Shown here: positions 1 through 64,000 of the stretch, one piece after another
Numbering within the stretch: the first letter of the stretch is position 1
How the letters are laid out: each line of letters begins with the position of its first letter
NCBI GenBank assembly: GCA_965261685.1
Contig: CBDHDI010000019.1
Span: 78,005 to 142,004, forward strand
Source: Dehalococcoidia bacterium
GTDB lineage: Bacteria; Chloroflexota; Dehalococcoidia; UBA2979
Length of the DNA stretch: 64,000 nucleotides
Direction of reading: 5' to 3'
Notes under the pieces: generated by a model
Told to the model about the DNA's origin: nothing
Databases searched by the model: none
What the model saw: the letters and a program-made list of their open reading frames with translations, nothing else
Program-made: the position numbers and the translations under genes

Positions 1-475
1 CACCGCGGGTGTAGTTGTAGGCGGCTCTCCAGCCGGCGGTGAAACTCCTTTCGAAACGGTCCAGTTCCGCCACGTTCGCTCTCCTGCAACTCTGAGCACG
101 ACGACAGTACGCTGGTTGTCTGACAATGTCAATATGTAAGTCTCCTACACGCTATCATCTGTCAAACGCCCTACCCGTCGACGACGGTGGGAGTATCAAC
201 GTGGCGAGCGGGGCGGCGGGGTGGCCTGTCCGCATCCGGCGCAGCCCTGATGCGACTGGGAGTGAGCCGCTCAGTACCCCGGCCGACCGTACGGGCCGGA
301 TTGTGGCGCGGGGCGGCGGCGCGTGGGCCGGCCGTCCGGATCGCGTGCGCGGCTACCCCGCGACCCGGACCCGTTCTGGCCACGCTGGAGCCTATGAGCG
401 AAACGCCTCGGCTCAGCCCGGGGTCGTAAGCGATGACAAGAGGTAGCCTGAGATGGGAGCACGCGCGGACTAACA

Positions 476-3400
476 ATGAGCCACCGGAAGAAGCGTCGGG
501 GTCGACCGAGGAGGAGAAACCCGCCCCTGGCGAGCGGGGCACCTACTCGCGCTCCCGAGCAGGACTGGAGCCGTGCCGGCGCTCACAACATTGCGGGTGT
601 GAGCTTTCAGGTCGCGGTGACCGCGAAGCTTCTTGTGGGCGCACTTGCAGGCCGGTTTCCGTTGGCCCGCGCGACCCCCGAGGGCTCCGAAGACATAGAT
701 GTCGAACTCAGGGATGGGACTCGGGTGCTCGTCCAGGTGAAAGAACGTGCTCCGTCCACACCCTTCGGACGTTCGAATCTCGCGGACGCCCTGCGGAAGA
801 AGAACACTCTCCTCGAAGGAGACGCTGCTCGCCGGTTCGCCCTGGTGACGGACGCGACGCTTGGCGGCGGCCTGGCTCCGACCGGCTGGGAGCGGCCTGT
901 CACGGAGTGCATTGACCGAACCACTGTCGACGAGCTCGCCGCGCACCTCGAATCCGACTTCGACGATCCCCTGGGGGTCCTGGCCCGAACCCACATCGTG
1001 CAGGTAGAGCGAAGTGTCGTCGAAGACACTCGAAGCGAGCTCGCTGAGCTGCAGGTAATCGGGAGCCGGCCGTCTGTGACCGTCCTTGTCTACGCGCGGC
1101 TGGTGGAACAGATCACCGAGATCGCGGCTCGCCAGCGCTCGGCCACACCAGACACCGCCCAGTCGATCACGCCGTCCGACTTGGAGACACTCGCGACGCG
1201 GGTGGTCGAGACGGTAGATGTCGAGAGCCTGGATGAGGCAGTTCGCACCGGACTCGTCGAGCCCGCGGACTTCGGCGTGCGGGCCGATCTGTCCATCGAA
1301 GAATTCCTGGCCGGCGTCGACGTTCTGCCCGCCCACATTGCGGCCGACCTCGACCTGCCCCGCGACGCCGAGGTTCAAGCGCTCACGCACGCTTTGAGCG
1401 AACAGCATTCGGCGCTGCTCACGGGGCCCTCGGGAGCCGGCAAGTCAGCGCTCATGTGGCGGACCGCTCGAGAACTCTCGGAGGGGACGCGATCGTACCG
1501 ACTGCGGCGACTCCTGCCCGAAGATGTCCCGACCCTTGCGAGGTGGCTCCGGCTGCAGGAGCCCTCCGAGCACTATCCGCTGCTGTTGTGCGCCGACAAC
1601 CTCGGCCGTCCAGCCACCGCGGGCTGGTCCGAATTCGCCCGAGAGTTCATCGACAGGCCCGGTGTACTGCTACTGGGAGCCTGCCGGGAGGAGGACTATC
1701 GCCCGGAGCTGGCGGTGGGCCGGACCACGATTGTCGACCCGACACTCGACCGGGGGCTTGCCGAGGGCATCGGAGCGGCACTGGCCGACCGTGACGTCCA
1801 CACGGTCGTGGACATCGCCGAAGCGTTCGAAGTTTCGGAGGGCCTGCTCATGGAGTTCCTCTCGATGCTGCTGACGGGACGCCGCCTCAAACAGGTCGTC
1901 GAGGATCAGGTGGCAGCCCGCCTCTCGGAGGATCGGAGGACCGAGCGAGAGATCCTCCGATACGTAGCAACGGCCCACTCTGCCGGCGTGGCGATTCCGG
2001 CGGAAGTGCTTGAATCGCTGCTTCCCGACCACGACCTCACTCCAGCCCTCGCCGTACTGAACCGCGAGCACCTTGTCGTCGCGGGCGACGGGAACCGTTG
2101 GCTGGGCCTGCACGAGCTTCGCTCCGAGGTCGCGCGCGACTACCTCCACCAATTCCCGCCTCCGGCTGCGGCAACCACCGTCCGGCGCCTCGTGGAGCAC
2201 CTCTCCGTCGATGACGCGAGCCGGATCATCGAGGTGTATGCCCGGCTGGATGCGGACTTGGTGCCTGCTGCGGAGGCGGTGTCTGGGAGGCTGCGTTCAT
2301 CGGACATCCACGCCGGAGACGCCACACGATTGGTGGCGAGTCTGGCGATGGCCGACGCATTCCGCCACGCCCGCGCGTGCCTGGAGGTCATCGAGGAGCG
2401 CCGGCCAAGAAGCCTCGACCCTTGGACGGCACTCTTCTTTGCCTACTCGCATCGCTTCGGTGGGGTCCGTTTAGACGCCCTCATTGCGATTCGCCCTGGT
2501 CTCGCTCAGCTGACCGAGATGGCGGCTGCGCTGCCACCGCGGCCACCGTCGCTGCGGGACGCGTGCCTGCAGGGCCTGTCTCCGAAAGCCGTGCGTTACA
2601 TCGCACTCCGAGGAACCGCCGACGAGGCTGCTGCATGGCTTGAGTCTCTTGAAGGTTCCGGTGCTGAGCCGACGGCGGCAGCTGAAGCGGTCTGGACCCA
2701 CTTCAGCGGAGCGCCGCTCGATGCTGGCGCACGTCTGTCCGCGACCCTCAGATCGCTCGCCGCACCGGAGGACACCGCACACCTGGGTGAGGTGTTTGGG
2801 ACTCTCGATGTCCAGGTACAGCGACTCGCCGCCGAACTCCCGGATTGTATTGGCGCCGAAACGAAGGACGAACCGGACGGAAGGGTGGTCTCCCTGCGAC
2901 TTTTGGCGCCGGAGGATGCCGCAACGCTTCACGACCGGAGCGTGCAGACGTGCCGGGTGATCTTCGACCTGTGCCCTGAAGCCGACATAGCAGAAGTGAT
3001 CGTCGTCACCCCCGGCGGGGATCGCTACTCCGTTGGCGGTGCCGAGGATGGCCACAAGCGTTTCCCAAGGGCCAATCTTCCGCGGGCGCCCCAAACGAGC
3101 GGGAACGCGAATCTCCTTCGCGCGGCCCGGCTCTTGCTCGCTTCCCACTATTGGACCCAACCGCTGCGAGCGCTTGCCGAAGCCTCCAAGCAGCTACTCA
3201 CACTCCGGGAGGACGCGGCAGCCTGGCTGATCAATCCCAATCACAACGCGGGGCGCAGGCGCAGGGCGGTCACGCTCATCGACTCGCTCGTGGCCGAACT
3301 TGCTGCTCAACCGGGCGAGCCGGTAGGTGAAGACGACGGCGAGGTCGGTAGCAAGGCGAGGGACGCCATGAGCGAAGCACTCACCGTCGTTCGCGACATC

Positions 3401-4432
3401 GCGGCCGCTGAGTCCGTCGACGGTCAGCAGTTGGCGGCTCTCGGCTCGCGGTGCAGGAAGGCCGTCGAGCGTCTCACGGCGGCGCGGCTGGCCGGTCTTC
3501 CCACACTCTCAACCGCTGGCGATCCGCTGCCCGACGCGCTCGACGAGATGATCATGCTGCTCGCCGATGTCCTACTCGTGCATGCCGAGGGCCGTGAAGT
3601 GCCCTTCAGGCGCCTTCGGAGGAGTGGCTCGGAGTCATGGGTGGACGTCGCGGATCGTTTGGTGCGCGAGGCCGCCTCGAGCGGTTACGAGGCGGAGCAT
3701 GCGGCTCTGGAAGAAGCTCTCGGGGCGTCGGCTGAGCGCGAACTCCGCCGGGTTGGGCACGTGGATATGGGGTCTTTGTGGTTCCTCACGGACCGGTGGG
3801 TAGTCATCATCGCGGCTGAAAGTAACGATCCTTATCCCTTGGCCTTTGCTGACCGCCTAGCTCCGGAACTGGTCGAGCAGCTTGCCTTCCGAACCTTCGT
3901 GGTCTTCGGCGCTGGGGGACGCATCCTGCCGCTGAACGGGCTCAAGATGGGTACGTCCCAACTCTGGCCAGCGGACGAAGAAGAGTTGCTGGCGATTGCA
4001 TCAGGGCTTGGCACGGAAGTTGTGGAGTCGCCTCACCTTCAAGCCTGGGACGCATTCGTCATGGAGCTCGTTCGAGCTTCCCGCGCGGCAGCCTTGCTTC
4101 GGCTGCGGGGCAACACGAGCTTGGCGCGAGACGACGCGGCGTTGAGATCCCGCTACGAGTCCGCTCGCAGAGCATTGAAGGCGTGTCACCCGGCTCTGCA
4201 CGACGAAGCCACCCGGTTGCTCGAACGCGTCGAGCGTGAGCCATCTGGCGGCGGGCAGACCCTCGCCGAGGAGTGCTATCGCTCGGTGACGCACGGTGAG
4301 CAGAGTGATGAGGTGGCTGACCTTGCTGCTCTCAGGGTCGCCGCGCAGTCCATCGACCTCCCTGACGGTTACGGGGAGTCACGGCCCGACCTGCTCCAAG
4401 AGCGCTTGCCGGCAGGGCAGTCTCCACGCTAG
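476..4432 (+). CDS. Large STAND-type P-loop NTPase (Avs-like) with an N-terminal PD-(D/E)xK-like nuclease motif and a long C-terminal helical region
   Basis: 1318-aa ORF. Walker A LLTGPSGAGKSALMW sits ~310 aa in; Walker B-like LLLCADNL lies downstream. The N-terminal region has DIDVEL...VLVQVKER, a D...(E/Q)xK arrangement typical of restriction-endonuclease-fold nucleases. The long C-terminal alpha-rich region resembles a sensor domain. The start at 476 is uncertain because the N-terminus is Arg-rich. Confidence 0.55.
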   Translation: MSHRKKRRGRPRRRNPPLASGAPTRAPEQDWSRAGAHNIAGVSFQVAVTAKLLVGALAGRFPLARATPEGSEDIDVELRDGTRVLVQVKERAPSTPFGRSNLADALRKKNTLLEGDAARRFALVTDATLGGGLAPTGWERPVTECIDRTTVDELAAHLESDFDDPLGVLARTHIVQVERSVVEDTRSELAELQVIGSRPSVTVLVYARLVEQITEIAARQRSATPDTAQSITPSDLETLATRVVETVDVESLDEAVRTGLVEPADFGVRADLSIEEFLAGVDVLPAHIAADLDLPRDAEVQALTHALSEQHSALLTGPSGAGKSALMWRTARELSEGTRSYRLRRLLPEDVPTLARWLRLQEPSEHYPLLLCADNLGRPATAGWSEFAREFIDRPGVLLLGACREEDYRPELAVGRTTIVDPTLDRGLAEGIGAALADRDVHTVVDIAEAFEVSEGLLMEFLSMLLTGRRLKQVVEDQVAARLSEDRRTEREILRYVATAHSAGVAIPAEVLESLLPDHDLTPALAVLNREHLVVAGDGNRWLGLHELRSEVARDYLHQFPPPAAATTVRRLVEHLSVDDASRIIEVYARLDADLVPAAEAVSGRLRSSDIHAGDATRLVASLAMADAFRHARACLEVIEERRPRSLDPWTALFFAYSHRFGGVRLDALIAIRPGLAQLTEMAAALPPRPPSLRDACLQGLSPKAVRYIALRGTADEAAAWLESLEGSGAEPTAAAEAVWTHFSGAPLDAGARLSATLRSLAAPEDTAHLGEVFGTLDVQVQRLAAELPDCIGAETKDEPDGRVVSLRLLAPEDAATLHDRSVQTCRVIFDLCPEADIAEVIVVTPGGDRYSVGGAEDGHKRFPRANLPRAPQTSGNANLLRAARLLLASHYWTQPLRALAEASKQLLTLREDAAAWLINPNHNAGRRRRAVTLIDSLVAELAAQPGEPVGEDDGEVGSKARDAMSEALTVVRDIAAAESVDGQQLAALGSRCRKAVERLTAARLAGLPTLSTAGDPLPDALDEMIMLLADVLLVHAEGREVPFRRLRRSGSESWVDVADRLVREAASSGYEAEHAALEEALGASAERELRRVGHVDMGSLWFLTDRWVVIIAAESNDPYPLAFADRLAPELVEQLAFRTFVVFGAGGRILPLNGLKMGTSQLWPADEEELLAIASGLGTEVVESPHLQAWDAFVMELVRASRAAALLRLRGNTSLARDDAALRSRYESARRALKACHPALHDEATRLLERVEREPSGGGQTLAEECYRSVTHGEQSDEVADLAALRVAAQSIDLPDGYGESRPDLLQERLPAGQSPR

Positions 4433-4795
4433 TCGGGGGATTCGGGCTAACGCTCCAGCGCCTCCCAAGAGCGGGCTCGCCCCGGCGATCGCGGAGCGCC
4501 GGAGCGAGAACGTGCAGCTGCACGGCGATTGTTTCACGAGATCGAATTCACTCGCCCGGGCACCCCACTGGCTCGGCACCAGCGTATTCCGTTATCCGAC
4601 TTCACGACCGCCGCTGATAGCCCGCGGCGGGTGGACGGAGACCACCCTCGGCGAGCCCGGGTTCGGGCCTTGGCGGGGCCTTCCACAACGCGCGATAATG
4701 TTACCTACCGCGCGTCGGCCGAGGGCCTGATCTCGCCCCGCAGGACCACCGCGACCCACCCGCGAGCGAGCGAGGGCTGCCGCGTGAGTCGCCGA

Positions 4796-7700
4796 TCAGG
4801 GACGACCTTGTGCCCTTGTTCGCCTCGGGGTGACCGGGCTGACATCAGCCACGATGACCGCAATCTTCCGGGCTTCCTCGCCAGTGAGAGTCTCCCCCAG
4901 GCGCCGCTCCAGCTCGGCGGGCGTCGTGGGGCGGACCCCGTGGGGGGGTGCCTGCAGATCATCCTGGCCGAACCACAACACCAGGTAGATTCCATAGCCC
5001 GACGTTTCGGCATCGCGCGTGTAGTGCTTGATCAACTGGTCCCGGATGGCGCTCCACACATCCCGGTGCGCGTCCTTCTTGATCTCCACGGGGACGTTGA
5101 AGCCGCCGCACGAGACGCGGATATCGGACCGCCGGTCCCCCGCGTACTGCCCCTCGGGTTCAGCGTCCACGCCGTCCGGGAGCCTGGCTCTCAGCTGGGA
5201 GAGCAGCGCGTCCCTGCACGAGTTCTCGTGCTTGGGGCGGCCCCGGTCCGGGCGGCCGTGGGCATCCTCGTTCCAGTACGGGCGCCAGTCGTCGCTGTTG
5301 CCGGTCTGGATCGCCTTGGCGATGTCCTCCAGCCGATCGAGCAGGAGTGCGGCCAAGTCGGCCGGATTCGCCGGCTGCTCGTCCGCGAGCGCGCGATGTA
5401 GCTGATCGAGATTCGGGTGGCGGTACGCGGCGTCGCGGTGGAGGACTCGCTGGTCGTCGCGGGCTCGCTCGAGCCGGGCGCGCCAGCGAGCGAGATCAGG
5501 GTCGGACGCTAGCGCGCTCAATGCCTGCGTGGCGTCGTCGCCGGGTAGGGCACTCAGACGCCGTATCAGGCGCTCGATCTTGCCGGAAGCTGTCATCTCA
5601 AGCGTCACGAACCCGGACATGTCCGATGGCGCGAACGAGCGGCCCATCAATGCGATGAGGGTTCTGAGCGCCGGCGCGCGCTCCTCGTAGCTCGGCGAGG
5701 GGAGGCGGACCGCAGAGCCGCTGGAGCCGAAGAATGCAGCGAGCGCCCGCACACGTCGCTCGCGACCACGCACGAATTCGTCGAGTTGTTCGGTGTACGC
5801 CTCGGGCGCGGCGACGAACCCCGCAGCGAGCCAGCGGACTTGCTGGGCCACCTCCATGCTCTGCCGCAAGAGTCTCGCGTCGACGAGCTCGAGCAGGTTC
5901 GACCGGTCAGGATAGGAGAGAGCGATCCAGAGGAGGCGATCGAGAGTCTCCAGCTTGTTGAGACCGGCCCGGAGCGGGAACTTCCGCAGTACATGCAAAG
6001 TGGTCTGGTGCTTCAGGACGGGATCCGCCTCAAGGAGGTTGATGGCCTCAAGCGCCGGAGCGTAGCTGTCACTATGGCGGATCGCCGTCACGAGGCACCG
6101 AGCCGCCACATCCGCAACGACCTTGGAGAACAGGCTCACCCAGACGCTGTGCCAGTGTGGGAACCCATTGAAGCCCGGCGCACTACAGTAGAAGAACGCC
6201 AACCCCGTCCGCACCTGGCTCTCGGTTAGCTCTGCCAGCCGTTCCGGAGGCTCCCACTCGAGGATGTCCAGACCAGCGAGGAACGGGAAGGCGAAGTAGT
6301 GCATCCGGGATGTTCGCTTCAACCGGATGATCTCATCAACGTCTGGGACATCACTCCGCCACACCGTCCCGCGTAGCCCGGCCAGGGCGGCCTCAATGAG
6401 GTGGTCGTCGCCAGCAAGGAGTGTCGAGAGTCGCTCGTTCGGGGTCCGACGACCGTCCCAGTTCGTCCCGTAGAGGAAGTATGCCCGGCCGAGGTTGTGG
6501 AGCAGCCCGAGCGGGGCCTGGTTCTTGCGCAGTGCTTCGGCGTGAGAGCGAACGACGGCGATCCCATCGTCGCGGGCACGTTTCTCCTCCTCATCAGCTT
6601 GACCGACCTGAGCTGCCTCGGTTGCTTCGAACGTGGCACGGCTCGCCGCTCGGTCGAGCAACACCGGAAAATGCTGCTCCAGGACTTCGTGCCCACGAAT
6701 GCGCTCCCTGAGGACATCCTGCGACAGGCCTCGGTTCCAGAGCGGTTCATCATGCGCAAGAAAGGCCCTCTCCAGAAGTTCCTCCGCAGCCCTCGGATGG
6801 GCGATCGCGAGTGCGGCGGCCTGATCGAGGCACCACAGCCCATAGTCGGGCGGGAAGGCGCTCCCATGCAGAGCCCCCCAGACCTCCAGGACATCGAGCC
6901 GGAAGCTGTCACTGCCATGGCAGCGTTCCAGCCCCTCGAGGATCACCGCCTTCTGGACGTCGGGCCGCTGCTGGAGCCACTCGCGAACCTGCAGCAGCGA
7001 CTCGTCCTGGGAATCGGGGTGCCGCCCGAGCGGAAAGACCGCCGAGCGGAGCCAGTCGTAGAGGTGCGGCGTTGTGAGTTGGTCACCGTACGCGGCAAGC
7101 CCGCGGGCAAGCAGCTGTAGCGGGAGCGAGTCGGCCCCTTGGGATTCGAGGGCAGTCCGTGCGCCTGGAAGGCGCTGTGACAGGTGGTCGAGGAGTTCCG
7201 CGACATCGCCCTCTGACGACTGGTTCGGCAAGTGGTGATGCCAGAACAGCCAGTAGTTCCCTGTTGGACGGAGGTAACTGCCTCCCAGATCTGGGTTTCC
7301 GCCGCCCGTGAGATGGTCCCAGACCTCATCGGGGCCGACGGTCTGCGGGTATAGGCGCGACAGCAGCGTTCCGCGCATTTCGTGATCCGGGTCTGGAATG
7401 GACCCCTCGCGGACTTCCTCTAGGACGCGCGTAAGTTCGCTGGTCCGATCGTCGCCTTTGTCGGTAGCACGGAGCGCTGCGTGAAGGGCCAATTCGGTGA
7501 TGTCGAGCGGCCAGGCGACGTCGCGAACCACCGCCAGCAGCGTCGGGATCAACTCGGGGCGGCGCGGCCCTCCTCCCAAGAGCGCTAGCACGAGCCGTGC
7601 CACCGGCTGCCGGTCGGGATCGCGAGACGGGCTCGTCAGGAGGCCGACGATCACCTGCTTCATGTCGGGAGCGGTGAGCGCCCCGAGCGCGCTGGCGGCT

Positions 7701-8950
7701 TCGAGCCACGACACCTCGCGCCGCAGCAGGTTGAGCGCCTCGCTTCGAGTCAGGGCGCGTAGGAGCTTGCTCCGCTCGTCGGTCGAGAAATCGCGGAGGT
7801 CGCCATAGAGGGCGGCCCCGAGAGGATCCCTGGTGATGAGGAGGTCGCGTGCCTCGCTGCGGTGGGCCGCCAGCCAACCTGAGAGGCCCCGCATCTCGGT
7901 GACGACGGCCGCGTCGGCGCCGCTGATCAGCGCGAGCACCCGCCGCGCGGGGAGCCCGTCCCGAATGCGCCGCGCGAGATACCGGGCGCCCAGGAACTCG
8001 GCGACATGGCGGTGGACAGGCGCGAGCCGGCCCCCGCCGACGGCCCCAAACAACTTCGTGCCGATCGCGTGATCGAGAGCGGAGGAATCGGGGTAGTCGC
8101 AGTCACCCAGGGCGAGGAAATCGGGGTCGGCCTCGCCATTTCTGCGGGAGTGTCCGGCCGCACCCGTCACGAGTTGAGTCGCGCAGAGGTAGCCGGCAGC
8201 GTCGAGCAACTGGTCCTGCCCTGGTGGGCGGTCCCCGAGGGCGTGCTCCTCGTTGTGCTCAGTGGCCATCTGAAGGCAGGCCATCTCGAACGTCTCGAGG
8301 CGACTCTCTGGCCAGCCCGCCTTCTTGCTAACCACATCGGCCAGCATGTTGAGGGTCTGAGGGTTGGTGAGGAGGGCGTCGACGCCTCGCTCGCCCGCCC
8401 GTTCCACGAAGGCACGCGCGTCTTCGATTCCGGGGTGGCTGCCCAGGATCCGCTCGATGCCCGAAGGGGTAAGAGGATCGAGCCGAAGCGTCGTGACTGC
8501 CGCGCTAGGAGCCACGGCGTCGAGCCTTGCCCGATCGTTCTCGCCCAGCCAGTCCGCCTCCCGGCACGAGATGCGGAAGGACGGGCGTCCGAGCGCATCA
8601 AGGCGCCGGCGGATGTCGTCGAGGGGCGTGCGCCTGTCGGAGGAGCCAGCACGCACCTCATCGAGGCCGTCGATGAAGAGGGTCTTGTCTTTCCACTCTG
8701 GATATCGAGCGAGGTCCAGCACCAGGAAGTCGCGAGCATCGAGCAGGACGGAGGCTTCGCCTAGTTCCTCGCACTCACGCTTGAAGGCGGTGGTCTTCCC
8801 GGAGCCTGGGTCGCCCAGGAGGATATACGCCGTTTCGGATCGGAACGCGCTCACAGGCTCGGAACTCGCCTCGGGGTCGGGTCGCTCCTGGGGCCGGGGA
8901 ACTCTCGTGCAGGTGCGCGCGACGATGTGCGTCATGGTTCGCCGAACCAT
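4796..8950 (-). CDS. NACHT-like P-loop NTPase with a C-terminal PD-(D/E)xK-like nuclease domain
   Basis: 1384-aa ORF. Walker A ILLGDPGSGKTT. NACHT-type Walker B LFIDGLDEV (hhhhDGxDE). The C-terminal ~150 aa contain DIRVSCGGFNVPVEIKKD (D...ExK) followed by YGIYLVLWFG. Its start overlaps the stop of the upstream COG1373 gene. Confidence 0.55.
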   Translation of the reverse strand: MVRRTMTHIVARTCTRVPRPQERPDPEASSEPVSAFRSETAYILLGDPGSGKTTAFKRECEELGEASVLLDARDFLVLDLARYPEWKDKTLFIDGLDEVRAGSSDRRTPLDDIRRRLDALGRPSFRISCREADWLGENDRARLDAVAPSAAVTTLRLDPLTPSGIERILGSHPGIEDARAFVERAGERGVDALLTNPQTLNMLADVVSKKAGWPESRLETFEMACLQMATEHNEEHALGDRPPGQDQLLDAAGYLCATQLVTGAAGHSRRNGEADPDFLALGDCDYPDSSALDHAIGTKLFGAVGGGRLAPVHRHVAEFLGARYLARRIRDGLPARRVLALISGADAAVVTEMRGLSGWLAAHRSEARDLLITRDPLGAALYGDLRDFSTDERSKLLRALTRSEALNLLRREVSWLEAASALGALTAPDMKQVIVGLLTSPSRDPDRQPVARLVLALLGGGPRRPELIPTLLAVVRDVAWPLDITELALHAALRATDKGDDRTSELTRVLEEVREGSIPDPDHEMRGTLLSRLYPQTVGPDEVWDHLTGGGNPDLGGSYLRPTGNYWLFWHHHLPNQSSEGDVAELLDHLSQRLPGARTALESQGADSLPLQLLARGLAAYGDQLTTPHLYDWLRSAVFPLGRHPDSQDESLLQVREWLQQRPDVQKAVILEGLERCHGSDSFRLDVLEVWGALHGSAFPPDYGLWCLDQAAALAIAHPRAAEELLERAFLAHDEPLWNRGLSQDVLRERIRGHEVLEQHFPVLLDRAASRATFEATEAAQVGQADEEEKRARDDGIAVVRSHAEALRKNQAPLGLLHNLGRAYFLYGTNWDGRRTPNERLSTLLAGDDHLIEAALAGLRGTVWRSDVPDVDEIIRLKRTSRMHYFAFPFLAGLDILEWEPPERLAELTESQVRTGLAFFYCSAPGFNGFPHWHSVWVSLFSKVVADVAARCLVTAIRHSDSYAPALEAINLLEADPVLKHQTTLHVLRKFPLRAGLNKLETLDRLLWIALSYPDRSNLLELVDARLLRQSMEVAQQVRWLAAGFVAAPEAYTEQLDEFVRGRERRVRALAAFFGSSGSAVRLPSPSYEERAPALRTLIALMGRSFAPSDMSGFVTLEMTASGKIERLIRRLSALPGDDATQALSALASDPDLARWRARLERARDDQRVLHRDAAYRHPNLDQLHRALADEQPANPADLAALLLDRLEDIAKAIQTGNSDDWRPYWNEDAHGRPDRGRPKHENSCRDALLSQLRARLPDGVDAEPEGQYAGDRRSDIRVSCGGFNVPVEIKKDAHRDVWSAIRDQLIKHYTRDAETSGYGIYLVLWFGQDDLQAPPHGVRPTTPAELERRLGETLTGEEARKIAVIVADVSPVTPRRTRAQGRP

Positions 8951-10206
8951 TCGTGCGCTGGGGCCGAGAGAAACTCGTTGAGCGGGATCCCACCCTCCCC
9001 GACAACGAGCGGTCGTGGCGCGTCGAACCGCTCTTCAAACGCGCGCATGGCGCGGTCGTTGGCGCGCCCGTCACCGCTCTTGACCTCGATCCCCACAACC
9101 CGGGGGCCTCGCCGGAGTACGAAGTCGACCTCGTGCGGACCGTCTCGCCAGTACGACATGCCCAGGTTCGGCGGAGCCGTGTTGAAGAGGTGCGCCCCCA
9201 CCGCGCTCTCGACGAGTCTTCCCCAGAAGGTGCGGTCGGCCTTCGCTTCAGCAAAGGAGTATCTGGACGCGGCCGTCATGAGCGCGGTGTTGAGCACGTT
9301 GAGTTTCGGGCTCGACGCTCGGCGGCGCTGCGAACTCCCGGAGTGCTTCGGCAGCCCCGTGAGCAAGCCCGCCGTGGACAGCAGATCGAGATAGCGCGCC
9401 AGCGTCGTCGTGTTGCCGGCGTCCAGGAGCTGTCCGAGCATCTTGTTGTACGAGAGGATCTGCCCGGAGTAGGCCGCCCCGAGCTCGAACAGGTTCTTGA
9501 GCAACGCCGGCTTGTCCACTCGGGTCATCGCGAGGAGGTCACGCTCGAGATGGGGCTCGACGAGCGCATGCAGGATGTAGTCCCGCCACCGTTCCTCATC
9601 CCGGATGAGGGTGACGGCGCCCGGGTAGCCGCCGAAGTAGATGTACTCGTCGAGGGTCAGGTCGAACGCTGCGGACATCTCGGGGAACGCCCAGTGCGTG
9701 ATGCGGATCGGTTCGAACCGGCCGGCCAGACTCTCGCTCAGCCCTGACTGCATCTGGAGCGGGGCCGAGCCGAGGACCACAACGTGCAGGGGCACGCTCC
9801 TGGCGCGGTCGGAATCCCAGAGCCCCTTGATGGTGTCGGACCAGTCCGGGATCTTCTGGATCTCATCGAATACGAGCACAAAGCCCTGGGACGACTCCTG
9901 TGCCTGTTGCCGGGCGTGTTCCCAGGTGCGAGCGAGCCACGCTCTGCCGCGCTCCTCTGTGAGTGGGGCAGTGTCCTCGATGGGCGCAGCGAGGGAGATG
10001 CCGGGAGCCGATGGTGCCGGCTCATCGACCGCGAGATACTGGTTCGGCCGGTCGACCTGGGCGAGCGCCTGGTGCACCATCGTGGTCTTGCCGGTCTGGC
10101 GAGGCCCGAAGATCGCGATCAGCCTGTTCGGCGACTCCTCGAGCCGCGAGACGAGGGTTGTTACACTCTCTCGCTGGAAGCGATCCATGGGGCTATGGTA
10201 CGGCAC
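8932..10206 (-). CDS. AAA+ ATPase of the COG1373 type (AAA_14 + DUF4143)
   Basis: 424 aa. N-terminus LIAIFGPRQTGKTTMV (Walker A), then FDEIQKIPDW (Walker B). The C-terminal ...EVDFVLRRGPRVVGIEVKSGD matches the restriction-endonuclease-like DUF4143 module. It lies immediately upstream of the NACHT-like gene on the same strand with a 19-nt overlap. Confidence 0.8.
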   Translation of the reverse strand: MPYHSPMDRFQRESVTTLVSRLEESPNRLIAIFGPRQTGKTTMVHQALAQVDRPNQYLAVDEPAPSAPGISLAAPIEDTAPLTEERGRAWLARTWEHARQQAQESSQGFVLVFDEIQKIPDWSDTIKGLWDSDRARSVPLHVVVLGSAPLQMQSGLSESLAGRFEPIRITHWAFPEMSAAFDLTLDEYIYFGGYPGAVTLIRDEERWRDYILHALVEPHLERDLLAMTRVDKPALLKNLFELGAAYSGQILSYNKMLGQLLDAGNTTTLARYLDLLSTAGLLTGLPKHSGSSQRRRASSPKLNVLNTALMTAASRYSFAEAKADRTFWGRLVESAVGAHLFNTAPPNLGMSYWRDGPHEVDFVLRRGPRVVGIEVKSGDGRANDRAMRAFEERFDAPRPLVVGEGGIPLNEFLSAPAHEWFGEP

Positions 10207-10272
10207 TGAGTAAAACTACTCAATAGCGACACTCGCAGTGCTTTCGCTTGCCCGCGAACGCCTCCTGACCCG

Positions 10273-11638
10273 AGTAGCGTCCCAGCAAGTGGTGTCACAG
10301 AGGTGGACGTAGGAGACCACCGCGCCATCCTTCACACAGGAATCAGTCACGTGAAGGAGGACTACGGTGGTCAGGGAGAGCGTGAACTTGTTGGAGTTGC
10401 TGCGCAAGCAGGCGGCCGGGGGTGACCTCGACTTCTTGCGTGAGGCCGTCGCGGTGCTCGCCGAGGCGGTGATGGAGGCCGAGGTCGCAGAGCAGGCCGG
10501 CGCCGCCTACGGCGAGCGCAGCCCCGAGCGCATCACCCGGCGCAACGGCTACCGGCCGAGGCGCTGGGACACGCGCGCCGGCAGCATCGAGCTGCAAATC
10601 CCGAAGCTGCGCCAGGGCAGCTACTTCCCCGCCCTGCTCGAGCCGCGCAGGCGCGCCGAGCGCGCCCTGCTCGCGGTGGTCCAGCAGGCGTACGTGGAAG
10701 GCGTCTCCACGAGGCGCGTCGACGACCTCGTGCGCTCGCTGGGCTGCGAGGGCATCTCCAAGAGCCAGGTCTCGAGGATCTGCGCCGAGCTGGACACCGT
10801 CGTCACGAGCTTCCTCGAGCGCCCGCTCGACGGCGGTCCGTACCGCTACCTCTGGCTCGACGCGCTCACCCAGCGCGTGCGCGAGGAGGGCCGTATCGCC
10901 CAGGTCAGCGTCGTCGTCGCCACGGCCGTCAACGCCGACGGCAAGCGTGAGGTGCTGGGCATTGACGTCGGCACGAGCGAGGACGGGGCGTCTTGGCTCT
11001 CATTTCTCCGCGGGCTGGTGGCGCGCGGGCTCTCCGGCGTGGAGCTCGTGACCTCCGACGCCCACCAGGGCCTCAGGGCGGCGATCGCGACCGTCTTCGG
11101 CGGCGCGTCGTGGCAGCGCTGCCGGACGCACTTCATGCGCAACCTGCTCACGCGCGTGCCGAAGAGCGCCGAGGCGCTGGTGGCGACGACCGTGCGCACG
11201 ATCTTCCAGCAGCCGTCGGCGGAGGCGGTGCACGCCCAGCACGCCCGCGTCGTGGAGCAACTGGAGGCGCGCTTCCCCGCGGCCGCGGCGATGCTCGATG
11301 AGGCCGCACCGGAGATTCTGGCGTTCACGGCCTGCCCGGTCGCGCACTGGAAGCAGGTCTGGTCGAACAACCCGCAGGAGCGCCTCAACCGCGAGATCCG
11401 CCGGCGCACCGACGTGGTCGGCATCTTCCCCAACCGCGCCGCGGTCGTGCGCCTGGTCGGCGCGGTGCTCGGCGAGCAGCACGACGAGTGGGCGGTGGCG
11501 AGGCGCTACATGACGATGGTGACCCTGCTGCACCCGCCCGGGCGCGAGGTCACTTCAGGCGAGGAGGTGCTGCTGCAAGCTGCCAGCTAGCAATTGATAA
11601 GGATGGTGCACTGTGACACCAACTTGCGGGACGTGACC
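10273..11638 (+). mobile_element. IS256-family insertion sequence (~1.37 kb) flanked by an 8-bp TSD CTGACCCG
   Basis: Imperfect terminal inverted repeats: AGTAGCGTCCCAGCAAGTGGTGTCACAG at the left end and CTGTGACACCAACTTGCGGGACGTGAC at the right end. CTGACCCG is present at 10265-10272 and again at 11639-11646. The element encloses an IS256-type transposase ORF. Confidence 0.8.
10367..11590 (+). CDS. IS256-family (mutator-type) DDE transposase
   Basis: 407 aa. N-terminal LLELLRKQAAGGDLDFLREAV...ERITRRNGYRPRRWDTRAGSIELQIPKLRQGSYFPALLEPRRRAE is typical of IS256 transposases. Confidence 0.9.
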   Translation: MVRESVNLLELLRKQAAGGDLDFLREAVAVLAEAVMEAEVAEQAGAAYGERSPERITRRNGYRPRRWDTRAGSIELQIPKLRQGSYFPALLEPRRRAERALLAVVQQAYVEGVSTRRVDDLVRSLGCEGISKSQVSRICAELDTVVTSFLERPLDGGPYRYLWLDALTQRVREEGRIAQVSVVVATAVNADGKREVLGIDVGTSEDGASWLSFLRGLVARGLSGVELVTSDAHQGLRAAIATVFGGASWQRCRTHFMRNLLTRVPKSAEALVATTVRTIFQQPSAEAVHAQHARVVEQLEARFPAAAAMLDEAAPEILAFTACPVAHWKQVWSNNPQERLNREIRRRTDVVGIFPNRAAVVRLVGAVLGEQHDEWAVARRYMTMVTLLHPPGREVTSGEEVLLQAAS

Positions 11639-11918
11639 CTGACCCGTGGCAGAGGCACCCGAACTACCACGGGCACGCGCTCGATTTTGTCGCTTCTGAA
11701 GAGTCACGCCCATGTTCGTCGCCCGCGGTTAGGAACACCAGCACCTGTCGCCTCGACTCAGTGATAGGACACGCAGGACTGTTGAGCTCGTGCCGATCGC
11801 GAGGACGGCCTACGTCTGGCACCCCCGTCGCCGGTCTCGATTTGAGCCTTGGGTCGAAGCAGGCACACGGCCGCGCTACGATCGCTCCCAGACCGAAACG
11901 GCCGGGGGTAGGTAGCAG

Positions 11919-12827
11919 GTGTCAGAATCGGGCTCAGTGGAGCCGTACCCAGAGCCCTCCAAGGGCGATCTTGCCGAGGACGTGGCTCGAAGGGCGCTCT
12001 CCCTGGTGCCGGGCCTTGGCGCCCCAGCCGCCGCGCTGATCGACGTAGTGTTCGCGCCCGCGCTCGAGAAGCGACGCATCCAGTGGTTCAACGAACTGGC
12101 GGAACTTGTGAATGACCTCCAGGCCCGGGATCCGAGCCTGACCGTGGCGTCGCTATCGGCCGACGACGAGTGGATCGATGCGGTACTGGCAGCGACCCGT
12201 ATCGCTCTCTGCACAAGCCGAGAGGAGAAGTGGCGAGCACTGAAGAGCGCCTTGGCGCACGTCGCCCTGCGCGACGAGCCAGACCACGACCTGGATTCCA
12301 CGTTCCTGAACCTGATCGACGTCCTTACTCCGTCGCATCTGCGGGTGCTGCACATGCTCCAGAGCACGCGGGCATCCGCAGCCGGGCACGGGACGACCGT
12401 GCCACTCACGATCGATCGCTCGTTCCGCCGGGTTGTTGAGCGACTCCTTCCTGATGTTCCGCTCGGCGTGTACACCCTGCTCAGAACCGACCTCGAGAGC
12501 CGAGGCCTCGTCATGACCGGCTCTGCTGCCGTCGCGGCGTCCAGGGACCCGGTCGACCAAAGGCTGACCACGCCGCTCGGCGACAAGTTCCTCGGCTTCA
12601 TCAGCGACAGCGTCAGCGACGAGGACGAGGGTGCAACACCAGACCGCCCCTACCCGGACTCCGCAAGCGGCGCCCCGCAGGCGCCGTCGGGCCGGTCGTC
12701 ACTGCGTGACCTCGCCGGGCAGTCGCTTGAGGAACGCCACCGTGCTGTCCGGGCAGCCGGCACTGCGGTCGACGCCGACGAGACCGAGGCTAGGGGCGAG
12801 ACCGCGGGCGACAGCATCGAGGAGTGA
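11919..12827 (+). CDS. Hypothetical protein (302 aa, predicted alpha-helical, acidic C-terminus)
   Basis: Long ORF with a GTG start, codon usage consistent with neighbours, no motif I recognise. It sits between the IS256 element and the MNT/HEPN pair inside the defence island. Confidence 0.45.
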   Translation: MSESGSVEPYPEPSKGDLAEDVARRALSLVPGLGAPAAALIDVVFAPALEKRRIQWFNELAELVNDLQARDPSLTVASLSADDEWIDAVLAATRIALCTSREEKWRALKSALAHVALRDEPDHDLDSTFLNLIDVLTPSHLRVLHMLQSTRASAAGHGTTVPLTIDRSFRRVVERLLPDVPLGVYTLLRTDLESRGLVMTGSAAVAASRDPVDQRLTTPLGDKFLGFISDSVSDEDEGATPDRPYPDSASGAPQAPSGRSSLRDLAGQSLEERHRAVRAAGTAVDADETEARGETAGDSIEE

Positions 12828-13341
12828 GTCGGCCAGATGTGACCGCCGCTCCGGCGACACGTGCCGAGGTTGGCTCGCCCGCCTGGAGCGCGCCGTGGGG
12901 GGCTGAGCTTCAGCGGTTCGAACCGGCGTTGGTCGTGAACTCGCCGGCGCTTGATGCGGCGCCCATGCGCTCAGTTCAGCCCGGCTCATTCCCCTGCAGG
13001 ACCGCGACGAGTTGTTCGACATGGGGGGTCACATGAGGGGTCTCGGCTGCCGGTCGGCGCGGGGAGGTTACGGTGACCCAGTCGGGCGACACCCCGATCG
13101 TCGAGCCCCCCGGCTGCTGAAACGGCCGCGCTCGAGCACGCGCCGCCGTCACAGAGGCCGGGCATCTGACAAGTTCGGTTAAGCTGGGTACCAGCAGTTG
13201 CTGGGCGATCGGCTGGATGCCGCCCGCACCCACCGTGGCCTTCGCAGTAGACTCCGGAACCAGCATCTTCCGACGCTGGCCTCTTGCGAGTCCTTGCCTT
13301 GGTGAACGACCGTCGATGTTCGCGGGAGGACTGAACGGGCG

Positions 13342-13671
13342 ATGACGACGACGACAGCGTACGGGCCGGTTGTGGAGAGGATGGTTGCGCTCCTCGCCGA
13401 CGAGTTCGAGCCCGACCGCATCATCCTGTTCGGCTCTCGCGCGCGAGGGGACGCGCAGCCCGACAGCGATGTGGACCTGCTCGTCATCATGCCCGACGGG
13501 GCGGATGAGACGCAGGCGACGGTCGCGATGCACGCCCTGCTGCATAAGATGCCGCTTCCGAAGGACATCGTCGTCTCCACCCCGTCGGCGATCGCGCGCC
13601 GCGGGCACATCCAGGGCAACGTCCTGTACGAGGGGCTGCGGGAAGGCGTCGTGCTTCATGAGCGGTCCTGA
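13342..13671 (+). CDS. Minimal nucleotidyltransferase (MNT) component of an MNT/HEPN toxin-antitoxin pair
   Basis: 109 aa with ILFGSRARGDAQPDSDVDLLVIMPDG, the GS...D.D nucleotidyltransferase signature. Confidence 0.8.
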   Translation: MTTTTAYGPVVERMVALLADEFEPDRIILFGSRARGDAQPDSDVDLLVIMPDGADETQATVAMHALLHKMPLPKDIVVSTPSAIARRGHIQGNVLYEGLREGVVLHERS

Positions 13672-14074
13672 CCGCTCGGCAGAAGCCCTCAACTGGCTGG
13701 AGTTTGCGCGTCGCGACCTGCGTATCGCCGCCGCGCTGCACGCCATCGATCCGACGCTCTTCACCGCAGCATGCGTGCACGCACAGCAGGCCGCCGAGAA
13801 GTCCCTGAAGGCCATACTCGTACTCCACGACCTGCCGGTCCCATTCACCCACGACCTCGCCTACCTGCGCGGTCTCGTCGGCGACCACCTTCCTCCTGGG
13901 CCAGCGCAGGAGTACCTCAACCGACTTAACCGTTGGGGTGCTGCGGCGCGATACCCCGGAGGCGCTACGGACGCCACTGCCGATGACATTGCGCAGGCCG
14001 AGCTCGCCGCAGGAGCGGTCTATGATCACGTCGCGGCCGAGTTCGCGCGGCTCGGCCTGCTACCCGACGAGTAG
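13658..14074 (+). CDS. HEPN-domain protein (partner of the MNT)
   Basis: Internal ATG at 13658 gives MSGPDRSAEALNWLEFARRDLRIAAALHAIDP...AQQAAEKSLKAILV. The stretch ending RYPG and the helical pattern fit a HEPN domain. It overlaps the MNT stop by 14 nt, as is typical for these pairs. The six-frame ORF 13370..14074 is over-extended at its 5' end. Confidence 0.7.
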   Translation: MSGPDRSAEALNWLEFARRDLRIAAALHAIDPTLFTAACVHAQQAAEKSLKAILVLHDLPVPFTHDLAYLRGLVGDHLPPGPAQEYLNRLNRWGAAARYPGGATDATADDIAQAELAAGAVYDHVAAEFARLGLLPDE

Positions 14075-14309
14075 CCGAGGCCTCGACTATCCATGCGACA
14101 GGATGCACCCGCGGAGAACGTGATCACCGTTCGGTTGCCCTTCATCGCCTCGCGCTCGACCCGGGTACGGGTTCCCAGCGCGCGTCTCGACGGGGCCGGT
14201 TGAGCGACGAGGTGCCGGCAAGTAGCCCCTATCGGCAACCGAGAACCTCTTGGGCTAGGAAGGCGTTGCAGCGGTCCGCGCCATCCCTACGAACCGAATG
14301 CGGGGGTAA

Positions 14310-14818
14310 GTGGTGAGACTCGCTGGTGTTGACTTCCCCCGGCGCCTGACCGAGGCGCTGGAGAGCGACGAACTCGTTGTCTTCGCTGGTGCGGGGGTCT
14401 CGATGGGAACGCCGGCGAACCTCCCGGACTTTGAAGGCCTCGCGACGGCGATCGCTGCAGGGACCGGCGAAGCCCAGCACGAGAGCGAACCCGTGGATCG
14501 CTTCCTCGGTCGGCTAACGAGCAGGGGCACGAACGTTCACGAACGAGCCGCCGACGAGCTCCGCGGAGGTACCCCTGAACCGACCGCCCTGCACGGCGAC
14601 CTGCTGCGGCTCTACCGGACAGCGCAATCCGTCCGTGTCGTCACGACGAACTTCGATGCGCTGTTCGAGCGGGCGGCGGCGCATGTCTTCGATCGGGCCC
14701 CCTCCGTGTTCACGGCTCCCGCTCTGCCACTGGGCAGCAGCTTCAGTGGGATCGTGCATGTCCACGGGGGTCTCGGCGACCCTCGGGGCATGGTGCTCAC
14801 CGACGCCGACTTCGGCAG
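14310..14818 (+). pseudogene. 5' portion (SIR2_2-type sirtuin domain) of a DSR-like defence gene, interrupted by IS21
   Basis: VVFAGAGVS...TTNFDALFE...HVHGGLGDPRGMVLTDADFG are SIR2_2-family motifs. The frame runs straight into the IS21 terminus at 14819. Confidence 0.7.
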
Positions 14819-14868
14819 TGAAGTCAGCGCTCGGATAGTGATCCAATCAGCGCCCGGATGGTGATCCA

Positions 14869-16386
14869 TTGCGGGGCGTGTCCCAGCATCTCCGGCGACG
14901 GGGCCGCGGAGACTGGGGGGAAGGGATGCTCCGAGTGGAAGACGTGCACGTGTTGCGACACAAGGTGCTGGTCGAAGGTCTGAGCCGGCGGCAGGCGGCC
15001 CGGGAGATGGGGATCAGCCGCAACACCGTGCGGCGCTACCTGAGGCTGCCCGAGCCGGTGCGGGTCGAGCGTGAACCGCGGCGGAAGCCGGTCCTCGAAC
15101 GGGTGCAGCCGCGGCTCGACGCGCTGCTGGAGGAGTGGTCGGGGCGGACGACGGCGAAGCAGCGGCTGACGGCGACGAGGCTGCACCGCCAGCTGCGCGA
15201 AGAAGGCTACGAGGTCGGCGAGACGCTGGTACGGAGCTACCTGCGGGAGTGGCGGCGCCGGCGCGCCGAGGTCTACGTGCCGCTGGTGCACCGCCCGGGC
15301 GACGAGGCGCAGGTCGACTTCTTCGAGGTCACCGTCGAGGTGGGAGGCGAGCGCCGCAAGGCCTGGAAGTTCCTGATGCGGCTGATGTACTCGGGCCGCG
15401 ACTTCGTCCGGCTCTACGACCGCCAGGACCAGGTCGCCTTCCTCGACGGCCACGTGCGGGCGTTCGCCCACTTCGGCGGGGTGCCCGCGCGCATCGTCTA
15501 CGACAACCTCGCAGCGGCGGTGCGGCGCGTGCAGTTCCCCCGGCGCCAGCTCACCGAGCGCTTTGAGGCGCTGGTGAGTCACTACCTGTACGAGCCGTGC
15601 TTCGCGCGGCCCGGCGAGGGCCACGATAAGGGCGGGGTCGAGGGGCGCGGCAGGGGCGTGCGGCTGCAGCACCTCACGCCGATTCCCCGCGGCGACTCGC
15701 TGGCCGAGCTCTCGGACTGGCTGCAGGGGGAGGTGGACCGCCACGCCGCGCCGCGGGTGCATGAGCGCTTCGCCGAGGAGCGGCCGCTGCTGCGCCCCGG
15801 GCCCGGCGTCGCGTTCGAGGCGCGGCGGGTGCAGCCGGTCTCGGTGAGCCGCAGTGCGCTGGTGCGCGCCGAGGGGGCCTGGTACTCGGCGCCGAGCCGC
15901 TGGGCGGGCCTGCGGGCGACGGCGCTGATCGGCACCGACGAGCTGACGCTGCGCTGCCGCGGCGAGGAGGTCGTACATCCCCGACAGCCCTTCGGCGGCC
16001 GCCGGGTGGACTACCGGCACTACCTCGGCGAGCTGGCGCGCAAGCCGCAGGCGGTGCGGCAGGTGGCGCCGGAGCTGGTCGCGGCGCTGGGCGAGCCCTT
16101 CGGGCGGCTCTGGACGCGGCTGGAGCGCGAGCAGGGCGCTCAGGAGGGGGCGCGCACCCTTGCGCGGTTGCTGCGGGCCGTCCACGAGCACGGCGAGGAG
16201 CGCGTGCGCGACGTCCTGGAGCAGGTCCTCGAGCAGGAGCGCTTCGACGAGCTCGCCGTGCAGCGTCTGCTCGCCTCGGCCCGGGCGCCGGAGGCAGTGA
16301 CGGTGCCGGAGCCGCTGCGCGGCTACGAGGTCGAGAGCGTCTCGGCGGCCGTCTACGACCGCCTGCTCGCGGCGGCGGCGCCGTGA
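14869..16386 (+). CDS. istA: IS21-family transposase IstA
   Basis: 505 aa. It has the N-terminal HTH ([21 protein letters not shown]) and the conserved IstA core. It is followed by istB with an overlapping stop/start. Confidence 0.9.
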
Positions 16387-17132
16387 ACAACGCGGCTCGC
16401 GCGGCCGTGCTCGAGGCGCACTGCCGCGAACTCAAGCTGCCCACGATCCGCCGCGAGTACCCCGCGCTGGTGCGCCAGGCCACGCACGACGGGTGGGACT
16501 ACGAGGAGTTCCTCGTGCAGTTGCTCGAGGCAGAGGTGCTGGCCCGCCGCGATAGCGCGGTCGCACGCCTGCTGCGCCAGGCGCGCTTCCCCGACATCAA
16601 GACCTTCGAGCAGCTCGACTGGGACGCGCTCGGGGGCGTCGAGCGGCCACAGCTCGCACAGCTCGCGACCTGCGAGTACATCGAGCGCGCCGACGACGTC
16701 GTCATCGCCGGGCCGATCGGCACCGGCAAGACGCACCTCGCGATCGCGCTCGGCGTCGAGGCCGCCCGCCGCCGCCACCGCGTCGCCTTCATCCGCGCCG
16801 CCGACCTCGTGCGCGAGCTGGTCGAGGCACGTGACGAGCTCACGCTCTCGCGGCTCCATCAGCGTTACCTGCGGGTCGCGCTGCTGATCGTCGACGAGCT
16901 CGGCTTCGTGCCCTTCGAGCGCACCGGCGGCGAGCTGCTGTTCAATCTCCTCGCCGACCGCTACGAGCGGCGCTCGACGATCGTCACGACCAACCTCGCG
17001 TTCAGCGAGTGGGTGCAGGTCTTCGGCGACGAGAAACTCACCACGGCGCTGCTCGACCGCCTCGGGCACCACGCCCACATCCTCACCACGCGCGGCGCTT
17101 CCTACCGGACGCGTCACAGAACACAGACCTGA
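16383..17132 (+). CDS. istB: IS21-family helper ATPase IstB
   Basis: 249 aa with Walker [17 protein letters not shown] and Walker [10 protein letters not shown], the IstB/DnaC-like signature. Confidence 0.9.
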
Positions 17133-17239
17133 CCAACGAAGGACTCAGCACCAAGAACGTCAGCAGCGATCGTGGCGCCGGAGTGGATCAACATCCGAGC
17201 GCTGACCTGGATCGCTATCCGAGCGCTGTTGACAGGCAG

Positions 17240-20022
17240 GGCGTACCTGACCGAGGGATGGGCGAGGCGCTTCCTGGTCGACCTGTTTCGCACGCACACC
17301 GTCCTGTTCGTCGGCTACAGCCACGGCGACACGGTCATGAACTACCTGTCGCGAGCCCTGACTCCGGACGCTGGCGACCGGTTCGCGCTCACCGACGAGC
17401 CTGACAGCGCGAACTGGCAGCTGCTCGGCGTCGAGCCCATCGGCTACGAGAAGTCAGCGGAAGGCGACCACAGTGCGCTCGCAGAGGGTGTCCGGCGTCT
17501 CGCCGACTACAGCCGGCGGGGGCTCCTCGACTGGCAGCGCGACATTGCCGACATCGCCAAGAACCCGCCCCCTCTTGATGACGAGGCCACAGACCTGATC
17601 GACGACACCCTGTCCGACCCGGAGCGATGCCGCTTCTTCACCGATGCCGCATCGCATGTGGACTGGATCGCATGGCTCGAACGACGCGGGTATCTGGCCG
17701 CGCTGTTCGAGACCGCGAACCTCACCGAACGTGATGGACGACTGGCGCGATGGCTGGCGGAGCGCTTCGCAGGGGAACACGCCAGCTCGCTATTCCTGCT
17801 GATTGGACGCAACCGCCTGCGGGTTCATCCGTCGTTCTGGCGGGAACTTGCACGGGTGGTGCAAGACAAGGATCGCCCGCTGAGCGCCGCCCCTCTGGCT
17901 CGATGGGTCTCGCTGCTCCTCGCGACCGACTCCCGGATACCCGACGCCAATCTCCTGATGAATTCCCTGGGTGAGCGCTGCGCCGAAGCGGGGCTGACGG
18001 ACGCCCTTCTCGACGTGTTCGACGCGATGGCCGCCGGTGGCCTCGCGATCGAACCGGGGTTCGCCGTGGTGAGCGAGGACGACGGCGAACGTGCGGTCAG
18101 GGTTGAGACAGACCAGCAGCATCACCAGATGGACCAGTTCTCTCTGGAGAGGCTGTACGAGGACCACCTGAAGACCAAGCTCCAGGAAGCGGCTGAATCC
18201 CTGTTGGAGCGGGTAGTTCGCCGCCTGGCGGAGCGGCACCGCACGCTCCGTTCCTGGCAGCAGGCCACCCGGGACGACGACGCGATGAGCTTTCACCGGA
18301 GCGCGATCGAACCCCACGAACAGGACAGCCATCCACAGCTGATCGATGTGCTGATAGACGCAGCTCGTGACGCGCTCGAACACCTGGTTGCGGCTCGCCC
18401 GGACGCCGGGGCGAGGTGGTGCGATCGTTTGGTGGAGGCGGAGGCGCCGCTGTTGCGCCGCCTCGCCGTGCATGCGTTGCGGAGTCGGAGTGACCTCGGC
18501 GCGGACGAGAAGGTCGGGTGGCTGCTGTCCCGCGTCGGCCTGCATGACAGGGCAACGCATCACGAGACGTTTCTGGCGGTACGCGCCACCTACCCCGAGG
18601 CAAGTGTGCCGCAACGCCAGGCGACCATCGATGCCATCCGGACGTACGAGTGGCCCTCTGACGACGACAGGGAGCGCTACACGGCCTATCGACACCTCGA
18701 GTGGTTCCAGTGGCTGCGTGATTCGGACCCGGCGTGCGATCTGGCCAGGGAGGCCCTTGAGGGCGTCCGGCAACGGTACCCAGACTTCCGGCCGAGCGAG
18801 CACCCGGACCTCACCCACTACCACTGGAGCGGCGACTATGAGGGTCCTGAGACTCCGTGGAGCCCCGAGGAGCTGCTTTCGCGGCCTGCTGGCGAGAGCC
18901 TCGAACAGCTCCTGTCGTTCCGTGACGACGACCCGTTCGAGCCGAGTCGCGACGGGCTCTTGCGCAGCGTGGCGGAAGCGGCTAAGCGAGACTTCACGTG
19001 GGGGCTCGCACTGGCCGCCGCGCTGTCCGAGTCGGAGGACTGGGACAGCGATCTCTGGCCGCCGCTGCTGCGCTCATGGTCCGGCGGGCTCGATGAAGAC
19101 AAGCACCGTCAGGCCTTTGCCCGGCTGGGCGATGCCGAGCTCCACCAGCGCCAGATTCAGGCCATCGCTGACATGCTCCTCGCCCTGGTCAAGGATGGGG
19201 GACTTCCCTACGCGTCGGCGCTGCTTAAGGAGTCGAATCAGCTTGCTCGCAGGCTCTGGGCGCACTGCGGTCAAGACGATGGGGAGCCGGGTTCGGAAGG
19301 CTGGTTCGCGGCTGCAATCAACCACCCAGCCGGCGCGCTCACACAGTATTGGCTCTTGAGCCTCTCGTTGTGGAGGAACCGGCACGAGACGCGACCGGAC
19401 GCCATGGATGAGGAGCACTCCTCCGCTCTGCTGCGGGTGATCAATGAACGGGCAGTCGCCGGGAGACTGGGAAGGACCGTTCTGGCCCAGTCCCTGGGAT
19501 TCCTGCTGGCTGCCGATGAAGCGTGGACGAGAGCGCACCTCATTCCGCTGTTTGAAGACACCGACGGCGACGACTACCAGGCTGTCTGGGACGGCCTACT
19601 GCACGGGCGGATGGATCGCAACGTGGTCACTGCGATGGAGGGTGCGATCTTCGCGGCGATCCCTCACATGAGCGATCTGTTTCCGAGTCACAGACAGCAA
19701 CGCGAAGCGTTCATCGCACTGTGCACGGCTGTCGTCACGTACTTCGTCGACGATCCGCTGGACGCCTGGACACCCGGGTTCTTCAAGGCCGCGGACGACT
19801 CGGACAAGCGTCTCTTCGCGTGGAGCGTCGGCAAGAGTATTCGCGGAGTGGATGACGCAGGCCAGCGAGAGTGGTGGGAACGTTGGCTCAAGCAGTACTG
19901 GGAAAACCGGCTTCAAGGCGTCCCTGCACCCCTCAGCGAGGGCGAAGTGGCTGCGATGGTCGATTGGCCACGCTGCTTTGAGAGCCTCTTCCCCGAGGCT
20001 GTCGACCTTGCAGTCAGGATGC
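17240..20022 (+). pseudogene. 3' portion of the DSR-like SIR2 gene (remainder of the SIR2 domain plus ~900-aa C-terminal domain), truncated by IS1380
   Basis: Directly after the IS21 TSD the frame reads RAYLTEGWARRFLVDLFRTHTVLFVGYSHGD (SIR2_2 GYS..D motif). About 925 aa without P-loop motifs follow. From ~20023 the ORF runs into IS1380 sequence, so its last ~50 aa are IS-derived. Confidence 0.6.
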
Positions 20023-21689
20023 CTAAGCCGGGATCCACCGAAGAAGAGCGCATGAGCGGTTGCGGTTGGGTGCTCCGCTGTAGCTGGGACAATGGTTTTG
20101 TACGAATCACGTACCAGCGACAGGGAGCACCCATTAGATGCTACCAACGAGCGACCCCGACCGGATAGACATCGCCTTCGACGACGACCGCCTGGTGGCC
20201 GATGCGGGGCTGCTCCTCCCGGCCACGCTCGCCCAGCATCTCGGTTTGCAAGAGCTCGCCGACAGCTACCTCGACCTCGGTGACGCGCCGGGCCGGGCGA
20301 ACGCCGGCGACAAGCTGCTGACCCTGGTCGCCTCGGCGCTCGCGGGCGGCGAGTGCATCGACGACGCCGCTGCGTTGCGCGCCGGCGGGACGGCGAGCGT
20401 GCTCGGCTGCACGGTGAAGGCGCCGTCCACCCTCGGGACCTTCCTGCGCAGCTTCAGCTGGGGCCACGTCCGCCAGCTCGACCGCCTCAGCCGCAAGTTG
20501 CTCGCCCGCGGCTGGGCGGCCGGAGCGGGACCCGGCGATGCGCCGTTCACGATCGACCTCGATTCGACGCTCTGCGAGACCTACGGCCTGGCCAAGGAGG
20601 GCGCCCGCCAGCCCGGCTACAGCGGCGCGCGCGGCTACCACCCGTTGCTCGCGGTTGCAGCCGGGACGGGTGACGTGCTGATGGCGCGGCTGCGCGAGGG
20701 CCGCGCCAACACCGCTCGGGGGGCCGCACACTTCCTGCGTGAGACGGTGGCGCGGGTGCGCGACGCCGGGGCGAGCGGGCAGCTCACGATGCGCGCAGAC
20801 AGTGGCTTCTACAACCACGCCGTCGTCGCCGCCTGTCGCAAGCAGGATGTCCGCTTCTCAATCACCATTCGCCAGCAGCCGAACGTACGCCGGCTGATCG
20901 AGGCGATCCCGGAAGAGGACTGGACGCCGATCCCGTACTGGCAGGACGACGGCGCCGCTGTCGCCGAGACGACCTACACGCCGTTCCAGCACAAGGAGGA
21001 CGCCGCCCCGGTGCGGCTCATCGTGCGGCGCGTGAAGCCGACGCCCGGCTCCCAGCTCGCGCTCTTCACCAGCTACAGCTACCACGCCTTCATCACCGAT
21101 CGCGCCGGGGAGCTGCTGGAGCTGGAGGCCGACCATCGCCGTCACGCCGAGATCGAGAACGCGATCCGTGACCTCAAATACGGCGTCGGGCTGAACCATC
21201 TCCCCTCGGGCCGCTTCGGCGCGAACGGGGCGTGGCTCGCGGTGCAGGTGATCGCGCACAACCTCGCCCGCTGGACGGCGCGGCTCGGGCTCGGCGAGGG
21301 AATCGTGACGACCAGGACGCTCAGGCGGCGCTACTTCGCTCTCGCCGGACGGCTCACCCATTCTGCACGGCGCTGGACCCTGCACCTCGCGAAGCGCTGG
21401 CCCTGGGCTGGCCAGTGGGCAGCCGCCCTGGCGCGGTTACGGGCGTTACCGCTCCCGGCCTGACGCTCGCTCACAGCGCCAACACGGGTCCGAGGCTCGC
21501 GCCAGCATGCCCGCGCACGCCTCGCGCACCCTCGCGCCGGCGCCCTCAGCGCCCCCGAGCCGCGCTGAGCGACGCTGAGCGACGGCTCCTCGCTCCGGCA
21601 CCGCCCGGCGAACGCCGGCACGCCCGCCGAACGCTCCGGCAGCCCGGCAGCCCGGCAGCCCGCCCCTTCAAGCTTCGATCGGTGGATTC
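20023..21689 (+). mobile_element. IS1380-family element, copy 1 (1,667 bp)
   Basis: Identical to 22870..24536. It encodes a 441-aa DDE transposase. Its ends carry ATCCACCGA-type inverted repeats. Confidence 0.7.
20138..21463 (+). CDS. IS1380-family DDE transposase (copy 1)
   Basis: 441 aa, identical to the ORF at 22985..24310. The N-terminus IAFDDDRLVADAGLLLPATLAQHLGL is typical of IS1380 transposases. Confidence 0.75.
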   Translation: MLPTSDPDRIDIAFDDDRLVADAGLLLPATLAQHLGLQELADSYLDLGDAPGRANAGDKLLTLVASALAGGECIDDAAALRAGGTASVLGCTVKAPSTLGTFLRSFSWGHVRQLDRLSRKLLARGWAAGAGPGDAPFTIDLDSTLCETYGLAKEGARQPGYSGARGYHPLLAVAAGTGDVLMARLREGRANTARGAAHFLRETVARVRDAGASGQLTMRADSGFYNHAVVAACRKQDVRFSITIRQQPNVRRLIEAIPEEDWTPIPYWQDDGAAVAETTYTPFQHKEDAAPVRLIVRRVKPTPGSQLALFTSYSYHAFITDRAGELLELEADHRRHAEIENAIRDLKYGVGLNHLPSGRFGANGAWLAVQVIAHNLARWTARLGLGEGIVTTRTLRRRYFALAGRLTHSARRWTLHLAKRWPWAGQWAAALARLRALPLPA

Positions 21690-21693
21690 CTAA

Positions 21694-22869
21694 GGATGGT
21701 CTGAACAACTCGCCTGAGCGCGTGAGCGGATGCGATCATGGGCGGACCCGGAGAGGGGCGCCCCATGCAGCAGCGTTCGTTCGGCAGCGTCGAGTACGAG
21801 CACAAGAAGGTCAAGACGAGGCGGCAGACGTTCCTCGAGCGCATGGACAGGCTCGTCCCCTGGGCTGAGCTGGAGCAGCGCATCACGCCCGTCTACCCGA
21901 AGCCGGGCCGCGGACGCCGCCCCTACCCGCTGCGCGTGATGCTGCGCATCCACTGCCTGCAGCTCTGGTTCAACCTCAGCGACCCCGGCATGGAGCAGGA
22001 ACTCTACGACTCCCGCTCGATGCTCGAGTTCGCCGGTCTCAGCCTCTCCGAGCCGATTCCCGATGAGACGACGGTCCTCCATTTCCGCCATCTGCTGGAG
22101 CGTCATCAGCTGGGAACGGCGCTGTTCGCGACCATCAACGCGCATCTCGCAGCGCGCGGTCTGCAGGTGCGCGAGGGCACGATCGTGGACTCCACGATCA
22201 TCAGCGCGCCGTCATCGACGAAGAACCGGGAGCGTGCGCGCGACCCCGAGATGCACCAGACCAGAAAGGGCCGGCAGTGGTACTTCGGGATGAAGCTGCA
22301 CAGCGGCACGGATGCGCGGACGGGGCTGGTCCACAGCGTGCACACGACGGCGGCGAACATCGCCGACGTGACCGAGGTGCACCGCCTGTTGCACGGCGCT
22401 GAGAGCGCGGTGTGGGGTGATGCCGGCTACCAGGGAGTGGAGAAGCGCCCGGAGCACGCGGGTTCGGAGGTGAGCTGGCAGGTGGCGATGCGCCCGGGTC
22501 TCAGGCGGCTGCTGCCGCCGGGCGGCGCTGAGGCACAGGCGGAGCGGCGCAAGGCCTCAGTGCGAGCGAAGGCGGAGCATCCGTTTCTCTACGTGAAGCG
22601 GCACTTCGGGTACGCGCAGGTCCGCTACCGGGGTCTTGAGAAGAACCGCCAGCGGCTCGCGCTGCTGCTCGGTTTCGCGAACCTGTTGCGAGCCGAGCCT
22701 CAGCTCGCCTGATCGCGGGAGCGCTGCGTCCGGAATCGCCCGCCGAAGCGCTTCCGGAGCGACATGGAGGCGAGACCACCCCCTGAACCGCGGTATCGGC
22801 CCCCACAGCGCGGCGCGGTACGCCGATCGACCCGCACCGCGCCCGATACGCCACCTGTTCAGACCATCC
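21694..22869 (+). mobile_element. IS5-family insertion sequence (1,176 bp) with inverted repeats GGATGGTCTGAACA and a 4-bp TSD CTAA
   Basis: Left IR GGATGGTCTGAACAACTC. The right end TTCAGACCATCC is its reverse complement. CTAA lies at 21690-21693 and 22870-22873. The element is inserted exactly at the junction of the two IS1380 copies. Confidence 0.8.
21738..22712 (+). CDS. IS5-family DDE transposase
   Basis: 324 aa; FLERMDRLVPWAELEQRI...RPYPLRVMLRIHCLQLWFNLSDPGMEQELYDSRSMLEF is the conserved IS5-family N-terminus. Confidence 0.85.
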   Translation: MGGPGEGRPMQQRSFGSVEYEHKKVKTRRQTFLERMDRLVPWAELEQRITPVYPKPGRGRRPYPLRVMLRIHCLQLWFNLSDPGMEQELYDSRSMLEFAGLSLSEPIPDETTVLHFRHLLERHQLGTALFATINAHLAARGLQVREGTIVDSTIISAPSSTKNRERARDPEMHQTRKGRQWYFGMKLHSGTDARTGLVHSVHTTAANIADVTEVHRLLHGAESAVWGDAGYQGVEKRPEHAGSEVSWQVAMRPGLRRLLPPGGAEAQAERRKASVRAKAEHPFLYVKRHFGYAQVRYRGLEKNRQRLALLLGFANLLRAEPQLA

Positions 22870-24536
22870 CTAAGCCGGGATCCACCGAAGAAGAGCGCAT
22901 GAGCGGTTGCGGTTGGGTGCTCCGCTGTAGCTGGGACAATGGTTTTGTACGAATCACGTACCAGCGACAGGGAGCACCCATTAGATGCTACCAACGAGCG
23001 ACCCCGACCGGATAGACATCGCCTTCGACGACGACCGCCTGGTGGCCGATGCGGGGCTGCTCCTCCCGGCCACGCTCGCCCAGCATCTCGGTTTGCAAGA
23101 GCTCGCCGACAGCTACCTCGACCTCGGTGACGCGCCGGGCCGGGCGAACGCCGGCGACAAGCTGCTGACCCTGGTCGCCTCGGCGCTCGCGGGCGGCGAG
23201 TGCATCGACGACGCCGCTGCGTTGCGCGCCGGCGGGACGGCGAGCGTGCTCGGCTGCACGGTGAAGGCGCCGTCCACCCTCGGGACCTTCCTGCGCAGCT
23301 TCAGCTGGGGCCACGTCCGCCAGCTCGACCGCCTCAGCCGCAAGTTGCTCGCCCGCGGCTGGGCGGCCGGAGCGGGACCCGGCGATGCGCCGTTCACGAT
23401 CGACCTCGATTCGACGCTCTGCGAGACCTACGGCCTGGCCAAGGAGGGCGCCCGCCAGCCCGGCTACAGCGGCGCGCGCGGCTACCACCCGTTGCTCGCG
23501 GTTGCAGCCGGGACGGGTGACGTGCTGATGGCGCGGCTGCGCGAGGGCCGCGCCAACACCGCTCGGGGGGCCGCACACTTCCTGCGTGAGACGGTGGCGC
23601 GGGTGCGCGACGCCGGGGCGAGCGGGCAGCTCACGATGCGCGCAGACAGTGGCTTCTACAACCACGCCGTCGTCGCCGCCTGTCGCAAGCAGGATGTCCG
23701 CTTCTCAATCACCATTCGCCAGCAGCCGAACGTACGCCGGCTGATCGAGGCGATCCCGGAAGAGGACTGGACGCCGATCCCGTACTGGCAGGACGACGGC
23801 GCCGCTGTCGCCGAGACGACCTACACGCCGTTCCAGCACAAGGAGGACGCCGCCCCGGTGCGGCTCATCGTGCGGCGCGTGAAGCCGACGCCCGGCTCCC
23901 AGCTCGCGCTCTTCACCAGCTACAGCTACCACGCCTTCATCACCGATCGCGCCGGGGAGCTGCTGGAGCTGGAGGCCGACCATCGCCGTCACGCCGAGAT
24001 CGAGAACGCGATCCGTGACCTCAAATACGGCGTCGGGCTGAACCATCTCCCCTCGGGCCGCTTCGGCGCGAACGGGGCGTGGCTCGCGGTGCAGGTGATC
24101 GCGCACAACCTCGCCCGCTGGACGGCGCGGCTCGGGCTCGGCGAGGGAATCGTGACGACCAGGACGCTCAGGCGGCGCTACTTCGCTCTCGCCGGACGGC
24201 TCACCCATTCTGCACGGCGCTGGACCCTGCACCTCGCGAAGCGCTGGCCCTGGGCTGGCCAGTGGGCAGCCGCCCTGGCGCGGTTACGGGCGTTACCGCT
24301 CCCGGCCTGACGCTCGCTCACAGCGCCAACACGGGTCCGAGGCTCGCGCCAGCATGCCCGCGCACGCCTCGCGCACCCTCGCGCCGGCGCCCTCAGCGCC
24401 CCCGAGCCGCGCTGAGCGACGCTGAGCGACGGCTCCTCGCTCCGGCACCGCCCGGCGAACGCCGGCACGCCCGCCGAACGCTCCGGCAGCCCGGCAGCCC
24501 GGCAGCCCGCCCCTTCAAGCTTCGATCGGTGGATTC
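22870..24536 (+). mobile_element. IS1380-family element, copy 2 (identical tandem copy)
   Basis: Nucleotide-identical to 20023..21689. Its right end abuts truncated hsdS. Confidence 0.7.
22985..24310 (+). CDS. IS1380-family DDE transposase (copy 2)
   Basis: 441 aa, identical to copy 1. Confidence 0.75.
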   Translation: MLPTSDPDRIDIAFDDDRLVADAGLLLPATLAQHLGLQELADSYLDLGDAPGRANAGDKLLTLVASALAGGECIDDAAALRAGGTASVLGCTVKAPSTLGTFLRSFSWGHVRQLDRLSRKLLARGWAAGAGPGDAPFTIDLDSTLCETYGLAKEGARQPGYSGARGYHPLLAVAAGTGDVLMARLREGRANTARGAAHFLRETVARVRDAGASGQLTMRADSGFYNHAVVAACRKQDVRFSITIRQQPNVRRLIEAIPEEDWTPIPYWQDDGAAVAETTYTPFQHKEDAAPVRLIVRRVKPTPGSQLALFTSYSYHAFITDRAGELLELEADHRRHAEIENAIRDLKYGVGLNHLPSGRFGANGAWLAVQVIAHNLARWTARLGLGEGIVTTRTLRRRYFALAGRLTHSARRWTLHLAKRWPWAGQWAAALARLRALPLPA

Positions 24537-24794
24537 GAGCTTAAGCTCGTCGGCCTTTTCGTCAGTTACGTAGACGTAGCCCTCGTCGATCAGTCGGTTG
24601 CCCGCGAGGTTGCTACCTCGGATGACTGGGACACCACTCGCCACGAAGTTGTCGGTCTTGATGCGCGATCCGAATGGGCCCATGGCTATCGCGTTCGGGG
24701 TCGCCGCCTTCAGGTCATCAATCTTGACAAGTCGCTGTTCGACGTCGCTAGGCAAGGTCGTCGAACCTGGCCCTGATCTCGTCTTGCAGTGCAC
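24537..24794 (-). pseudogene. hsdS: Truncated type I restriction-modification specificity subunit HsdS (N-terminal ~85 aa only)
   Basis: The minus-strand frame reads ...NAIAMGPFGSRIKTDNFVASGVPVIRGSNLAGNRLIDEGYVYVTDEKADELK, the characteristic HsdS target-recognition stretch. It overlaps the hsdM stop. The frame continues into IS1380 sequence at 24536. Confidence 0.6.
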
Positions 24795-26298
24795 TGGCCT
24801 GGGCGAACTGCTCTTCGAGCTCTCTAGTCAGCCGCGCCATCTTTTGCTGGAAGGGCTCGCCGTCATCCTCCCGCGGCTCCGCCCCGACGTAGCGGCCTGG
24901 AGTGAGCACGTAGCCATGCTGCGCGATCTCCTCGATGGCTGCCGAACGCACGAAGCCGGGCACATCCCTGTACCCGTCGGCGCCAGCATCGCCGCGCCAT
25001 GCGTGGTAGGTCGAGGCGATGCGTGCGATGTCGTCCGCGGTCAGCTCGCGATGGGTACGATCGACGAGAGAGCCCATCCTGCGTGCATCGATGAACAGCA
25101 CCTCACGCCGCCGGTCGCGGAAGCGGTGGTTCCGCTTGTCGCGCGCGAGGAACCAGAGGCAGACTGGGATTTGTGTCGAGTAGAAGAGCTGGCCCGGCAG
25201 CGCCACCATGCAGTCGACGAGATCGGCCTCGATGATCGCCCTACGGATCGCACCCTCACCCGAGGTGCTGGAAGACATCGAGCCGTTGGCCAGCACAAAG
25301 CCGGCTTGCCCGTGGGGCGCGACGTGGTGGATGAAGTGCTGTACCCACGCGAAGTTGGCGTTGTTGGCTGGCGGTGCGCCGTACGCCCAGCGCTGGTCCT
25401 CGCGCAGCAGATCGCCGCGCCAGTCGCTGGCGTTGAAGGGCGGGTTCGCGAGTACGTAGTCGGCGCGCAGGTCCGGGTGCTGGTCGTCGTGGAACGCGTC
25501 ACCGTACGCGATCTGCGCATCAATGCCCCGAATGGCAAGGTTCATCTTGGCGAGCCGCCACGTCGTATGATTCGACTCTTGGCCGTAGATGCTGATCGCG
25601 CCGACGTTCCCGCCGTGCGCCTCGACGAACTTCTCGCTCTGTACGAACATGCCGCCGGAGCCGCAACAAGGGTCGTACACGCGCCCCTCGTAGGGGGCGA
25701 GCATCTCGACGAGCAGCTGGACCACGTGCTGGGGCGTATAGAACTGCCCACCTCGCTTGCCTTCGGCGCTGGCGAATTGCGACAGAAAGTACTCGTAAAC
25801 GCGTCCGAGCACGTCTTGCGACCTAGCGGCGTCGCTCCCCACCTCAATGTTGCTGACCAGCCGGATCAGCGAGCCGAGCGCCACCTTGTCGAGCCCGGGC
25901 CGTGAGTAGTCCTTCGGCAGCACGCCCCGAAGCGAGTCGTTCTCGGCCTCGATGGCGGCCATCGCCTCGTCGACGCGCTCGCCAATCGTGGGCTGCGGCG
26001 CCTCCGCCTGGATGCGCTGCCAGCGAGCGGACCGGGGGACCCAGAACACGCGCTCAGCGTCGTACTCGTCGGGGTCCTCAGGGTCGGCGCCCTCGCCGAT
26101 CTCTGCCTCGAGCTTCGCGTGCTGAGCCTCGAATGCATCGGAGATGTACTTGAGGAAGATCAGCCCGAGCACGACGTGCTTGTACTCGGCCGCGTCCATG
26201 TTGTTTCGGAGGGCGTCCGCCATTTCCCAAAGCTTCTGCTCGAAATCGGAACCCAGCGTAGCGCCACCGTTGGCTATCGCCTGCCGCTGTGGAGGCAT
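24748..26298 (-). CDS. hsdM: Type I R-M N6-adenine DNA methyltransferase HsdM
   Basis: 516 aa. It has the HsdM N-terminal domain ([39 protein letters not shown]), the SAM-binding motif [10 protein letters not shown] and the catalytic VLANPPFN. Confidence 0.85.
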
Positions 26299-26301
26299 GT
26301 C

Positions 26302-26517
26302 TCATCCCTTGGCCACGCCCATGTAGTGCTGGGCGATGGCGGTGCCCGCAACTACCATGCGGTGGCGAGCATTGTAGCGATGGAGCCAGTGCAGGGTCTG
26401 GCGCATCCGTTCTGGTAGCTGAGGGGGAGCAAAGTAACCCGCATGCGTGCATGGGCAGGGAAAGTCGTCGCACTCTTGGAGCGATGCCCTCCCCGCTCCA
26501 GGTACGTCCCTTCCCAT
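26302..26517 (-). CDS. Small hypothetical protein (71 aa, CxC-containing) immediately upstream of hsdM
   Basis: The ORF ends 4 nt before the hsdM start. Its coding status is unsupported beyond position and frame. Confidence 0.3.
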   Translation of the reverse strand: MGRDVPGAGRASLQECDDFPCPCTHAGYFAPPQLPERMRQTLHWLHRYNARHRMVVAGTAIAQHYMGVAKG

Positions 26518-26650
26518 CAGTAGGTGACGGCGAGGGCTAGGACAACGGAGCGTCCCGCTGGGGTGGATTCGTGTGGTCAGGGTCGTCTCCCCACACGCCG
26601 GCGTGACAGCCAGGCGGGCGCGCGCGTCTCACGGCGACCGGAGGTGAAGA

Positions 26651-27940
26651 TTGATCAGGCAAGGGCATGAGACTGTCGACGAGTTCGAGAGGAAACTCCG
26701 CACTCTTGGGCCGACTGATGTGCGGTTGCTAGTGCACCGAGCTGCCGAAGAGCGTTCCTTGGTCACGGTTGTTGTCAACGCAGGCCATGACATGGCTGCG
26801 TTAGCTGACGAGACCTACGACTACGGCGAGGTAGTCTTTCTCAAGGCCGTCCTTGATGGTGCCGACGTGGCCGACTGGCTCGCGGAAGGGAGGGGCGAGG
26901 TAGGCGGCCTGACGTTCACCTTGCGTGAACCCACCGCGGACTGCTCATGGGAGCGCTGGGAGAGCCGCAGACAGGCCCACTACGGAACCCTCTTCGCCAT
27001 GCCTCACACCGACTATCGGGTCCTCTCGCAGAACAGCACGCAACCGTCGTGGCCGGGCACCGTGCTCGCCGGGGCAGGTCTACCGTTCTTTCCGGACGTG
27101 AACGTCGCCGCCGCGTCCGTACTCTTCGGCGTCCACTCGATGCCCGGCGGCCGGACCATCCCGTCCGAGATGATGCTCGTGCGGATCGCCCACCCCGAGG
27201 CCTACTTCGAGAAGCTCCGGGTCTCTTCCACCTCCATCGTCGCCTCGGTGCTCGGCGAGGACCTCGAGGATGTGCACCTCCAGGTGTCCTCGGCGGGAGA
27301 GCGACACGAGACACCCGTCGGGCAACCAGGGGATATCCATCTGCCAATCAGCGGCGCCGACAGCACCGACACATGGGTGGCGCTCACTCGCAGGCAAGAG
27401 TGCCTCGACTTCCGCACGATCAGCAGTCGCTGGCCCGATTCGCTGGCGCAGCGAGATATCGTCTACGAGCCCGAAGACCTCAACGAGAGACTCGACCTGA
27501 TTCGACTGGGAGGCGAGAACGAAACGGTCGAGTTCAAAGAGGCGGTACCGAAGGGCGACCGCATCGCAAAGGCTGTTGCCGCGTTCGCAAACGGTCGCGG
27601 TGGCACGATCATCGTCGGGATCCGCGACGGCACCGGGGAGGTTACCGGGATTATGGGCGACGTGACCGCCGCCCGCGATCGCCTCGATAACATCGTCCGC
27701 AGTGGCGTCGATCCTCCTCCGGAGTATGAGCTGAGCACCTGCACCCTTGCGGGGCGCACCGTGATCGCAATGCGCGTGGCCCCTGGAGATCAACGGCCGT
27801 ATGGGGCGGTCGTCAAGGGTGGAATCCGGTACTACGTGCGCCGCGGCGCGAACAACTGGGTCGCGCAGCCCGAAGAGGTGCGGGTGATCGCTTGCCCCCG
27901 TCAGTCCGACGACCAGGAGCCGTTTCTCCAGTGGGAGTGA
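26651..27940 (+). CDS. Protein with a C-terminal AlbA_2 (Schlafen-like, divergent AAA) domain and a ~290-aa N-terminal domain of unknown function
   Basis: ETVEFKEAVPKGDRIAKAVAAFANGRGGTIIVGIRDGTGEVTGI is the AlbA_2/Schlafen core motif (E.K....... then FAN..GG.I..G). Confidence 0.7.
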   Translation: MIRQGHETVDEFERKLRTLGPTDVRLLVHRAAEERSLVTVVVNAGHDMAALADETYDYGEVVFLKAVLDGADVADWLAEGRGEVGGLTFTLREPTADCSWERWESRRQAHYGTLFAMPHTDYRVLSQNSTQPSWPGTVLAGAGLPFFPDVNVAAASVLFGVHSMPGGRTIPSEMMLVRIAHPEAYFEKLRVSSTSIVASVLGEDLEDVHLQVSSAGERHETPVGQPGDIHLPISGADSTDTWVALTRRQECLDFRTISSRWPDSLAQRDIVYEPEDLNERLDLIRLGGENETVEFKEAVPKGDRIAKAVAAFANGRGGTIIVGIRDGTGEVTGIMGDVTAARDRLDNIVRSGVDPPPEYELSTCTLAGRTVIAMRVAPGDQRPYGAVVKGGIRYYVRRGANNWVAQPEEVRVIACPRQSDDQEPFLQWE

Positions 27941-28205
27941 TCGAGGACTTGTGCAGCATCGCCCCTCCCTTCAGGGATCGCGCCGGTAGGCCACGGGCGA
28001 GCTGGCCTGCGGGGGAGCGATGTGGAGCCGCACGCGGTGGCCTGCATGTGGCCTGAACGCAGAGAACCCGCACACATCGACGCGCAACAGGGAGGTGCGC
28101 GCGCACCATGCGCCCGCCGAGTTCCGTCCAGCGCATAAGCTCAGCACTGATGGGAGCGAATGTGCTCGAGGGGCGCACTCGCTCGGCTGGCGAGGAGGCC
28201 TGCGC

Positions 28206-28847
28206 ATGCGCTTCTGGATCAACAAGTACCGCCCCCTGGCGGCGTCGAAGGGTGGAATCCGGGCAGCCGACCGGGCCGGGGAACCATTGTTCGTGGACGC
28301 GTCGCACAGGCGCGAGCCGTACCTGTCCGAGAAACTTGCCACGATCTCCTCGATCTGCAGGGGCATGCAGTTCGCTCCTCGACTCAGGAAGGGAGACGCG
28401 GTCGTCTACCTCACAACGAAGCTGTACGCAGGTGACGCGCAGGGGTCGAACCGGCTTACGGCAGTGCTCGAACTCGTGGAGCAGTTCCAGTCACATGAAG
28501 AGGCCGCTGCGTGGCTGAAGCGGAAGGGACTCCCAGTTCCCCCCAATTGCCTTGTCGAAGGGTGCGATGGTCTGCACCGCGACTTCTGCGCGCCGTGTTC
28601 GACCGATACGCGTCACGACGCGGAAGCGCGCTACAGGAGTCGAGTAGAGCGATACCCCGTTTACTTCATCTGCTGCCCCCTCTGGCTCGACCTCAAGTCG
28701 CCCCCAATCGTGACAGACGCGATCATGAAGCGTGCGCTGGGGAAGGTCGTCCCTCGAACTCCGATCACCTGGAAGCGAAGGGAGGTCGAAGCCCTCCTGG
28801 AGGAAGTCGGGGTGGGCGCTGACTGTCTGCCAGTTTGTGAGGTGTAG
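28206..28847 (+). CDS. Hypothetical protein (214 aa, Cys-rich)
   Basis: An internal ATG at 28206 (MRFWINKYRPL...) gives a plausible start; the six-frame ORF begins earlier at 28020. It lies downstream of the AlbA_2 gene on the same strand. No motif recognised. Confidence 0.4.
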   Translation: MRFWINKYRPLAASKGGIRAADRAGEPLFVDASHRREPYLSEKLATISSICRGMQFAPRLRKGDAVVYLTTKLYAGDAQGSNRLTAVLELVEQFQSHEEAAAWLKRKGLPVPPNCLVEGCDGLHRDFCAPCSTDTRHDAEARYRSRVERYPVYFICCPLWLDLKSPPIVTDAIMKRALGKVVPRTPITWKRREVEALLEEVGVGADCLPVCEV

Positions 28848-28976
28848 TGACCCGGCTCTGGGGGCAGCACCCCTGGCTTCCAGGCTCTGCGATGCGCCAC
28901 AGGACGTGAGCGAAGATCCGCGAACGGATTGACCAGGGGGTTAAGCGCCAAAGAGCCGCAGACATCGACGGGCAGA

Positions 28977-29006
28977 GGGAGGACACCGCGTCTGCGGTGT
29001 CCTCCC
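28977..29006. terminator. Perfect 13-bp stem hairpin (GGGAGGACACCGC / GCGGTGTCCTCCC, 4-nt loop) between convergent genes
   Basis: Seen directly at 28977-29006. It sits between the + gene ending at 28847 and the - gene ending at 29021, and could act as a bidirectional intrinsic terminator. Confidence 0.5.
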
Positions 29007-29020
29007 CCGTGTCGACCGGC

Positions 29021-31351
29021 CTAACGCTCCGCGCCGACCAGCTCCGCCTCGCGCTCCAGCTCCAGCGCCCACTCGAAGAGCGAGAGCGTCGGAGCTTCGT
29101 ACCGGCGCCCACGCATAGGCTCATCCGGCCCTTCCGCCATGAACTCCGCCCAGGAGAACAGCGAGCGCTGCCGCTCCGACGGTTCGTCGGCGGCGGCGTT
29201 GCCGCCAGCCGGAACGGCGGCGTGGCCGTTGCCGTTGGCGTGAACCTCGACGGCCACCGGCTCGGGCGCGGCCCACTCGGCGTCGACCAACAGCGCCTCG
29301 GCCTCCGCCGCGACCTGCTGCGCCTGGGCGAAGACCGACTCGACCGAGTCGGTATCCTCCTCGCCGGCGATGATCTTCCTGGCCAGCGCCAGCATCAGGT
29401 CGTCGCCGTCGTCCCCGTAGGCGGCGAGGCCGTCCTCGGGCAGCTCCCCCTCGACGGCGAGGGAGCTTTGCAGCTTCTTCGCCACGAGTTGGAGGGCGTC
29501 CGCCTGGAGGGTGTTCCGGTAGGCCATGAAGACGACCTGCACGGGCTCCCTCTGGCCGATGCGCCAGGACCTGCGGGAGGCCTGGCGCATGGTGTAGACG
29601 CTGTAGTCCGTTTCGTACCAGCAGATCGTGGGGAACTCCACGAGGTCGAGCCCCGTCTGCACCAGCCGAGGGTGGCAGACGAGCACGTCGACGCCCTCCT
29701 CGACGCGCTGCGCCACCCACGCCTCGCGGCGCTCGGGCGGGACCGCGTCGGCCTTCATCACCGCGACGCGGAAGCCGTGGCGGCCGAGGAACTCCGCCAT
29801 GCGCCCGGTGATGTCGCGGGTGCCGGTGTGGGTCGCGTAGACCAGCACCCGGCGGCCCGCCAGCCGCTCGGCGGCGACGAGGTCGACGAGGGCCTGCTCC
29901 TTCGGGTAGAGCCGCTCCTCGGGGAGGGGCGGCACCTGCACGAGCAGCTCCTCGGTCTCCGGGTCGAAGACCGTCTCGCCGCGCGTGCAGCCGTCGGGGT
30001 AGGCGAGCAGCGTCTGCAGGTAGGTCGCGAGCAGCCGCCTGGAGCCCTTCGAGAGGGCGTCCGCGAGCGCCGCCCGCAGCGTCCCGAACAGCTCGTCGTA
30101 GCCACTGCGCTGGGAGAGCCCCGTCGCATCGGCCTCGGCGTCCATCGAGGAGAGCAGCACGCGCTCCTCGTAGGGCGGAAGCCCCGAGGCCACGTCCGCC
30201 AGCCGGAGGAAGACCGAGTTGCCGATGAGGTGGAAGAGCGCGGCTGGGGCGAGCCCCGGCCGCTCCCGGATCACCTTCCGGTACTTGCGGCGACGGCTCG
30301 TGCGGCCGTCCTCCTCGGCCACGTCGTCGTCGCGGCCGATCGTGTGCTCGACGAAGCCGTAGCGCTCGATCCAGCGGCCCTCCTCGGAGCGCCCGAACTC
30401 CGTGCGGATCTCCGGGCTGAACCGGTAGAGCAGGTGGAAGAGCGTCGAGGAGTAGCCGCCCATGAGCGTTCCCGAGAGGCTGAGCGACTTGCCGCAGACG
30501 TCGGCGAGGATGCCGGCGGCGATGCCCTGGGCGGAGCCGCGTCCCTTGTACTCGTGCACCTCGTCGCCGACCAGCAGGTCGAAGAACCGCTTCAGGCGCA
30601 GCTTCACGTAGTCGGCCAGCGGGTAGCGCTTCGGGCCCGAGCGGTCGGCCTGCCAGAGGGCGGAGCCGCACTCGCCGCAGCGGCGCTTGCGGCGGGCGAG
30701 GTCGCGGGCGAGCAACGGCACGCCGTCCTTGTCCACGACCTGCGCGTGGCAGTCGGGGCAGCACGGCACCTGGAACGGCTCGCCCGTCTCCTCGTGACGG
30801 ACGAGCCCGCGGGCAGTGGTGGCCCAGCGCTGGACGACGGCGGGCTGCCAGCGGTACGAGAGCTTGGCACGCTCGCGCGACATGATCGCGAAGAGCGGGC
30901 CGGGGCCGGTCGTGGCGCGCAGCCGCTCGAGGTCGGTGATCGAGGCGACGATGACGGCGCGGGCGCCGGGCACCGTCTCCTCGACCTCGCGCTTCCATTT
31001 GCGGGTGAGGTGCGGCGGGCAGAGCACGAGCACCCGCTCGAAGCCCGCCATGTAGGCCGCCGAGGCGGCGATGAAGGTCTTGCCCGTGCCCATCTCGCCG
31101 ACGACGGTCGTGCCGCGCTGCGCCTCGAGCGAGAGCGCCGCGCCGCGGATCGCGTCGGCCTGCGCGCCGAGGGGAGCGCGCAGCAGGGGCGGGAGTTCGC
31201 GGCCCGGCTCGGAGGGCCGGTAGCGGGGTGGGTACGACTCCACCACCCGCCGGGCGATGGCGTCGCGGTAGGCGTCGATGAATCCTGCGAGGTCCATGGT
31301 TCCGTTCCCTTCTTGCTTTGGTCGTGACGTGGCGAGGCCCCGCGATCGCAT
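29021..31351 (-). CDS. SNF2-family (DEAD-like) helicase with an inserted zinc-ribbon
   Basis: 776 aa. Motif I GEMGTGKTF, DEAH-like LVGDEVHEYK, inserted CCPDCH...CGECG zinc-ribbon, and C-terminal helicase motifs (...WRIGQ). The 3' end is coupled to a methyltransferase gene. Confidence 0.85.
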   Translation of the reverse strand: MRSRGLATSRPKQEGNGTMDLAGFIDAYRDAIARRVVESYPPRYRPSEPGRELPPLLRAPLGAQADAIRGAALSLEAQRGTTVVGEMGTGKTFIAASAAYMAGFERVLVLCPPHLTRKWKREVEETVPGARAVIVASITDLERLRATTGPGPLFAIMSRERAKLSYRWQPAVVQRWATTARGLVRHEETGEPFQVPCCPDCHAQVVDKDGVPLLARDLARRKRRCGECGSALWQADRSGPKRYPLADYVKLRLKRFFDLLVGDEVHEYKGRGSAQGIAAGILADVCGKSLSLSGTLMGGYSSTLFHLLYRFSPEIRTEFGRSEEGRWIERYGFVEHTIGRDDDVAEEDGRTSRRRKYRKVIRERPGLAPAALFHLIGNSVFLRLADVASGLPPYEERVLLSSMDAEADATGLSQRSGYDELFGTLRAALADALSKGSRRLLATYLQTLLAYPDGCTRGETVFDPETEELLVQVPPLPEERLYPKEQALVDLVAAERLAGRRVLVYATHTGTRDITGRMAEFLGRHGFRVAVMKADAVPPERREAWVAQRVEEGVDVLVCHPRLVQTGLDLVEFPTICWYETDYSVYTMRQASRRSWRIGQREPVQVVFMAYRNTLQADALQLVAKKLQSSLAVEGELPEDGLAAYGDDGDDLMLALARKIIAGEEDTDSVESVFAQAQQVAAEAEALLVDAEWAAPEPVAVEVHANGNGHAAVPAGGNAAADEPSERQRSLFSWAEFMAEGPDEPMRGRRYEAPTLSLFEWALELEREAELVGAER

Positions 31352-31390
31352 GACCGCGGGGCCTCGTGGATGCGGCCCGGTGTCGAGCCG

Positions 31391-32425
31391 TCAGGCGGCG
31401 ATGTCAGTGATCTCGCCGATGTCGAGGTCGAGCGCGACGACGGTGGTGCGCAGCCGCTCCCGGTAGGTCTCCTTCTCGGGCGTGGTCTCGACGAGAACCA
31501 TCTCCTTGCTGGTGCGGCCCTTGACGAGGATGCGGCTGCCGTCGGCCTCGAGCTGGAGGTTGTCGAGGAACCCGGCCGCCACCAACATCGCCAGGTGGCC
31601 GCGACGCAGCGGCATGAGCGGGCGCGTGCGCCCGTCCTCGGCCGGCCAGAGCGCGTCGGTGACCGTGGCGCTGACCCAGAGGCCGGAGCGCCGCGACTCG
31701 GCAGCCGCGGCTGCCGGGTCGATGGTGCGGGTGGCGAAGAGCACCTCGCCGCCCGCGGTCGCCCGTGCGTTGTAGACCGGGTAGCGCTGCCTGGTCAGCT
31801 CCTCGACGTTGCCCTCCATGCACTCCTGCAGGCGCACGGCGCCGTACTGGTCGTACTGCACCTCGGCCTTGCGCGTGCCGGTCACGACGACCTGGTCGAA
31901 GGCCTCCCGCTCGGGGTCGGGGAAGGCCCAGCAGCGCAGCCGCGCGTAGTGCGAGGCGAGGTAGTTGGCGGAGCCCGCCAGCCGCCGCCTCGGGATGACG
32001 AACACGAGCAGGCCATGCTCGGCCAGGTAGCGTGTGCAGTGCCGCAGGAACGCGTGCTCGGTCCTCTTCTCCTCGCCGGCGTCATCGTCGTACGGAGGGT
32101 TGAGGTAGAGCAGCCCGAACGCTCCGTTGGCGATCGACGTCTGGAAGAGGTCCGTGCCCAGCACGTGGTCGAGGCGGTCCTCCGCCTCCCGTGCGCGCTC
32201 GGCGTGGAGCTCCACGCCGTAGGTCTCGACGGCGGAGCCGTCGGGGCGGTCGATGCCCGCTGCGAGCTGCACGAGCGCATCCCCGGCCCCGCAGCAGGGG
32301 TCGAGGATGCGCAGCGTCGTCTCGCCGCGTGCGGTGCTGCGAGCCTGCATCAGGCTCGCGATCATCTCGGTGACGCGTGGCGGCGTCGGGTAGAAGCCAC
32401 CCTTCGCCTGGGCTGCCAGTCTCAT
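31391..32425 (-). CDS. N6-adenine (NPPY-type) DNA methyltransferase
   Basis: Using the internal ATG at 32425 (MRLAAQAKGGFYPTPP...) gives ~345 aa. SAM motif ILDPCCGAGDAL and catalytic LLYLNPPYDDD are present. The ATG overlaps the stop of the upstream ORF (ATGA). The 474-aa six-frame ORF is over-extended. Confidence 0.75.
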   Translation of the reverse strand: MRLAAQAKGGFYPTPPRVTEMIASLMQARSTARGETTLRILDPCCGAGDALVQLAAGIDRPDGSAVETYGVELHAERAREAEDRLDHVLGTDLFQTSIANGAFGLLYLNPPYDDDAGEEKRTEHAFLRHCTRYLAEHGLLVFVIPRRRLAGSANYLASHYARLRCWAFPDPEREAFDQVVVTGTRKAEVQYDQYGAVRLQECMEGNVEELTRQRYPVYNARATAGGEVLFATRTIDPAAAAAESRRSGLWVSATVTDALWPAEDGRTRPLMPLRRGHLAMLVAAGFLDNLQLEADGSRILVKGRTSKEMVLVETTPEKETYRERLRTTVVALDLDIGEITDIAA

Positions 32426-33093
32426 CTCGTGTCTCCTTCCCTGGTCAGGGTTGTCGTGGGCTCCGCGGGCTCCTCCCGCGGCAGCGTGAGTGTCCCGGCC
32501 GCCACGGCGTGCGAGAGGTCCTCGCGCAGCGCCTCGGCGTTCGGGGTGCAGCGGTAGGCGGCGATGCCCGCCGACTGCAGCGGCACGATCTCGCCCTCCG
32601 CCAGGCCCCGGCGCCACAGCCAGTCCGCCCAGTTGCGGTGCAGGGGCAGCGGGCTGCGGCGGTCGAGGAAGCGGTGGTGCAGGGCGGGCGCATCCTCCTC
32701 GCCGGGGGCGAGCAGCAGGAACGCGTCCCGCTCGAAGGCGTACTCCGCGAGGCGGGTGTACACCATCGCGTGCCAGCCTCCCGAGACCGGCAGGCGGCCG
32801 ATCTTCGTCGTCCACGTGCCGAGGGTCTCGTAGGGAACCTCGCAGCGGTGGAAGCCGCCCGAGAGCACCGCCCCGTCGGTACCCGCGAGCAGGTGCGCGG
32901 TCTCGGGCGGGTGCTTGAGCAGGGCGGCCCAGATCGCCTTGAGGGCGCTCTGGGCACCGACCATCGAGAGGAACCAGAGTCCCTCCGAGTCGGGGTCGCG
33001 CGCGAAGGCGTCGGCCGTGGCCGAGAAGCCGTTCGCGCTGATCGTGTACAGGTCCCGGGTGTCCGGGGCGGCGTGCGCCTCGATCATGGGCAT
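32422..33093 (-). CDS. Hypothetical protein (223 aa)
   Basis: Its stop is coupled (ATGA) to the methyltransferase start. No motif recognised. Confidence 0.5.
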   Translation of the reverse strand: MPMIEAHAAPDTRDLYTISANGFSATADAFARDPDSEGLWFLSMVGAQSALKAIWAALLKHPPETAHLLAGTDGAVLSGGFHRCEVPYETLGTWTTKIGRLPVSGGWHAMVYTRLAEYAFERDAFLLLAPGEEDAPALHHRFLDRRSPLPLHRNWADWLWRRGLAEGEIVPLQSAGIAAYRCTPNAEALREDLSHAVAAGTLTLPREEPAEPTTTLTREGDTR

Positions 33094-33148
33094 GCTCCGT
33101 TCGTAGGTTTTGGTTGGGTTGATGCGCGGGCGCGAGCCCGCGTGTGCG

Positions 33149-33646
33149 TCAGCCGCCGAAGAGCCCGCGCTCCCGGAGGCTGACGGCCTCGTCGCCGATC
33201 ACGATGTGGTCGAGCAGCTCGATGCCGAGCAGCGTCGCCGCCTCCGCCAGCGCCTTCGTGACGTCGACGTCGTTCGTGCTCGGCGACGCGTCCCCACTGG
33301 GGTGGTTGTGGACGACGATCAGGTTGGGGACGGCCTCGACGACCGCTGGACGCAGCACCTCGGCGAGCCGGACTACCGCCGAGTAGCAGTTGCCGAGGTA
33401 GATCACCCGCTGGCCGACAACGCGGTTGCGGCGGTCGAGCAACAGCACGCGCAGTTGCTCCTGCGCGAGCGTCGCCATCTCCGGCCCCAGCAGCCGCTGC
33501 ACGTCCTCCGGCGAGCCGACTACCGGTGCGTCGGGCTCGCGCTCGGGCCGCGTCTCGACCTCGTAGCGGACCGCCAGCTCGTTGAGGACATCGAGGTTGC
33601 TGCGGAGCGCCGCGAGCAGCGCGTCCGCGTGCGCGGTGGCGGTCAT
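33149..33646 (-). CDS. radC: RadC-like JAB/MPN-domain protein
   Basis: Using the internal ATG at 33646 gives ~165 aa. LIVVHNHPSGDASPSTNDVDVTKAL carries the HNHPSG...PS..D JAMM signature of RadC proteins. Confidence 0.8.
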   Translation of the reverse strand: MTATAHADALLAALRSNLDVLNELAVRYEVETRPEREPDAPVVGSPEDVQRLLGPEMATLAQEQLRVLLLDRRNRVVGQRVIYLGNCYSAVVRLAEVLRPAVVEAVPNLIVVHNHPSGDASPSTNDVDVTKALAEAATLLGIELLDHIVIGDEAVSLRERGLFGG

Positions 33647-34179
33647 GCCGTCACCTCCACGGCGATCGCCTGCCCGAGCGGGCAGATGCAGTCCTGGTGG
33701 TCGGGCGAAGCCTCGTCGTCGCAGTCGAGGCAGTTGCCGCAGTTGCGGCAGGCCACCCGCTGGTGCGCGGCGTCGCGGGCGTGACGCCGGGCGACAGTGT
33801 CCTCCCAGCAGCAGTTCAGCTCGCAGTTGTCGCCGTGGTCGTCCGCGTCCGCAGCGTCGTCCTGCTCGCAGGCGCGGCAGTAGGTCCGGCCCTTGACGAT
33901 GGGGTGACCGCAACCGGCGCAGTCCCCGCCGTAGTCGCCGCTGCGCTCGAGCTCGGCCCGCACGATCTGGCGGGCGGAGGGGTGGCCTTCGGGCCCGCCG
34001 GACTCGGCGACGTAGTGCCAGGCCCACTTCGCCCCGAGGTCGGCCCAGTCGTCGGTGCGGTAGGACCAGCCGTCGCAGGTGCAGTGGCCATTGAAGTGGT
34101 CCGGACCCTCGAGCAGGGTCATGACCAGCGTGTGCGCGCTCCAGGTCGGGAGCGCGTCGCGTTCGATATCGCGCGCCAT
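33643..34179 (-). CDS. Cys-rich hypothetical protein (178 aa, many CxxC pairs)
   Basis: Many Cys pairs (CTCDGW, CAGCGH, CRAC, CRNCGNCLDC) suggest zinc binding. Its stop is coupled to the radC start. Confidence 0.45.
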   Translation of the reverse strand: MARDIERDALPTWSAHTLVMTLLEGPDHFNGHCTCDGWSYRTDDWADLGAKWAWHYVAESGGPEGHPSARQIVRAELERSGDYGGDCAGCGHPIVKGRTYCRACEQDDAADADDHGDNCELNCCWEDTVARRHARDAAHQRVACRNCGNCLDCDDEASPDHQDCICPLGQAIAVEVTA

Positions 34180-34290
34180 GTTCGGTTCTCCTTCGTGCAG
34201 TGCTTGGAAACGAGAGCGGGGCCGCCCCGGTCAGGGAGCGGCCCCGTGTGCGCCCGCACGCGGCGGGCGGCGTCTGTGTGCCGTGGTTGG

Positions 34291-34689
34291 CTAGAAGGGC
34301 TGGTCGTCCGCCGTCGCGGCGGCGGCCTGCTGACCACCGTTGCCGTTGCCGTTGCTGCGCCCGTTGCCGTTCGAGTCGAGGAAGATGACCTCCTGCGCGT
34401 GCACCTCGCTGCGGTGGCGGCGCTGGCCGTCCTGTGTCTCGTAGCTGTTCTGGGCGAGCGAGCCGGCGACGAAGATGCGGTTGCCCTTCTTCACGTACTC
34501 GGCGACGGCCTCGGCCTGCTTGCCCCAGCAGACGACGTTGTGCCAGTCGGCGTCGGTCTCGCCGTTCTGGCGGCGGCGGTCGGTCGCCAGCCTGAGCTGG
34601 CAGATCGCGGTGCCGTTCTGGCTGTACTTCAGCTCGGGCTCCGTGCCCACGCGGCCCAGCAGCTCGATGCGGTTGATCGTCCGTGACAT
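34291..34689 (-). CDS. ssb: Single-stranded DNA-binding protein
   Basis: 132 aa. The OB-fold N-terminus (MSRTINRIELLGRVGTEPELKYSQNGTAICQLRLATDRRR...WHNVVCWGKQAE) is followed by a Gly/Asn-rich tail ending in the acidic DDQPF. Confidence 0.85.
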   Translation of the reverse strand: MSRTINRIELLGRVGTEPELKYSQNGTAICQLRLATDRRRQNGETDADWHNVVCWGKQAEAVAEYVKKGNRIFVAGSLAQNSYETQDGQRRHRSEVHAQEVIFLDSNGNGRSNGNGNGGQQAAAATADDQPF

Positions 34690-34884
34690 TGTTCAGGTTC
34701 TCCTTCTGGTGATGGTTGTCACCGTGGTGGTGCGGTCTCGCCGCACCTGGTTCGAAACGACGGCGAGGCCGCCCCGAAGGACGGCCCCGTGTGCGCTCCC
34801 GGAAGGGAGCGTCTCTGCAAGCGCTTGTGCTTCAGGCACCTGCGATGGGCACCTCCTTTCGTTCATTCGCCGGCTTTCGGGTGC

Positions 34885-35604
34885 TCAGGCGGCCTTCGGC
34901 GTCTCGCTCGCGCCGTCCTCCTGGAGCTTGCGAGCCGCGGCCTCCACCAGCGGGGTGAGGGCCGCGACCGGCAGGTCGTCCAGGTCACGCCCCGTGCGCT
35001 CGCGCACGGCAGACCGCACCTTCACCTCGTCGAAGCCCCGGCAGTTGCCGAGGTCGACGAGGGTCTTGCGCAGCGACGGCGCGAGGTCGCCCGTCGCCCC
35101 GTCGCCGTAGAGGCTGTTCCCGAACTGGTCGCCGTAGCTCCGCAGCGCCCGCTTGAGCGCGTCGGTCACAGCTCCCTTGTGTGCGGTCTCGTGGCCCTCA
35201 ACTGTCTCGTCGGCGACGGCCTGGAAGCCGACGTCGGTGCGAGACGGCGAGCCGGGAACCGCGACCCGGACGGTCGCGGTGTAGGCGCGCCAGGGCTTGG
35301 CCTCGCCCGTCCTCGGGTCGACGCTCTCGCCCTCCCGCAGCACCACCGGGGCGACCAGCTCGTAGCCCCAGCCGCCGTGCCCGAAGACGCGGTTGGCCTG
35401 GTCGATGACGGTGTACCCCTCGAGGTAGGCGTAGCTGCGGTTGCCGCGCCCCTTGCGCTGCGAGACGAGGCCCTCGTCGAGGGGCTCGCCCAGCCGCTGC
35501 GTGACCGCGGGCGGGAGGCTCTCCCACACGAGGTCGCGCTCGGGGATGGGCTCGGGGTGGACGCCGTTGCGGCTGCCGTTGACGGTCGGTGTTGCGTTCG
35601 TCAT
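34885..35604 (-). CDS. Rad52/Rad22-family single-strand annealing protein (SSAP)
   Basis: YAYLEGYTVIDQANRVFGHGGWGYELV closely parallels the eukaryotic Rad52 YIEG..VI.LAN..FG.NGW motif. Confidence 0.75.
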   Translation of the reverse strand: MTNATPTVNGSRNGVHPEPIPERDLVWESLPPAVTQRLGEPLDEGLVSQRKGRGNRSYAYLEGYTVIDQANRVFGHGGWGYELVAPVVLREGESVDPRTGEAKPWRAYTATVRVAVPGSPSRTDVGFQAVADETVEGHETAHKGAVTDALKRALRSYGDQFGNSLYGDGATGDLAPSLRKTLVDLGNCRGFDEVKVRSAVRERTGRDLDDLPVAALTPLVEAAARKLQEDGASETPKAA

Positions 35605-35805
35605 GTCTCTCTCCTTCGTGCTGTGCGTTGCCTGGGTGGATGGGTGCGGGCCGCCCCGGTGGGGAGGCCCGTGCGCGGGGCGGAGCCCCGTCGGTCAGCG
35701 GTCATCGCGCCTCCTTCCGGTGGGCGGTTGGCCGGCGGGCACACGGAAGCCACCCGGCCCCTTTGGGGAGCCGGGCAGTCGAGGCCCGTCGGTGGGATGG
35801 GTTGG

Positions 35806-36852
35806 TTAGCGGGCGGCGCGGGCCGCCCGTTCGAGCAGGTGCAGGAAGACTTCCCGCCCCTGCGGCTGGGTTGCAAGTTCGGCCACGTCGGCGATGCCCT
35901 CGGGCAGGCTCACGACAGCCGCGCGGCGGCCGAGCAGGTCGCCGAGCCGCGCCGTGGCTTCACGCCCGGCGTCGTCCCGGTCGAAGGCGAGGAAGACGCG
36001 GGGGCAGCCGCGCAGGGCGGCGGCCACGCGCTCCATGCCCTGCGTTCCGAGGGCGGCGCAGGCCGGCAATCCCCACTCGCTCAGGACGAGCCAGTCGAAG
36101 ACGCCCTCGGTCACGACCGCCCACGGCAGCGCGGGACCGAGCCGCCCCATGCCGAGCACGGGCTTGGGGCCGGGCAGCGCCTGGAAACGGGGCGAGTGCT
36201 GCCGGTCGATGGCCCGCCCCGCCAGCCAGCGGACGCGTCCGTCGGCGATCTCGGGGACGACCACCATCCCGGCGAAGCGCTCGCCTCGCTCCGTGAACAG
36301 CCCGCTCTCGCGGATCCGTCCGGCCGCGAAGCCGGCGGACGCGAGCACCCCCCGCAGCCCGCGCCCCGGCGCGTAGCCGAGACCGAGCCGCGCGGCCGTC
36401 TCGAGGCCGATGCCCCGTGAGGCGAGGTACGCCCTCGCCTGGGAACTGTGACGGAGCTGCTCCGCGTAGTACCTCGCCGCCGCCGTCACCAGCGCCGGGT
36501 CCGGCGGCGGTGCCGCAGTCCGAGCACCGGCCCGTCGAAAGGCTCCGAGGCGGGCAGGAGCGGTCGTGGGCGGAGAGGCGTCGAGCCGCCGGATCGCCTC
36601 CGGCAGGCTCACGCCCTCGGCGCGCTGGATGAAGTCCAGCGCGTCGCCGCCCTCGCCACAGCCGAAGCAGTACCAGCGCTCCGTGTCGCCGTAGACCGTG
36701 AAGCTGCCCTCGGCCTCCTCGTGGAAGGGGCAGACGCCCTGGCGGACGCGGCCCCTGCCGCGCAGCCGCACCCCCGACGCCTCCACCACGTCGCCCAGCA
36801 GGTGACGCGCCTTCAGCGCCGCGATGTCCACGGGCGCTTGCGCGGCGACCAT
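35806..36852 (-). CDS. DnaG-like primase (CHC2 zinc finger + TOPRIM)
   Basis: Using the internal ATG at 36852 gives ~349 aa. CPFHEEAEGSFTVYGDTERWYCFGCGEGGD is the CHC2 finger; a TOPRIM domain follows (VTEGVFDWLVL...FLAFDRDDAGREA). The 527-aa six-frame ORF has an Arg/Gly-rich spurious extension. Confidence 0.8.
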   Translation of the reverse strand: MVAAQAPVDIAALKARHLLGDVVEASGVRLRGRGRVRQGVCPFHEEAEGSFTVYGDTERWYCFGCGEGGDALDFIQRAEGVSLPEAIRRLDASPPTTAPARLGAFRRAGARTAAPPPDPALVTAAARYYAEQLRHSSQARAYLASRGIGLETAARLGLGYAPGRGLRGVLASAGFAAGRIRESGLFTERGERFAGMVVVPEIADGRVRWLAGRAIDRQHSPRFQALPGPKPVLGMGRLGPALPWAVVTEGVFDWLVLSEWGLPACAALGTQGMERVAAALRGCPRVFLAFDRDDAGREATARLGDLLGRRAAVVSLPEGIADVAELATQPQGREVFLHLLERAARAAR

Positions 36853-37316
36853 CACGAGCCGCCCTTCGCCAGGGGCCGGAGCCCCCGCAGGCTGCGCCGC
36901 GAGACGACCTTGCCGGATCGCCAGCGCATCCCGAGGACCGCCAGCACCTCCAACGCCCCGCCGGGGTACGGAGCGAGCACCGCGGCTCGCCCGGTGGCGG
37001 GACTGTAGACGACCGCCTCGCGCCCCGCGAACCGCCGCCTCGCGAGGTCGAGCCACTCGGCGTACGCCCAGCGCGCCTCCTGCTCCGTGACCCCCTTCAG
37101 GTCCGCGCCGGCGAGGAGCGCAAGCGCCCCGTCGAGGTCGCCCGCCTGCCGCAGCCGCCGCGCCTCGTGGACGCTGCGGGCGATGCCTGGCGCGGGCTCC
37201 GGGGCGGCTCTGAGGAGCGCCTCGAAGACCCGGTCCACCAGCTCTTCGAGGCTGCGGCCGGGGCGGTCCCCCGCCACCGTCGCAGCCGTCTTCATCGTTG
37301 CCGTTGCCATCGTCAT
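36852..37316 (-). CDS. Hypothetical protein (~155 aa)
   Basis: Its stop is coupled to the primase start (ATGA). A plausible start MTMATATMK sits after an RBS-like GGAG. No motif recognised. Confidence 0.4.
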   Translation of the reverse strand: MTMATATMKTAATVAGDRPGRSLEELVDRVFEALLRAAPEPAPGIARSVHEARRLRQAGDLDGALALLAGADLKGVTEQEARWAYAEWLDLARRRFAGREAVVYSPATGRAAVLAPYPGGALEVLAVLGMRWRSGKVVSRRSLRGLRPLAKGGS

Positions 37317-37439
37317 TTCGGTGCTCCTTGTGCTGTGGCTCGTGCCGGTGTCGTGCGCCCTCGCGGGCATGAAGAGGGGCCGCCTCCAAAGAGGCGGCCC
37401 CATGGCTGGGTGGATACGGTGGGCCGGAGCCCAGGGTCG

Positions 37440-37943
37440 TTAGCGCCGGACCACCCTCGTGCGGCGGCGGCCGGCAAGCAGCCGTGCGACGAAGATCGCC
37501 CCGGCACCGAGCCCGGCCGCGTTGAGCACGGCCAGTTCACCGCCGTGGCCGAACAGCAACGGCGCCGCGAGCAGCGCCACCAACCCGACGACCACCGCGG
37601 GCTTCCGCCCACGCCTCGTTGGGCGAACTGCGGGAGCCTCGCCCACCGGCTCGTAGGCCGTCCAGATGGGCAGCCCGATCACGCCCTCGAGCGCGGTGAC
37701 GGCGTGGGCGCGCGTGCAGCCGCCGGTGTGGCAGCGCACGTCGATGCCGTTGCCGTCGGCCCGCTGCCGGAACGCCAGTCCGTCCGACGCGCCGCCGTGG
37801 CAGATGGCGGTGCTCGTCCAGAACCAGCCCCGCTCGAAGCTCACCCGCTGCGGGATGAGATTCGCAATGCGGCCGGCGCTCGGTCCTGTGTACTGCTGGG
37901 CCATGGCTCGCATCTCCATGGCGTCCCTCTGCTCGGTGTTCAT
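37440..37943 (-). CDS. Hypothetical protein with CHGG...CHTGGC motif and C-terminal hydrophobic segment
   Basis: 167 aa; possibly zinc-binding with a membrane anchor. Position and frame only. Confidence 0.4.
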   Translation of the reverse strand: MNTEQRDAMEMRAMAQQYTGPSAGRIANLIPQRVSFERGWFWTSTAICHGGASDGLAFRQRADGNGIDVRCHTGGCTRAHAVTALEGVIGLPIWTAYEPVGEAPAVRPTRRGRKPAVVVGLVALLAAPLLFGHGGELAVLNAAGLGAGAIFVARLLAGRRRTRVVRR

Positions 37944-37949
37944 TCCTCG

Positions 37950-38640
37950 TGACCTCCTTCGTCACTGCTGCGTTGCTGGTGACCCGTGCCGGCATCCGTG
38001 GCGCGGGTCATGGCTGGGTTGACGCTGGACACACTCCGCCCACGGTCGGATGCCGGACCGGGGAACGGGGTGGCTGGGCCGCGCGTATGCGAAGCGGCCG
38101 GCCTGCGAGTCAGTCGCGGGCCGGCACGTCTTCAGCGCGGCGGGCATGGGGAACGGGCCGAGCGCAGGACGCACTCCGCCCAGGGACTCCGGGGTCGTGG
38201 CGCAAAACGCACCTCGCCCGCGGTCTCCCGGCGTTCGAGGCGGCCTCGGGGGAGCATCGCTCGACCCTCTGACTGCCTCCCGCTGCGGGAAGACGGTTAT
38301 CCCTCACTGGACCGCCATCGGGAGAGCAGGGCTCTATCCGTCAGGTCGTTCCGGGTCCGGGATGGACCCTCCAGGTTTCTACGGCAGGAAACGCTGGCAA
38401 AGCCGGAAACTGCTTGGCAGTGTCGCCGAACGCCCGCCCCCAATGGAAGGGGTTTCGGGGCTTCCGGCCCAAAGTGTTCACTCCCGTTCAACAGGAGTGC
38501 GACAACTCTTCGACTGGGGTCGGCCGGGCCACGTCCACCAGTGGTCTGGGCGAGCATGGGGCGCACTCAGCACGGCGCGTGCGCCCAGCTGCACCGTGCC
38601 GACATTAGCGTCGAAGCGGCCGAGAATGGGACCATGCCAC
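37950..38640. other. ~690-bp region with poor coding character and repeated motifs (candidate origin/iteron region or ncRNA)
   Basis: CACTCCGCCCA recurs at ~38031 and ~38171. GGGGAACGGG recurs at ~38058 and ~38147. A hairpin GGGTCCgggatGGACCC lies at ~38353. No in-frame start gives a sensible protein until 38644. Confidence 0.3.
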
Positions 38641-38643
38641 GTA

Positions 38644-39437
38644 CGATGAACGACCCGCACGTCGACGCGTTGCTGTTCAGAATCGAGCATGGCCCTGGCG
38701 TGCGCTACAGCGACGATGCGCCGCCGATCAAGCACGAAGAGCCGGCGTTCCGCGTAACGCTTAAGGACCGAACGGTGCGTTTCGAGCTCAAGGAGCACTA
38801 CGCGACCAAGGGAGAAGCGCTGGAGAAGGTTGGCCCGTACGTCCGTAACTGGGAAATGGACGCTGGCCTCAATGGACGACCAGGAAACTTTCGCCTGGAG
38901 TTTCAGGAAGCGGAGGTCATCGACCGGAGCCCACCGCCACCCACTCCGGGGACCTTCAACTTCGCCGCGACCTTCACGTCCCCGACACCGACCCTTCGAG
39001 CCAGTCTGTCAGTGGTGAGCCCATCCTATCCCCCACCACCATCGGGCCCGACACTCGACGCGGACGACCCCGACGTAGCGACCATGTACGCCAGGCTGTC
39101 TGGGTACTACGAAGGCCGCGAGTTGCTGCCGGGCATGGCGAGCTTCTGTCTGACAGTGCTTGAGTGGAGGTTCACCAAGAATCGCCGGCGCAATGTCGCG
39201 AAGGTGTTCCGTATCGAAAAGGCGGTGCTCGACAAGATCGGAGAGCTCACCGCAACCAAGGGAGGGGCAGCCTCGGCACGTAAAGCGGCGGGCGTGGGCA
39301 CCGAGCTCTCGTCCCAGGAATCGCGCTTCCTCGAAGAGGCTGTCAAGACACTCATCCGCAGGGCTGCCGAGGTAGCCCAAGACCCCAGCGCAGCCCTCCC
39401 GACGATCACGCTCTGCGACCTTCCCGACCTTCCCTGA
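38644..39437 (+). CDS. Hypothetical protein (264 aa, Pro-rich centre)
   Basis: The internal ATG at 38644 (MPRTMNDPHVDALLFRIEHGPGV...) gives a sensible start. The six-frame ORF 37986..39437 is over-extended across the non-coding region. Confidence 0.45.
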
Positions 39438-39463
39438 CCGAGGGCCGACGACGGGCGCCGCGC

Positions 39464-40222
39464 CTACTTCCACCACAACCCGAGGGTGAGCACGCGCCGC
39501 AGCCACAGCAGCAGCACGGCCCGCCGGCGCTCCCTTCTCAGGTCCGCCAACGCCCGCTCAAGCCCCCACACCTCGTCCCGGCGGTCGAACTGGTCCCACG
39601 GGTACGAGGCCGGTGGCAGCGTCAACTCGTGGTCCCTGATGAGCACGATCTCCAGCTCCCACAGGCGTCTCTCGGCATCCAGTCTGTCCAGCCGGCGCGT
39701 GGCCTCGCGGTACTCCTTACGCGCCCGGCGCCACGCCACGATGGTCGGCGTCGCCTCGCCGTAGACGAGCTCCTCGCCGGGCTCCGGTTCCGGGGTGATG
39801 AGCTGGGGATAGGGCCTCCACGGCCGGCCTGTTGCCGGCTCCTCCACGGAAGACGTCACCACGGTGGTGCGCTCGCCTATGACGGGAGGGGGCGGCGCTG
39901 ATCGAGTCGCCCGCAGTTCGCCCGCCAGTTCCTCGACGCGTGTCTCGAGGTGTTCGAGCCTCTGGGCCAGACTGTCGGCTTCCTCATCCCTCGGGTTTGT
40001 GGTGGCGCTCTTTTCGGACAGCCGCCGCAGCTCGAGTGCGTCTCGCATGCGCACGGTGAGCCGGCCCGACGCCGTGGTCCGCTGCAGGGTGCGGGCGCTC
40101 ACGCCCAGCAGCTCTGCGGTCTCCGGCAGGCCCTCGGTCTGAATCAGCTCGCGCAGCAGCGTCAGCAGCTGCTCGTCGTCCGTGCGTCCGCGCTCTTCGC
40201 CGTCTGAATGCTGCCCGCTCAT
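39464..40222 (-). CDS. HTH-containing putative transcriptional regulator
   Basis: Using the internal ATG at 40222 gives ~253 aa. AELLGVSARTLQRTTASG is a helix-turn-helix; coiled-coil-like segments follow. Confidence 0.5.
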   Translation of the reverse strand: MSGQHSDGEERGRTDDEQLLTLLRELIQTEGLPETAELLGVSARTLQRTTASGRLTVRMRDALELRRLSEKSATTNPRDEEADSLAQRLEHLETRVEELAGELRATRSAPPPPVIGERTTVVTSSVEEPATGRPWRPYPQLITPEPEPGEELVYGEATPTIVAWRRARKEYREATRRLDRLDAERRLWELEIVLIRDHELTLPPASYPWDQFDRRDEVWGLERALADLRRERRRAVLLLWLRRVLTLGLWWK

Positions 40223-40526
40223 GCCGTCCAACCGGGGTGACAGCCTGTCGCTTCCCGTGGAACGGGCACTACTGTCCAGGTGTTCACTGGATACCGCCTG
40301 TAGGGGCGCGCTTCCGTTGGTCTGCCTTGGTTCTCTGGACTGACGACAACCTGTCACCAACGTCTATTCCCTGTACAGCCCAATGACATCACGGACGCCC
40401 CGATCGGGGTGAGGTCCCCGAAGGGACTGCACCGATGAAGTCCCCTACGGGGGACTCCGCTTCGAGCACTGGCCTTCCACACTCCGCAACCCGCGAAACA
40501 CACATTCGTCGGGTACGGAGGCGTCC

Positions 40527-41147
40527 ATGAAGCGGCAGTGGAGCATCGGAGCCTGTAGGGGAAGGCGGCTGAGGACGCTGGCGGCGGCGCTGCTGCTGGC
40601 CGCGCTCGCGGCCATCCCCTCGAGCGGCACCGCCCTCGCCCAGGAGCCGCCCGCGGGCGACGGCATCGTGCTCGTCAACGAAGACGACGAAGACCTCATC
40701 GAGCGCAAGGACGACGGGCGCTTCATCGCACGCCCCGTCTTCGACCGCGCGGTCCCGCTCCTCTACTACGGCGTGCGCGACGGCGACACGGGCGAGTGGC
40801 TCACCGTCGTGTTCCGGGTGCGCGACGACGGCGAGGAGCGGCGCGACGGCCACGAGTACTCCTTCGAGTACCCCTTCGAGAACGGCCAGCCCGAACTCGA
40901 CCCGGATCGCCCCTACCTGCTGGTGATGCTCGCGGGCGAGCTGGCGGAGTCGCCACAGCCCTTCTACGCCGTCATCCCGCCCCACCAGCCCGGCGGCCTC
41001 TGGAACAAGGTCCTCGGCGCGCTCGAACCCGAGCGCTGGGGCAAGGCCGTCGCCCGCTGGGTCATCGAGGGCGCGCACGGGACGCTCTGTGGCGTCGTCG
41101 AGCGCGCCGCCGGCGACGACGCCGAGGCCTGCGAGGCCACTCCGTGA
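40527..41147 (+). CDS. Secreted hypothetical protein (signal peptide), first gene of the transfer module
   Basis: N-terminus MKRQW...LAAALLLAALAAIPSSGTALAQE is a typical Sec signal. Its stop overlaps the GTG start of the next gene (GTGA). Confidence 0.55.
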   Translation: MKRQWSIGACRGRRLRTLAAALLLAALAAIPSSGTALAQEPPAGDGIVLVNEDDEDLIERKDDGRFIARPVFDRAVPLLYYGVRDGDTGEWLTVVFRVRDDGEERRDGHEYSFEYPFENGQPELDPDRPYLLVMLAGELAESPQPFYAVIPPHQPGGLWNKVLGALEPERWGKAVARWVIEGAHGTLCGVVERAAGDDAEACEATP

Positions 41148-42130
41148 GCGACATCTTCACGGGCACTCCGCCCGGCCTCACCTACGACCACGAGATCGTC
41201 CGCCAGGCGTGGACGGCGGTCTGGATCATCACCTCGGGTGCGCTCGTCGTGATCATCGGCTGGATGGGGCTGAGCCTCATCGTGGGGGACCACGTCGGCC
41301 GCGCGCAGGCGGGCTGGCGCGAGCTGGTCCCGCGCCTGGGGCTGGGGCTCGTGGCCGCCGCCGCCTCGCTCTGGTGGTGCGCGCTCGTCATCGACGTGGC
41401 CGACGCCGTCTCGGGGTTCATCGCCGCCGAGCTGGGCGTGACCGCCGGCGACATGCTGCGCTCGACGCTGCGCACGCTCCTTACGGCGGTGGCGGCGGGC
41501 AGCGTGGGCATGGGCCTGGTGCTGGCGCTGCTCTACCTCGTCTACGGCTTCTTCGTGCTCTACCTCGTGGTGCAGATGGTGCTGCGCCTCGCGCTCATCG
41601 ACATCCTGCTGGCGCTGGCGCCGATCGCGCTCGGGCTGTGGATCCTCCCGCACACGGCGGGCTGGGGCCGGCACTGGCTGCGCCTCTTCATGACGACCGT
41701 CTTCCAGCAGGCGATCCAGCTGATCGCGCTGGCCCTGGGCATCGGCTTCCTCAACGAGTACGCCGCGATCGGCTCAGGCGAGCCGATCCAGGACCTCGTC
41801 TGGAAGCTGCTGATGTCGCTGGCCTTCATCTACCTGGCGACTCGGGTGCCCTCGCTGCTCGGCAACGTCGGGACCTTCGATGCCTGGCTGCACACCCTCC
41901 ACTTCGGCATGTCCCTGCCCGGCTCGATGGCCCGCTCGGCGCGCTCCGTGGGGCTGCTGGCGGGCGGCGGCGCGGCGGGCGGCCCCGTGGGTGCGGCGGT
42001 TGCCGCCGGGGCCGCGGGCGGCGTGGCCTCGGCGGCCACCTCGAGCGTGCGCTCGGCGGCCGATATGGCAACCCCCTCTTCGGGCGGCGGCGCCGCTGGC
42101 GGCGGCGCGCCCAGGAGCAGCAGCGAGTAG
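41144..42130 (+). CDS. Polytopic membrane protein, VirB6/TrbL-like
   Basis: ~328 aa from a GTG start. It has at least 6 hydrophobic helices and a C-terminal Gly/Ala-rich tail. It sits in a VirB4/VirD4 cluster. Confidence 0.55.
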   Translation: MSDIFTGTPPGLTYDHEIVRQAWTAVWIITSGALVVIIGWMGLSLIVGDHVGRAQAGWRELVPRLGLGLVAAAASLWWCALVIDVADAVSGFIAAELGVTAGDMLRSTLRTLLTAVAAGSVGMGLVLALLYLVYGFFVLYLVVQMVLRLALIDILLALAPIALGLWILPHTAGWGRHWLRLFMTTVFQQAIQLIALALGIGFLNEYAAIGSGEPIQDLVWKLLMSLAFIYLATRVPSLLGNVGTFDAWLHTLHFGMSLPGSMARSARSVGLLAGGGAAGGPVGAAVAAGAAGGVASAATSSVRSAADMATPSSGGGAAGGGAPRSSSE

Positions 42131-42275
42131 CGACAACAACAACCGCAACCAGGCGGCGCGGCCGCGGCGCGCCGATCGAGACGCAAACGGAGGTGAGAGA
42201 TGTGCCGGTAGGCGAACGAGCAGCAGCACCGAGAGACGAACGAACACACGCAAACGCGAGAGGAGCGAAACACAA

Positions 42276-42569
42276 GTGGAAGACCTGACTCAGACCATCT
42301 CGAACCTGGTGGGCATCCTGCTGGGCGTCGTCGGCGCGATCGGCGTCGGCTTCTTCATCTACGGGTCCTACCTCTACCTCACCGCCTCGGGCGCGCCGCA
42401 CCAGATGGAGCGGGGCAAGAGCGCGATGATGACCGCTTTGGCCGGCATCGTGCTGGCGATGGTGGCCTTCGGCGTCGTCGAGCTGGTGATGGACGCCGTC
42501 GTCAACCCCGTCGTGGATGTCGACGTCCCCGAGCCCACGGGCGCGACCACGACCACAGAGGGGGGATAG
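42276..42569 (+). CDS. Small two-TM protein, VirB2/TrbC pilin-like
   Basis: ~97 aa from a GTG start with two hydrophobic helices (ILLGVVGAIGVGFFIYGSYLYL and MMTALAGIVLAMVAFGVVELV). Confidence 0.45.
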   Translation: MEDLTQTISNLVGILLGVVGAIGVGFFIYGSYLYLTASGAPHQMERGKSAMMTALAGIVLAMVAFGVVELVMDAVVNPVVDVDVPEPTGATTTTEGG

Positions 42570-42572
42570 GCC

Positions 42573-44306
42573 ATGCGAGAACACGAGGTTCCAACCCACG
42601 TGCAGGCCGAGGACCGCGTCCTGCTGTGGTTCACCTTTCCCCAGATCGTGGCGATGACGGCGGTCTGCGCCCTCGCCTACGGCGTCTACCGCTACGCCCC
42701 GTTCGGTCCCTCCGAGGTCCGCATGGCAGCAGCCGTGCTCTTCGGACTGGCCGGACTGGCGGTCGTCGCGGGGCGGATCGGAGGCAGGCGGCTGCCGCTG
42801 GTGGCGGCCGACCTGCTGCGGTTCGGGCTGGGGGCGCGGCGCTACGCCGGGCCTCCGGCCCAGCTGGTGCGGAGCGAACCACCCGCACCAGCGCAGCCCG
42901 CATCCAGCGGCCCCAGGCCACGGCGGCTGCTGGCGCGTCGCATGCGGCGCGTCGTGCGCCGCCGGTCGCGAAGGCGGAAGGAGGGCGAGCGCCGCAACGG
43001 GCGGATGCCCTTTCGTCCGCACCGCCTCTTCGGCAAGCGCCGCCGGCAGGGCGGCGAGGAGCCCGCTGAGGCGCAGCGGGCGGCGACGCAGGAGCGCGAC
43101 GGGCGGCGTCTCGGACGCTGGCGCGTGCTCCCGGCGGTCGCCGTCATGGCGGTGGTGCTCACCGCCCTGCCCGTCCTGCCTGCCCTGGCGCAGGACCCCG
43201 GCGAGGAGGGCTGGTTCTCGGAGGAGATCGAGTTTCAGCCCCCACCGCTGGTGCAGGGACGGCGGCTCTTCGTCGAGGGGCTCGCGGTCAGCGGCGAACA
43301 GGCCGCGGTCACGCTGCGGGCGGCCACCGACCTCGACCTGACGGTGCGGGCCTACGGTGGTCCCGAGGGACGGTCGCTCCGCTTCTTCGGGACGGCCGCC
43401 CTCGATCAGGGCGAGCTCAGCGAGTACGACCTGCCACTGCACGGCCCCTCGCCCTCGCTCGTCTTCTCCTGGGAGGACGAGCTCGGCCAGGCCGGGGCCG
43501 TCAGCCTCGCCGGCGAGCGGCTCCCCTGGCCGCTGCCCGCCGTCACGGGCGAGCTGTGCGTCCTGCGCCTCGTCTCGCTCGGTTGGAGCGCGGGCGCCGT
43601 CGAGGGGACGATCAGCTCGGAGTGCGTGAGCGCCACCGAGGAAGCGGTCGTCCTCCAGACGGTGGCCGGTCACGCCGACGTGACCACGATGGCCCTGCTG
43701 GAAGGCGAGGTCGTTGCCGTCACCGGGACCGTCACGGTCGGAGCCGGCACGACGGAGACGACGGTCGCCTTCGTCGCCGGCGGCGAGACCCGCTTCCGGC
43801 TCCCGGTCGCGGCGGGCGAGGCCGTCCACGCCCTCGCCATCGAGGCGGACCTGGTGGCGTCCCTCAGCGTCGCCCTGCCGCCGCTCGTGGAGCTCACGCA
43901 CGTCCCGCGGCGCGTCGAGCAACTCACGGAGACGGCGACGGTCAGCATTCCCGCCTTCGGCGACACCGTGACGGAGACGTTCACGGTCCCCAACGAGGAC
44001 GGCACCTTCACGGAGCACACCGTGACGGCCAGCTGCTACGTCCCCGCGTCGACCGTCCACCAGGACGTCGTCTTCACCGTCGTTCACCCCGAACGCGTCG
44101 AGGCCGAGGTGGTGGCGCGATCGCCGATCGCGCGAAGCCGGGAGGAGTCGCTGAGCCTGACGTTGAGCGTCGGGGCCGACGACCTCTTTGCGGCGCTCAT
44201 CCTGCCGGAGCCCGACCCCGAGCCGGACCCGCCCACGCAGACACCCGTAACGGGCGATGAGCTGAGCGACTGGTTCGAGCAGCTCGGCTGGGAGTGGGTC
44301 TGGTGA
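42573..44306 (+). CDS. Membrane-anchored protein with VirB3-like N-terminus and Ala/Val/Thr-rich extracytoplasmic domain
   Basis: 577 aa. The N-terminal LLWFTFPQIVAMTAVCALAYGVY segment is followed by a second TM and a repetitive extracellular region. Confidence 0.45.
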   Translation: MREHEVPTHVQAEDRVLLWFTFPQIVAMTAVCALAYGVYRYAPFGPSEVRMAAAVLFGLAGLAVVAGRIGGRRLPLVAADLLRFGLGARRYAGPPAQLVRSEPPAPAQPASSGPRPRRLLARRMRRVVRRRSRRRKEGERRNGRMPFRPHRLFGKRRRQGGEEPAEAQRAATQERDGRRLGRWRVLPAVAVMAVVLTALPVLPALAQDPGEEGWFSEEIEFQPPPLVQGRRLFVEGLAVSGEQAAVTLRAATDLDLTVRAYGGPEGRSLRFFGTAALDQGELSEYDLPLHGPSPSLVFSWEDELGQAGAVSLAGERLPWPLPAVTGELCVLRLVSLGWSAGAVEGTISSECVSATEEAVVLQTVAGHADVTTMALLEGEVVAVTGTVTVGAGTTETTVAFVAGGETRFRLPVAAGEAVHALAIEADLVASLSVALPPLVELTHVPRRVEQLTETATVSIPAFGDTVTETFTVPNEDGTFTEHTVTASCYVPASTVHQDVVFTVVHPERVEAEVVARSPIARSREESLSLTLSVGADDLFAALILPEPDPEPDPPTQTPVTGDELSDWFEQLGWEWVW

Positions 44307-44620
44307 GGCGGCTCACGACCGCCCTGCTGCTCGGCGGGGTCGCACTGGTCACCACCGGCGCGGCCCCGGCCGAGGAGCGGGCCATGCTCGACGCCTTCGA
44401 CGAGGCGCTCACGGCGCTGGCCTACGCCGCCGCCGGGGTCTGCGTCTTCGCCATCGCCTGGGCGGGCTTCCTGCTCATGGCCGACGGCGCCGACGAGCGC
44501 GGCGGCGGGCGCGCAAAGAGCGCCGTCTTCCTGGCCGTGGCCGGCCTCGCGCTCGTGCTGTCGGCCAAGGGCGTGGCCGCCCTGCTGCGCGCAGGCATCG
44601 TCCCCATCCCCGTCCCCTAG
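44294..44620 (+). CDS. Small membrane protein (108 aa, signal/TM + second TM), second pilin-like candidate
   Basis: Two hydrophobic helices. It overlaps the previous gene by 13 nt. Confidence 0.4.
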   Translation: MGLVRRLTTALLLGGVALVTTGAAPAEERAMLDAFDEALTALAYAAAGVCVFAIAWAGFLLMADGADERGGGRAKSAVFLAVAGLALVLSAKGVAALLRAGIVPIPVP

Positions 44621-44639
44621 CACCCAGGAGCACATACCG

Positions 44640-46916
44640 ATGAGACCACTACTCGAACTCACGAAGCGCGCGGCGGCGGCCCTGCCAGGCGGGGCCGCCG
44701 CCGCGCAGGAGCCCGGAGCCGCCCGCGAGGCCGCCTCGCCAGCGACCGAAACCGAGGCGGCCGTCCCGAAGCTCCCGCCCGGGCTGCCGCTCGCCTTCAT
44801 GCTCTCGCACCTCGAGGACGACGGCCCGGTGCGCCTCGACGGCGTGAAGCTCGGCGTCTGCGAGGTGCTCGGCCTCGAGCTGGACGAGCCGAAGCTCGGA
44901 GCCTTCGCAGGCGCGCTCAACGCCTGCGACTTCCCGTTGCAACTGCTCGTGCGCCAGCACCCGCCCGGCCTCGGGAAGCTGCGCGAGGATCTCGCGGAGT
45001 CACAGCCCGGGGACCTGCCCCCGCAGACGAAGGCCGCCGCCGACTCGCTGCGGCGGCTGCTCGCCGAGCTGGAGCGCCGCGACGGCATCCTCGACCGCCG
45101 CTTCTACGCCGTCTGCGAGTTCGAGCGGGTTGGCGAGTTGCGCGGCCTGCTCGCGCGCGCCGGACTCTCCGTCCACCCGCTTGAGGGCCGCCAGCTGCGT
45201 ATGCTGCTGCTCGCCTCCGCCCTCGGCGGCTCCCCCCGGGAGATCGACGAGAACACGCCCGCCGACGTCACGGTCAGCCGCCGTGACATCCGCGTCGGCG
45301 ATCGCCTCGTGCGGGCGCTGCATCTCGGCAAGTGGCCGCGCTCGCTCTCCCCCGGCTTCCTCCAGAACCTGATGGCGACGGGCGCGCCCATGGATCTCTC
45401 GCTCCACCTCGGGCCGATCCCCGCCGCGCAGGCGGCGCGCACGCTGGAGTGGCAGAAGGTCCGCTTCGAGTCGGCCCAGAGCCTCTCCTTCAAGCGCGGA
45501 CGCTCGATGTCCTCGGAGGCGGAGATCGCCCTCGAGGACGTGATGCGCCTGCGTGACGAGGTGCAGCGCGGACGCGAGCGCCTCTTCCACGCGTCGCTTT
45601 CGGTCACGCTCCACGCCGCCGACGAGGAGTCCCTCAAGGAGCTGACTCAGCGGGCGAAGGCCCACTTCGCGGCCTCGCTCGGGAAGCTCGACGCGCTCCC
45701 TTTCCGCCAGCGCGAGGGGCTGCTCTCGACGCTGCCGCTCGCCCTGAACGCCGTCGCCGTCTGGCGCACGCTCGACACCTCGTCGCTGGCTCGTCTCTAC
45801 CCCTTCTCCCCACCCGATCTCGACACACGTGGCGGCACCCTCTACGGCATCGACATGCGGGCGTCGTCGCCCGTGGTCTACGACCCCTGGGATGGCACGC
45901 ACCTCAACGCCAACACCGCCGTGCTCGCGCGCTCGGGCTCGGGCAAGTCGTTCGCGACGAAGCTGGGCATGCTGCGCGGCCTCTGCCGGGGAGTCACCGC
46001 CTACGTGATCGATCCCGAGGGCGAGTACGCCGACATGGCCCGCGCCGCCGGCGGGCGCGTGCTCTCCCCGGGCGTGGCGGGCGAGGGCATGAACCCCTTC
46101 GTCATCGAACGCGGCGACCCCGAGGAGCTGCTGTTGCGCATCGGCAGCCTCAGGCGTCTGATCGAGGTGATGATCGGGGAGTCCCTCGGCGCCGAGCGGC
46201 GCGCCGCCCTCGACCACGCCCTCGCCGCCTACTACGCGCAGCCGCGCGAGCGCACCGGCTTCGGCGACTTCTACGCGTTCCTCAAGGGTGACGAGGCCGA
46301 CGGCGATCCCGGCCTCGCCAGGCTGCTGCGCCCCTTCGCCACGGGCAGCCTGCGCCACCTGCTCACCGACGAGGGTGACGACCTGCTCACCAACGAGGCG
46401 CTGGTGACGGTCTTCGACCTGCGGCTGCTGGAGCCGGAGCTGCGCCCCGCCGCGGCGATGGTCTGCACCGAGACAGTCTGGGCCGCTGCCGCGCGCGACC
46501 CGAAGCCGCGCCTGCTCGTGGTCGACGAGGTCTGGTCGATCATGCAGCACCCCGAGGGCGCGGCCTTCATGGTCTCGATGGCGAAGCGCGCGCGGAAGCA
46601 CCGCCTCGGGTTGCAGTTCATCACCCAGGACGTGCAGGACCTGCTCAGCGAGGACTCCTCGCGCACCATCACCGGCCACTCGGGGCGCGCCCTGCTCCAG
46701 AACGCGGCCTTCAAGCTGCTCCTGCAGCAGGACGCCGCCGCCATCTCGACCGTCGGCGACGCCTTCGACCTCCCACAGGACCTGCAGCGCTGGCTGCTCT
46801 CCTGCCCGCGTGGCGACGGGCTGCTGCTCGCGCGCGGCAACCGCTTCCCGATCCGCATCGAGGCCACGCCCGAAGAGGCGGAGCTGATCGAGTGGCGGCC
46901 CGGCTCCCACCGCTAA
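44640..46916 (+). CDS. virB4: VirB4/TrbE-family type IV secretion ATPase
   Basis: 758 aa. Walker A LARSGSGKSFATK, Walker B LLVVDEVWSIM, and overall VirB4 architecture. Confidence 0.85.
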   Translation: MRPLLELTKRAAAALPGGAAAAQEPGAAREAASPATETEAAVPKLPPGLPLAFMLSHLEDDGPVRLDGVKLGVCEVLGLELDEPKLGAFAGALNACDFPLQLLVRQHPPGLGKLREDLAESQPGDLPPQTKAAADSLRRLLAELERRDGILDRRFYAVCEFERVGELRGLLARAGLSVHPLEGRQLRMLLLASALGGSPREIDENTPADVTVSRRDIRVGDRLVRALHLGKWPRSLSPGFLQNLMATGAPMDLSLHLGPIPAAQAARTLEWQKVRFESAQSLSFKRGRSMSSEAEIALEDVMRLRDEVQRGRERLFHASLSVTLHAADEESLKELTQRAKAHFAASLGKLDALPFRQREGLLSTLPLALNAVAVWRTLDTSSLARLYPFSPPDLDTRGGTLYGIDMRASSPVVYDPWDGTHLNANTAVLARSGSGKSFATKLGMLRGLCRGVTAYVIDPEGEYADMARAAGGRVLSPGVAGEGMNPFVIERGDPEELLLRIGSLRRLIEVMIGESLGAERRAALDHALAAYYAQPRERTGFGDFYAFLKGDEADGDPGLARLLRPFATGSLRHLLTDEGDDLLTNEALVTVFDLRLLEPELRPAAAMVCTETVWAAAARDPKPRLLVVDEVWSIMQHPEGAAFMVSMAKRARKHRLGLQFITQDVQDLLSEDSSRTITGHSGRALLQNAAFKLLLQQDAAAISTVGDAFDLPQDLQRWLLSCPRGDGLLLARGNRFPIRIEATPEEAELIEWRPGSHR

Positions 46917-46950
46917 CCACGACCCGACCGACCACGAACGGACACACACG

Positions 46951-49527
46951 ATGGAACTCAACCCCTTCCGCAAGGCCGAGCCGAAGCCACCGGTGCTGCT
47001 GGCGGTAACTCCGCCGCGCTCAGGCGAGCGCACGCTGCTTGCCGTCGAGAACCTGCTCGGCTCGATCGCCGTGCCGGAGCCCTTCTCGCTGGAGCTGGCC
47101 GCCGACGCCGACGGCGTGACCCTCATGGCGCGCTGCCACGACAAGCGCGTCGTCCGCGGCCAGATCGCCGCGCACTACCCGCAGGCCGGCATCCACGAGC
47201 TCGCTCCGGAGGAAGACCCTCTGCGTCTCGAGGAGGGCGAGCAGGCATGGTCGATCACGCTCCGCTCGAGCGGCCCCGAGTACGTGCCGCTGCGCGTCTT
47301 CCGCGACGACGACCTGCTCGACCCCGGCTCCGACCCACTCCTCTCCATCCTCGGAGCGCTCTCCCCGCTCGCGAGGGACGAGCGCATCGTGGCGCGCGTG
47401 CTGCTGCGCTCGCTCGGTCCCGACTGGGCCGAGGCCCACCAGGTGAGGGCGCACCAGCGGCCCCTGCAGGAGACGCGCGACTCCTCCTACACCAGCCAGG
47501 TCCGCCACCACAGCACCGACGGCGTGATGATGGCCGTCGTCGCCCTCGCGGGCTTCGCCGCCCTCAAGGGCTACCAGTGGTGGCAGGCCGGGGAGACCTG
47601 GAAGGCTATCGCACTGGGGACGGGCATCGCCCTCGGATTGGCGTTAGGTGGCTGGGCCTGGGCGCGCTGGAAGCGCTCGCGCAACCGCATCCACGACCCG
47701 CTCTTGATCAAGGAGAAGGTCTCGCGCATCGCCTTCGACGCCGAGATCGAGGTCGTCGCCGTGCTGTCGGCGACGAATCCCAGGGAGGCCCAGCGGCGGG
47801 CGCAGGAGCTGCTCGGCCGGGTGGCGACCGCCTACAGCCACTACGACCATCCCGCGGGCGCCCGCTTCCGGGTGGGCAAGGTGCGGGCCGTCGTTCCCGA
47901 GCCGTCAACGATGCAGCCCTCCGCTCCGGGCCTGTTCGGGAGCCGCAGCGTGCTCGGCGTGCGCGAGGTCGCCTGCCTCTGGCACCCGCCTGGCGCGAAG
48001 GACGAGACGCCGCTCGTCGAGCGCTCGGGCGCCCGCGTGCTGCTTCCCTCCGCACGGGATGTGCGGGGCGGCGCGCTCGTGGGCGAGACGACGGCGGGCA
48101 AGCCGCGCCCGATCCGCTTCCCGGACGACCTGCTGCGCCGCCACCACCTCTACGTCGCGCGCACGCGCATGGGGAAGTCCACGCTCATGCACCACCTCGT
48201 CTCCCACAAGCTGCGCGAGAAGGCCGAGGGCCGCGACGGCGACGCGATCGTCGTCGTCGACCCCCACGCCGACCTCGTCGCCGACCTGCTGGAGCAGGTG
48301 CCCCCGTCTCTGGCGAACGCGGTGCGTCTCGTCGACCTCGGCGGCGAGCGCGGCTTCCCCGGCATCAACCTGCTCGACACGCGCATCTTCACCGACCGCG
48401 ACCGCACCGCCGACTCGGTGGTGCGGGTGGCGCGGGGCTTGTGGGAGCAGTGGGGCCCGCGCATGCAGTCGATCCTCGAGCAGACGGTGAAGACGCTGCA
48501 CGAGGCCAACGCCCACCCCGCCACCGCCGCCGAGGAGCAGAGCACCATCCTCGACGGGTTACGCCTCCTGTCCGACGACGGATTCCGCGGCGGCGTCCTC
48601 GAGAGGGTGTCCGACCCCTACCTGCTCGACTGGTGGGCTCGCGACTTCGGCGGCTGGCGGCGTGAGTACCGTGCGGAGGCCCTGGCTCCGGTCCAGACGC
48701 GTCTCTCCTACTACGCCTCCTCGAAACGGGCGCGCGCGATCCTCGGCCAGGCCCGCTCCACCATCGACCTGCGCCGCACCATCCTCGACGGCGGCATCCT
48801 CTTCGTGTCGACGGCCCAGGGCACCGCCGGCCGCGATGTCGCCGCCCTCGTGGGGGCCTCGATCCTCAACCTCGTCGACTCCGTGATTCGCGAGCAGGGC
48901 GGGCTGCCGTTCGAGCGACGCCGGGGCGCGCTGGTGGTCGTCGACGAGATGCAGTCGATGCCGGGCGTCGACTACGAGTCGATGCTCTCGGAGCTGGGCA
49001 AGTTCGGGGCTTCGTTCGTGCTCGCTACGCAGAGCCTCGCGAAGCTGGCGGACCTCTCCCCGACGATGCGCGACACCCTGCTCGCGAACGTGGGCTGTCT
49101 CGCCATCTTCCAGGTGGCCGGCTCCGACGCGCGGCAACTCGTGTGGGAGCTGGACAGGGACCGCGTCTCCGAGGAGGACATCGTCTCCCTTCCGGTGCAC
49201 CACTGCTACGTCCGCGCCACCGTCGGAACCGAGCGCATGCCCGCCTTCTCGATGATGGTCCGCAAGCCCGACCCGGGCGACGCGACGACCGCCGCCCGCA
49301 TCCGCGCCGCGGCGTCCTCCTACGTCTTGACCTCCGAGGAGATCGAGGCGCGGCAGGCGGAGGGTCGCCGGCGCGTGGAGGAGTTCCGCGCCGGTGCCGA
49401 GGCCTTGCGCCAGGCAGAAGACGCCGAGCCGAAGAAGACGCGCGGATCGCGCGGATCGGCCCGCGGGAAGCAGCGCAGCAAGCACGCCCAACGGCCGAAC
49501 CGAGCCGAGGGGCAGCCTGAGCGTTGA
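46951..49527 (+). CDS. Type IV coupling protein (VirD4/TraD/TraG-like ATPase) with N-terminal TM helices
   Basis: 858 aa. N-terminal TM helices, Walker A LYVARTRMGKSTLMHHL, Walker B ALVVVDEMQSM. Confidence 0.75.
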   Translation: MELNPFRKAEPKPPVLLAVTPPRSGERTLLAVENLLGSIAVPEPFSLELAADADGVTLMARCHDKRVVRGQIAAHYPQAGIHELAPEEDPLRLEEGEQAWSITLRSSGPEYVPLRVFRDDDLLDPGSDPLLSILGALSPLARDERIVARVLLRSLGPDWAEAHQVRAHQRPLQETRDSSYTSQVRHHSTDGVMMAVVALAGFAALKGYQWWQAGETWKAIALGTGIALGLALGGWAWARWKRSRNRIHDPLLIKEKVSRIAFDAEIEVVAVLSATNPREAQRRAQELLGRVATAYSHYDHPAGARFRVGKVRAVVPEPSTMQPSAPGLFGSRSVLGVREVACLWHPPGAKDETPLVERSGARVLLPSARDVRGGALVGETTAGKPRPIRFPDDLLRRHHLYVARTRMGKSTLMHHLVSHKLREKAEGRDGDAIVVVDPHADLVADLLEQVPPSLANAVRLVDLGGERGFPGINLLDTRIFTDRDRTADSVVRVARGLWEQWGPRMQSILEQTVKTLHEANAHPATAAEEQSTILDGLRLLSDDGFRGGVLERVSDPYLLDWWARDFGGWRREYRAEALAPVQTRLSYYASSKRARAILGQARSTIDLRRTILDGGILFVSTAQGTAGRDVAALVGASILNLVDSVIREQGGLPFERRRGALVVVDEMQSMPGVDYESMLSELGKFGASFVLATQSLAKLADLSPTMRDTLLANVGCLAIFQVAGSDARQLVWELDRDRVSEEDIVSLPVHHCYVRATVGTERMPAFSMMVRKPDPGDATTAARIRAAASSYVLTSEEIEARQAEGRRRVEEFRAGAEALRQAEDAEPKKTRGSRGSARGKQRSKHAQRPNRAEGQPER

Positions 49528-51158
49528 GTCCCGAGCGCGACCTGCTACGACTGCTCGCCGCGATGCCCTTCCTCGACCGGCTGGAGATGGTCGCCGTCTC
49601 CGGCTGGTCGCGGGGTGCGGTCTACGGGAGCATCGAGGCGATCGAGCAGGCGGGGCTGGTCGCCTCCGTACCACACGCCTCGGAGCTCATCCCCTCGACT
49701 CGCCGCTACTGCCTCACGGCTGCCGGCCTGCGCCGCCTCGCCCGCGACGAGGACGTGAGCGTGGACGATCTGCTCCGGCTGCAGCCCGTCTCGGAGCAGT
49801 GGCGGCGTCTCCTCCTCCAGCGGCTCGACGCCGTCGCAGCGATCTACCGCCTCGCGGGGGCGGTCTCCGACGTCGCCTACCCGATCCGCTTCCGCTGGTA
49901 CCGGGCCATGCCCATGGACGCCGCGATCGCACTCCCCGACGGTCGCACCGTGGCCGTCGTCCGGCAGGGCCACACGGCCGACCGCACGGCCTTTGCCAAG
50001 CGGCTGTGGCGGCTGCGCGAGGGACCGCGGCTCGGTGCGTTCCTGGTGCTCGTCCCGGACGAGGTGCGCCTGCGCCACACCGCCCGTCTGATGGCCGGCG
50101 CGCCCGCGATCACCTTCCTCGCCCAGGAACGGGACCTCGTCTCCGCTGGAACAGGCTCGCGCATCTGGCGCACGCCGTCGGGCTCGCCTCCCCTCGCGCT
50201 CGACGAGGTCCTGTCGCACGCCACGCCGGGAGGCGCGTGGCCCGAGGAGCGGCCGCTCAAGCGAGCCTCACTGCCACCGCCGCTCCCCGACCCGGGCGAG
50301 CGCGACACTCCCGACTGGCTCCTGCCCAGCGCGATCGGACTCGCCTCGAAACGCGCCCTCGACCTGGTCGGCGACTGGCCCTGGATCACGCCGCATGACC
50401 TCGGCGGACTCCTCGGCGTCTCCGGCCGACGAGTCGCGCAGCTCGTGCTTCCACTCGCGGACACGGGGCTCCTGACTCGCGCCGGAGGCGGCCGCCTCGC
50501 CCTCAGCGACCGCGCGCTCGCCCTGCTCGCCCGTCGCGACCGCGCCGCCGTCGGTCTGGCGCGCAGGCGCTGGAGCGTCGAGCCCTCGGACCCGAACGGC
50601 CCGCTCACCTGGCGGAACGTCTCCGGCAGGCGCATCCGCCAGTTGCTCCGCCACCTGGAACACACCGCGGCCGTCCACGGCTTCGTCGCTGCGCTGGCGA
50701 CGCAGGCCCGCGAGCAAGGCTGGGAAGTCGCCCAACTCGACCCGCCGCACCGGGCATCCCGCTACTTCCGCCACGACAGTCGGCTGCACTCCGTCCACCC
50801 CGACGCGTTCGGAATCCTGCGCCGCGCCGACGCGACCTGGCCATTCTTCCTCGAGTGGGAGCGGCGCGCGGTGCGCCCCGTCACGATGGCGGCCCGGCTC
50901 GCCCCCTACCTCCGCTACTACGCCTCGGCCCGCCCCACCGATGACCACGGCGCCCGTCCCGCCGTCCTCGTGGTCTTCGAGGATGCACTCGCGGCGAGCC
51001 ACTTTCTGCGCGTGTCGCGGCGGGAGGGGGAGCGCGCTGGGGTCGACGTGCCGCTTTGGGTCTCTCGCAGGCGGCTGGTTGATGAAGAGGGACCGCTCGG
51101 TCCGGCGTGGTTTGAGTCACGCACTCTGGAACCCGGTCTCAGTCCGCGATGCCTCTGA
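49524..51158 (+). CDS. Replication-relaxation (Replic_Relax) family protein, candidate relaxase/mobilisation protein
   Basis: 544 aa from a TTG start coupled to the T4CP stop. Two wHTH-like segments (LLRLLAAMPFLDRLEMVAV...GLV and ITPHDLGGLLGVSGRRVAQLVLPLADTGLL) fit the Replic_Relax family seen in actinobacterial conjugative elements. Confidence 0.55.
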   Translation: MSPERDLLRLLAAMPFLDRLEMVAVSGWSRGAVYGSIEAIEQAGLVASVPHASELIPSTRRYCLTAAGLRRLARDEDVSVDDLLRLQPVSEQWRRLLLQRLDAVAAIYRLAGAVSDVAYPIRFRWYRAMPMDAAIALPDGRTVAVVRQGHTADRTAFAKRLWRLREGPRLGAFLVLVPDEVRLRHTARLMAGAPAITFLAQERDLVSAGTGSRIWRTPSGSPPLALDEVLSHATPGGAWPEERPLKRASLPPPLPDPGERDTPDWLLPSAIGLASKRALDLVGDWPWITPHDLGGLLGVSGRRVAQLVLPLADTGLLTRAGGGRLALSDRALALLARRDRAAVGLARRRWSVEPSDPNGPLTWRNVSGRRIRQLLRHLEHTAAVHGFVAALATQAREQGWEVAQLDPPHRASRYFRHDSRLHSVHPDAFGILRRADATWPFFLEWERRAVRPVTMAARLAPYLRYYASARPTDDHGARPAVLVVFEDALAASHFLRVSRREGERAGVDVPLWVSRRRLVDEEGPLGPAWFESRTLEPGLSPRCL

Positions 51159-51452
51159 ACCCGAGCGCGGCAGGGCTAGCGATGCGGCGGCACCAACATC
51201 GGCGATAGCCCGGGCCGGGTCAACGACGCCGATGAGCCTGCGCTGGAATCACTCAAGTGGACCGTCCCGGCTGCAATCGGGTCGCCGCCGCCCTCGATCC
51301 CCTGGAGCTCACCAACGACTTCCAGGTTGGGGCGGAGTCGGGACGGCGTCGGGTGAAGCGGCTGGGATCGAACATGAGAGACTTGTCGTCGGCATGGCGG
51401 GGCGCGAGCGCAAGGCCGAAGCGCGGATCGCGCAGAAGCGGAGAGAGGCGGC

Positions 51453-51905
51453 ATGATGCCAAGCCGTATCGAGATTCAATACAGAAGGATCGGCCCCTGG
51501 GAAGTACCGATCGCATGGACAGCCGCCTACAGATGGCCGCTGTACGTCCATGTCAGCGCGGAGGACGGTGTCTTCACCCAAGGGCACAAGACGCAGGGAG
51601 ATTGGCAGCAGAAGATTGCCACCGCCGTCACGTCCGAACGTGACAGGAAGTATCCTGACTTTGCAGGATCGTGGTCTGGCCGTTGGAGCCTGTCGATCGC
51701 ACTCAGTCTTCAGCGCGAGAGCCAAGGCCGGGACGTAGACAACTTTGCAAAGCCGATCGTCGACGCCGTCGCTGACGGTCTCGGATTCCCAGACGACTCG
51801 TGCTTCAAGACTCTGTTCGTCCATGTGATCTCAGAGCATGCAGGAATCACAGGGAATGATGGGCCGGGTGTTGCGATCTGCGTAGCTCAGGACCTCACCA
51901 CGTAG
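51453..51905 (+). CDS. rusA: RusA-family Holliday-junction resolvase
   Basis: 150 aa with DVDNFAKPIVDAVADGLGFPDD, the D.DN..K...DAL signature of RusA. Confidence 0.75.
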   Translation: MMPSRIEIQYRRIGPWEVPIAWTAAYRWPLYVHVSAEDGVFTQGHKTQGDWQQKIATAVTSERDRKYPDFAGSWSGRWSLSIALSLQRESQGRDVDNFAKPIVDAVADGLGFPDDSCFKTLFVHVISEHAGITGNDGPGVAICVAQDLTT

Positions 51906-52607
51906 ATCGTTCGGGAATAGGAAACGTTGGTCAGCCCGTCCTCATCGGCTATCGCCGAGATGTCCGCCGTCAACGTCTTTCCCACCTGGGGCGTCCCGCT
52001 GACGGTGGGCGAGCCAGTGGACGCAGTATTGGGCTTGGCCGCCACCTCGTCATTGGCCGCGCTGGTCAGGGACTCGACGTTATCAGCATCGTCCGTGAAG
52101 CTCACCTTCACCTTGATGGTCTTGCCTTGGTCGGCGGTCACAAGGGAGTCGGTGGAGGCCGTCTGGCCACCAATATCGGCGTCGATGCTCCCGTCGTTCC
52201 GAATCCACTGGTAGCTGTAGGAAACATTGGTTAGCCCGTCGGCGTCGGATATGCCCGACGTGTCCGCCGTCAGCGTTCCGCCCACCTGGGGCGTACCGCT
52301 GGTCGTCGGAGAGCCCGTCGCCGCCGAGTTCACGCTGGCTACTGGGTCCCGGATCGTCCCGACCCCCCCTTACCTTCTCTGCACGGCCTCAGGAGCGTCT
52401 GAGACCGGGTTCCGCAGGTAGAGGAGGAACGTCTCCCCGTCGTCCTCCACCTAGTCGGCGAGGATCGGCACGGACACCGTCTTGGTGGTCTCTCCGGGTT
52501 CGAAGGTCAGCGTGCCATTCGTAGAGGTGTAATTCGACCCCGACGCGGCCGTGTACTCGAGGCCGACGACGGCATAAACGACGGCCACCATGCCAGGGAA
52601 CCAGCAT
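51887..52607 (-). pseudogene. Degenerate fragment encoding bacterial Ig-like/cadherin-like ~70-aa repeats, probably a frameshifted remnant
   Basis: The repeat TLTADISAIADEDGLTNVSYSYQWIRNDGSIDADIGGQTASTDSLVTADQGKTIKVKVSFTDDADN occurs twice. The frame breaks near a C-run at ~52353. There is no credible start. Confidence 0.35.
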
Positions 52608-52711
52608 CAGTCACGCAGCGCGTTGGCCGTCAGCTCGCCGCCGACGAAGCGTGCGCCGTGCTTCGCCGGGAGGCGCGCGCCTCGTGGTGCTGACGCTGTG
52701 TGAGTGAACCG

Positions 52712-55700
52712 CTACCGGCTTGCCGCGCCGGTTTGACTCCCATCAGCCGCAGGCACCGGATCCTTCGCGACCAGTGGCGTGACAGCAGGCAGGCCGTCCG
52801 GGAACAGCTCGGCGAACGACCGATTCACGAACTCAGGTGCGCCGAGGATGTACGAGATCCACTCCCCGCCCGCGAGGGTATACACGGCTGTGACTCCTCG
52901 GTCCTGCGCGCACGCCGCCAGGTCGTCGACGCTGCCGCCCTCGTAGAGCACCAGGCTGAACCCCTCCGCGATCTCACCCCGCAGACACTCGGGCCAGGGC
53001 TGTGGCATGCCGGTATCGCCCATCGGATCCTCGCTGGGAGGCCCGTTGCTCCCGGCGATCAGCGGTGTGAGAGCGGGCACGCCGTCGGCGTACAGCTCCG
53101 TGAACCCCGCATTGACGAAGTCCGGCGCACCGAGGATGTATGGGATGTAGACGCCCTCGTGCAGCGCGTAGAGCGCGACTACATCCCGGCTCTCTGCGCA
53201 GGCCACCAGTTCCTCGACCGGGCCGCCCTCATAGACCACAAAGCTGAAGCCTTCGGCGATGTCGCCGCGCAGACAGGTCGTAGATGAGCGAACGCGGTAG
53301 ACGCGGGTGCGGCTACCGTCGGCCGAGGTGACGGTGACGGTGATCGCGTCGATGCCTTCCAGCTCCACTTGGTAGCCGTCGGTGTCGTCGCCGTTGGCGT
53401 CAAGCGGGTGGATCTCGACGTTCGTGCGGCGCTGCATCGCTGCGGCCTCGACCGTCGTCTCGGTCACGCCCTCGGCGATGACGCCCTGGTAGTCGATGGC
53501 GCCAGGGTCGAACTCCCCGATGTCGACGCCGCTGAGCGTGAGTGAGGCGAGGCGCGCGTCGATGGCGTCGGGCATGTTGTAGGTGTAGACCCTGGCGTCG
53601 CTCTGGTCGGCGACGTACATCACGTCGCCGTCGGACCAGATGCCGCGCGGGCTGTTGTTACTGGCGCGCGAGAGCAGGGTGAACTCCTCGTCCGTGACAC
53701 GCTCCAGCTCGAGAGCCTCTTCCGCTTCCGCGTCGCCCGCGTCATCCTGCTGCGCGCTCGCGTCCTCCTGCGCGTCGTCCGCTTCCGCGCTCGTGTCCTC
53801 CTGCGCGTCGTCCGCTTCCGCGCTCGTGTCCTCCTGCGCCTCGGGCACGGGGAGGCGGTAGGCGAAGAGGCGCTTGGCGCCGTGGTCGGAGACCCAGACG
53901 CTGACGCCGTCGGACCAGATGCCGTGAGGGGTGTCGTTGTCGTCGTGCAGGGCGTACTCCGCGAGCAACTCGCCGCTTTCGAGGTCGTAGGCGAACAGGG
54001 CGTCGTCGCGGCCATCGAGCACCCACATCGCCGAGCGGTCCGACCAGATGCCGCGCGCGTCGTCGTTGTCAGGGTGCAGTTGGAGGTCGGAGTCGGGAAG
54101 GCGCTCGCCGCTCCCGAGGTCGTGGGCGAAGAGCTTGTCCTGGCCGCTGTCGGAGATCCAGACGGTGCTGCGGTTGGACCAGACGCCCCGCGGAGCGCGG
54201 TTGGCGTCGTCGAGTTCGAACTCGAGATCCTCCACGCGTTCGCCGCTCTCGAGGTCGTAGGCGTAGACGGCGTCGTCGGCGCCGTCGCCGTTGTGGGCGA
54301 GCCACAGCGTCGTGCCGTCGGACCACATGCCTGTGGCCTCGTCGTGACCACGGTCGAGCGCTTCAATGTCGTGCTTCACGTTCCACTCAAAGTCGACGTC
54401 GCTCGGCGTGGGCCCGGAAGACCCGCCGCCACCGCCGCCACCGCCGCCACCGCCGCCGGTCCCCGGCGAACTGTCCTGCTCGGTGATCGTGATCATCGCC
54501 TCGTGGATGGCGCCCGTGCTGACGCCCCGCGGCATCGCATCGAGACTGAGCAACACCCGCTCGCCGCTGTCGGCTTCGTCGTCATCCAGCGCGCCAAAGC
54601 CAAACGACTGTTCGGTCTCCCCGCTCGCGAAGGTGACCTGATCCGGCAATGGCGAGTAGTCGTCGTCGCTGGCGCCCTCGTAGTGCTCGGTATCGATGCG
54701 CACGGTCACGCTTCGCTCCGGATCACGATCGAGGGTCACGTTGATCGTGACACTGTCGCCTTCGGACACCAGGTACTCGGCGCGCTCGAAGCTGACCACG
54801 ACCTGAGGCTCCTCGTCATCGACCGAGCTGACGGTGATGCTGCGAGCGCTAACCCCCGTGTAGTCGGCGCCGCTCACGGTGTGGGTGATGGTCCCCATGT
54901 CGTCGGTGGAGTCGTCGTCCTGTGCCACCGAGACGGTGACCGTGCGCGCCGCGCTCCAGTTGCCGGCCGTGAAGCTGAGCGACTGCGGATCAACCCTGAA
55001 GTCCGATCCGGCAGGCCCCTCGACCGTTACCAGCACCTCGCCCGTGGGAGCGCTGTCCAGGACGATCGTGTAGGTCGCACTTCCACCTTCGGCGATGCTC
55101 AGCTCAGACTCGCTCACCGTCACCCCTCGGCCATCGTTGTCCTCGATCGACACGATCGCCGTGGTTGTGCCGCGGGCGCTCACCCGATCGGGCAGCGGGC
55201 CGAAGCCCAGTTCGACACTCTCGTCGTCGTCGTCCACCGTGTCGTCGATCGCGCTGAAGGTGATCGTCTTCGACATCTCGGTCGCATTGAAGGTGACGCT
55301 GGCCGGCACGACCGAGTAGTCGCTACCGGTTGCGCCGTTCTCGGTCCGGGTGATCGGGATCTCCACCGTGCGTTCGGGCTCGGCGTCCAGCTCGACCGTG
55401 ACCGTGACGTCGCCGCCCTCCGCCACGCTGTAGCGCGACTTCACGAAGCTGACCCGAACCTCGGGGTCGTCGTCGTCGTCGATCGCCACAGTGGTCGTTG
55501 GGGTGGAACCCGCCAAGACCCGGTCAACGTTCCGGAGATCGAAACCCAACGTCACGCGTTCGCCGTCGTCGTCCAGCGTGTCGTCTTCCGCCATGAAGCT
55601 GATCGTCTTCGACATCTCGGTCGCATTGAAGGTGACGCTGGCCGGCACGACCGAGTAGTCGCCTGAGAACCCGTCCTTCTGGGGGGTCTGGGTGATCGGG

Positions 55701-58700
55701 ATCACCACCGTGCGTTCGGGCTCGGCGTCCAGCTCGACCGTGACCGTGACCGTGCCGCCCTCCGCCACGCTGTAGCTCGACTGCGCGAAGCTGACGGTGA
55801 CCTCGGGGACGTCTCCGTCGGCGATCGCCACCTCCGTCGTGCGCGGCGTTCCCGCGACGACCCGCTCGACCTCCTCGAGATCGAAGCTCAACGTCACGCT
55901 TTCGCCGTCGTCGTCCAGCGAGTCCTGTGTGGCGGCGAAGCTGAATGTCTTCCGTGTCTCGGTCGCATTGAAGGTGACGCTGGCCGGCACGCCCGAGTAG
56001 TCGCTACCGGTTGCGCCGTTCTCGGTCCGGGTGATCGGGATCTCCACCGTGCGTTCGGGCTCGGCGTCCAGCTCGACCGTGACCGTGACCGTGCCGCCCT
56101 CTGCCACGCTGTAGCTCGACTGCGCGAAGCTGACCGTCACCTCGGGGTCGTCGTCGTCGATGATCTCCACCTCCGTCGCGCTCGGCGTCCCCTCCAGGAC
56201 CCGATCGTCGGGCAGCGGGCCGAAGCCCAGTTCGACACTCTCGTCGTCGTCGTCCACCGTGTCGTCGATCGCGCTGAAGGTGATCGTCTTCGATGTCTCC
56301 TCGGCCGCATTGAAGGTGATACTTGCCGGCACGACCGAGTAGTCGCCTGAGGACGCGCCGTTCGGGGTCCCGGTGATCGGGATCACCACCGTACGTTCGG
56401 GGTCGTCGCTCAGCTCGACCGTGACGGTGACGTCGCCGCCCTCCACCACGCTGTAGCGCGACTTCACGAACCTGACGCTGACCTCGGGGTCGTCGTCGTC
56501 GTCGATCGCCACAGTGGTCGTTGGGGTGGAACCCGCAAAGACCCGGTCAACGTTCCGGAGATCGAAACCCAACGTCACGCGTTCGCCGTCGTCGTCCAGC
56601 GTGTCGTCTTCCACCATGAAGGTGATCGTCTTCGACATCTCGGTCGCATTGAAGGTGATACTTGCCGGCACGACCGAGTAGTCGCCTGAGAACCCGTCCT
56701 TCTGGGGGGTCTGGGTGATCGGGATCACCACCGTGCGCTCGGGCTCGGCGTCCAGCTCGACCGTGACCGTGACCGTGCCGCCCTCCGCCACGCTGTAGCT
56801 CGACTGCGCGAAGCTGACGGTAACCTCGGGGACGTCTCCGTCGGCGATCGCCACCTCCGTCGTGCGCTGCGTTCCCGCGACGACCCGCTCGACTTCCTGG
56901 AGATCGAAGCTCAATGTCACGCTTTCGTCGTCGTCGTCCAGCGAGTCCTGTGTGGCGGCGAAGCTGAATGTCTTCCGTGTCTCGGTCGCATTGAAGGTGA
57001 CGCTGGCCGGCACGCCCGAGTAGTCGCTACCGGTTGCGCCGTTCTCGGTCCGGGTGATCGGGATCACCACCGTGCGTTCGGGCTCGGCGTCCAGCTCGAC
57101 CGTGACCGTGACCGAACTGCCCTCCCCGACCCTGTAGCTCGACAGCGCGAAGCTGACCCTAACCTCGGGGTCGTCGTCGTCGATGATCGCCACCGTCGTC
57201 GCGCTCGGCGTCCCCTCGAAGACCCGATCGACGTTCTGGAGATCGAAACTCAACCTCACGCTCTCGTCGTCGTCGTCCAGCGTGTCCTGTGTGGCGGCGA
57301 AGCTGAATGTCTTCGATCTCTCGGTCGCGTTGAAGCTGACGCTGGCCGGCACGCCCGAGTAGTCGCCGCCGGTTGCGCCGCCCTGGTTGTCCACGCTGAT
57401 CGGGATCTCCACCGTGCGTTCGGGCTCGACGTCCAGCTCGACCGTGACGGTGACCGTGCCGCCCTCCGCCACGCTGTAGCTCGACTGCGCGAAACTGACC
57501 CGAACCTCGGGGTCGTCGTTGTCGATGATCGCCACCGTCGTCGCGCTCGGCGTTCCCCCGAAGACCCGATCGACGTTCTGGAGATCGAAACTCAACCTCA
57601 CGCTCTCGTCGTCGTCGTCCACCGTGTCCTGTGTAGCGGCGAAGCTGAATGTCTTCGATCTCTCGGTCGCGTTGAAGCTGACGCTGGCCGGCACGCCCGA
57701 GTAGTCGCCGCCGGTTGCGCCGCCCTGGTTGTCCACGCTGATCGGGATCTCCACCGTGCGTTCGGGGTCGGCGTCCAGCTCGACCGTGACGGTGACCGTG
57801 CCGCCCTCGTCGACCCTGTAGCTCGACTCCCCGAAACTGACCGTCACCTCAGGGTCGTCGTCGTCGATGATCGCCACCGTCGTCGCGCTCGGCGTTCCGC
57901 CGGAGACCCGTTCGGGCAGCGCGCCGAAGCTCAGCTCCACGCTCTCGTCGTCGTCGTCCAGCGTGTCCTGTGTGGCGGCAAAGTTGAATGTCTTCGACCT
58001 GTCGGTCGCATGGAAGGTGATGCTGGCCGGCACGCCCGAGTAGTCGCCACCGCTCGCGCCGTTCCGGGTCCGGGTGATCGGGATCTCCACCGTGCGTTCG
58101 GGGTCGGCGTCCAGCTCGACCGTGACGGTGACCGTGCCGCCCTCGTCGACCTCGTAGCTCGACAGCGCGAAACTGACCGTCACCTCAGGGTCGTCGTCGT
58201 CGATGATCGCCACCGTCGTCGTGCTCTGCGTCCCCGCCGAGACCCGCGCATCCGGCATCGAACCGAAGCCCAGCTGCACGCTCTCGTCGTCGTCGTCCAG
58301 CGTGTCCTGTGTGGCGGCGAAGTTGAATGTCTTCCGTGTCTCGGTCGCGTTGAAGCTGACGCTGGACGGCACGCCCGAGTAGTCGCCACCGCTCGCGCCG
58401 TTCCGGGTCTGGGTGATCGGGATCACCACCGTGCGTTCGGGCTCGACGTCCAGCTCGAGGGTGACCGTGACCGCGCCGCCCTCGTCGACCCTGTAGCTCG
58501 ACAGCGCGAAGCTGACCCGAACCTCGGGGTCGTCGTCGTCGATGATCGCCACCGTCGTCTCCGGGGTGGCGCCCGTGGCGACACCCAGGGGCAACGGCGA
58601 ACCAAAGCTCAACCTCACGCTCTCGTCGTCGTCGTCCAGCGTGTCCTGTGTGGCGGCGAAGTTGATCGTCTTCGATGTCTCGGTCGCATTGAACGTGACG

Positions 58701-61700
58701 CTGGTCGGCACGACCGTGTAGTCGGCACCGCTCGCGCCGTCCTGGGTCCGGCTGATCGGGATCACCACCGTGCGCTCAGGGTCCTTGCTCAACGTGACCG
58801 TGATGCTGATCTCGCTGCCCTCACGCACGGTGTAGGAGGGTAGGTCGTAGCTGACCCTGACCTGTGGATCTTCGTCGTCAATCACCTTCACCGAGACGGA
58901 ATTGGCGGTCTCCGAGGCATAGTCCGCGCCACTGACCGTATGCGTGATCGTGTCCTGGTCGTCGATGTCGTCGATGTCTTGGCCAGCAGAGACACGAACC
59001 TCCTGCGGTGTGTCCCAGTCGGCGGATCTGAACGTGAGGCTCGTCTGGTTCACGCTCAGGTCGAGGTTGTCCGGCGCCACGACGGTCACGGTCACATTGC
59101 CGCCCAGGGGCTCGCTGTCGAGCACCACCCGGTAGGTATCTTCGCTGCCTTCGTCGATCCTCAGCGAAGTCGGTGTCACGGTCACGCCACGCATGTCGTC
59201 GTCGATGATCGCCACCGTCGTCGCGCTCGGCGTTCCGCCGGAGACCCGATCGGGCGGCGCGCCGAAACTCAACCTCACGCTCTCGTCGTCGTCGTCCAGC
59301 CTGTCCTGTGTAGCGGCGAAGCTGAATGTCTTCCGTGTCTCGGTCGCATTGAAGGTGATGCTGGCCGGCACGCCCGAGTAGTCGCTACCGGTTGCGCCGT
59401 TCCGGGTCCGGGTGATCGGGATCTCCACCGTGCGTTCGGGGTCGGCGTCCAGCTCGACCGTGACGGTGACCGTGCCGCCCTCGTCGACCTCGTAGCTCGA
59501 CAGCGCGAAACTGACCGTCACCTCAGGGTCGTCGTCGTCGATGATCGCCACCGTCGTCGTGCTCTGCGTCCCCGCCGAGACCCGCGCATCCGGCATCGAA
59601 CCGAAGCCCAGCTGCACGCTCTCGTCGTCGTCGTCCAGCGTGTCCTGTGTGGCGGCGAAGTTGAATGTCTTCCGTGTCTCGGTCGCGTTGAAGCTGACGC
59701 TGGACGGCACGCCCGAGTAGTCGCCACCGCTCGCGCCGTTCCGGGTCTGGGTGATCGGGATCACCACCGTGCGTTCGGGCTCGACGTCCAGCTCGAGGGT
59801 GACCGTGACCGCGCCGCCCTCGTCGACCCTGTAGCTCGACTCCCCGAAACTGACCGTCACCTCAGGGTCGTCGTCGTCGATGATCGCCACCGTCGTCGCG
59901 CTCGGCGTTCCGCCGGAGACCCGTTCGGGCAGCGCGCCGAAGCTCAGCTCCACGCTCTCGTCGTCGTCGTCCACCGTGTCCTGTGTGGCGGCGAAGTTGA
60001 ATGTCTTCGATCTCTCGGTCGCGTTGAAGCTGACGCTGGCCGGCACGCCCGAGTAGTCGCCGCCGGTTGCGCCGCCCTGGTTGTCCACGCTGATCGGGAT
60101 CACCACCGTGCGTTCGGGATCGGCGTCCAGCTCGACCATGACCGTGACCGCGCCGCCCTCGTCGACCCTGTAGCTCGACTCCCCGAAACTGACCGTCACC
60201 TCAGGGTCGTCGTCGTCGATGATCGCCACCGTCGTCGCGCTCGGCGTTCCGCCGGAGACCCGTTCGGGCAGCGCGCCGAAGCTCAGCTCCACGCTCTCGG
60301 CGTCGTCGTCCTCCGTGTCCTGTGTGGCGGCGAAGTTGATCGTCTTCGACGTCTGGCCCGCATTGAAGGTGATGCTGGCCGGCACGCCCGAGTAGTCGCC
60401 ACCGCTCGCGCCGCCCTGGTTGTCCACGCTGATCGGGATCACCACCGTGCGTTCGGGGTCGGCGTCCAGCTCGACCGTGACGGTGACCGTGCCGCCCTCG
60501 TCAACCCTGTAGCTCGACTCCCCGAAACTGACCGTCACCTCAGGGTCGTCGTCGTCGATGATCGCCACCGTCGTCGCGCTCGGCGTCCCCGCCGAGACCC
60601 GCGCGTCCGGCATCGAACCGAAGCTGAGCTCCACGCTCTCGTCGTCGTCGTCCAGCGTGTCCTGTGTGGCGGCGAAGTTGAATGTCTTCGATCTGTCGGT
60701 CGCATGGAAGGTGACGCTGGCCGGCACGCCCGAGTAGTCGCCGAGGGACGCGCCGTTCCGGGTCTGGGTGATCGGGATCACCACCGTGCGTTCGGGCTCG
60801 ACGTCCAGCTCGACCGTGACGGTGACCGTGCCGCCCTCGTCGACCTCGTAGCTCGACTGCGCGAAGCTGACCCGGACAATGGGGTCGTCGTCGTCGATGA
60901 TCGCCACCGTCGTCGCGCTCGGCGTCCCCTCGACGACCCGGTCGACTTCCTGGAGATCGAAGCTCAACCTCACGCTTTCGTCGTCGTCGTCCACCGTGTC
61001 CTGTGTGGCGGCGAAGTGGATCGTCTTCGACGTCTGGCCCGCATTGAAGGTGATGCTGGCCGGCACGCCCGAGTAGTCGCCACCGCTCGCGCCGTTCCGG
61101 GTCTGGGTGATCGGGATCACCACCGTGCGTTCGGGGTCGGCGTCCAGCTCGACCATGACCGTGACCGCGCCGCCCTCGTCGACCCTGTAGCTCGACTCCC
61201 CGAAACTGACCGTCACCTCAGGGTCGTCGTCGTCGATGATCGCCACCGTCGTCGCGCTCGGCGTTCCGCCGGAGACCCGTTCGGGCAGCGCGCCGAAGCT
61301 CAGCTCCACGCTCTCGTCGTCGTCGTCCTCCGTGTCCTGTGTGGCGGCGAAGTTGATCGTCTTCGACGTCTGGCCCGCATTGAAGGTGATGCTGGCCGGC
61401 ACGCCCGAGTAGTCGCCGCCGGTTGCGCCGCCCTGGTTGTCCACGCTGATCGGGATCTCCACCGTGCGTTCGGGGTCGGCGTCCAGCTCGACCGTGACCG
61501 CGACCGTGCCGCCCTCGTCAACCCTGTAGCTCGACTCCCCGAAACTGACCGTCACCTCAGGGTCGTCGTCGTCGATGATCGCCACCGTCGTCGCGCTCGG
61601 CGTCCCCGCCGAGACCCGCGCGTCCGGCATCGAACCGAAGCTGAGCTCCACGCTCTCGTCGTCGTCGTCCAGCGTGTCCTGTGTGGCGGCGAAGTTGAAT

Positions 61701-64000
61701 GTCTTCGATCTGTCGGTCGCATGGAAGGTGACGCTGGCCGGCACGCCCGAGTAGTCGCCGAGGGACGCGCCGTTCCGGGTCTGGGTGATCGGGATCTCCA
61801 CCGTGCGTTCGGGGTCGGCGTCCAGCTCGACCGTGACGGTGACCGTGCCGCCCTCGTCCACCTCGTAGCTCGACTGCGCGAAGCTGACCCGGACAATGGG
61901 GTCGTCGTCGTCGATGATCGCCACCGTCGTCGCGCTCGGCGTCCCCGCCGAGACCCGCGCGTCCGGCATCGAACCGAAGCCCAGCTCCACGCTCTCGTCG
62001 TCGTCGTCCAGCGTGTCCTGTGTGGCGGCGAAGCTGAATGTCTTCGATGTCTCGGTCGCATTGAAGGTGATACTTGACGGCACGCCCGAGTAGTCGCCGC
62101 CGGTTGCGCCGCCCTGGTTGTCCACGCTGATCGGGATCTCCACCGTGCGTTCGGGGTCGGCGTCCAGCTCGACCGTGACCGTGACCGTGCCGCCCTCGTC
62201 GACCCTGTAGCTCGACTCCCCGAAACTGACCGTCACCTCAGGGTCGTCGTCGTCGATGATCGCCACCGTCGTCGCGCTCGGCGTTCCGCCGGAGACCCGT
62301 TCGGGCAGCGCGCCGAAGCTCAGCTCCACGCTCTCGGCGTCGTCGTCCTCCGTGTCCTGTGTGGCGGCGAAGTTGATCGTCTTCGACGTCTGGCCCGCAT
62401 TGAAGGTGATGCTGGCCGGCACGCCCGAGTAGTCGCCACCGCTCGCGCCGTTCCGGGTCTGGGTGATCGGGATCACCACCGTGCGTTCGGGCTCGATGTC
62501 CAGCTCGACCGTGACGGTGACCGTGCCGCCCTCCGCCACGCTGTAGCTCGACTGCGCGAAACTGACCGTCACCTCAGGGTCGTCGTCGTCGATGATCGCC
62601 ACCGTCGTCGCGCTCGGCGTTCCGCCGGAGACCCGTTCGGACAGCGCGCCGAAGCTCAGCTCCACGCTCTCGTCGTCGTCGTCCAGCGTGTCGTGCGTGG
62701 CGCTGAAGGTGATGTCCTGCGACATCTCGCCCGCCATGAAGGTGACGCTGGCCGGCACGCCCGAGTAGTCGCCACCGCTCGCGCCGTTCCGGGTCTCGCT
62801 GATCGGGATCACCACCGTGCGTTCGGGGTCGGCGTCCAGCTCAACCGTGACGGGGACCGTGCCGCCCTCGTCCACCTCGTAGCTCGACTTCGCGAAGCTG
62901 ACGCGGACAATGGGGTCGTCGTCGTCGATGATCGCCACCGTCGTCGCGCTCGGCGTCCCCGCCGAGACCCGCGCGTCCGGCATCGAACCGAAGCCCAGCT
63001 GCACGCTCTCGTCGTCGTCGTCCAGCGTGTCCTGTGTGGCAGCGAAGTTGATCGTCTTCGACGTCTGGCCCGCATTGAAGGTGATGCTGGCCGGCACGCC
63101 CGAGTAGTCGCCACCGCTCGCGCCGTTCCGGGTCTGGGTGATCGGGATCACCACCGTGCGTTCGGGGTCGGCGTCCAGCTCGACCGTGACCGTGACCGCG
63201 CCGCCCTCGTCGACGCTGTAGCTCGACTGCGCGAAGCTGACCCGGACAATGGGGTCGTCGTCGTCGATGATCGCCACCGTCGTCGCGCTCGGCGTCCCCG
63301 CCGAGACCCGCGCGTCCGGCATCGAACCGAAGCCCAGCTGCACGCTCTCGTCGTCGTCGTCCAGCGTGTCCTGTGTGGCAGCGAAGTTGATCGTCTTCGA
63401 CGTCTGGCCCGCATTGAAGGTGATGCTGGCCGGCACGCCCGAGTAGTCGCCACCGCTCGCGCCGTTCCGGGTCTGGGTGATCGGGATCACCACCGTGCGT
63501 TCGGGGTCGGCGTCCAGCTCGACCGTGACCGTGACCGCGCCGCCCTCGTCGACGCTGTAGCTCGACTGCGCGAAGCTGACCCGGACAATGGGGTCGTCGT
63601 CGTCGATGATCGCCACCGTCGTCGCGCTCGGCGTCCCCGCCGAGACCCGCGCGTCCGGCATCGAACCGAAGCCCAGCTGCACGCTTTCGTCGTCGTCGTC
63701 CAGCGTGTCCTGTGTGGCGGCGAAGTTGAATGTCTTCGATCTCTCGGTCGCATGGAAGGTGATGCTGGCCGGCACGCCCGAGTAGTCGCCGAGGGACGCG
63801 CCGTTCCGGGTCTGGGTGATCGGGATCACCACCGTGCGTTCGGGGTCGGCGTCCAGCTCGACCGTGACCGTGACCGCGCCGCCCTCGTCGACCTCGTAGC
63901 TCGACTCCCCGAAGCTGACCCGAACCTCGGGGTCGTCGTCGTCGATGATCGCCACCGTCGTCGCGCTCGGCGTCCCCTCGAAGACCCGATCGACGTTCTG
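52712..64000 (-). CDS. Giant Calx-beta repeat protein (5'-partial; >3,747 aa in window) with C-terminal beta-propeller-like repeats, a cadherin-like module and two Cys-containing terminal repeats
   Basis: More than 30 tandem ~113-aa repeats of the form VSFAQSSYSVAEGGTVTVTVELDAEPERTVVIPIT...GASGGDYSGVPASITFNAG.TSKTI.FAATQDT.DDDDESV.L.F (Calx-beta signature). The frame is open to the window edge (no start). The C-terminal part (52712..~54400) has a G13 linker, YAYDLESGE...PRGIWSD blade-like repeats and two ~90-aa C..C repeats. Confidence 0.85.
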   Translation of the reverse strand, partial: QNVDRVFEGTPSATTVAIIDDDDPEVRVSFGESSYEVDEGGAVTVTVELDADPERTVVIPITQTRNGASLGDYSGVPASITFHATERSKTFNFAATQDTLDDDDESVQLGFGSMPDARVSAGTPSATTVAIIDDDDPIVRVSFAQSSYSVDEGGAVTVTVELDADPERTVVIPITQTRNGASGGDYSGVPASITFNAGQTSKTINFAATQDTLDDDDESVQLGFGSMPDARVSAGTPSATTVAIIDDDDPIVRVSFAQSSYSVDEGGAVTVTVELDADPERTVVIPITQTRNGASGGDYSGVPASITFNAGQTSKTINFAATQDTLDDDDESVQLGFGSMPDARVSAGTPSATTVAIIDDDDPIVRVSFAKSSYEVDEGGTVPVTVELDADPERTVVIPISETRNGASGGDYSGVPASVTFMAGEMSQDITFSATHDTLDDDDESVELSFGALSERVSGGTPSATTVAIIDDDDPEVTVSFAQSSYSVAEGGTVTVTVELDIEPERTVVIPITQTRNGASGGDYSGVPASITFNAGQTSKTINFAATQDTEDDDAESVELSFGALPERVSGGTPSATTVAIIDDDDPEVTVSFGESSYRVDEGGTVTVTVELDADPERTVEIPISVDNQGGATGGDYSGVPSSITFNATETSKTFSFAATQDTLDDDDESVELGFGSMPDARVSAGTPSATTVAIIDDDDPIVRVSFAQSSYEVDEGGTVTVTVELDADPERTVEIPITQTRNGASLGDYSGVPASVTFHATDRSKTFNFAATQDTLDDDDESVELSFGSMPDARVSAGTPSATTVAIIDDDDPEVTVSFGESSYRVDEGGTVAVTVELDADPERTVEIPISVDNQGGATGGDYSGVPASITFNAGQTSKTINFAATQDTEDDDDESVELSFGALPERVSGGTPSATTVAIIDDDDPEVTVSFGESSYRVDEGGAVTVMVELDADPERTVVIPITQTRNGASGGDYSGVPASITFNAGQTSKTIHFAATQDTVDDDDESVRLSFDLQEVDRVVEGTPSATTVAIIDDDDPIVRVSFAQSSYEVDEGGTVTVTVELDVEPERTVVIPITQTRNGASLGDYSGVPASVTFHATDRSKTFNFAATQDTLDDDDESVELSFGSMPDARVSAGTPSATTVAIIDDDDPEVTVSFGESSYRVDEGGTVTVTVELDADPERTVVIPISVDNQGGASGGDYSGVPASITFNAGQTSKTINFAATQDTEDDDAESVELSFGALPERVSGGTPSATTVAIIDDDDPEVTVSFGESSYRVDEGGAVTVMVELDADPERTVVIPISVDNQGGATGGDYSGVPASVSFNATERSKTFNFAATQDTVDDDDESVELSFGALPERVSGGTPSATTVAIIDDDDPEVTVSFGESSYRVDEGGAVTVTLELDVEPERTVVIPITQTRNGASGGDYSGVPSSVSFNATETRKTFNFAATQDTLDDDDESVQLGFGSMPDARVSAGTQSTTTVAIIDDDDPEVTVSFALSSYEVDEGGTVTVTVELDADPERTVEIPITRTRNGATGSDYSGVPASITFNATETRKTFSFAATQDRLDDDDESVRLSFGAPPDRVSGGTPSATTVAIIDDDMRGVTVTPTSLRIDEGSEDTYRVVLDSEPLGGNVTVTVVAPDNLDLSVNQTSLTFRSADWDTPQEVRVSAGQDIDDIDDQDTITHTVSGADYASETANSVSVKVIDDEDPQVRVSYDLPSYTVREGSEISITVTLSKDPERTVVIPISRTQDGASGADYTVVPTSVTFNATETSKTINFAATQDTLDDDDESVRLSFGSPLPLGVATGATPETTVAIIDDDDPEVRVSFALSSYRVDEGGAVTVTLELDVEPERTVVIPITQTRNGASGGDYSGVPSSVSFNATETRKTFNFAATQDTLDDDDESVQLGFGSMPDARVSAGTQSTTTVAIIDDDDPEVTVSFALSSYEVDEGGTVTVTVELDADPERTVEIPITRTRNGASGGDYSGVPASITFHATDRSKTFNFAATQDTLDDDDESVELSFGALPERVSGGTPSATTVAIIDDDDPEVTVSFGESSYRVDEGGTVTVTVELDADPERTVEIPISVDNQGGATGGDYSGVPASVSFNATERSKTFSFAATQDTVDDDDESVRLSFDLQNVDRVFGGTPSATTVAIIDNDDPEVRVSFAQSSYSVAEGGTVTVTVELDVEPERTVEIPISVDNQGGATGGDYSGVPASVSFNATERSKTFSFAATQDTLDDDDESVRLSFDLQNVDRVFEGTPSATTVAIIDDDDPEVRVSFALSSYRVGEGSSVTVTVELDAEPERTVVIPITRTENGATGSDYSGVPASVTFNATETRKTFSFAATQDSLDDDDESVTLSFDLQEVERVVAGTQRTTEVAIADGDVPEVTVSFAQSSYSVAEGGTVTVTVELDAEPERTVVIPITQTPQKDGFSGDYSVVPASITFNATEMSKTITFMVEDDTLDDDGERVTLGFDLRNVDRVFAGSTPTTTVAIDDDDDPEVSVRFVKSRYSVVEGGDVTVTVELSDDPERTVVIPITGTPNGASSGDYSVVPASITFNAAEETSKTITFSAIDDTVDDDDESVELGFGPLPDDRVLEGTPSATEVEIIDDDDPEVTVSFAQSSYSVAEGGTVTVTVELDAEPERTVEIPITRTENGATGSDYSGVPASVTFNATETRKTFSFAATQDSLDDDGESVTLSFDLEEVERVVAGTPRTTEVAIADGDVPEVTVSFAQSSYSVAEGGTVTVTVELDAEPERTVVIPITQTPQKDGFSGDYSVVPASVTFNATEMSKTISFMAEDDTLDDDGERVTLGFDLRNVDRVLAGSTPTTTVAIDDDDDPEVRVSFVKSRYSVAEGGDVTVTVELDAEPERTVEIPITRTENGATGSDYSVVPASVTFNATEMSKTITFSAIDDTVDDDDESVELGFGPLPDRVSARGTTTAIVSIEDNDGRGVTVSESELSIAEGGSATYTIVLDSAPTGEVLVTVEGPAGSDFRVDPQSLSFTAGNWSAARTVTVSVAQDDDSTDDMGTITHTVSGADYTGVSARSITVSSVDDEEPQVVVSFERAEYLVSEGDSVTINVTLDRDPERSVTVRIDTEHYEGASDDDYSPLPDQVTFASGETEQSFGFGALDDDEADSGERVLLSLDAMPRGVSTGAIHEAMITITEQDSSPGTGGGGGGGGGGGGSSGPTPSDVDFEWNVKHDIEALDRGHDEATGMWSDGTTLWLAHNGDGADDAVYAYDLESGERVEDLEFELDDANRAPRGVWSNRSTVWISDSGQDKLFAHDLGSGERLPDSDLQLHPDNDDARGIWSDRSAMWVLDGRDDALFAYDLESGELLAEYALHDDNDTPHGIWSDGVSVWVSDHGAKRLFAYRLPVPEAQEDTSAEADDAQEDTSAEADDAQEDASAQQDDAGDAEAEEALELERVTDEEFTLLSRASNNSPRGIWSDGDVMYVADQSDARVYTYNMPDAIDARLASLTLSGVDIGEFDPGAIDYQGVIAEGVTETTVEAAAMQRRTNVEIHPLDANGDDTDGYQVELEGIDAITVTVTSADGSRTRVYRVRSSTTCLRGDIAEGFSFVVYEGGPVEELVACAESRDVVALYALHEGVYIPYILGAPDFVNAGFTELYADGVPALTPLIAGSNGPPSEDPMGDTGMPQPWPECLRGEIAEGFSLVLYEGGSVDDLAACAQDRGVTAVYTLAGGEWISYILGAPEFVNRSFAELFPDGLPAVTPLVAKDPVPAADGSQTGAASR
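54700..64000 (-). repeat. Tandem 339-bp coding repeats (Calx-beta units), many copies >90% identical at DNA level
   Basis: Near-identical antisense ORFs recur at a 339-bp spacing (e.g. 62910, 63249, 63588). This array carries assembly-collapse and recombination risk. Confidence 0.8.

Follow-up and report, generated by a model that had tools for sequence, protein, structure and literature searches.

A single long open reading frame stands near the start of the 64,000-nucleotide stretch of Dehalococcoidia DNA that we analysed (the window), facing a minus-strand operon of NTPase genes. We asked whether this reading frame encodes an antiviral STAND protein, and whether such a protein would work alone or together with the facing operon. 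The gene (476..4432, on the plus strand as are all features within it) starts with ATG and encodes an intact protein of 1318 aa, comprising a Cap4-like nuclease, an nSTAND5 NTPase and a family-specific sensor. By our estimate from base composition, the chance of 1318 stop-free codons at ~66% G+C is ~1e-14. The codon-position G+C of 0.74/0.50/0.74 follows a coding-like pattern, whereas the third-position value of 0.74 compares with 0.90–0.95 in many other window genes, the conjugation genes included. A 99% identical orthologue is likewise intact and differs at 15 codons only, 8 of them synonymous and 7 nonsynonymous; we roughly estimate a dN/dS of ~0.3 between the two. The gene appears to be monocistronic. 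Its downstream neighbour is convergent, and the upstream neighbour in the matching locus L002 is divergent. No promoter-like site was found upstream of the gene in a scan of window positions 1–5000, where a weak terminator-like hairpin at 4511–4524 is the sole terminator candidate, and scanning the window with Rfam and for tRNAs gave no hits.

The protein begins with a disordered polybasic tail (aa 1–37, 476..586, pLDDT < 50; MSHRKKRRGRPRRRNPP...). Among 117 full-length homologues whose tail is 15 aa or longer, 73 have 6 or more K/R within a 12-aa window, and the median net charge of the homologue tails is +6. Next, at aa 38–270 (587..1285), comes a PD-(D/E)xK domain of the Cap4/LmuA type, a nuclease that is the predicted effector. 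The sequence-only reading had noticed an N-terminal D...QVK block together with central Walker A and B motifs, and both are present in the intact frame and invariant across the family. The block, ATPEGSEDIDVELRDGTRVLVQVKERA (aa 66–92), contains the predicted catalytic motif PEGSEDID-x11-VQVK (aa 68–89, 677..742), whose residues P68, E69, D73, D75, Q87 and K89 do not vary in sets of 36 or 56 aligned homologues reaching down to ~27% identity; the family-wide form is PEGxEDID...VQVK. The predicted helices (39–57 and 99–107) and strands (63–68, 74–78, 83–89 and 120–125) follow the alpha-beta-beta-beta-alpha-beta order of the PD-(D/E)xK core, placing D73/D75 at beta2 and Q87/K89 on beta3.

Profile and structure searches agree with this assignment. 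The PADLOC model of LmuA matches the window protein (E 2.9e-4) as well as 19 of the 36 members compared (best E 3.9e-9), Pfam Cap4_nuclease (PF14130) matches one member of the 36 (E 0.0039), and one plasmid homologue carries the annotation "dsDNA nuclease domain-containing protein". Foldseek, queried with the whole N-terminal half rather than the nuclease domain alone, retrieved LmuA (9hr5, E 2.7e-7) and HerA-DUF4297 (9c1m, ~3e-7). The restriction-endonuclease fold proposed at the N-terminus is supported by the LmuA profile, by the Foldseek matches to LmuA, HerA-DUF4297 and Avs3, and by the canonical strand order. The nuclease domain is joined to the P-loop strand by a linker (aa 271–296, 1286..1363) that is more strongly conserved than any other segment of the protein; residues F277, G280, P285, D293 and R296 are invariant in the 36-homologue alignment, and D293 and R296 are at least 90% conserved in the 56-homologue alignment.

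The central module (aa 297–560, 1364..2155), with a nucleotide-binding domain and predicted helical and winged-helix domains, is a STAND NTPase of the Pfam clade nSTAND5, as the earlier assignment to STAND NTPases had proposed. Pfam nSTAND_NTPase5 is matched by all 36 members (best E 8.4e-9), the window protein itself scoring 27.7 bits, under the gathering cut-off of 34. Further Pfam matches are to nSTAND1 and nSTAND3, the latter weak and in 11 of the 36 members. We did not find the term "nSTAND5" described in those papers of the Aravind group that we read. The Walker A motif GPSGAGKS (aa 317–324, 1424..1447) is invariant in 36 homologues, as is D374 in the Walker B strand LLLCADNLGR (aa 369–378, 1580..1609). 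A second acidic residue is absent after D374, so that ATP may be hydrolysed weakly or not at all. Strand beta4 ends in R-E-E-D (aa 404–407, 1685..1696), in which R404 is a candidate sensor-1 arginine. In the winged-helix domain, the segment WLGLHELR (aa 542–549, 2099..2122) has invariant G544, H546 and R549 and a nearly invariant W542 in the homologue alignments, and H546 might correspond to the nucleotide-contacting histidine of STAND/NLR winged-helix domains.

The model of the N-terminal half (pLDDT 88.8) has a strand order that fits a P-loop domain, followed by helices at 426–502 and a helix/hairpin/helix unit at 509–557. When the N-terminal 600 aa were compared with the PDB using Foldseek, the best match was Avs3 (8dgc, E 1.3e-14), followed by SAMD9 (E 2e-10) and then by Avs4 and Avs5 (EfAvs5, E 1e-6). 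MalT, CED-4 and Dark were also among the structural matches of the NTPase module, the whole STAND range extending from E 1e-14 to 1e-5. At the sequence level, neither the protein nor the family profile gave any similarity to a PDB chain beyond the P-loop.

The remaining large domain (aa 561–1295, 2156..4360) is specific to the family and is the predicted sensor. A long helical C-terminus had been anticipated, and the confident model (pLDDT 88) is indeed mainly helical, but it also contains two alpha/beta sub-domains: a helical region at 561–789 leads to an alpha/beta insert at ~790–865, long helices at 870–1082, a second alpha/beta insert at ~1085–1180 and terminal helices. Neither TPR nor any other Pfam family matched aa 561–1318 at E<=1, no internal repeat was detected by hhalign self-comparison of the domain (best E 0.07), and its fold had no PDB match below E 0.1 and no viral fold match. 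The sequence-only reading had named two findings that would together speak against it, the lack of a nuclease-fold match and a C-terminus that is not TPR- or repeat-like; the second was observed, whereas a nuclease-fold match was found, and the reading stands because the two do not coincide. The only invariant residues in the C-terminal domain are W893, P949 and R1211 in the 36-homologue alignment. We rejected an additional enzymatic domain in this region, as these three residues form no catalytic-looking cluster. The sensor is also the fastest-diverging part of the protein, with 18–29% identity to distant members versus 38% in the nuclease and 42–44% in the NTPase modules.

How constant is this arrangement? 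The exhaustive search with the sensor profile gave 389 clusters at 50% identity, distributed over Chloroflexota, Actinomycetota, Acidobacteriota, Pseudomonadota and Dadabacteria. All 60 of 60 full-length representatives combine nuclease, NTPase and sensor, which upholds the suggested tripartite effector-NTPase-sensor layout, and distant relatives from other phyla also have all three parts. Queries of a 5.8-billion-protein index with the sensor alone and with the nuclease profile found fragments of the same family only, with no bridge to other architectures.

The protein had been called Avs-like, which holds for its architecture and structural similarity but not for membership in a named family. 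At E<=1, the PADLOC models matched by the window protein are only LmuA and PDC-M46A, and at E<=0.01 the 36 members match only LmuA, mad8, PDC-M46A and SspC, with no AVAST or Avs name among them; no NCBIfam antiphage model is matched by the window protein. A bacterial NACHT protein (bNACHT) was rejected, since neither the window protein nor the 36 members has a Pfam NACHT match. The model sets used, PADLOC-DB 2.0.0 and NCBIfam r20, presumably include AVAST types I–V and bNACHT. We would regard the family as additional Cap4-STAND proteins resembling Avs3 and Avs7, outside the named families with tested models, a range that does not extend to the models of Avs6–24. A 2026 survey (PMC13581612) distinguished 589 STAND clades, of which 198 are associated with defence, as well as 684 sensor clusters, and the family probably lies uncharacterised somewhere in that catalogue.

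The surroundings of the gene bear on the question of a partner. The suspected dense defence hotspot is a defence island riddled with IS elements on an integrative conjugative element (ICE). A SIR2 gene in the island is interrupted by IS21. The facing AAA/NACHT operon described in the sequence-only reading is also real (4796..10206, minus strand), consisting of an EruA-like NACHT gene (4796–8950; NCBIfam NACHT antiphage EruA, 894 bits with a cut-off of 1000) and a gene for an AAA_14 and DUF4143 protein (8932–10206; PADLOC PDC-S01, E 5e-161) that overlap by 19 nt. The C-terminus of the former may be a nuclease, judged by eye from the segment "DIRV...VEIKK". We found no paper that uses the name EruA; a link to Erebus/Avs10 is our guess from the name only. 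Segment 4773–10824, containing the whole operon, is missing from the near-identical locus L002. The operon is not functionally tied to our gene, because it is absent from a strain whose copy of the gene is 99% identical. It is an independent cassette, and we rejected a two-gene system because the operon is an indel between strains that are 99% identical here. The NACHT neighbour resembles our protein as a giant single-chain NTPase of the STAND world in the same island, but it belongs to the NACHT clade, has its NTPase at the N-terminus, is paired with the PDC-S01 ATPase and occurs independently of the gene studied here.

No conserved partner gene was found across the window and seven annotated homologue loci. 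Homologues mostly have restriction-modification or toxin genes as neighbours, or lie on conjugative elements. Type I restriction-modification genes are nearby in L001, L002 and L019. DarT-Macro adjoins the homologue in L019, PIN and an Eco57I-like gene adjoin that in L018, and PemK adjoins that in L003. Conjugation genes are found near the homologue in L002, L004 and L022, and an Arthrobacter plasmid homologue adjoins type IV secretion genes. The L020 homologue has housekeeping-gene surroundings with an adjacent RHS toxin.

Among characterised systems, Avs3 (SeAvs3, 8dgc) and Avs7 (SeAvs7) are like the window protein in that a single chain carries an N-terminal Cap4-type nuclease, then a STAND NTPase and finally a large sensor, and in being single-gene systems in defence islands. 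They differ in that sequence similarity to the window protein is not detectable, that its NTPase profile is Pfam nSTAND5, and that the present family has Chloroflexota, Actinomycetota and Alphaproteobacteria as hosts instead of enterobacteria. We know of no polybasic N-terminal tail in Avs3 or Avs7. TPR-like alpha-helical repeat sensors are typical of Avs proteins without being universal; unlike the sensors of Avs3 and Avs4, that of the window protein is non-TPR and has no structural match to either. Avs5 and SAMD9-type proteins (9jap, 9zjs) are similar in the structure of the NTPase module and share the tripartite immune architecture. Avs5, however, combines a SIR2 effector with a Pfam nSTAND3 NTPase (10.1101/2025.07.08.663546), whereas nSTAND5 is found in 36/36 members of the present family and nSTAND3 only weakly in 11/36, and the sensors differ as well. 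LmuA of Lamassu (9hr5) is the closest profile match to the nuclease domain, with a structural match in addition, and its PD-(D/E)xK site needs the catalytic lysine and is active only on oligomerisation. Lamassu requires the SMC-like LmuB together with LmuC, whereas the nuclease here shares one chain with a STAND switch and a sensor of its own. Lamassu itself was rejected, as neither LmuB nor LmuC was found in the window or the seven annotated homologue loci.

We consider it likely that the gene product is an antiviral STAND nuclease of the Avs type, a pattern-recognition protein that acts alone as a single polypeptide. Its domains, motifs, fixed architecture, genomic company and the absence of a partner gene are established in silico; the trigger, oligomerisation, DNA substrate and abortive infection we infer from SeAvs3, SeAvs7 and LmuA. 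Against this reading stand the window protein's nSTAND5 score under the cut-off, the single Pfam Cap4_nuclease match, sequence similarity to PDB chains that ends at the P-loop, the lone acidic residue of Walker B and the housekeeping surroundings in L020. SeAvs3 and SeAvs7 are Cap4-STAND-sensor proteins that form tetramers with ligand and ATP and then cleave double-stranded DNA (PMC13581612). LmuA is active only as a tetramer, and its PD-(D/E)xK lysine was mutated to avoid host toxicity (10.1101/2025.03.14.643221). By analogy, the resting protein would have a closed, probably ADP-bound NTPase, and its Cap4-like nuclease would be kept separate, monomeric and inactive. The large C-terminal domain would bind a foreign molecule, for which a conserved phage protein is the likeliest candidate; because this sensor is non-TPR and unlike any solved or viral structure, a protein ligand can be proposed by analogy only. 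Binding would open the NTPase, ADP would be exchanged for ATP, and the NTPase modules would oligomerise, probably into a tetramer, as would be expected from Avs3 and Avs7, whose nuclease is assembled when ligand and ATP drive the formation of tetramers (PMC13581612). The PD-(D/E)xK domains might thereby meet and form a working active site on D73/D75, Q87 and K89. The assembled site could cleave double-stranded DNA with no sequence preference, which would halt phage replication while sacrificing the infected cell. Conjugative elements and defence islands would carry the gene as cargo when it spreads.

The same machine might instead be directed against other mobile elements: carried as a weapon by an ICE or a plasmid, it would detect incoming elements of these two kinds through one of their proteins or a DNA intermediate, with the polybasic tail aiding DNA binding. 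The gene recurs on conjugative elements, namely the ICE of the window, L002, L004, the Arthrobacter plasmid and 7 of the 12 plasmids with matches, and no match was found in 50,697 phage records. The nearest nuclease profile is that of LmuA, whose systems show anti-plasmid activity (cf. Lamassu/DdmABC), the basic N-terminal tail is conserved, and the sensor differs from the known TPR sensors that bind phage proteins. Location on mobile elements does not discriminate, however, because defence genes generally ride on them. Every Avs family with a known trigger senses phage proteins (PMC13581612), and several homologues adjoin anti-phage restriction-modification and DarTG genes, with no conjugation genes close by. 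We regard a mobile-element target as unlikely. A more specific proposal, which we consider quite improbable, is that the C-terminal domain is a new kind of STAND sensor, a fixed non-repeat alpha/beta structure that might recognise part of the conjugation or replication machinery of rival mobile elements, or one of their nucleic-acid intermediates, with the polybasic tail pre-positioning the nuclease on DNA, making the protein an ICE-borne inter-element weapon.

Could the gene be functionless in this genome, a toxic gene in the course of being lost? Many family fragments occur among the database matches, two plasmid homologues are apparently truncated, each ending just before an adjoining IS21, and the island is full of IS elements, one of which splits the neighbouring SIR2 gene. 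Such decay is very unlikely for the present copy, in which the 1318-codon frame is intact and all invariant residues are kept, and the selective constraint estimated against the intact orthologue points the same way. A non-immune role, for example as a MalT/AfsR-type signalling or transcription regulator, might be suggested by MalT among the structural matches of the NTPase module and by the interspersion of non-defence and defence STAND clades (PMC13581612). It is hardly credible for a protein in which a helix-turn-helix DNA-binding output is absent and the output is a nuclease with an invariant catalytic motif, and whose distribution is sporadic, horizontally transferred and in the company of defence islands.

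The antiviral STAND nuclease favoured here opens no new principle, and its design is ordinary for bacterial immunity. If confirmed, it would add one further family to the bacterial STAND pattern-recognition receptors, from hosts that are poorly sampled for immunity such as soil Chloroflexota, Actinomycetota and marine Alphaproteobacteria. The locus shows the gain or loss of a defence cassette beside IS elements on a conjugative element, between two strains that are 99% identical here. As the sensor differs from a TPR solenoid, its ligand could prove to be a molecular pattern beyond those that bacteria are known to monitor.

The target gene is a single open reading frame of 1318 codons with an ATG start (window 476-4432, plus strand), and its length is not due to chance; from base composition, we estimate a probability of about 1e-14 for a stop-free run of 1318 codons at about 66% G+C. 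The G+C content at its three codon positions (0.74/0.50/0.74) has the pattern of a real gene, and the shorter reading frames that overlap it on either strand are of the sort that high G+C commonly produces. A database search returned 144 homologues, nearly all of about 1300 aa and unnamed. The D...QVK block and the Walker A and B motifs claimed from the DNA alone were all located in the protein, as the predicted nuclease motif block PEGSEDIDVELRDGTRVLVQVKE at residues 68-90, the Walker A motif GPSGAGKS at residues 317-324 and the Walker B motif LLLCAD374N, which carries a single acid (D374-N). In alignments of 36 and 56 homologues reaching down to about 27% identity, P68, E69, D73, D75, Q87, K89, the Walker A residues, D374, R404, E406, W542, G544, H546 and R549 are invariant or nearly so. 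Profiles and models recovered nuclease, STAND NTPase and predicted sensor domains, in agreement with the antiviral STAND layout proposed in the sequence-only reading.

AlphaFold2 models built from the family alignment reached a pLDDT of 88.8 for residues 1-600 and 88.0 for residues 541-1318. The protein opens with a disordered, strongly basic tail of 37 residues (MSHRKKRRGRPRRR..., window 476-586). Of 117 homologues whose tail is 15 aa or longer, 73 have a basic one, and most full-length homologues keep its composition rather than its sequence (median net charge +6). Some gene callers place the start downstream of the basic tail, as in P0001. Residues 38-125 are modelled in the order alpha-beta-beta-beta-alpha-beta, D73 and D75 opening the second strand and Q87-V-K89 lying on the third, which is the canonical layout of a PD-(D/E)xK nuclease. 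The PADLOC profile LmuA matched the target protein with an E-value of 2.9e-4 and 19 of 36 family members (best 3.9e-9), the Pfam model Cap4_nuclease touched one of the 36, and one plasmid homologue is labelled "dsDNA nuclease domain-containing protein" by NCBI. By these profile similarities, the putative nuclease domain is placed in the Cap4/LmuA group. Conservation within the protein peaks in the short segment that joins the nuclease to the P-loop (residues 271-296, window 1286-1363, FLAGVDVLPAHIAADLDLPR), which has 85% identity to close and 60% to distant homologues and may serve in oligomerisation or autoinhibition.

The central module matched Pfam nSTAND_NTPase5 in 36 of 36 family members, the target protein itself scoring 27.7 bits, below the Pfam cut-off of 34 bits. 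When the N-terminal model was compared with the PDB in Foldseek, Avs3 ranked first (8dgc, E 1.3e-14), followed by SAMD9, Avs4, the LmuA nuclease tetramer, HerA-DUF4297, Avs5, MalT, CED-4 and Dark. The N-terminal nuclease-fold match sought on the basis of the sequence-only reading was thus found, in the LmuA profile and in the structures of the LmuA tetramer and HerA-DUF4297. The P-loop domain is followed by a helical domain and a winged-helix unit bearing the invariant His546, which by analogy would hold the position of the nucleotide-contacting histidine of STAND/NLR proteins.

The C-terminal region is the fastest-evolving part of the protein, sharing 18-29% identity with distant members, compared with 38% for the nuclease and 42-44% for the NTPase, and this divergence is the pattern expected of a ligand sensor. 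The confident model of residues 561-1295 consists mainly of helices but includes two small alpha/beta inserts (about 790-865 and 1085-1180). The long helical C-terminus claimed earlier is therefore largely upheld, apart from these inserts; the anticipated TPR or repeat-like character is not, because the region has no Pfam match and no internal repeat in a profile self-comparison. Fold searches of the PDB and of predicted viral structures likewise gave nothing significant, and the sole structural resemblance was a ferredoxin-like sub-domain of about 80 aa. The few invariant residues (W893, P949 and R1211) are not catalytic-looking.

Searching 1.84 billion representative proteins exhaustively with a profile of the sensor alone, we obtained 389 clusters at E<=1e-3, including 142 at E<=1e-30. 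The sensor begins between about residues 500 and 685 in every full-length match. The N-terminal nuclease domain was present in 60 of 60 representatives of at least 1150 aa, and the strict Walker A pattern in 58 of them; the constant pairing of nuclease and sensor indicates a fixed architecture, and no swapping of effector or sensor was seen among the full-length matches. The hosts include Dehalococcoidia, Thermoanaerobaculia, Arthrobacter, Kribbella, Hyphomonas, Henriciella, Marivita, Rubrivivax and Dadabacteria, among others. Family members occur on 12 plasmids, seven of them conjugative, and none was found among 50,697 phage records. Two plasmid homologues appear truncated, at 632 aa (L021 6998-11322, Sphingopyxis plasmid pMC4) and 1104 aa (L022 7046-12388, Arthrobacter plasmid), and both end immediately before a neighbouring IS21 element.

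The window and the seven annotated homologue loci share no conserved neighbour, so the system consists of a single gene. The company varies among the homologue loci: type I restriction-modification genes at L001, L002 and L019, the last with DarT-Macro immediately downstream; an Eco57I-like gene, PIN and an integrase at L018; PemK and transposases at L003; conjugation genes at L002, L004 and L022; and housekeeping genes with an RHS toxin at L020. In the window, the target gene is located at the margin of an integrative conjugative element, whose backbone (33574-51158) includes transfer genes at 40-51 kb for TrbL, a VirB4/TraC-like ATPase, a TrwB-like coupling protein and a Replic_Relax relaxase, as well as SSB, Rad52-like and Toprim genes recognised by similarity to L002. 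Compared with L002, this backbone is rearranged by inversion, and its DNA is 70-83% identical to that of L005, a Dehalococcoidia metagenome-assembled genome; no tRNA gene or Rfam match was found anywhere in the window. The third-position G+C of the target gene, 0.74 against 0.90-0.95 in many other genes of the window, conjugation genes included, fits horizontal acquisition.

The cargo region is an IS-filled defence island. Besides an operon of EruA-like NACHT and PDC-S01 genes, it holds HsdM, a Schlafen/AlbA_2 protein, a SIR2/DUF4020 gene apparently interrupted by IS21, and a helicase accompanied by a methyltransferase. Window 1-4772 is 99.2% identical to the metagenomic contig L002, which then runs almost directly into the IS256-type transposase (window 10367-11590). 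What is absent there (L002 14245-14438) is the 6-kb segment 4773-10824, which contains both the EruA-like and the PDC-S01 gene as well as the 5' portion of this transposase, a defence-cassette indel beside an IS element. The two giant NTPase genes do share one defence hotspot, as had been suggested, but since the facing segment is missing in L002 they are independent modules that happen to lie together. Between the window and L002, 15 codons of the target gene differ, eight synonymously and seven not, consistent with a maintained gene. In its C-terminal 150 aa or so (window 4796-5200), the EruA-like protein ends in RRSDIRVSCGGFNVPVEIKKD, which resembles a PD-(D/E)xK motif but for which no supporting profile or PDB sequence match was found.

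Elsewhere in the island, the Dsr1-like SIR2_2/DUF4020 defence gene (14310-20168) is apparently split into an N-terminal fragment (14310-14864) and a remainder (17172-20168) by an IS21 element (istA 14869-16386, istB 16383-17132), and its 3' end enters another IS copy beginning at 20019. Two direct 1671-bp IS copies with a DDE_Tnp_1_4 transposase (20019-21689 and 22866-24536; 99.94% identical) enclose an IS5-like transposase gene (21738-22712), resembling a composite transposon. No clear HsdR or HsdS gene adjoins the HsdM methylase gene (24748-26298, minus strand), which is followed by the gene for the Schlafen/AlbA_2-domain protein (26651-27940); the locus could be a remnant, or else a type I restriction-modification system of atypical form. 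A giant minus-strand reading frame of more than 3760 aa (52712-64000), running off the window end, probably encodes a surface adhesin, given its 26 Calx-beta repeats and its LapA and cadherin-like domains.

The closest characterised relatives of the target are SeAvs3 and SeAvs7, Cap4-STAND-sensor proteins for which a published model keeps the nuclease sequestered in the apo form; a phage protein, once bound, opens the NTPase, the binding of ATP then drives tetramerisation, and the assembled Cap4 tetramer cuts dsDNA (PMC13581612). LmuA likewise cleaves DNA only as a tetramer pairing two nuclease domains, and its PD-(D/E)xK lysine was mutated to prevent host toxicity (10.1101/2025.03.14.643221). 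By analogy with SeAvs3 and SeAvs7, we propose that the target passes through the same chain of events, from a sequestered nuclease via ligand and ATP binding to a tetramer cleaving dsDNA. K89, Q87, D75 and D73 would form the putative active site, and K323 is proposed as the nucleotide-binding lysine.

The target would work like Avs proteins, yet no named family with a PADLOC or NCBIfam model fits it. Avs5 uses nSTAND3, whereas the family described here matches nSTAND5; PADLOC matches were limited to LmuA, mad8, PDC-M46A and SspC, and no antiphage model of NCBIfam matched. We rejected Lamassu, as LmuB and LmuC are missing from the window and from the seven annotated homologue loci, and also a NACHT protein as the identity of the target. 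A 2026 survey distinguished 589 prokaryotic STAND clades, associating 198 with defence, along with 684 sensor clusters, and names Avs1-24 (PMC13581612); because several members have NCBI accessions, the family is probably included there, uncharacterised. The overall reading of the target made from the DNA was right: it belongs to a well-understood kind of protein, and its only distinctive feature is the unusual, non-TPR predicted sensor.

Follow-up and report, generated by a model that had tools for sequence, protein, structure and literature searches.

A conserved gene pair coupling a PDC-S01-type ATPase to an EruA-like NACHT protein, a candidate two-gene antiphage module

The window analysed here, a stretch of 64,000 nucleotides from a Dehalococcoidia bacterium (contig CBDHDI010000019.1), carries two adjacent genes on its minus strand that encode an ATPase and a large NACHT-like NTPase, and it raises the question of whether the two form one defence system and of what kind. 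The initial annotation described a candidate operon whose co-oriented genes overlap by 19 nt. Both open reading frames, opening with GTG (gene 1) and ATG (gene 2), were confirmed (Table 1), and chance ORFs in GC-rich DNA are ruled out by the more than 2,492 homologues of gene 2, most of them about 1,350 aa long, and by the matches of gene 1 to AAA_14 and DUF4143, so that the genes are real. The overlap, however, is a figure for the longest ORFs, which shrinks to 4 nt with the conserved start of gene 2. The junction reads ATGA in 66 and GTGA in eight of 78 related loci (from the closest 80 of at least 584 genomic relatives of gene 2), and because these 74 loci agree, the true overlap is probably 4 nt and the 19-nt junction was dropped. 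Moreover, the in-frame upstream start that yields 19 nt is found in only part of the related loci, and the gene caller's start for a 98%-identical homologue of gene 2 is the equivalent of M6. A stop–start overlap of 4 nt is a classic arrangement for translational coupling. For gene 1, too, the start may be another: the ATG at 10188, which gives 418 aa and is the one chosen in L087, a locus with a 98%-identical pair, in place of the GTG at 10206. An exact-sequence look-up of the gene 2 protein from either start codon returned no record, and the 98%-identical P0001 was taken instead; a promoter and terminator scan of positions 4300–10700 found none on the operon strand, such a scan being uninformative for this GC-rich organism.

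Table 1. Features of the gene pair and its upstream flank, in window coordinates (gene 2 residues numbered from M1 at 8950; fractions are aligned sequences with the residue).
Feature	Position	Strand	Remarks
Gene 1, AAA+ ATPase with C-terminal DUF4143 (PDC-S01 / COG1373 type)	8932..10206	-	424 aa from GTG at 10206
ATPase Walker A GPRQTGKT (residues 34–41)	10084..10107	-	G39, K40, T41 in 79/79
ATPase Walker B DEIQ (residues 114–117)	9856..9867	-	D114 79/79, E115 78/79
ATPase PD-(D/E)xK motif in DUF4143, E359-V-D361 ... E374-V-K376	9079..9132	-	E359 78/79, D361 77/79, E374 78/79, K376 76/79
ATGA junction, gene 1 stop overlapping conserved gene 2 start	8932..8935	-	Read directly in the sequence
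Gene 2, EruA-like NACHT NTPase	4796..8935	-	1379 aa from conserved ATG at 8935..8933 (M6)
Gene 2, longest ORF	4796..8950	-	1384 aa; residue numbering from M1 at 8950
NACHT module (nucleotide-binding, helical and winged-helix subdomains), residues about 35–450	7601..8848	-	
NACHT Walker A GDPGSGKTT (residues 46–54)	8789..8815	-	G46, D47, P48, G49, G51, K52, T54 invariant in alignment A1; K52 79/79
NACHT-type Walker B FIDGLDE (residues 92–98), then invariant R100	8657..8677	-	D94, D97, E98, R100 in 79/79
Winged-helix histidine motif PVHRHVAEFLGARYL (residues 311–325)	7976..8020	-	H313, E318 in 79/79
Central region (residues 451–1160), mostly variable, presumed sensor	5471..7600	-	No Pfam match
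C-terminal PD-(D/E)xK-like domain (residues 1225–1345), presumed effector	4916..5278	-	
D1276-I-R ... E1289-I-K1291 block	5078..5125	-	D1276 77/79, E1289 76/79, K1291 77/79
Stretch with IS256-family element, outside the system	10224..11870	+	Transposase 10367..11590, NCBIfam IS256 transposase 2.6e-103

Gene 1 is, as first proposed, a DUF4143-type AAA ATPase: AAA_14 (4e-21, residues 27–177) is followed by DUF4143 (1e-25, residues 221–378), both over the Pfam cut-offs, and the full-length match to the PADLOC model PDLC04791 (PDC-S01; E = 5e-161, 534 bits, residues 10–421 on profile positions 2–394 of 395) assigns it to the PDC-S01 / COG1373 type. PDC-S01 is a defence-island candidate in which an ATPase domain is fused to a PD-(D/E)xK domain, the same fusion as in the window ATPase, and with 39,480 systems detected it ranks with the commonest defence candidates of bacteria and archaea (PMC12988326), while DUF4143/COG1373 has been classed among the PD-(D/E)XK families (PMC3424549). 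The COG1373/DUF4143 family has been reported as the fourth most common prokaryotic defence candidate and is still unvalidated. When one PDC-S01 representative was expressed by itself, it did not protect against T7, T5 or T4 (bioRxiv 10.1101/2024.09.26.614923). Within gene 1, residues 322–390 match YraN-type models weakly in a profile search, and a sequence search of solved structures gave only a spurious match, to a RecA P-loop. PADLOC defines PDC-S01 as a single-gene candidate, whereas the window ATPase gene has a fixed place, as the first of two genes in an operon. Its nearest solo relatives, in Coxiella pQpDG (51%), Thermus (47%) and Bacteroides (43%), have unrelated neighbourhoods, and a rough NJ tree puts them immediately outside the paired clade.

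For gene 2, a NACHT-style Walker B had been pointed out, and this part of the description stands: FIDGLDE is near-invariant in 79 homologues, Walker A and Walker B conform to GxxxxGK[ST] and hhhhD[GAS]hDE with a conserved arginine after them, R130 is present in 79/79 sequences, and the fold comprises a nucleotide-binding domain, helical domain 1, a winged helix and helical domain 2, which is nearer to NACHT than to other STAND clades. In contrast, Pfam NACHT (PF05729) was not matched by hmmscan at E up to 1, which returned only AAA_22, nSTAND_NTPase5 and AAA_33, far under their cut-offs; gene 2 has diverged too far to be caught by this model, and the NACHT assignment therefore comes from the fold and NCBIfam tests. 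In precomputed annotation, the homologues belong to Pfam PF28130 (DUF8371), and the winged-helix histidine motif is also kept in solo proteobacterial relatives. A sequence search of solved structures gave only a spurious match, to ribosome-recycling factor. Mean column conservation is lowest in the central region, at 0.52, compared with 0.64 in the NACHT module and 0.72 in the C-terminal core, and the roughly 700 aa of the central region probably sense an infection cue.

The closest described family is EruA. Gene 2 aligns with NCBIfam NF058535 (NF058535.1) in a single stretch (894 bits, residues 29–1371 on profile positions 14–1318 of 1318) and shares its full-length collinear architecture: NACHT comes first, a long central stretch follows, and an E...D...ExK...Q domain closes the protein. 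The EruA of Bradyrhizobium pCW1_1 (WP_247777624.1, 1189.6 bits) has every one of the Walker A, Walker B, winged-helix histidine and C-terminal motifs in common with gene 2. However, both gene 2 and its close relative L001 (886 bits) score below the equivalog cut-off of 1000 bits, which makes them an EruA-like sister clade and not equivalogs. Gene 2 is, moreover, only about 25–35% identical to nine proteobacterial plasmid relatives, bona fide EruA among them; a rough NJ tree places its clade outside these nine, none of which has an ATPase within 3.5–5 kb, whereas gene 2 is coupled to one. No NCBIfam model recognises the ATPase as an Eru component. The match to HyoA (NF058534.1) is weaker (171 bits, residues 150 to 1330) and far under the cut-off of 1200, so that gene 2 is not a HyoA member, but it includes the C-terminal end of the profile, which makes HyoA a sister family, further removed than EruA, that shares the general layout. 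Both families are named “NACHT domain-containing antiphage protein” by NCBIfam; for EruA this name is the sole attestation, and it is from there that an antiphage role may be transferred, by analogy, to the window clade. As judged against DefensePredictor and a 2026 STAND survey, among others, the gene 2 protein also resembles bNACHT and Avs/AVAST proteins in its STAND-type NTPase switch, variable presumed sensor and nucleic-acid-degrading or other putative effector, and in its occurrence in defence islands and horizontal spread; the N-terminal effector and C-terminal TPR-like sensor of Avs/AVAST were not found in it.

If the two genes form an operon, synteny is to be expected in other genomes, and this is what we observed. 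Among the 80 loci surveyed (those nearest to gene 2 out of at least 584 genomic relatives), the ATPase gene lies directly upstream on the same strand in 78, and these paired loci come from at least 10 phyla (Chloroflexota, Latescibacterota, Acidobacteriota, Actinomycetota, Gemmatimonadota, Verrucomicrobiota, Rhodothermales, Gammaproteobacteria, Binatia and Tectimicrobiota/Entotheonella). The two proteins co-vary, with a correlation of r = 0.85 between their pairwise-identity matrices (Mantel 0/999), even as the ATPase is the better conserved (mean pairwise identity 66%, against 47% for the NACHT protein), and for both proteins the paired clade is separate from solo relatives in rough NJ trees. 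One genome (L094) encodes a natural in-frame fusion of 1812 aa, with the ATPase at residues 3–426 and the NACHT protein at 428–1810, on a 4.98-Mb circular contig covered at 264x; the joint has no ATGA remnant. No third conserved gene family surrounds the pair among these 80 closest loci, the flanks of which differ, and even L087 has flanks different from those of the window. Two loci (L051 and L054) have lost the ATPase and kept a full-length NACHT ORF.

The initial annotation knew of no described defence system with such a pairing, and the literature agrees as far as it goes: no published description of a PDC-S01-type ATPase paired with an EruA-like NACHT protein was found, the original EruA paper not having been located; DUF8371/PF28130 occurred in no paper, PDC-S01 only in survey papers and COG1373 in unrelated mentions; and DefensePredictor and the 2026 STAND survey name neither EruA, HyoA nor a DUF4143 partner. 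Each part is already catalogued, the NACHT protein as an EruA relative (DUF8371) and the ATPase as PADLOC PDC-S01, and the pair is a new two-gene variant.

A fixed pair in at least 10 phyla, with one fusion, points to a two-protein immune receptor, and on balance we favour a translationally coupled, horizontally mobile antiphage module in which a receptor and an ATPase-nuclease act as one complex. Gene 2 would encode an NLR-like receptor, with an N-terminal NACHT switch, a central sensor and a C-terminal PD-(D/E)xK-like effector; gene 1 encodes a PDC-S01-type AAA+ ATPase with a PD-(D/E)xK domain of its own, intact in its catalytic motifs. Both proteins would probably be produced in a fixed ratio and work as one complex, the C-terminus of the ATPase likely beside the N-terminus of the NACHT module. 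The NACHT protein would sense infection, and NTP-dependent assembly would then turn on one or both of the proteins as nucleases that attack the DNA of phage or host. The ATPase, which evolves more slowly, may be the constant enzymatic component, while specificity may be set by the faster-evolving NACHT protein. At the same time, the existence of EruA relatives without the ATPase and of solo near relatives of the ATPase means that the partner may be dispensable or merely modulatory.

A more specific version, which we advance tentatively, is a hetero-oligomeric paired receptor, made of an NLR-like NACHT sensor and a PDC-S01-type ATPase-nuclease, that would give COG1373/DUF4143 its first known functional partner. 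By our own analogy, it might be likened to paired sensor and helper NLRs (NAIP-NLRC4, plant NLR pairs), in that two genetically linked, oligomerising P-loop NTPases could form one receptor unit; here, however, the partner is an AAA_14/DUF4143 ATPase and not a second NACHT protein. If this version is true, some of the PDC-S01 that surveys have counted as single-gene would be one half of a two-gene system, and PDC-S01 proteins that occur solo may, in the same way, depend on partners or on specific triggers.

Whether gene 2 carries a nuclease of its own is less straightforward. The D...ExK block noticed initially is present as a motif: DIRVSCGGFNVPVEIKKD (residues 1276–1293) is near-invariant in 79 homologues, E1242 (78/79), E1266 (79/79) and Q1305 (77/79) are conserved near it, and the block is kept in bona fide EruA and in relatives from Pantoea, Vibrio and Rhizobium. 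In the structure model, E1242 opens helix 1, D1276 stands before strand 2, strand 3 contains the ExK and helix 2 contains Q1305, and the E...D...ExK...Q signature, which is that of PD-(D/E)xK enzymes, sits on an alpha-beta-beta-beta-alpha-beta topology. Its identity as a PD-(D/E)xK nuclease, in contrast, was left unconfirmed, for none of the fold and profile searches placed the domain in that superfamily. It is this failure that gives some room to a NACHT protein acting as sensor and switch only, its C-terminal domain being regulatory, oligomerising or ligand-binding, and the ATPase being the sole nuclease and an effector recruited in trans. DUF4143 is indeed a published PD-(D/E)XK family whose catalytic residues are intact in the window ATPase, and the ATPase is the more conserved partner, as an effector should be. 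Yet solo relatives of EruA, a family named antiphage, keep the E...D...ExK...Q residues without any ATPase and would therefore need an effector of their own, and the motif spacing and topology fit a PD-(D/E)xK core. We thus regard a sensor-only role as unlikely, and the domain as probably cutting nucleic acid.

The order of the genes also bears on a toxin–antitoxin-like reading, in which the ATPase would be a negative regulator or guard that holds a toxic NACHT nuclease off until infection. An upstream gene translationally coupled to a downstream one is a common layout for neutraliser and toxin, and the tight co-variation of the proteins fits a protein–protein interface. However, many genomes keep solo EruA-family proteins without such a partner, L051 and L054 retain the full-length NACHT ORF after its loss, the ATPase conserves catalytic nuclease residues that an inhibitor has no need of, and a stable in-frame fusion is easier to reconcile with a constitutive complex than with an inhibitor that is released, all of which makes a guard quite improbable.

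The neighbourhood of the pair speaks to its function. In the window, it adjoins a STAND NTPase, a Dsr1-like gene, a type I methyltransferase, a Schlafen/AlbA_2 protein and many IS elements, which bears out the defence island first suspected, and SIR2/Dsr1-like, HEPN with nucleotidyltransferase, STAND NTPase and restriction-modification methyltransferase genes count among its neighbours in the window and in L087. The pair is horizontally mobile and often adjoins IS elements and recombinases, with conjugation genes in the window. A phage origin was rejected, phage records giving one weak, partial match only. This mobility, together with the failure of the sole PDC-S01 representative tested to protect, is compatible with a module that is not antiviral and serves mobile-element addiction, exclusion, DNA processing or host DNA repair. 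Such a role is nevertheless very improbable, given that the closest families are named antiphage proteins by NCBIfam, that defence genes adjoin the pair in the window and L087, and that its flanks are not conserved, so that no mobile-element gene travels with it. Finally, that two independent single-gene systems, PDC-S01 and EruA-like, merely co-travel in defence islands is hardly credible. Both families do occur solo, and PADLOC lists the ATPase as a single-gene candidate, but adjacency in the same order and on the same strand in 78 of the 80 closest loci, with ATGA or GTGA overlaps across at least 10 phyla and unrelated flanks, the co-variation of the proteins, their natural fusion and the separate paired clades in rough NJ trees all argue against it.

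Under the favoured reading of one two-gene module, a PDC-S01 clade welded, and once fused, to a NACHT protein of antiphage kinship provides a defined setting in which to test what PDC-S01 ATPases do. Its NLR-like architecture is unusual, with the NACHT at the N-terminus, a putative nuclease at the C-terminus and, under this reading, a second P-loop enzyme as obligatory partner, and bears on how NLRs recruit helpers. Annotation is affected too, since present tools would recognise no more than half of the module, as PDC-S01, or leave it as hypothetical.

The module is present twice in several genomes, which suggests that it is probably ecologically relevant in sponge-associated bacteria; many of the host MAGs, by their names (Ca. 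Entotheonella, Ca. Poriferisocius and others), are presumably sponge symbionts. The window copy itself may not be expressed normally, since the IS256 stretch begins 17 bp upstream of the GTG of the ATPase and probably displaces the native promoter of the operon; the IS256 stretch is absent from the 98%-identical L087, which has an 85-bp stretch instead. As for NACHT genes without the ATPase, the small ORFs upstream of solo gene 2 relatives are unrelated to one another, and the gene upstream of the NACHT ORF in L051 resembles a serine recombinase.

Both minus-strand ORFs proposed in the initial annotation are present, and on the sequence evidence they are real genes, the protein encoded by the downstream one (gene 2, the EruA-like NACHT protein; residues numbered from M1 at 8950) having more than 2,492 homologues, mostly of ~1,350 aa. 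The two motifs quoted for gene 2 are also found, FIDGLDE at residues 92–98 and DIRVSCGGFNVPVEIKKD at residues 1276–1293. The 19-nt overlap with the upstream ATPase gene (gene 1), in contrast, is what the longest ORFs share, while the conserved start gives 4 nt. Read directly, the minus-strand junction is ...GAA CCA TGA CGC..., in which the ATPase ends with ...E-P-stop and a second ATG (8935..8933) overlaps its stop codon as ATGA. Since this junction reads ATGA in 66 of 78 related loci and GTGA in a further 8, since only part of these loci have the start located 15 nt further upstream that produces the 19-nt overlap, and since the gene caller chose the ATGA start in a 98%-identical homologue of gene 2, the true overlap is most likely 4 nt and the gene 2 product 1379 aa. 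Such a 4-nt overlap is a classic translational-coupling arrangement. The ATPase may itself start at the ATG at 10188, which would yield 418 aa.

The identification of gene 1 as a DUF4143-type AAA ATPase was borne out by Pfam (AAA_14, 4e-21; DUF4143, 1e-25; each above cut-off), and the protein matches over its full length the PADLOC model PDLC04791 (E=5e-161) of the single-gene candidate defence family PDC-S01. Of 79 sequences compared, 76 or more retain the residues of the Walker A (GPRQTGKT) and Walker B (DEIQ) motifs and of E359-x-D361...E374-x-K376. DUF4143/COG1373 is included in a list of PD-(D/E)XK families (Steczkiewicz et al. 2012, PMC3424549), and a 2026 survey (PMC12988326) describes PDC-S01 as an ATPase joined to a PD-(D/E)xK domain, ranking it fourth among the commonest prokaryotic defence candidates, still unvalidated.

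The protein encoded by gene 2 gave no significant match in our Pfam copy and none among the PADLOC models, but it aligns end to end with the NCBIfam model NF058535.1, "NACHT domain-containing antiphage protein EruA" (positions 14–1318 of 1318), at 894 bits, below that model's cut-off of 1000 bits. The NACHT hallmarks (K52, D94, D97, E98, R100, R130 and the winged-helix H313/E318) are invariant in the alignment, and the NACHT fold is established. A weak NCBIfam match to another antiphage NACHT family, HyoA (171 bits), was also obtained, and homologues of gene 2 are assigned to the newer Pfam family PF28130 (DUF8371). Conservation is lowest in the central region (~451–1160; 0.52), intermediate in the NACHT module (0.64) and highest in the C-terminal core (0.72), where E1242, E1266, D1276, E1289-x-K1291 and Q1305 are each kept in 76–79 of 79 sequences, as well as in distant solo relatives, bona fide EruA included. 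In the structure model, these residues lie at canonical PD-(D/E)xK positions on an alpha-beta-beta-beta-alpha-beta core. The nuclease-like character suggested for this domain fits the D...ExK motif and the topology, but Foldseek, Pfam and hhalign searches with the domain returned no match, so that we treat it as a putative nuclease on account of its motif rather than of a demonstrated fold.

The pairing was examined in the best 80 of at least 584 related stretches retrieved by scanning one genome per species, in which the NACHT protein is 40–76% identical to that of the window. These loci, nearly all from metagenome-assembled genomes (MAGs), belong to Dehalococcoidia and other Chloroflexota, Latescibacterota, Vicinamibacterales and other Acidobacteriota, Acidimicrobiia, Gemmatimonadota, Opitutales, Rhodothermales, Gammaproteobacteria, Binatia and Ca. 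Entotheonella, and many presumably come from sponge symbionts, going by MAG names. As regards synteny, 78 of these 80 loci have an ATPase (54–91% identical) encoded as the immediate, co-oriented upstream neighbour, and clustering all their flanking ORFs revealed no third conserved gene. In a rough NJ tree, the two exceptions (L051 and L054, from a single Dehalococcoidia MAG, CATOSI01), of which L051 has a serine-recombinase-like gene in place of the ATPase, are nested among the paired loci, which makes them cases of secondary loss. Pairwise-identity matrices of the two proteins are correlated (r=0.85; 0/999 Mantel permutations as high), with mean identities of 66% for the ATPase and 47% for the NACHT protein, the ATPase being, by this measure, the slower-evolving partner. 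Moreover, several genomes harbour the complete pair twice, in diverged form (L003/L014, L008/L009, L013/L040 and L060/L070); their hosts are mostly, as we assume from MAG names, sponge-associated bacteria.

Searching 1.84 billion representative proteins with a profile further recovered P0182, a polypeptide of 1812 aa in which residues 3–426 correspond to the ATPase (54% identical) and 428–1810 to the NACHT protein (40% identical). The joint (...PATAWL-RSE-FVQRTCTE...) is in frame and devoid of any ATGA remnant, and P0182 looks like a true gene fusion, not a frameshift error. RTCTE is a conserved stretch of the NACHT protein's N-terminus.

Coordinates of the gene pair, its surroundings in the window and the fused gene
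Feature	Coordinates	Strand	Details
STAND NTPase	476-4432	+	1318 aa; convergent to operon; weak nSTAND_NTPase5 match at residues 277-409
Gene 2 (NACHT protein)	4796..8950	-	1384 aa, ATG start
Gene 1 (ATPase)	8932..10206	-	424 aa, GTG start
IS256-family element	within 10224-11870 (transposase 10367..11590)		stretch begins 17 bp upstream of ATPase GTG
Dsr1-like SIR2 gene	14313-20168		interrupted by IS21 (istA + istB, ~14817-17234); N-terminal 168 codons at 14313-14816, remainder at 17235-20168
IS1380-family element, two copies	20019-21689 and 22866-24536		99.94% identical over 1671 bp
IS5-family transposase gene	21738-22712		between the two IS1380 copies
Type I restriction-modification methyltransferase	24748-26298	-	
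Schlafen/AlbA_2 protein	26651-27940		
ResIII/Helicase_C protein	29021-31351	-	
DUF6094 methyltransferase	31391-32815	-	
VirB4/TraC-like ATPase	44640-46916		
Type IV coupling-protein-like gene	46951-49527		
Giant ORF	52712-63955	-	3747 aa; ~24 Calx-beta repeats plus LapA, cadherin and Ig-like domains
Fused ATPase-NACHT gene	L094:3001-8439		ENA ERZ25071132, ctg820282; 4.98-Mb circular contig, 264x coverage

Outside this clade, both families also stand alone. None of nine relatives of the NACHT protein on proteobacterial plasmids (25–35% identical; two Bradyrhizobium, Rhizobium, Agrobacterium, two Pantoea, Vibrio, Burkholderia and Ralstonia) has a DUF4143 ATPase within 3.5–5 kb, and all fall outside the paired clade in the rough NJ tree; one of them, Bradyrhizobium WP_247777624.1, exceeds the EruA cut-off (1189.6 bits). 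Hence, bona fide EruA and these relatives lack the ATPase neighbour, whereas the window clade has it directly upstream. Likewise, the nearest plasmid homologues of the ATPase (Coxiella pQpDG, 51%; Thermus, 47%; Bacteroides, 43%) are solo genes in unrelated contexts, positioned just outside the paired ATPase clade. The module therefore looks like the union of two families that each also exist singly, fixed within one large clade. The Coxiella burnetii gene (pQpDG, 19127-20362), the nearest homologue from a cultured organism, adjoins integrase fragments and Dot/Icm effector genes.

Both the translational coupling and the fusion speak for a constant ratio of the two proteins, and for the C-terminal end of the ATPase touching the N-terminal end of the NACHT protein. 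We propose that the variable central region of the latter would sense an infection cue, that NTP-dependent assembly would switch on nucleic-acid cleavage, and that the slower-evolving ATPase-nuclease would act as the constant enzymatic partner within the same complex. The NTPase and D...ExK residues are intact in both proteins. It is unlikely that the ATPase is the sole effector. Still less probable is an ATPase serving as an inhibitory guard; the two loci devoid of it retain an intact NACHT ORF. We give little credence to a module that is not antiviral, the closest families of the NACHT protein being named antiphage in NCBIfam; in favour of this view, one PDC-S01 representative, expressed by itself, conferred no protection on E. 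coli B against T7, T5 or T4 in a cold-seep study (bioRxiv 10.1101/2024.09.26.614923). Finally, the view that the two genes are independent neighbours, for which the solo relatives might speak, is strongly disfavoured by the conserved coupled operon and the co-inheritance.

The pairing had been thought undescribed, and indeed neither an obligate pairing nor a fusion is described in PADLOC v2, NCBIfam release 20 or the searchable literature (where the publication naming EruA was not located), but each half is already catalogued, as EruA/DUF8371 and PDC-S01. The pair provides an entry point to the function of PDC-S01, an abundant and enigmatic family, as well as an unusual NLR-like architecture.

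Regarding the surroundings, "defence island" is a fair description, with STAND NTPase, Dsr1-like, methyltransferase, Schlafen/AlbA_2 and helicase genes nearby. The STAND NTPase, whose N-terminal region weakly resembles LmuA, is probably a further defence gene. Another locus, L087, carries the same pair (98% identical) within different flanks; it lacks the stretch containing the IS256-family element, and its homologue of the Dsr1-like gene is unbroken at the IS21 insertion point. The IS256-family element probably displaces the native promoter of the pair, and may either silence the operon or drive it via an outward-facing promoter. The IS1380/IS5 arrangement could represent either a composite insertion or a nested one. 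Conjugation-type genes follow beyond the helicase gene, and the island may be part of an integrative conjugative element or adjacent to one. The giant ORF probably encodes a surface adhesin. The metagenome sample containing the fused gene also contains the unfused pair of L087.

Follow-up and report, generated by a model that had tools for sequence, protein, structure and literature searches.

The sirtuin gene analysed here is very probably the remnant of a single-gene Dsr1-type anti-phage system that was split by an IS21-family insertion sequence and truncated at its 3′ end at an IS1380-family element, by the history proposed below. A first-pass annotation of the same DNA had already described mobile elements eroding a sirtuin defence gene in this window (the whole 64-kb stretch of DNA that was analysed), and both lesions hold up: the IS21 split and, at the IS1380 element, the loss of 76 codons. 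Each lesion should by itself be enough to abolish function. The features concerned are collected in Table 1.

Table 1. Features of the disrupted Dsr1-like locus and its flanks (window positions)
Feature	Position	Strand	Evidence
MNT (13342-13671) and HEPN (13658-14074) pair directly upstream of the sirtuin gene	13342-14074	+	Pfam
Dsr1-like gene, 5′ fragment, codons 1-168 plus 2 nt	14313-14818	+	tblastn with P0001 residues 1-168, 95% identical; Pfam SIR2_2; alignment A1
Left GGCAG copy of the target-site duplication	14814-14818		Sequence; single GGCAG at the L001 empty site
IS21-family insertion sequence with repeated terminal motifs and inverted repeats I3 and I8	14819-17234	+	Profile matches, inverted repeats, near-identical copies elsewhere
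Right GGCAG copy of the target-site duplication	17235-17239		Sequence comparison with L001
Dsr1-like gene, second fragment, codon 169 to ~1096-1098	17240-20027	+	tblastn with P0001, L001 DNA match, orthologue comparison
CTAAG pentamer bordering the IS1380 inverted repeat on the left	20023-20027		Relatives L008-L012
IS1380-family copy 1, 1662 bp, transposase 20138-21463	20028-21689	+	NCBIfam transposase; ends from relatives
IS5-family element, 1176 bp, transposase 21738-22712	21694-22869	+	NCBIfam; junction sequences
IS1380-family copy 2, complete, 1665 bp, transposase 22985-24310	22875-24539	+	Relatives; junction sequences
hsdS 5′ fragment, ~85 codons, cut off by IS1380 copy 2	24540-24794	-	ORF running into the IS; tblastn

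The IS21 insertion and the restored reading frame

Elements of the IS21 family carry istA, encoding a DDE transposase, followed by istB, encoding an AAA+ helper, between TG..CA termini, and they duplicate 4-8 bp of their target. All of these features can be read directly from the 2416-bp element that interrupts the Dsr1-like gene: it starts with TGAAGTCAGCGCTCGGATAG and ends with CTATCCGAGCGCTGTTGACA, encodes IstA at 14869-16386 (262 bits against the NCBIfam IS21 transposase model, cut-off 160) and IstB at 16383-17132 (Pfam IstB_IS21, E 2e-76), and resembles its family both in its TG..CA ends and in the 5-bp duplication, GGCAG, that flanks it on both sides. Independent copies with the same termini, each bearing its own target duplication, are found in L086 (99.96% identical; TGGGC, 5 bp) and in L087 (98.8% identical; CCTCAGG, 7 bp), and 34 indexed blocks in the searched collection carry the IstB of this element.

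What did the site look like before the insertion? An intact orthologue, P0001 (1172 aa), lies at a syntenic locus, L001, the DNA of which matches the window at 95% over 11868-14818 and again over 17235-20023. Since these matches have exactly 5 bp in common, L001 represents the empty site with a single GGCAG. The upstream genes are common to L001 and the window; downstream, nothing in the window corresponds to L001 12309-22540. At the protein level, tblastn places residues 1-168 of P0001 at 14313-14816 and residues 168-1096 at 17235-20024, and when the element is removed together with one copy of the duplication, 14310-14818 joined to 17240-20021 gives 3291 nt, i.e. 1097 codons with 0 stops, collinear with P0001 and 93-95% identical to it, the frame reading ...VLTDADFG followed by RAYLTEGWARRF... 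across the junction. The first-pass annotation had placed the element boundaries, the GGCAG duplication and the junction reading of a continuous frame exactly so, and the intact orthologue that it proposed to look for exists; its protein of ~1100 aa corresponds to the rejoined frame, but the intact protein measures ~1172 aa. An IS21-family element transposed into codon 169, duplicating GGCAG.

The insertion point falls after the catalytic His, ahead of the second half of the SIR2 domain. The 5′ fragment, whose longest ORF opens at GTG 14310 (the Met of P0001 aligns to 14313), holds the first half of this domain, including N113 (TTNFD) and H151 (HVHG), and the second fragment holds the other half together with most of the all-alpha sensor region. 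The ORF listed at 17172-20168 (998 codons) is chimeric, its start lying within IS21 and its stop within IS1380, and annotators should be warned that both the 184-aa and the 998-aa ORF are pieces of a single gene. Relative to L001, dN/dS is 0.29 over 1095 codons, with one single-codon indel and no internal stop; the dN/dS value and the lack of internal stops suggest that the Dsr1-like gene was inactivated recently.

A divergent Dsr1-like protein

The rejoined protein matches Pfam SIR2_2 (E 4e-20) over residues 110-225, a span that includes the junction at residue 169-170, so that the N-terminal SIR2_2 domain claimed earlier is present and its alignment with SIR2_2 proteins runs through the junction. 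N113, D115 and H151, invariant in 90 homologues (alignment A1), are all present in the window sequence. The claim that the protein has no P-loop likewise stands, as there is no Walker A motif, and Pfam finds no NTPase family.

To which sirtuin family does the protein belong? The PADLOC Dsr1 models match it with E-values of 1e-66, 8e-57 and 4e-17, the last match being collinear (residues 478-755 against profile positions 507-782), and the NCBIfam Dsr1 model NF041818 does so with an E-value of 9e-81. Since the score of the latter, 272 bits, is far under the equivalog cut-off of 1400 bits, the protein is assigned, on sequence grounds, to a divergent Dsr1-like clade, clearly homologous to Dsr1 and not its equivalog. 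These strong HMM matches lie for the most part in the N-terminal 330-400 residues, and for this reason the sensor may recognise a trigger other than that of the tested Dsr1 proteins. Homologues scored at E <= 1e-10 number 2918, mostly of 1150-1185 aa, with SIR2_2 and often with DUF4020; in the clade of P0001 and the window protein DUF4020 reaches 20-21 bits, under the Pfam cut-off of 22.7. The AlphaFold2 model of P0001 (mean pLDDT 86) shows a SIR2 fold and, from residue 247 to 1169, helices only, with a short hairpin at 436-458 as the sole exception. A stand-alone single-gene organisation is seen at the P0001, P0010, P0003 and P0022 loci, and no partner gene is shared among these four neighbourhoods.

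Dsr1 (defence-associated sirtuin 1) was reportedly described by Gao et al. 2020 and by Garb et al. Like it, the window protein is a single polypeptide of ~1170-1250 aa with an N-terminal SIR2_2 domain bearing an Asn/His active site and, C-terminally, a long helical-repeat region without an NTPase, encoded by a stand-alone gene in a defence island, and the HMM matches between the two are strong and collinear. It differs in its distance from the equivalog cut-off, in its divergent sensor region, and in being encoded by a pseudogene of a high-GC, probably Chloroflexota host, whereas Dsr1 is from Bacillus or E. coli. The likeness to DSR1/DSR2 that had been proposed is borne out, with the refinement that the gene is of the Dsr1 and not of the Dsr2 type. 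Dsr2 of Bacillus subtilis (8WKN, 8WY8) is the nearest solved structure to the P0001 model (E 1e-9), likewise built of a SIR2 NADase with an alpha-solenoid sensor behind it, and the SIR2 domains alone superpose at a TM of ~0.7; identity, however, is only 12-14%, and the solenoids differ, which brings the full-length TM down to ~0.2. Membership of Dsr2, a family marked by a tail-tube-binding C-terminal domain, is rejected on these values and on a PADLOC Dsr2 match of only E 1e-5 over residues 90-170, as is membership of SIR2-HerA, there being neither a HerA partner nor an NTPase. ThsA, the SIR2 effector of Thoeris and the next nearest structure, has a homologous SIR2_2 domain (PADLOC ThsA E 2e-7; PDB 7UXT E 6e-6), but the window protein is much longer and has neither SLOG/STALD nor a ThsB partner.

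Loss of the 3′ end at an IS1380 / IS5 / IS1380 block

Orthology to P0001 and L001 stops at 20023-20027 and is certain to 20023. The sequence common to the second IS1380 copy begins at 20022 and the inverted repeat proper, judged from relatives, at 20028; bases 20024-20027 (TAAG) may be native, given that the orthologue P0003 has MPK there. The gene ends at codon 1096-1098 against IS1380 and lacks its last 76 codons, which correspond to ~five helices at the end of the solenoid: residues 1097-1172 of P0001 have no tblastn match in the window, and permissive tblastn of the window with the last 76 or 130 residues returned noise only.

Members of the IS1380 family combine an IS1380-type DDE transposase with inverted repeats starting CC and a target duplication of 4-5 bp. 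The relatives in L008-L012 show inverted repeats and 5-bp duplications (CTAAG, CTAAT, CTTAC, TTTAG); the two window copies, in contrast, have no matching duplications. Their transposase scores 334 bits (NCBIfam cut-off 180), and the copies are 100% identical over 1668 bp from 20022 (CCTAAG plus 1662 bp), copy 1 being without the last 3 bp (GAG) of its right inverted repeat. Relatives of this IS1380 number in the hundreds, the closest all residing in Dehalococcoidia or Tepidiformaceae MAGs; on this distribution the host is taken to be probably a Dehalococcoidia-like member of Chloroflexota, and an actinobacterial origin, at which the GC content hints, was rejected. Between the two copies, within a block that spans 20028-24539, sits an IS5-family element (NCBIfam 334 bits, cut-off 140) with inverted repeats GGATGGTCTGAACA and with CTAA flanks at 21690-21693 and 22870-22873, a 4-bp duplication as in the IS5 family. 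When IS5 is removed, the IS1380 copies abut as a head-to-tail pair in which the right end (minus 3 bp), CTAAG and the left end follow one another. Copy 2 is flanked by CTAAG on the left versus CTTAA on the right, hence by no matching duplication, and beyond it lies the hsdS fragment, convergent with the Dsr1-like gene. In tblastn of annotated plasmids, 74 aa of this fragment matched only 'restriction endonuclease subunit S' genes (E down to 8e-17), and Pfam and PDB sequence searches with it gave nothing meaningful; directly upstream of hsdS is hsdM (24748-26298; Pfam N6_Mtase, E 4e-109, and HsdM_N).

Because neither IS1380 copy is followed by the 76 codons and a truncated hsdS borders the block on its far side, the arrangement of sequences implies an IS-associated deletion or rearrangement rather than a simple insertion. 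The truncation by IS1380 that had been annotated is thus real in that the C-terminus is replaced by IS1380 sequence, but the IS1380 at this junction is part of a composite IS1380-IS5-IS1380 block and not a single insertion. Most likely, IS1380 elements would have inserted in both the Dsr1-like gene and hsdS, recombination between the IS copies would then have removed or moved the intervening DNA, and IS5 would later have entered the IS1380-IS1380 junction at its CTAA. This model is favoured because the far side abuts the convergent, truncated hsdS and the outer flanks differ (CTAAG versus CTTAA). The 3′ end of the gene could survive elsewhere in the genome after inversion or transposition. The 3 terminal bp missing from copy 1 are left unexplained by this history.

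Could the truncation nevertheless stem from a plain, single IS1380 insertion, with the rest of the gene lost by unrelated decay? CTAAG at 20023-20027 is a typical target of this IS1380 and, with Pro-Lys at this place in P0003, may be native gene sequence; yet neither copy is followed by the gene remainder, copy 1 leading into IS5 and copy 2 into CTTAA and the truncated hsdS, and such an origin is improbable. Up to the later steps it agrees with the main explanation. A displaced 3′ remnant was sought with the pattern of an IS1380 right end, CTAAG and the gene continuation, which had 0 matches in a metagenome contig collection that probably does not hold the source genome.

The CTAAG spacer between the IS1380 copies is the same pentamer as that left of copy 1, and the IS5 and IS1380 pair recurs in another assembly (L085). 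It is conceivable, though doubtful, that the junction is the footprint of a head-to-tail dimer or circle junction, that the element moves by copy-out/paste-in, and that an IS5 and IS1380 unit repeatedly removes defence genes beside a conjugative-transfer module. No head-to-tail IS1380 junction occurs in the 84 loci compared, and the simpler reading is that IS1380 inserted a second time at the preferred CTAAG target and that recombination ensued.

State of the locus

Might the locus still be alive, with one or both fragments in use, for instance as a sensor-only protein from 17172-20168, or with precise excision of IS21 acting as a switch? Both fragments keep open frames without further decay, and an ORF from inside the right end of IS21 runs in frame into the sensor region; open frames, however, are to be expected anyway shortly after inactivation. 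Moreover, the cut within the SIR2 domain leaves neither fragment with a whole effector, and, as the 3′ 76 codons are absent, excision of IS21 alone cannot restore the gene. A scan of 14100-17500 for promoters (sigma-70 consensus only) and terminators found nothing, and exact-sequence look-ups of the two fragment ORFs matched no called genes elsewhere. Continued use of the locus is, on these grounds, very unlikely.

Scarcely credible is an assembly artefact in which IS21 and/or the duplicated IS1380 block were misplaced from multi-copy repeats and the gene is intact in the organism: both elements are indeed multi-copy in related assemblies, the two IS1380 copies are identical, and the related data are long-read metagenome assemblies, some of low coverage, but a chimeric join would not make a perfect 5-bp duplication of a target found once in the orthologue, IS21 shares its exact end bases with independent copies that have duplications of their own, and the 3′ junction falls at CTAAG, the type of pentamer that this IS1380 duplicates.

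Proposed action of the intact protein

As a remnant of a Dsr1-type system, the locus would once have encoded a protein of ~1172 aa with an N-terminal SIR2 NAD+ glycohydrolase (residues 1-260; Asn113, His151), the remaining ~900 residues forming an all-alpha sensor of TPR/solenoid-like build that contains no NTPase. Judging from the Dsr1 proteins that have been characterised, it would bind a phage structural protein and thereby set the NADase free, after which NAD+ would fall and phage replication would be blocked; NAD+ depletion is here ascribed to the protein by virtue of its family. For Dsr1 itself, as known from Bacillus and E. coli, both NAD+ depletion and phage defence have been described (bioRxiv 10.1101/2021.12.14.472415). 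Its TPR sensor, common to Avs7, is triggered by the major capsid protein, the trigger reported for E. coli Dsr1 (PMC12803255).

Genomic context and significance

The gene lies in a defence island adjoining conjugation genes in a high-GC genome, its neighbours including PDC-S01, MNT/HEPN, hsdM, STAND NTPase, VirB4/TraC-like, coupling-protein and relaxase genes. The MNT/HEPN pair, present in L001 and L088 and absent beside more distant homologues, is a neighbour and not a partner of the sirtuin gene, and was rejected as part of its system on account of that absence.

A 15-kb part of this one island contains two disabled defence systems, a Dsr1-type sirtuin and a type I restriction system, together with five accumulated IS copies; at the sister locus L088, the same gene was lost through a different event. 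The case is one of ordinary decay of a defence gene. It agrees with the established view that mobile islands gain and lose defence systems rapidly, to which it adds no new mechanism, and it offers a precisely resolved example of insertion sequences dismantling defence genes, for which the syntenic intact orthologue gives the empty site. P0001, in turn, is an intact member of this divergent Dsr1-like clade of Chloroflexota-type genomes and can stand for it in tests.

The IS21 insertion and its empty site

The open reading frame that opens at 14310/14313 is open as far as ...VLTDADFG, where it meets foreign sequence, namely an IS21-family insert whose left junction (window 14814-14830) reads GGCAG followed by TGAAGTCAGCGC and whose right junction (17225-17245) reads GCTGTTGACA, GGCAG and GGCGTA. 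The insert encodes an IstA of 505 aa (262 bits with the NCBIfam IS21 transposase model, whose cut-off is 160) and an IstB of 249 aa (Pfam IstB_IS21, E 2e-76). Without it and one GGCAG, i.e. with 14310-14818 joined to 17240-20021, there is a continuous frame of 1097 codons with no stop that reads DADFG/RAYLTEGW across the junction, just as the first-pass annotation had proposed. With the rejoined protein as query, a database search returned an intact 1172-aa orthologue, P0001, 94% identical with the entire query covered; in tblastn, its residues 1-168 fall on 14313-14816 and residues 168-1096 on 17235-20024.

P0001 is encoded at a locus (L001, contig ENA ERZ21829562) that is syntenic with the window upstream of the sirtuin gene, the order up to that gene being a 1373-aa DUF8371 protein, an AAA_14/DUF4143 ATPase, a 302-aa protein, MNT and HEPN. 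At the DNA level, L001 matches the window at 4762-10223 (92%), 11868-14818 (95.5%) and 17235-20023 (95.4%), and the latter two matches share exactly five bases, GGCAG, which is present singly in L001; L001 is thus the empty site for the IS21 insertion. Two other 2416-bp copies with identical termini carry duplications of their own, TGGGC at L086 (99.96% identity) and CCTCAGG at L087 (98.8%). Because of the empty site and these shared termini, the limits first assigned to the IS21 and its GGCAG duplication are exact, and it is unlikely that the split gene is a chimera created by assembly.

Coordinates of features in and around the Dsr1-like locus
Feature	Position	Strand	Remarks
STAND NTPase, 1318 aa	476-4432		nSTAND5-like, under Pfam cut-off
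DUF8371-type protein (1384 aa) and PDC-S01 (AAA_14/DUF4143) ATPase	4796-10206	minus	
IS256-family element	~10224-11867		transposase 10367-11590; inverted repeats 10278-10300, 11611-11633
IS21-family insert	14819-17234		2416 bp; first bases TG, last bases CA; repeated terminal motifs (inverted repeats I3, I8)
IS1380 copy 1	20028-21689		without terminal GAG (last 3 bp)
IS5-family element	21694-22869		CTAA on both sides
IS1380 copy 2	22875-24539		complete; preceded by G, then CTTAAG on right
hsdS fragment	24540 onward	minus	~85 first codons; right of IS1380 copy 2, reads into IS
hsdM	24748-26298	minus	intact; directly upstream of hsdS fragment
Mobile-element genes	29021-51158		helicase and DUF6094 methyltransferase, Rad52, VirB4/TraC-like, TrwB-like coupling protein, relaxase-like (Replic_Relax)
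Giant ORF, >3747 codons	52712-63955	minus	runs off window

A divergent Dsr1-like sirtuin

What kind of sirtuin was lost here? Pfam SIR2_2 covers residues 110-225 of the rejoined protein and so spans the IS21 junction at 169/170. The likeness to DSR1/DSR2 proposed at first holds for the Dsr1 type, with three matching PADLOC models (E 1e-66, 8e-57 and 4e-17), the third of them collinear with the central part of the protein (residues 478-755 versus profile positions 507-782), but not for Dsr2, which reaches only 1e-5 and is preceded by ThsA at 2e-7. The sole NCBIfam match of P0001, NF041818 ‘anti-phage defense-associated sirtuin Dsr1’ (E 9e-81), scores 272 bits versus an equivalog cut-off of 1400 bits. 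Judged from these profiles, the gene represents a divergent Dsr1-like clade and is no equivalog of the tested Dsr1 proteins. Among the matches listed from a homologue search with 2918 candidates at E <= 1e-10, most proteins measure 1150-1185 aa and many end in DUF4020, which in the clade of P0001 falls slightly under the Pfam cut-off. The intact length is 1172 aa, not the ~1100 aa first estimated. N113, D115 and H151, invariant across 90 aligned full-length homologues, are all kept in the window gene, and a search of the protein for a Walker A motif found none, in keeping with the annotated C-terminal region devoid of a P-loop. The neighbourhoods of three further homologues (P0010, P0003 and P0022) have no gene in common with this one; the system is a single-gene one and the upstream MNT-HEPN pair merely a neighbour. 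Since the IS21 sits in codon 169, past the catalytic His, the two fragments hold half of the SIR2 domain each and the sensor stays with the 3' one; residual function of either piece is unlikely, even though the rejoined frame has stayed open.

In the AlphaFold2 model of P0001, which has a mean pLDDT of 86, an alpha/beta SIR2 fold extends to about residue 240 and is followed by helices only (residues 247-1169), except for one short hairpin at 436-458. By sequence, its sole relative in the PDB is a ThsA (7UXT); by structure, the top Foldseek matches there are Dsr2 structures (E ~1e-9, 12-14% identity, full-length TM ~0.2), ahead of ThsA; the SIR2 domain of Dsr2 taken alone superposes at TM ~0.7. 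Bacillus Dsr1 protects against phage phi29 with transient NAD+ depletion and no culture collapse (bioRxiv 10.1101/2021.12.14.472415); the Dsr1 sensor has been reported as a bilobed TPR array common to Avs7, and the phage major capsid protein as the trigger of E. coli Dsr1 (2026 preprint, PMC12803255). By analogy, the intact protein would be a SIR2 NADase kept inactive by its sensor until a phage structural protein is bound, the identity of the trigger being uncertain because the sensor is divergent.

A probable composite rearrangement at the 3' end

The stretch orthologous to L001 ends at 20023 (...GCAGTCAGGATGCC), where L001 continues with CGGGGCGCC and the window with TAAGCCGGGATCC. The ends of IS1380 were set from eight close transposase relatives (88-92% protein identity; Dehalococcoidia and Tepidiformaceae MAGs), whose element consensus is CCnnGATCC...GGATTCGrG and of which five have matching flanking pentamers, i.e. 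5-bp duplications (CTAAG, CTAAT, CTTAC, TGTAT, TTTAG). IS1380 proper therefore begins at 20028, and CTAAG (20023-20027) is target-like; CCT AAG may be native gene sequence, because the orthologue P0003 has Met-Pro-Lys (CCC AAA) at this point. The missing end comprises the final 228 bp of the gene, orthologous to L001 12309-12540. Its product, residues 1097-1172 of P0001, forms the last five helices of the model and has no tblastn match across the entire window. The window frame instead continues for 47-49 codons inside IS1380 up to a stop at 20168.

A plain single insertion of IS1380 is unlikely. The element belongs to an IS1380/IS5/IS1380 block whose two IS1380 copies are identical across 1668 bp, from a common CCTAAG at 20022 and 22869. 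The ends of this block abut cut genes and its outer pentamers differ; thus two convergent defence genes each lack their 3' part. The second is an hsdS fragment that matches annotated restriction S subunits only; no hsdR was recognised near it or hsdM, and the type I restriction-modification locus at 24540-26298 is also disabled. Replacement of the C-terminus by IS1380, as first annotated, hence stands insofar as the frame reads into the element, but the 3' loss is no simple insertion: it belongs to a composite, IS-mediated rearrangement in which a type I restriction system was destroyed as well. With this refinement and those of family and intact length, the first-pass annotation was correct in both observation and interpretation. 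In the simplest history, IS1380 would have inserted into both the sirtuin gene and hsdS, recombination between the copies would have removed or displaced the intervening DNA, and IS5 would then have entered at CTAA between the abutting IS1380 ends. This leaves the 3-bp deficit of copy 1 unexplained.

Without IS5, the two IS1380 copies would lie head to tail, separated by CTAAG; none of the other loci compared shows a head-to-tail IS1380 junction. Another assembly (L085, 304-3158) also has IS5 paired with IS1380 at this type of junction, 97.5% identical and with different flanks. All of the best 80 IS1380 transposase relatives (L005-L084; 81-92% identity) come from Dehalococcoidia or Tepidiformaceae MAGs, which often hold many copies per genome; this suggests that the host of the window is a high-GC Chloroflexota bacterium and not an actinobacterium.

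The surrounding island and repeated loss

G+C in the window, profiled over 10-25 kb, is high and ranges from 0.62 to 0.77. Besides the MNT/HEPN pair and hsdM, the island carries genes for the STAND NTPase, the DUF8371-type protein and the PDC-S01 ATPase, further candidate defence genes that are conserved in L001 and in L088, a sister island. The IS256 element is absent from the syntenic L001, which has ~80 bp of different intergenic sequence instead. As the defence island adjoins a conjugative-transfer module, it may be cargo of a putative conjugative element. The giant ORF, with a tandem array of ~339-bp repeats at ~55-64 kb (77-90% identical among themselves), probably encodes a repetitive surface protein.

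Over the 1095 codons compared with L001, 79 differences in the rejoined gene are synonymous and 72 non-synonymous (dN/dS 0.29); it has one single-codon indel and no stop. Given this ratio and the open frame, most of the divergence arose under selection, and on sequence grounds the inactivation looks recent. L088 (ENA ERZ25071132, 1.96-Mb contig; 8001-11071) carries this island too and matches L001 at 99% identity across 9.9 kb; its sirtuin gene ends after residue 632, next to a different transposase gene, and the Dsr1-like gene was thus lost there independently. The DUF8371 gene of L088 is likewise broken, in two pieces of 821 aa and 460 aa. Two close homologues, P0007 and P0010, diverge abruptly over their last 100-170 residues in a frameshift-like manner, the tail of P0010 being similar to what the window gene would encode in its +1 frame. 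Either genuine decay or indel errors in long reads may be the cause. Taken as a whole, the locus is a well-resolved, ordinary example of defence-gene decay.
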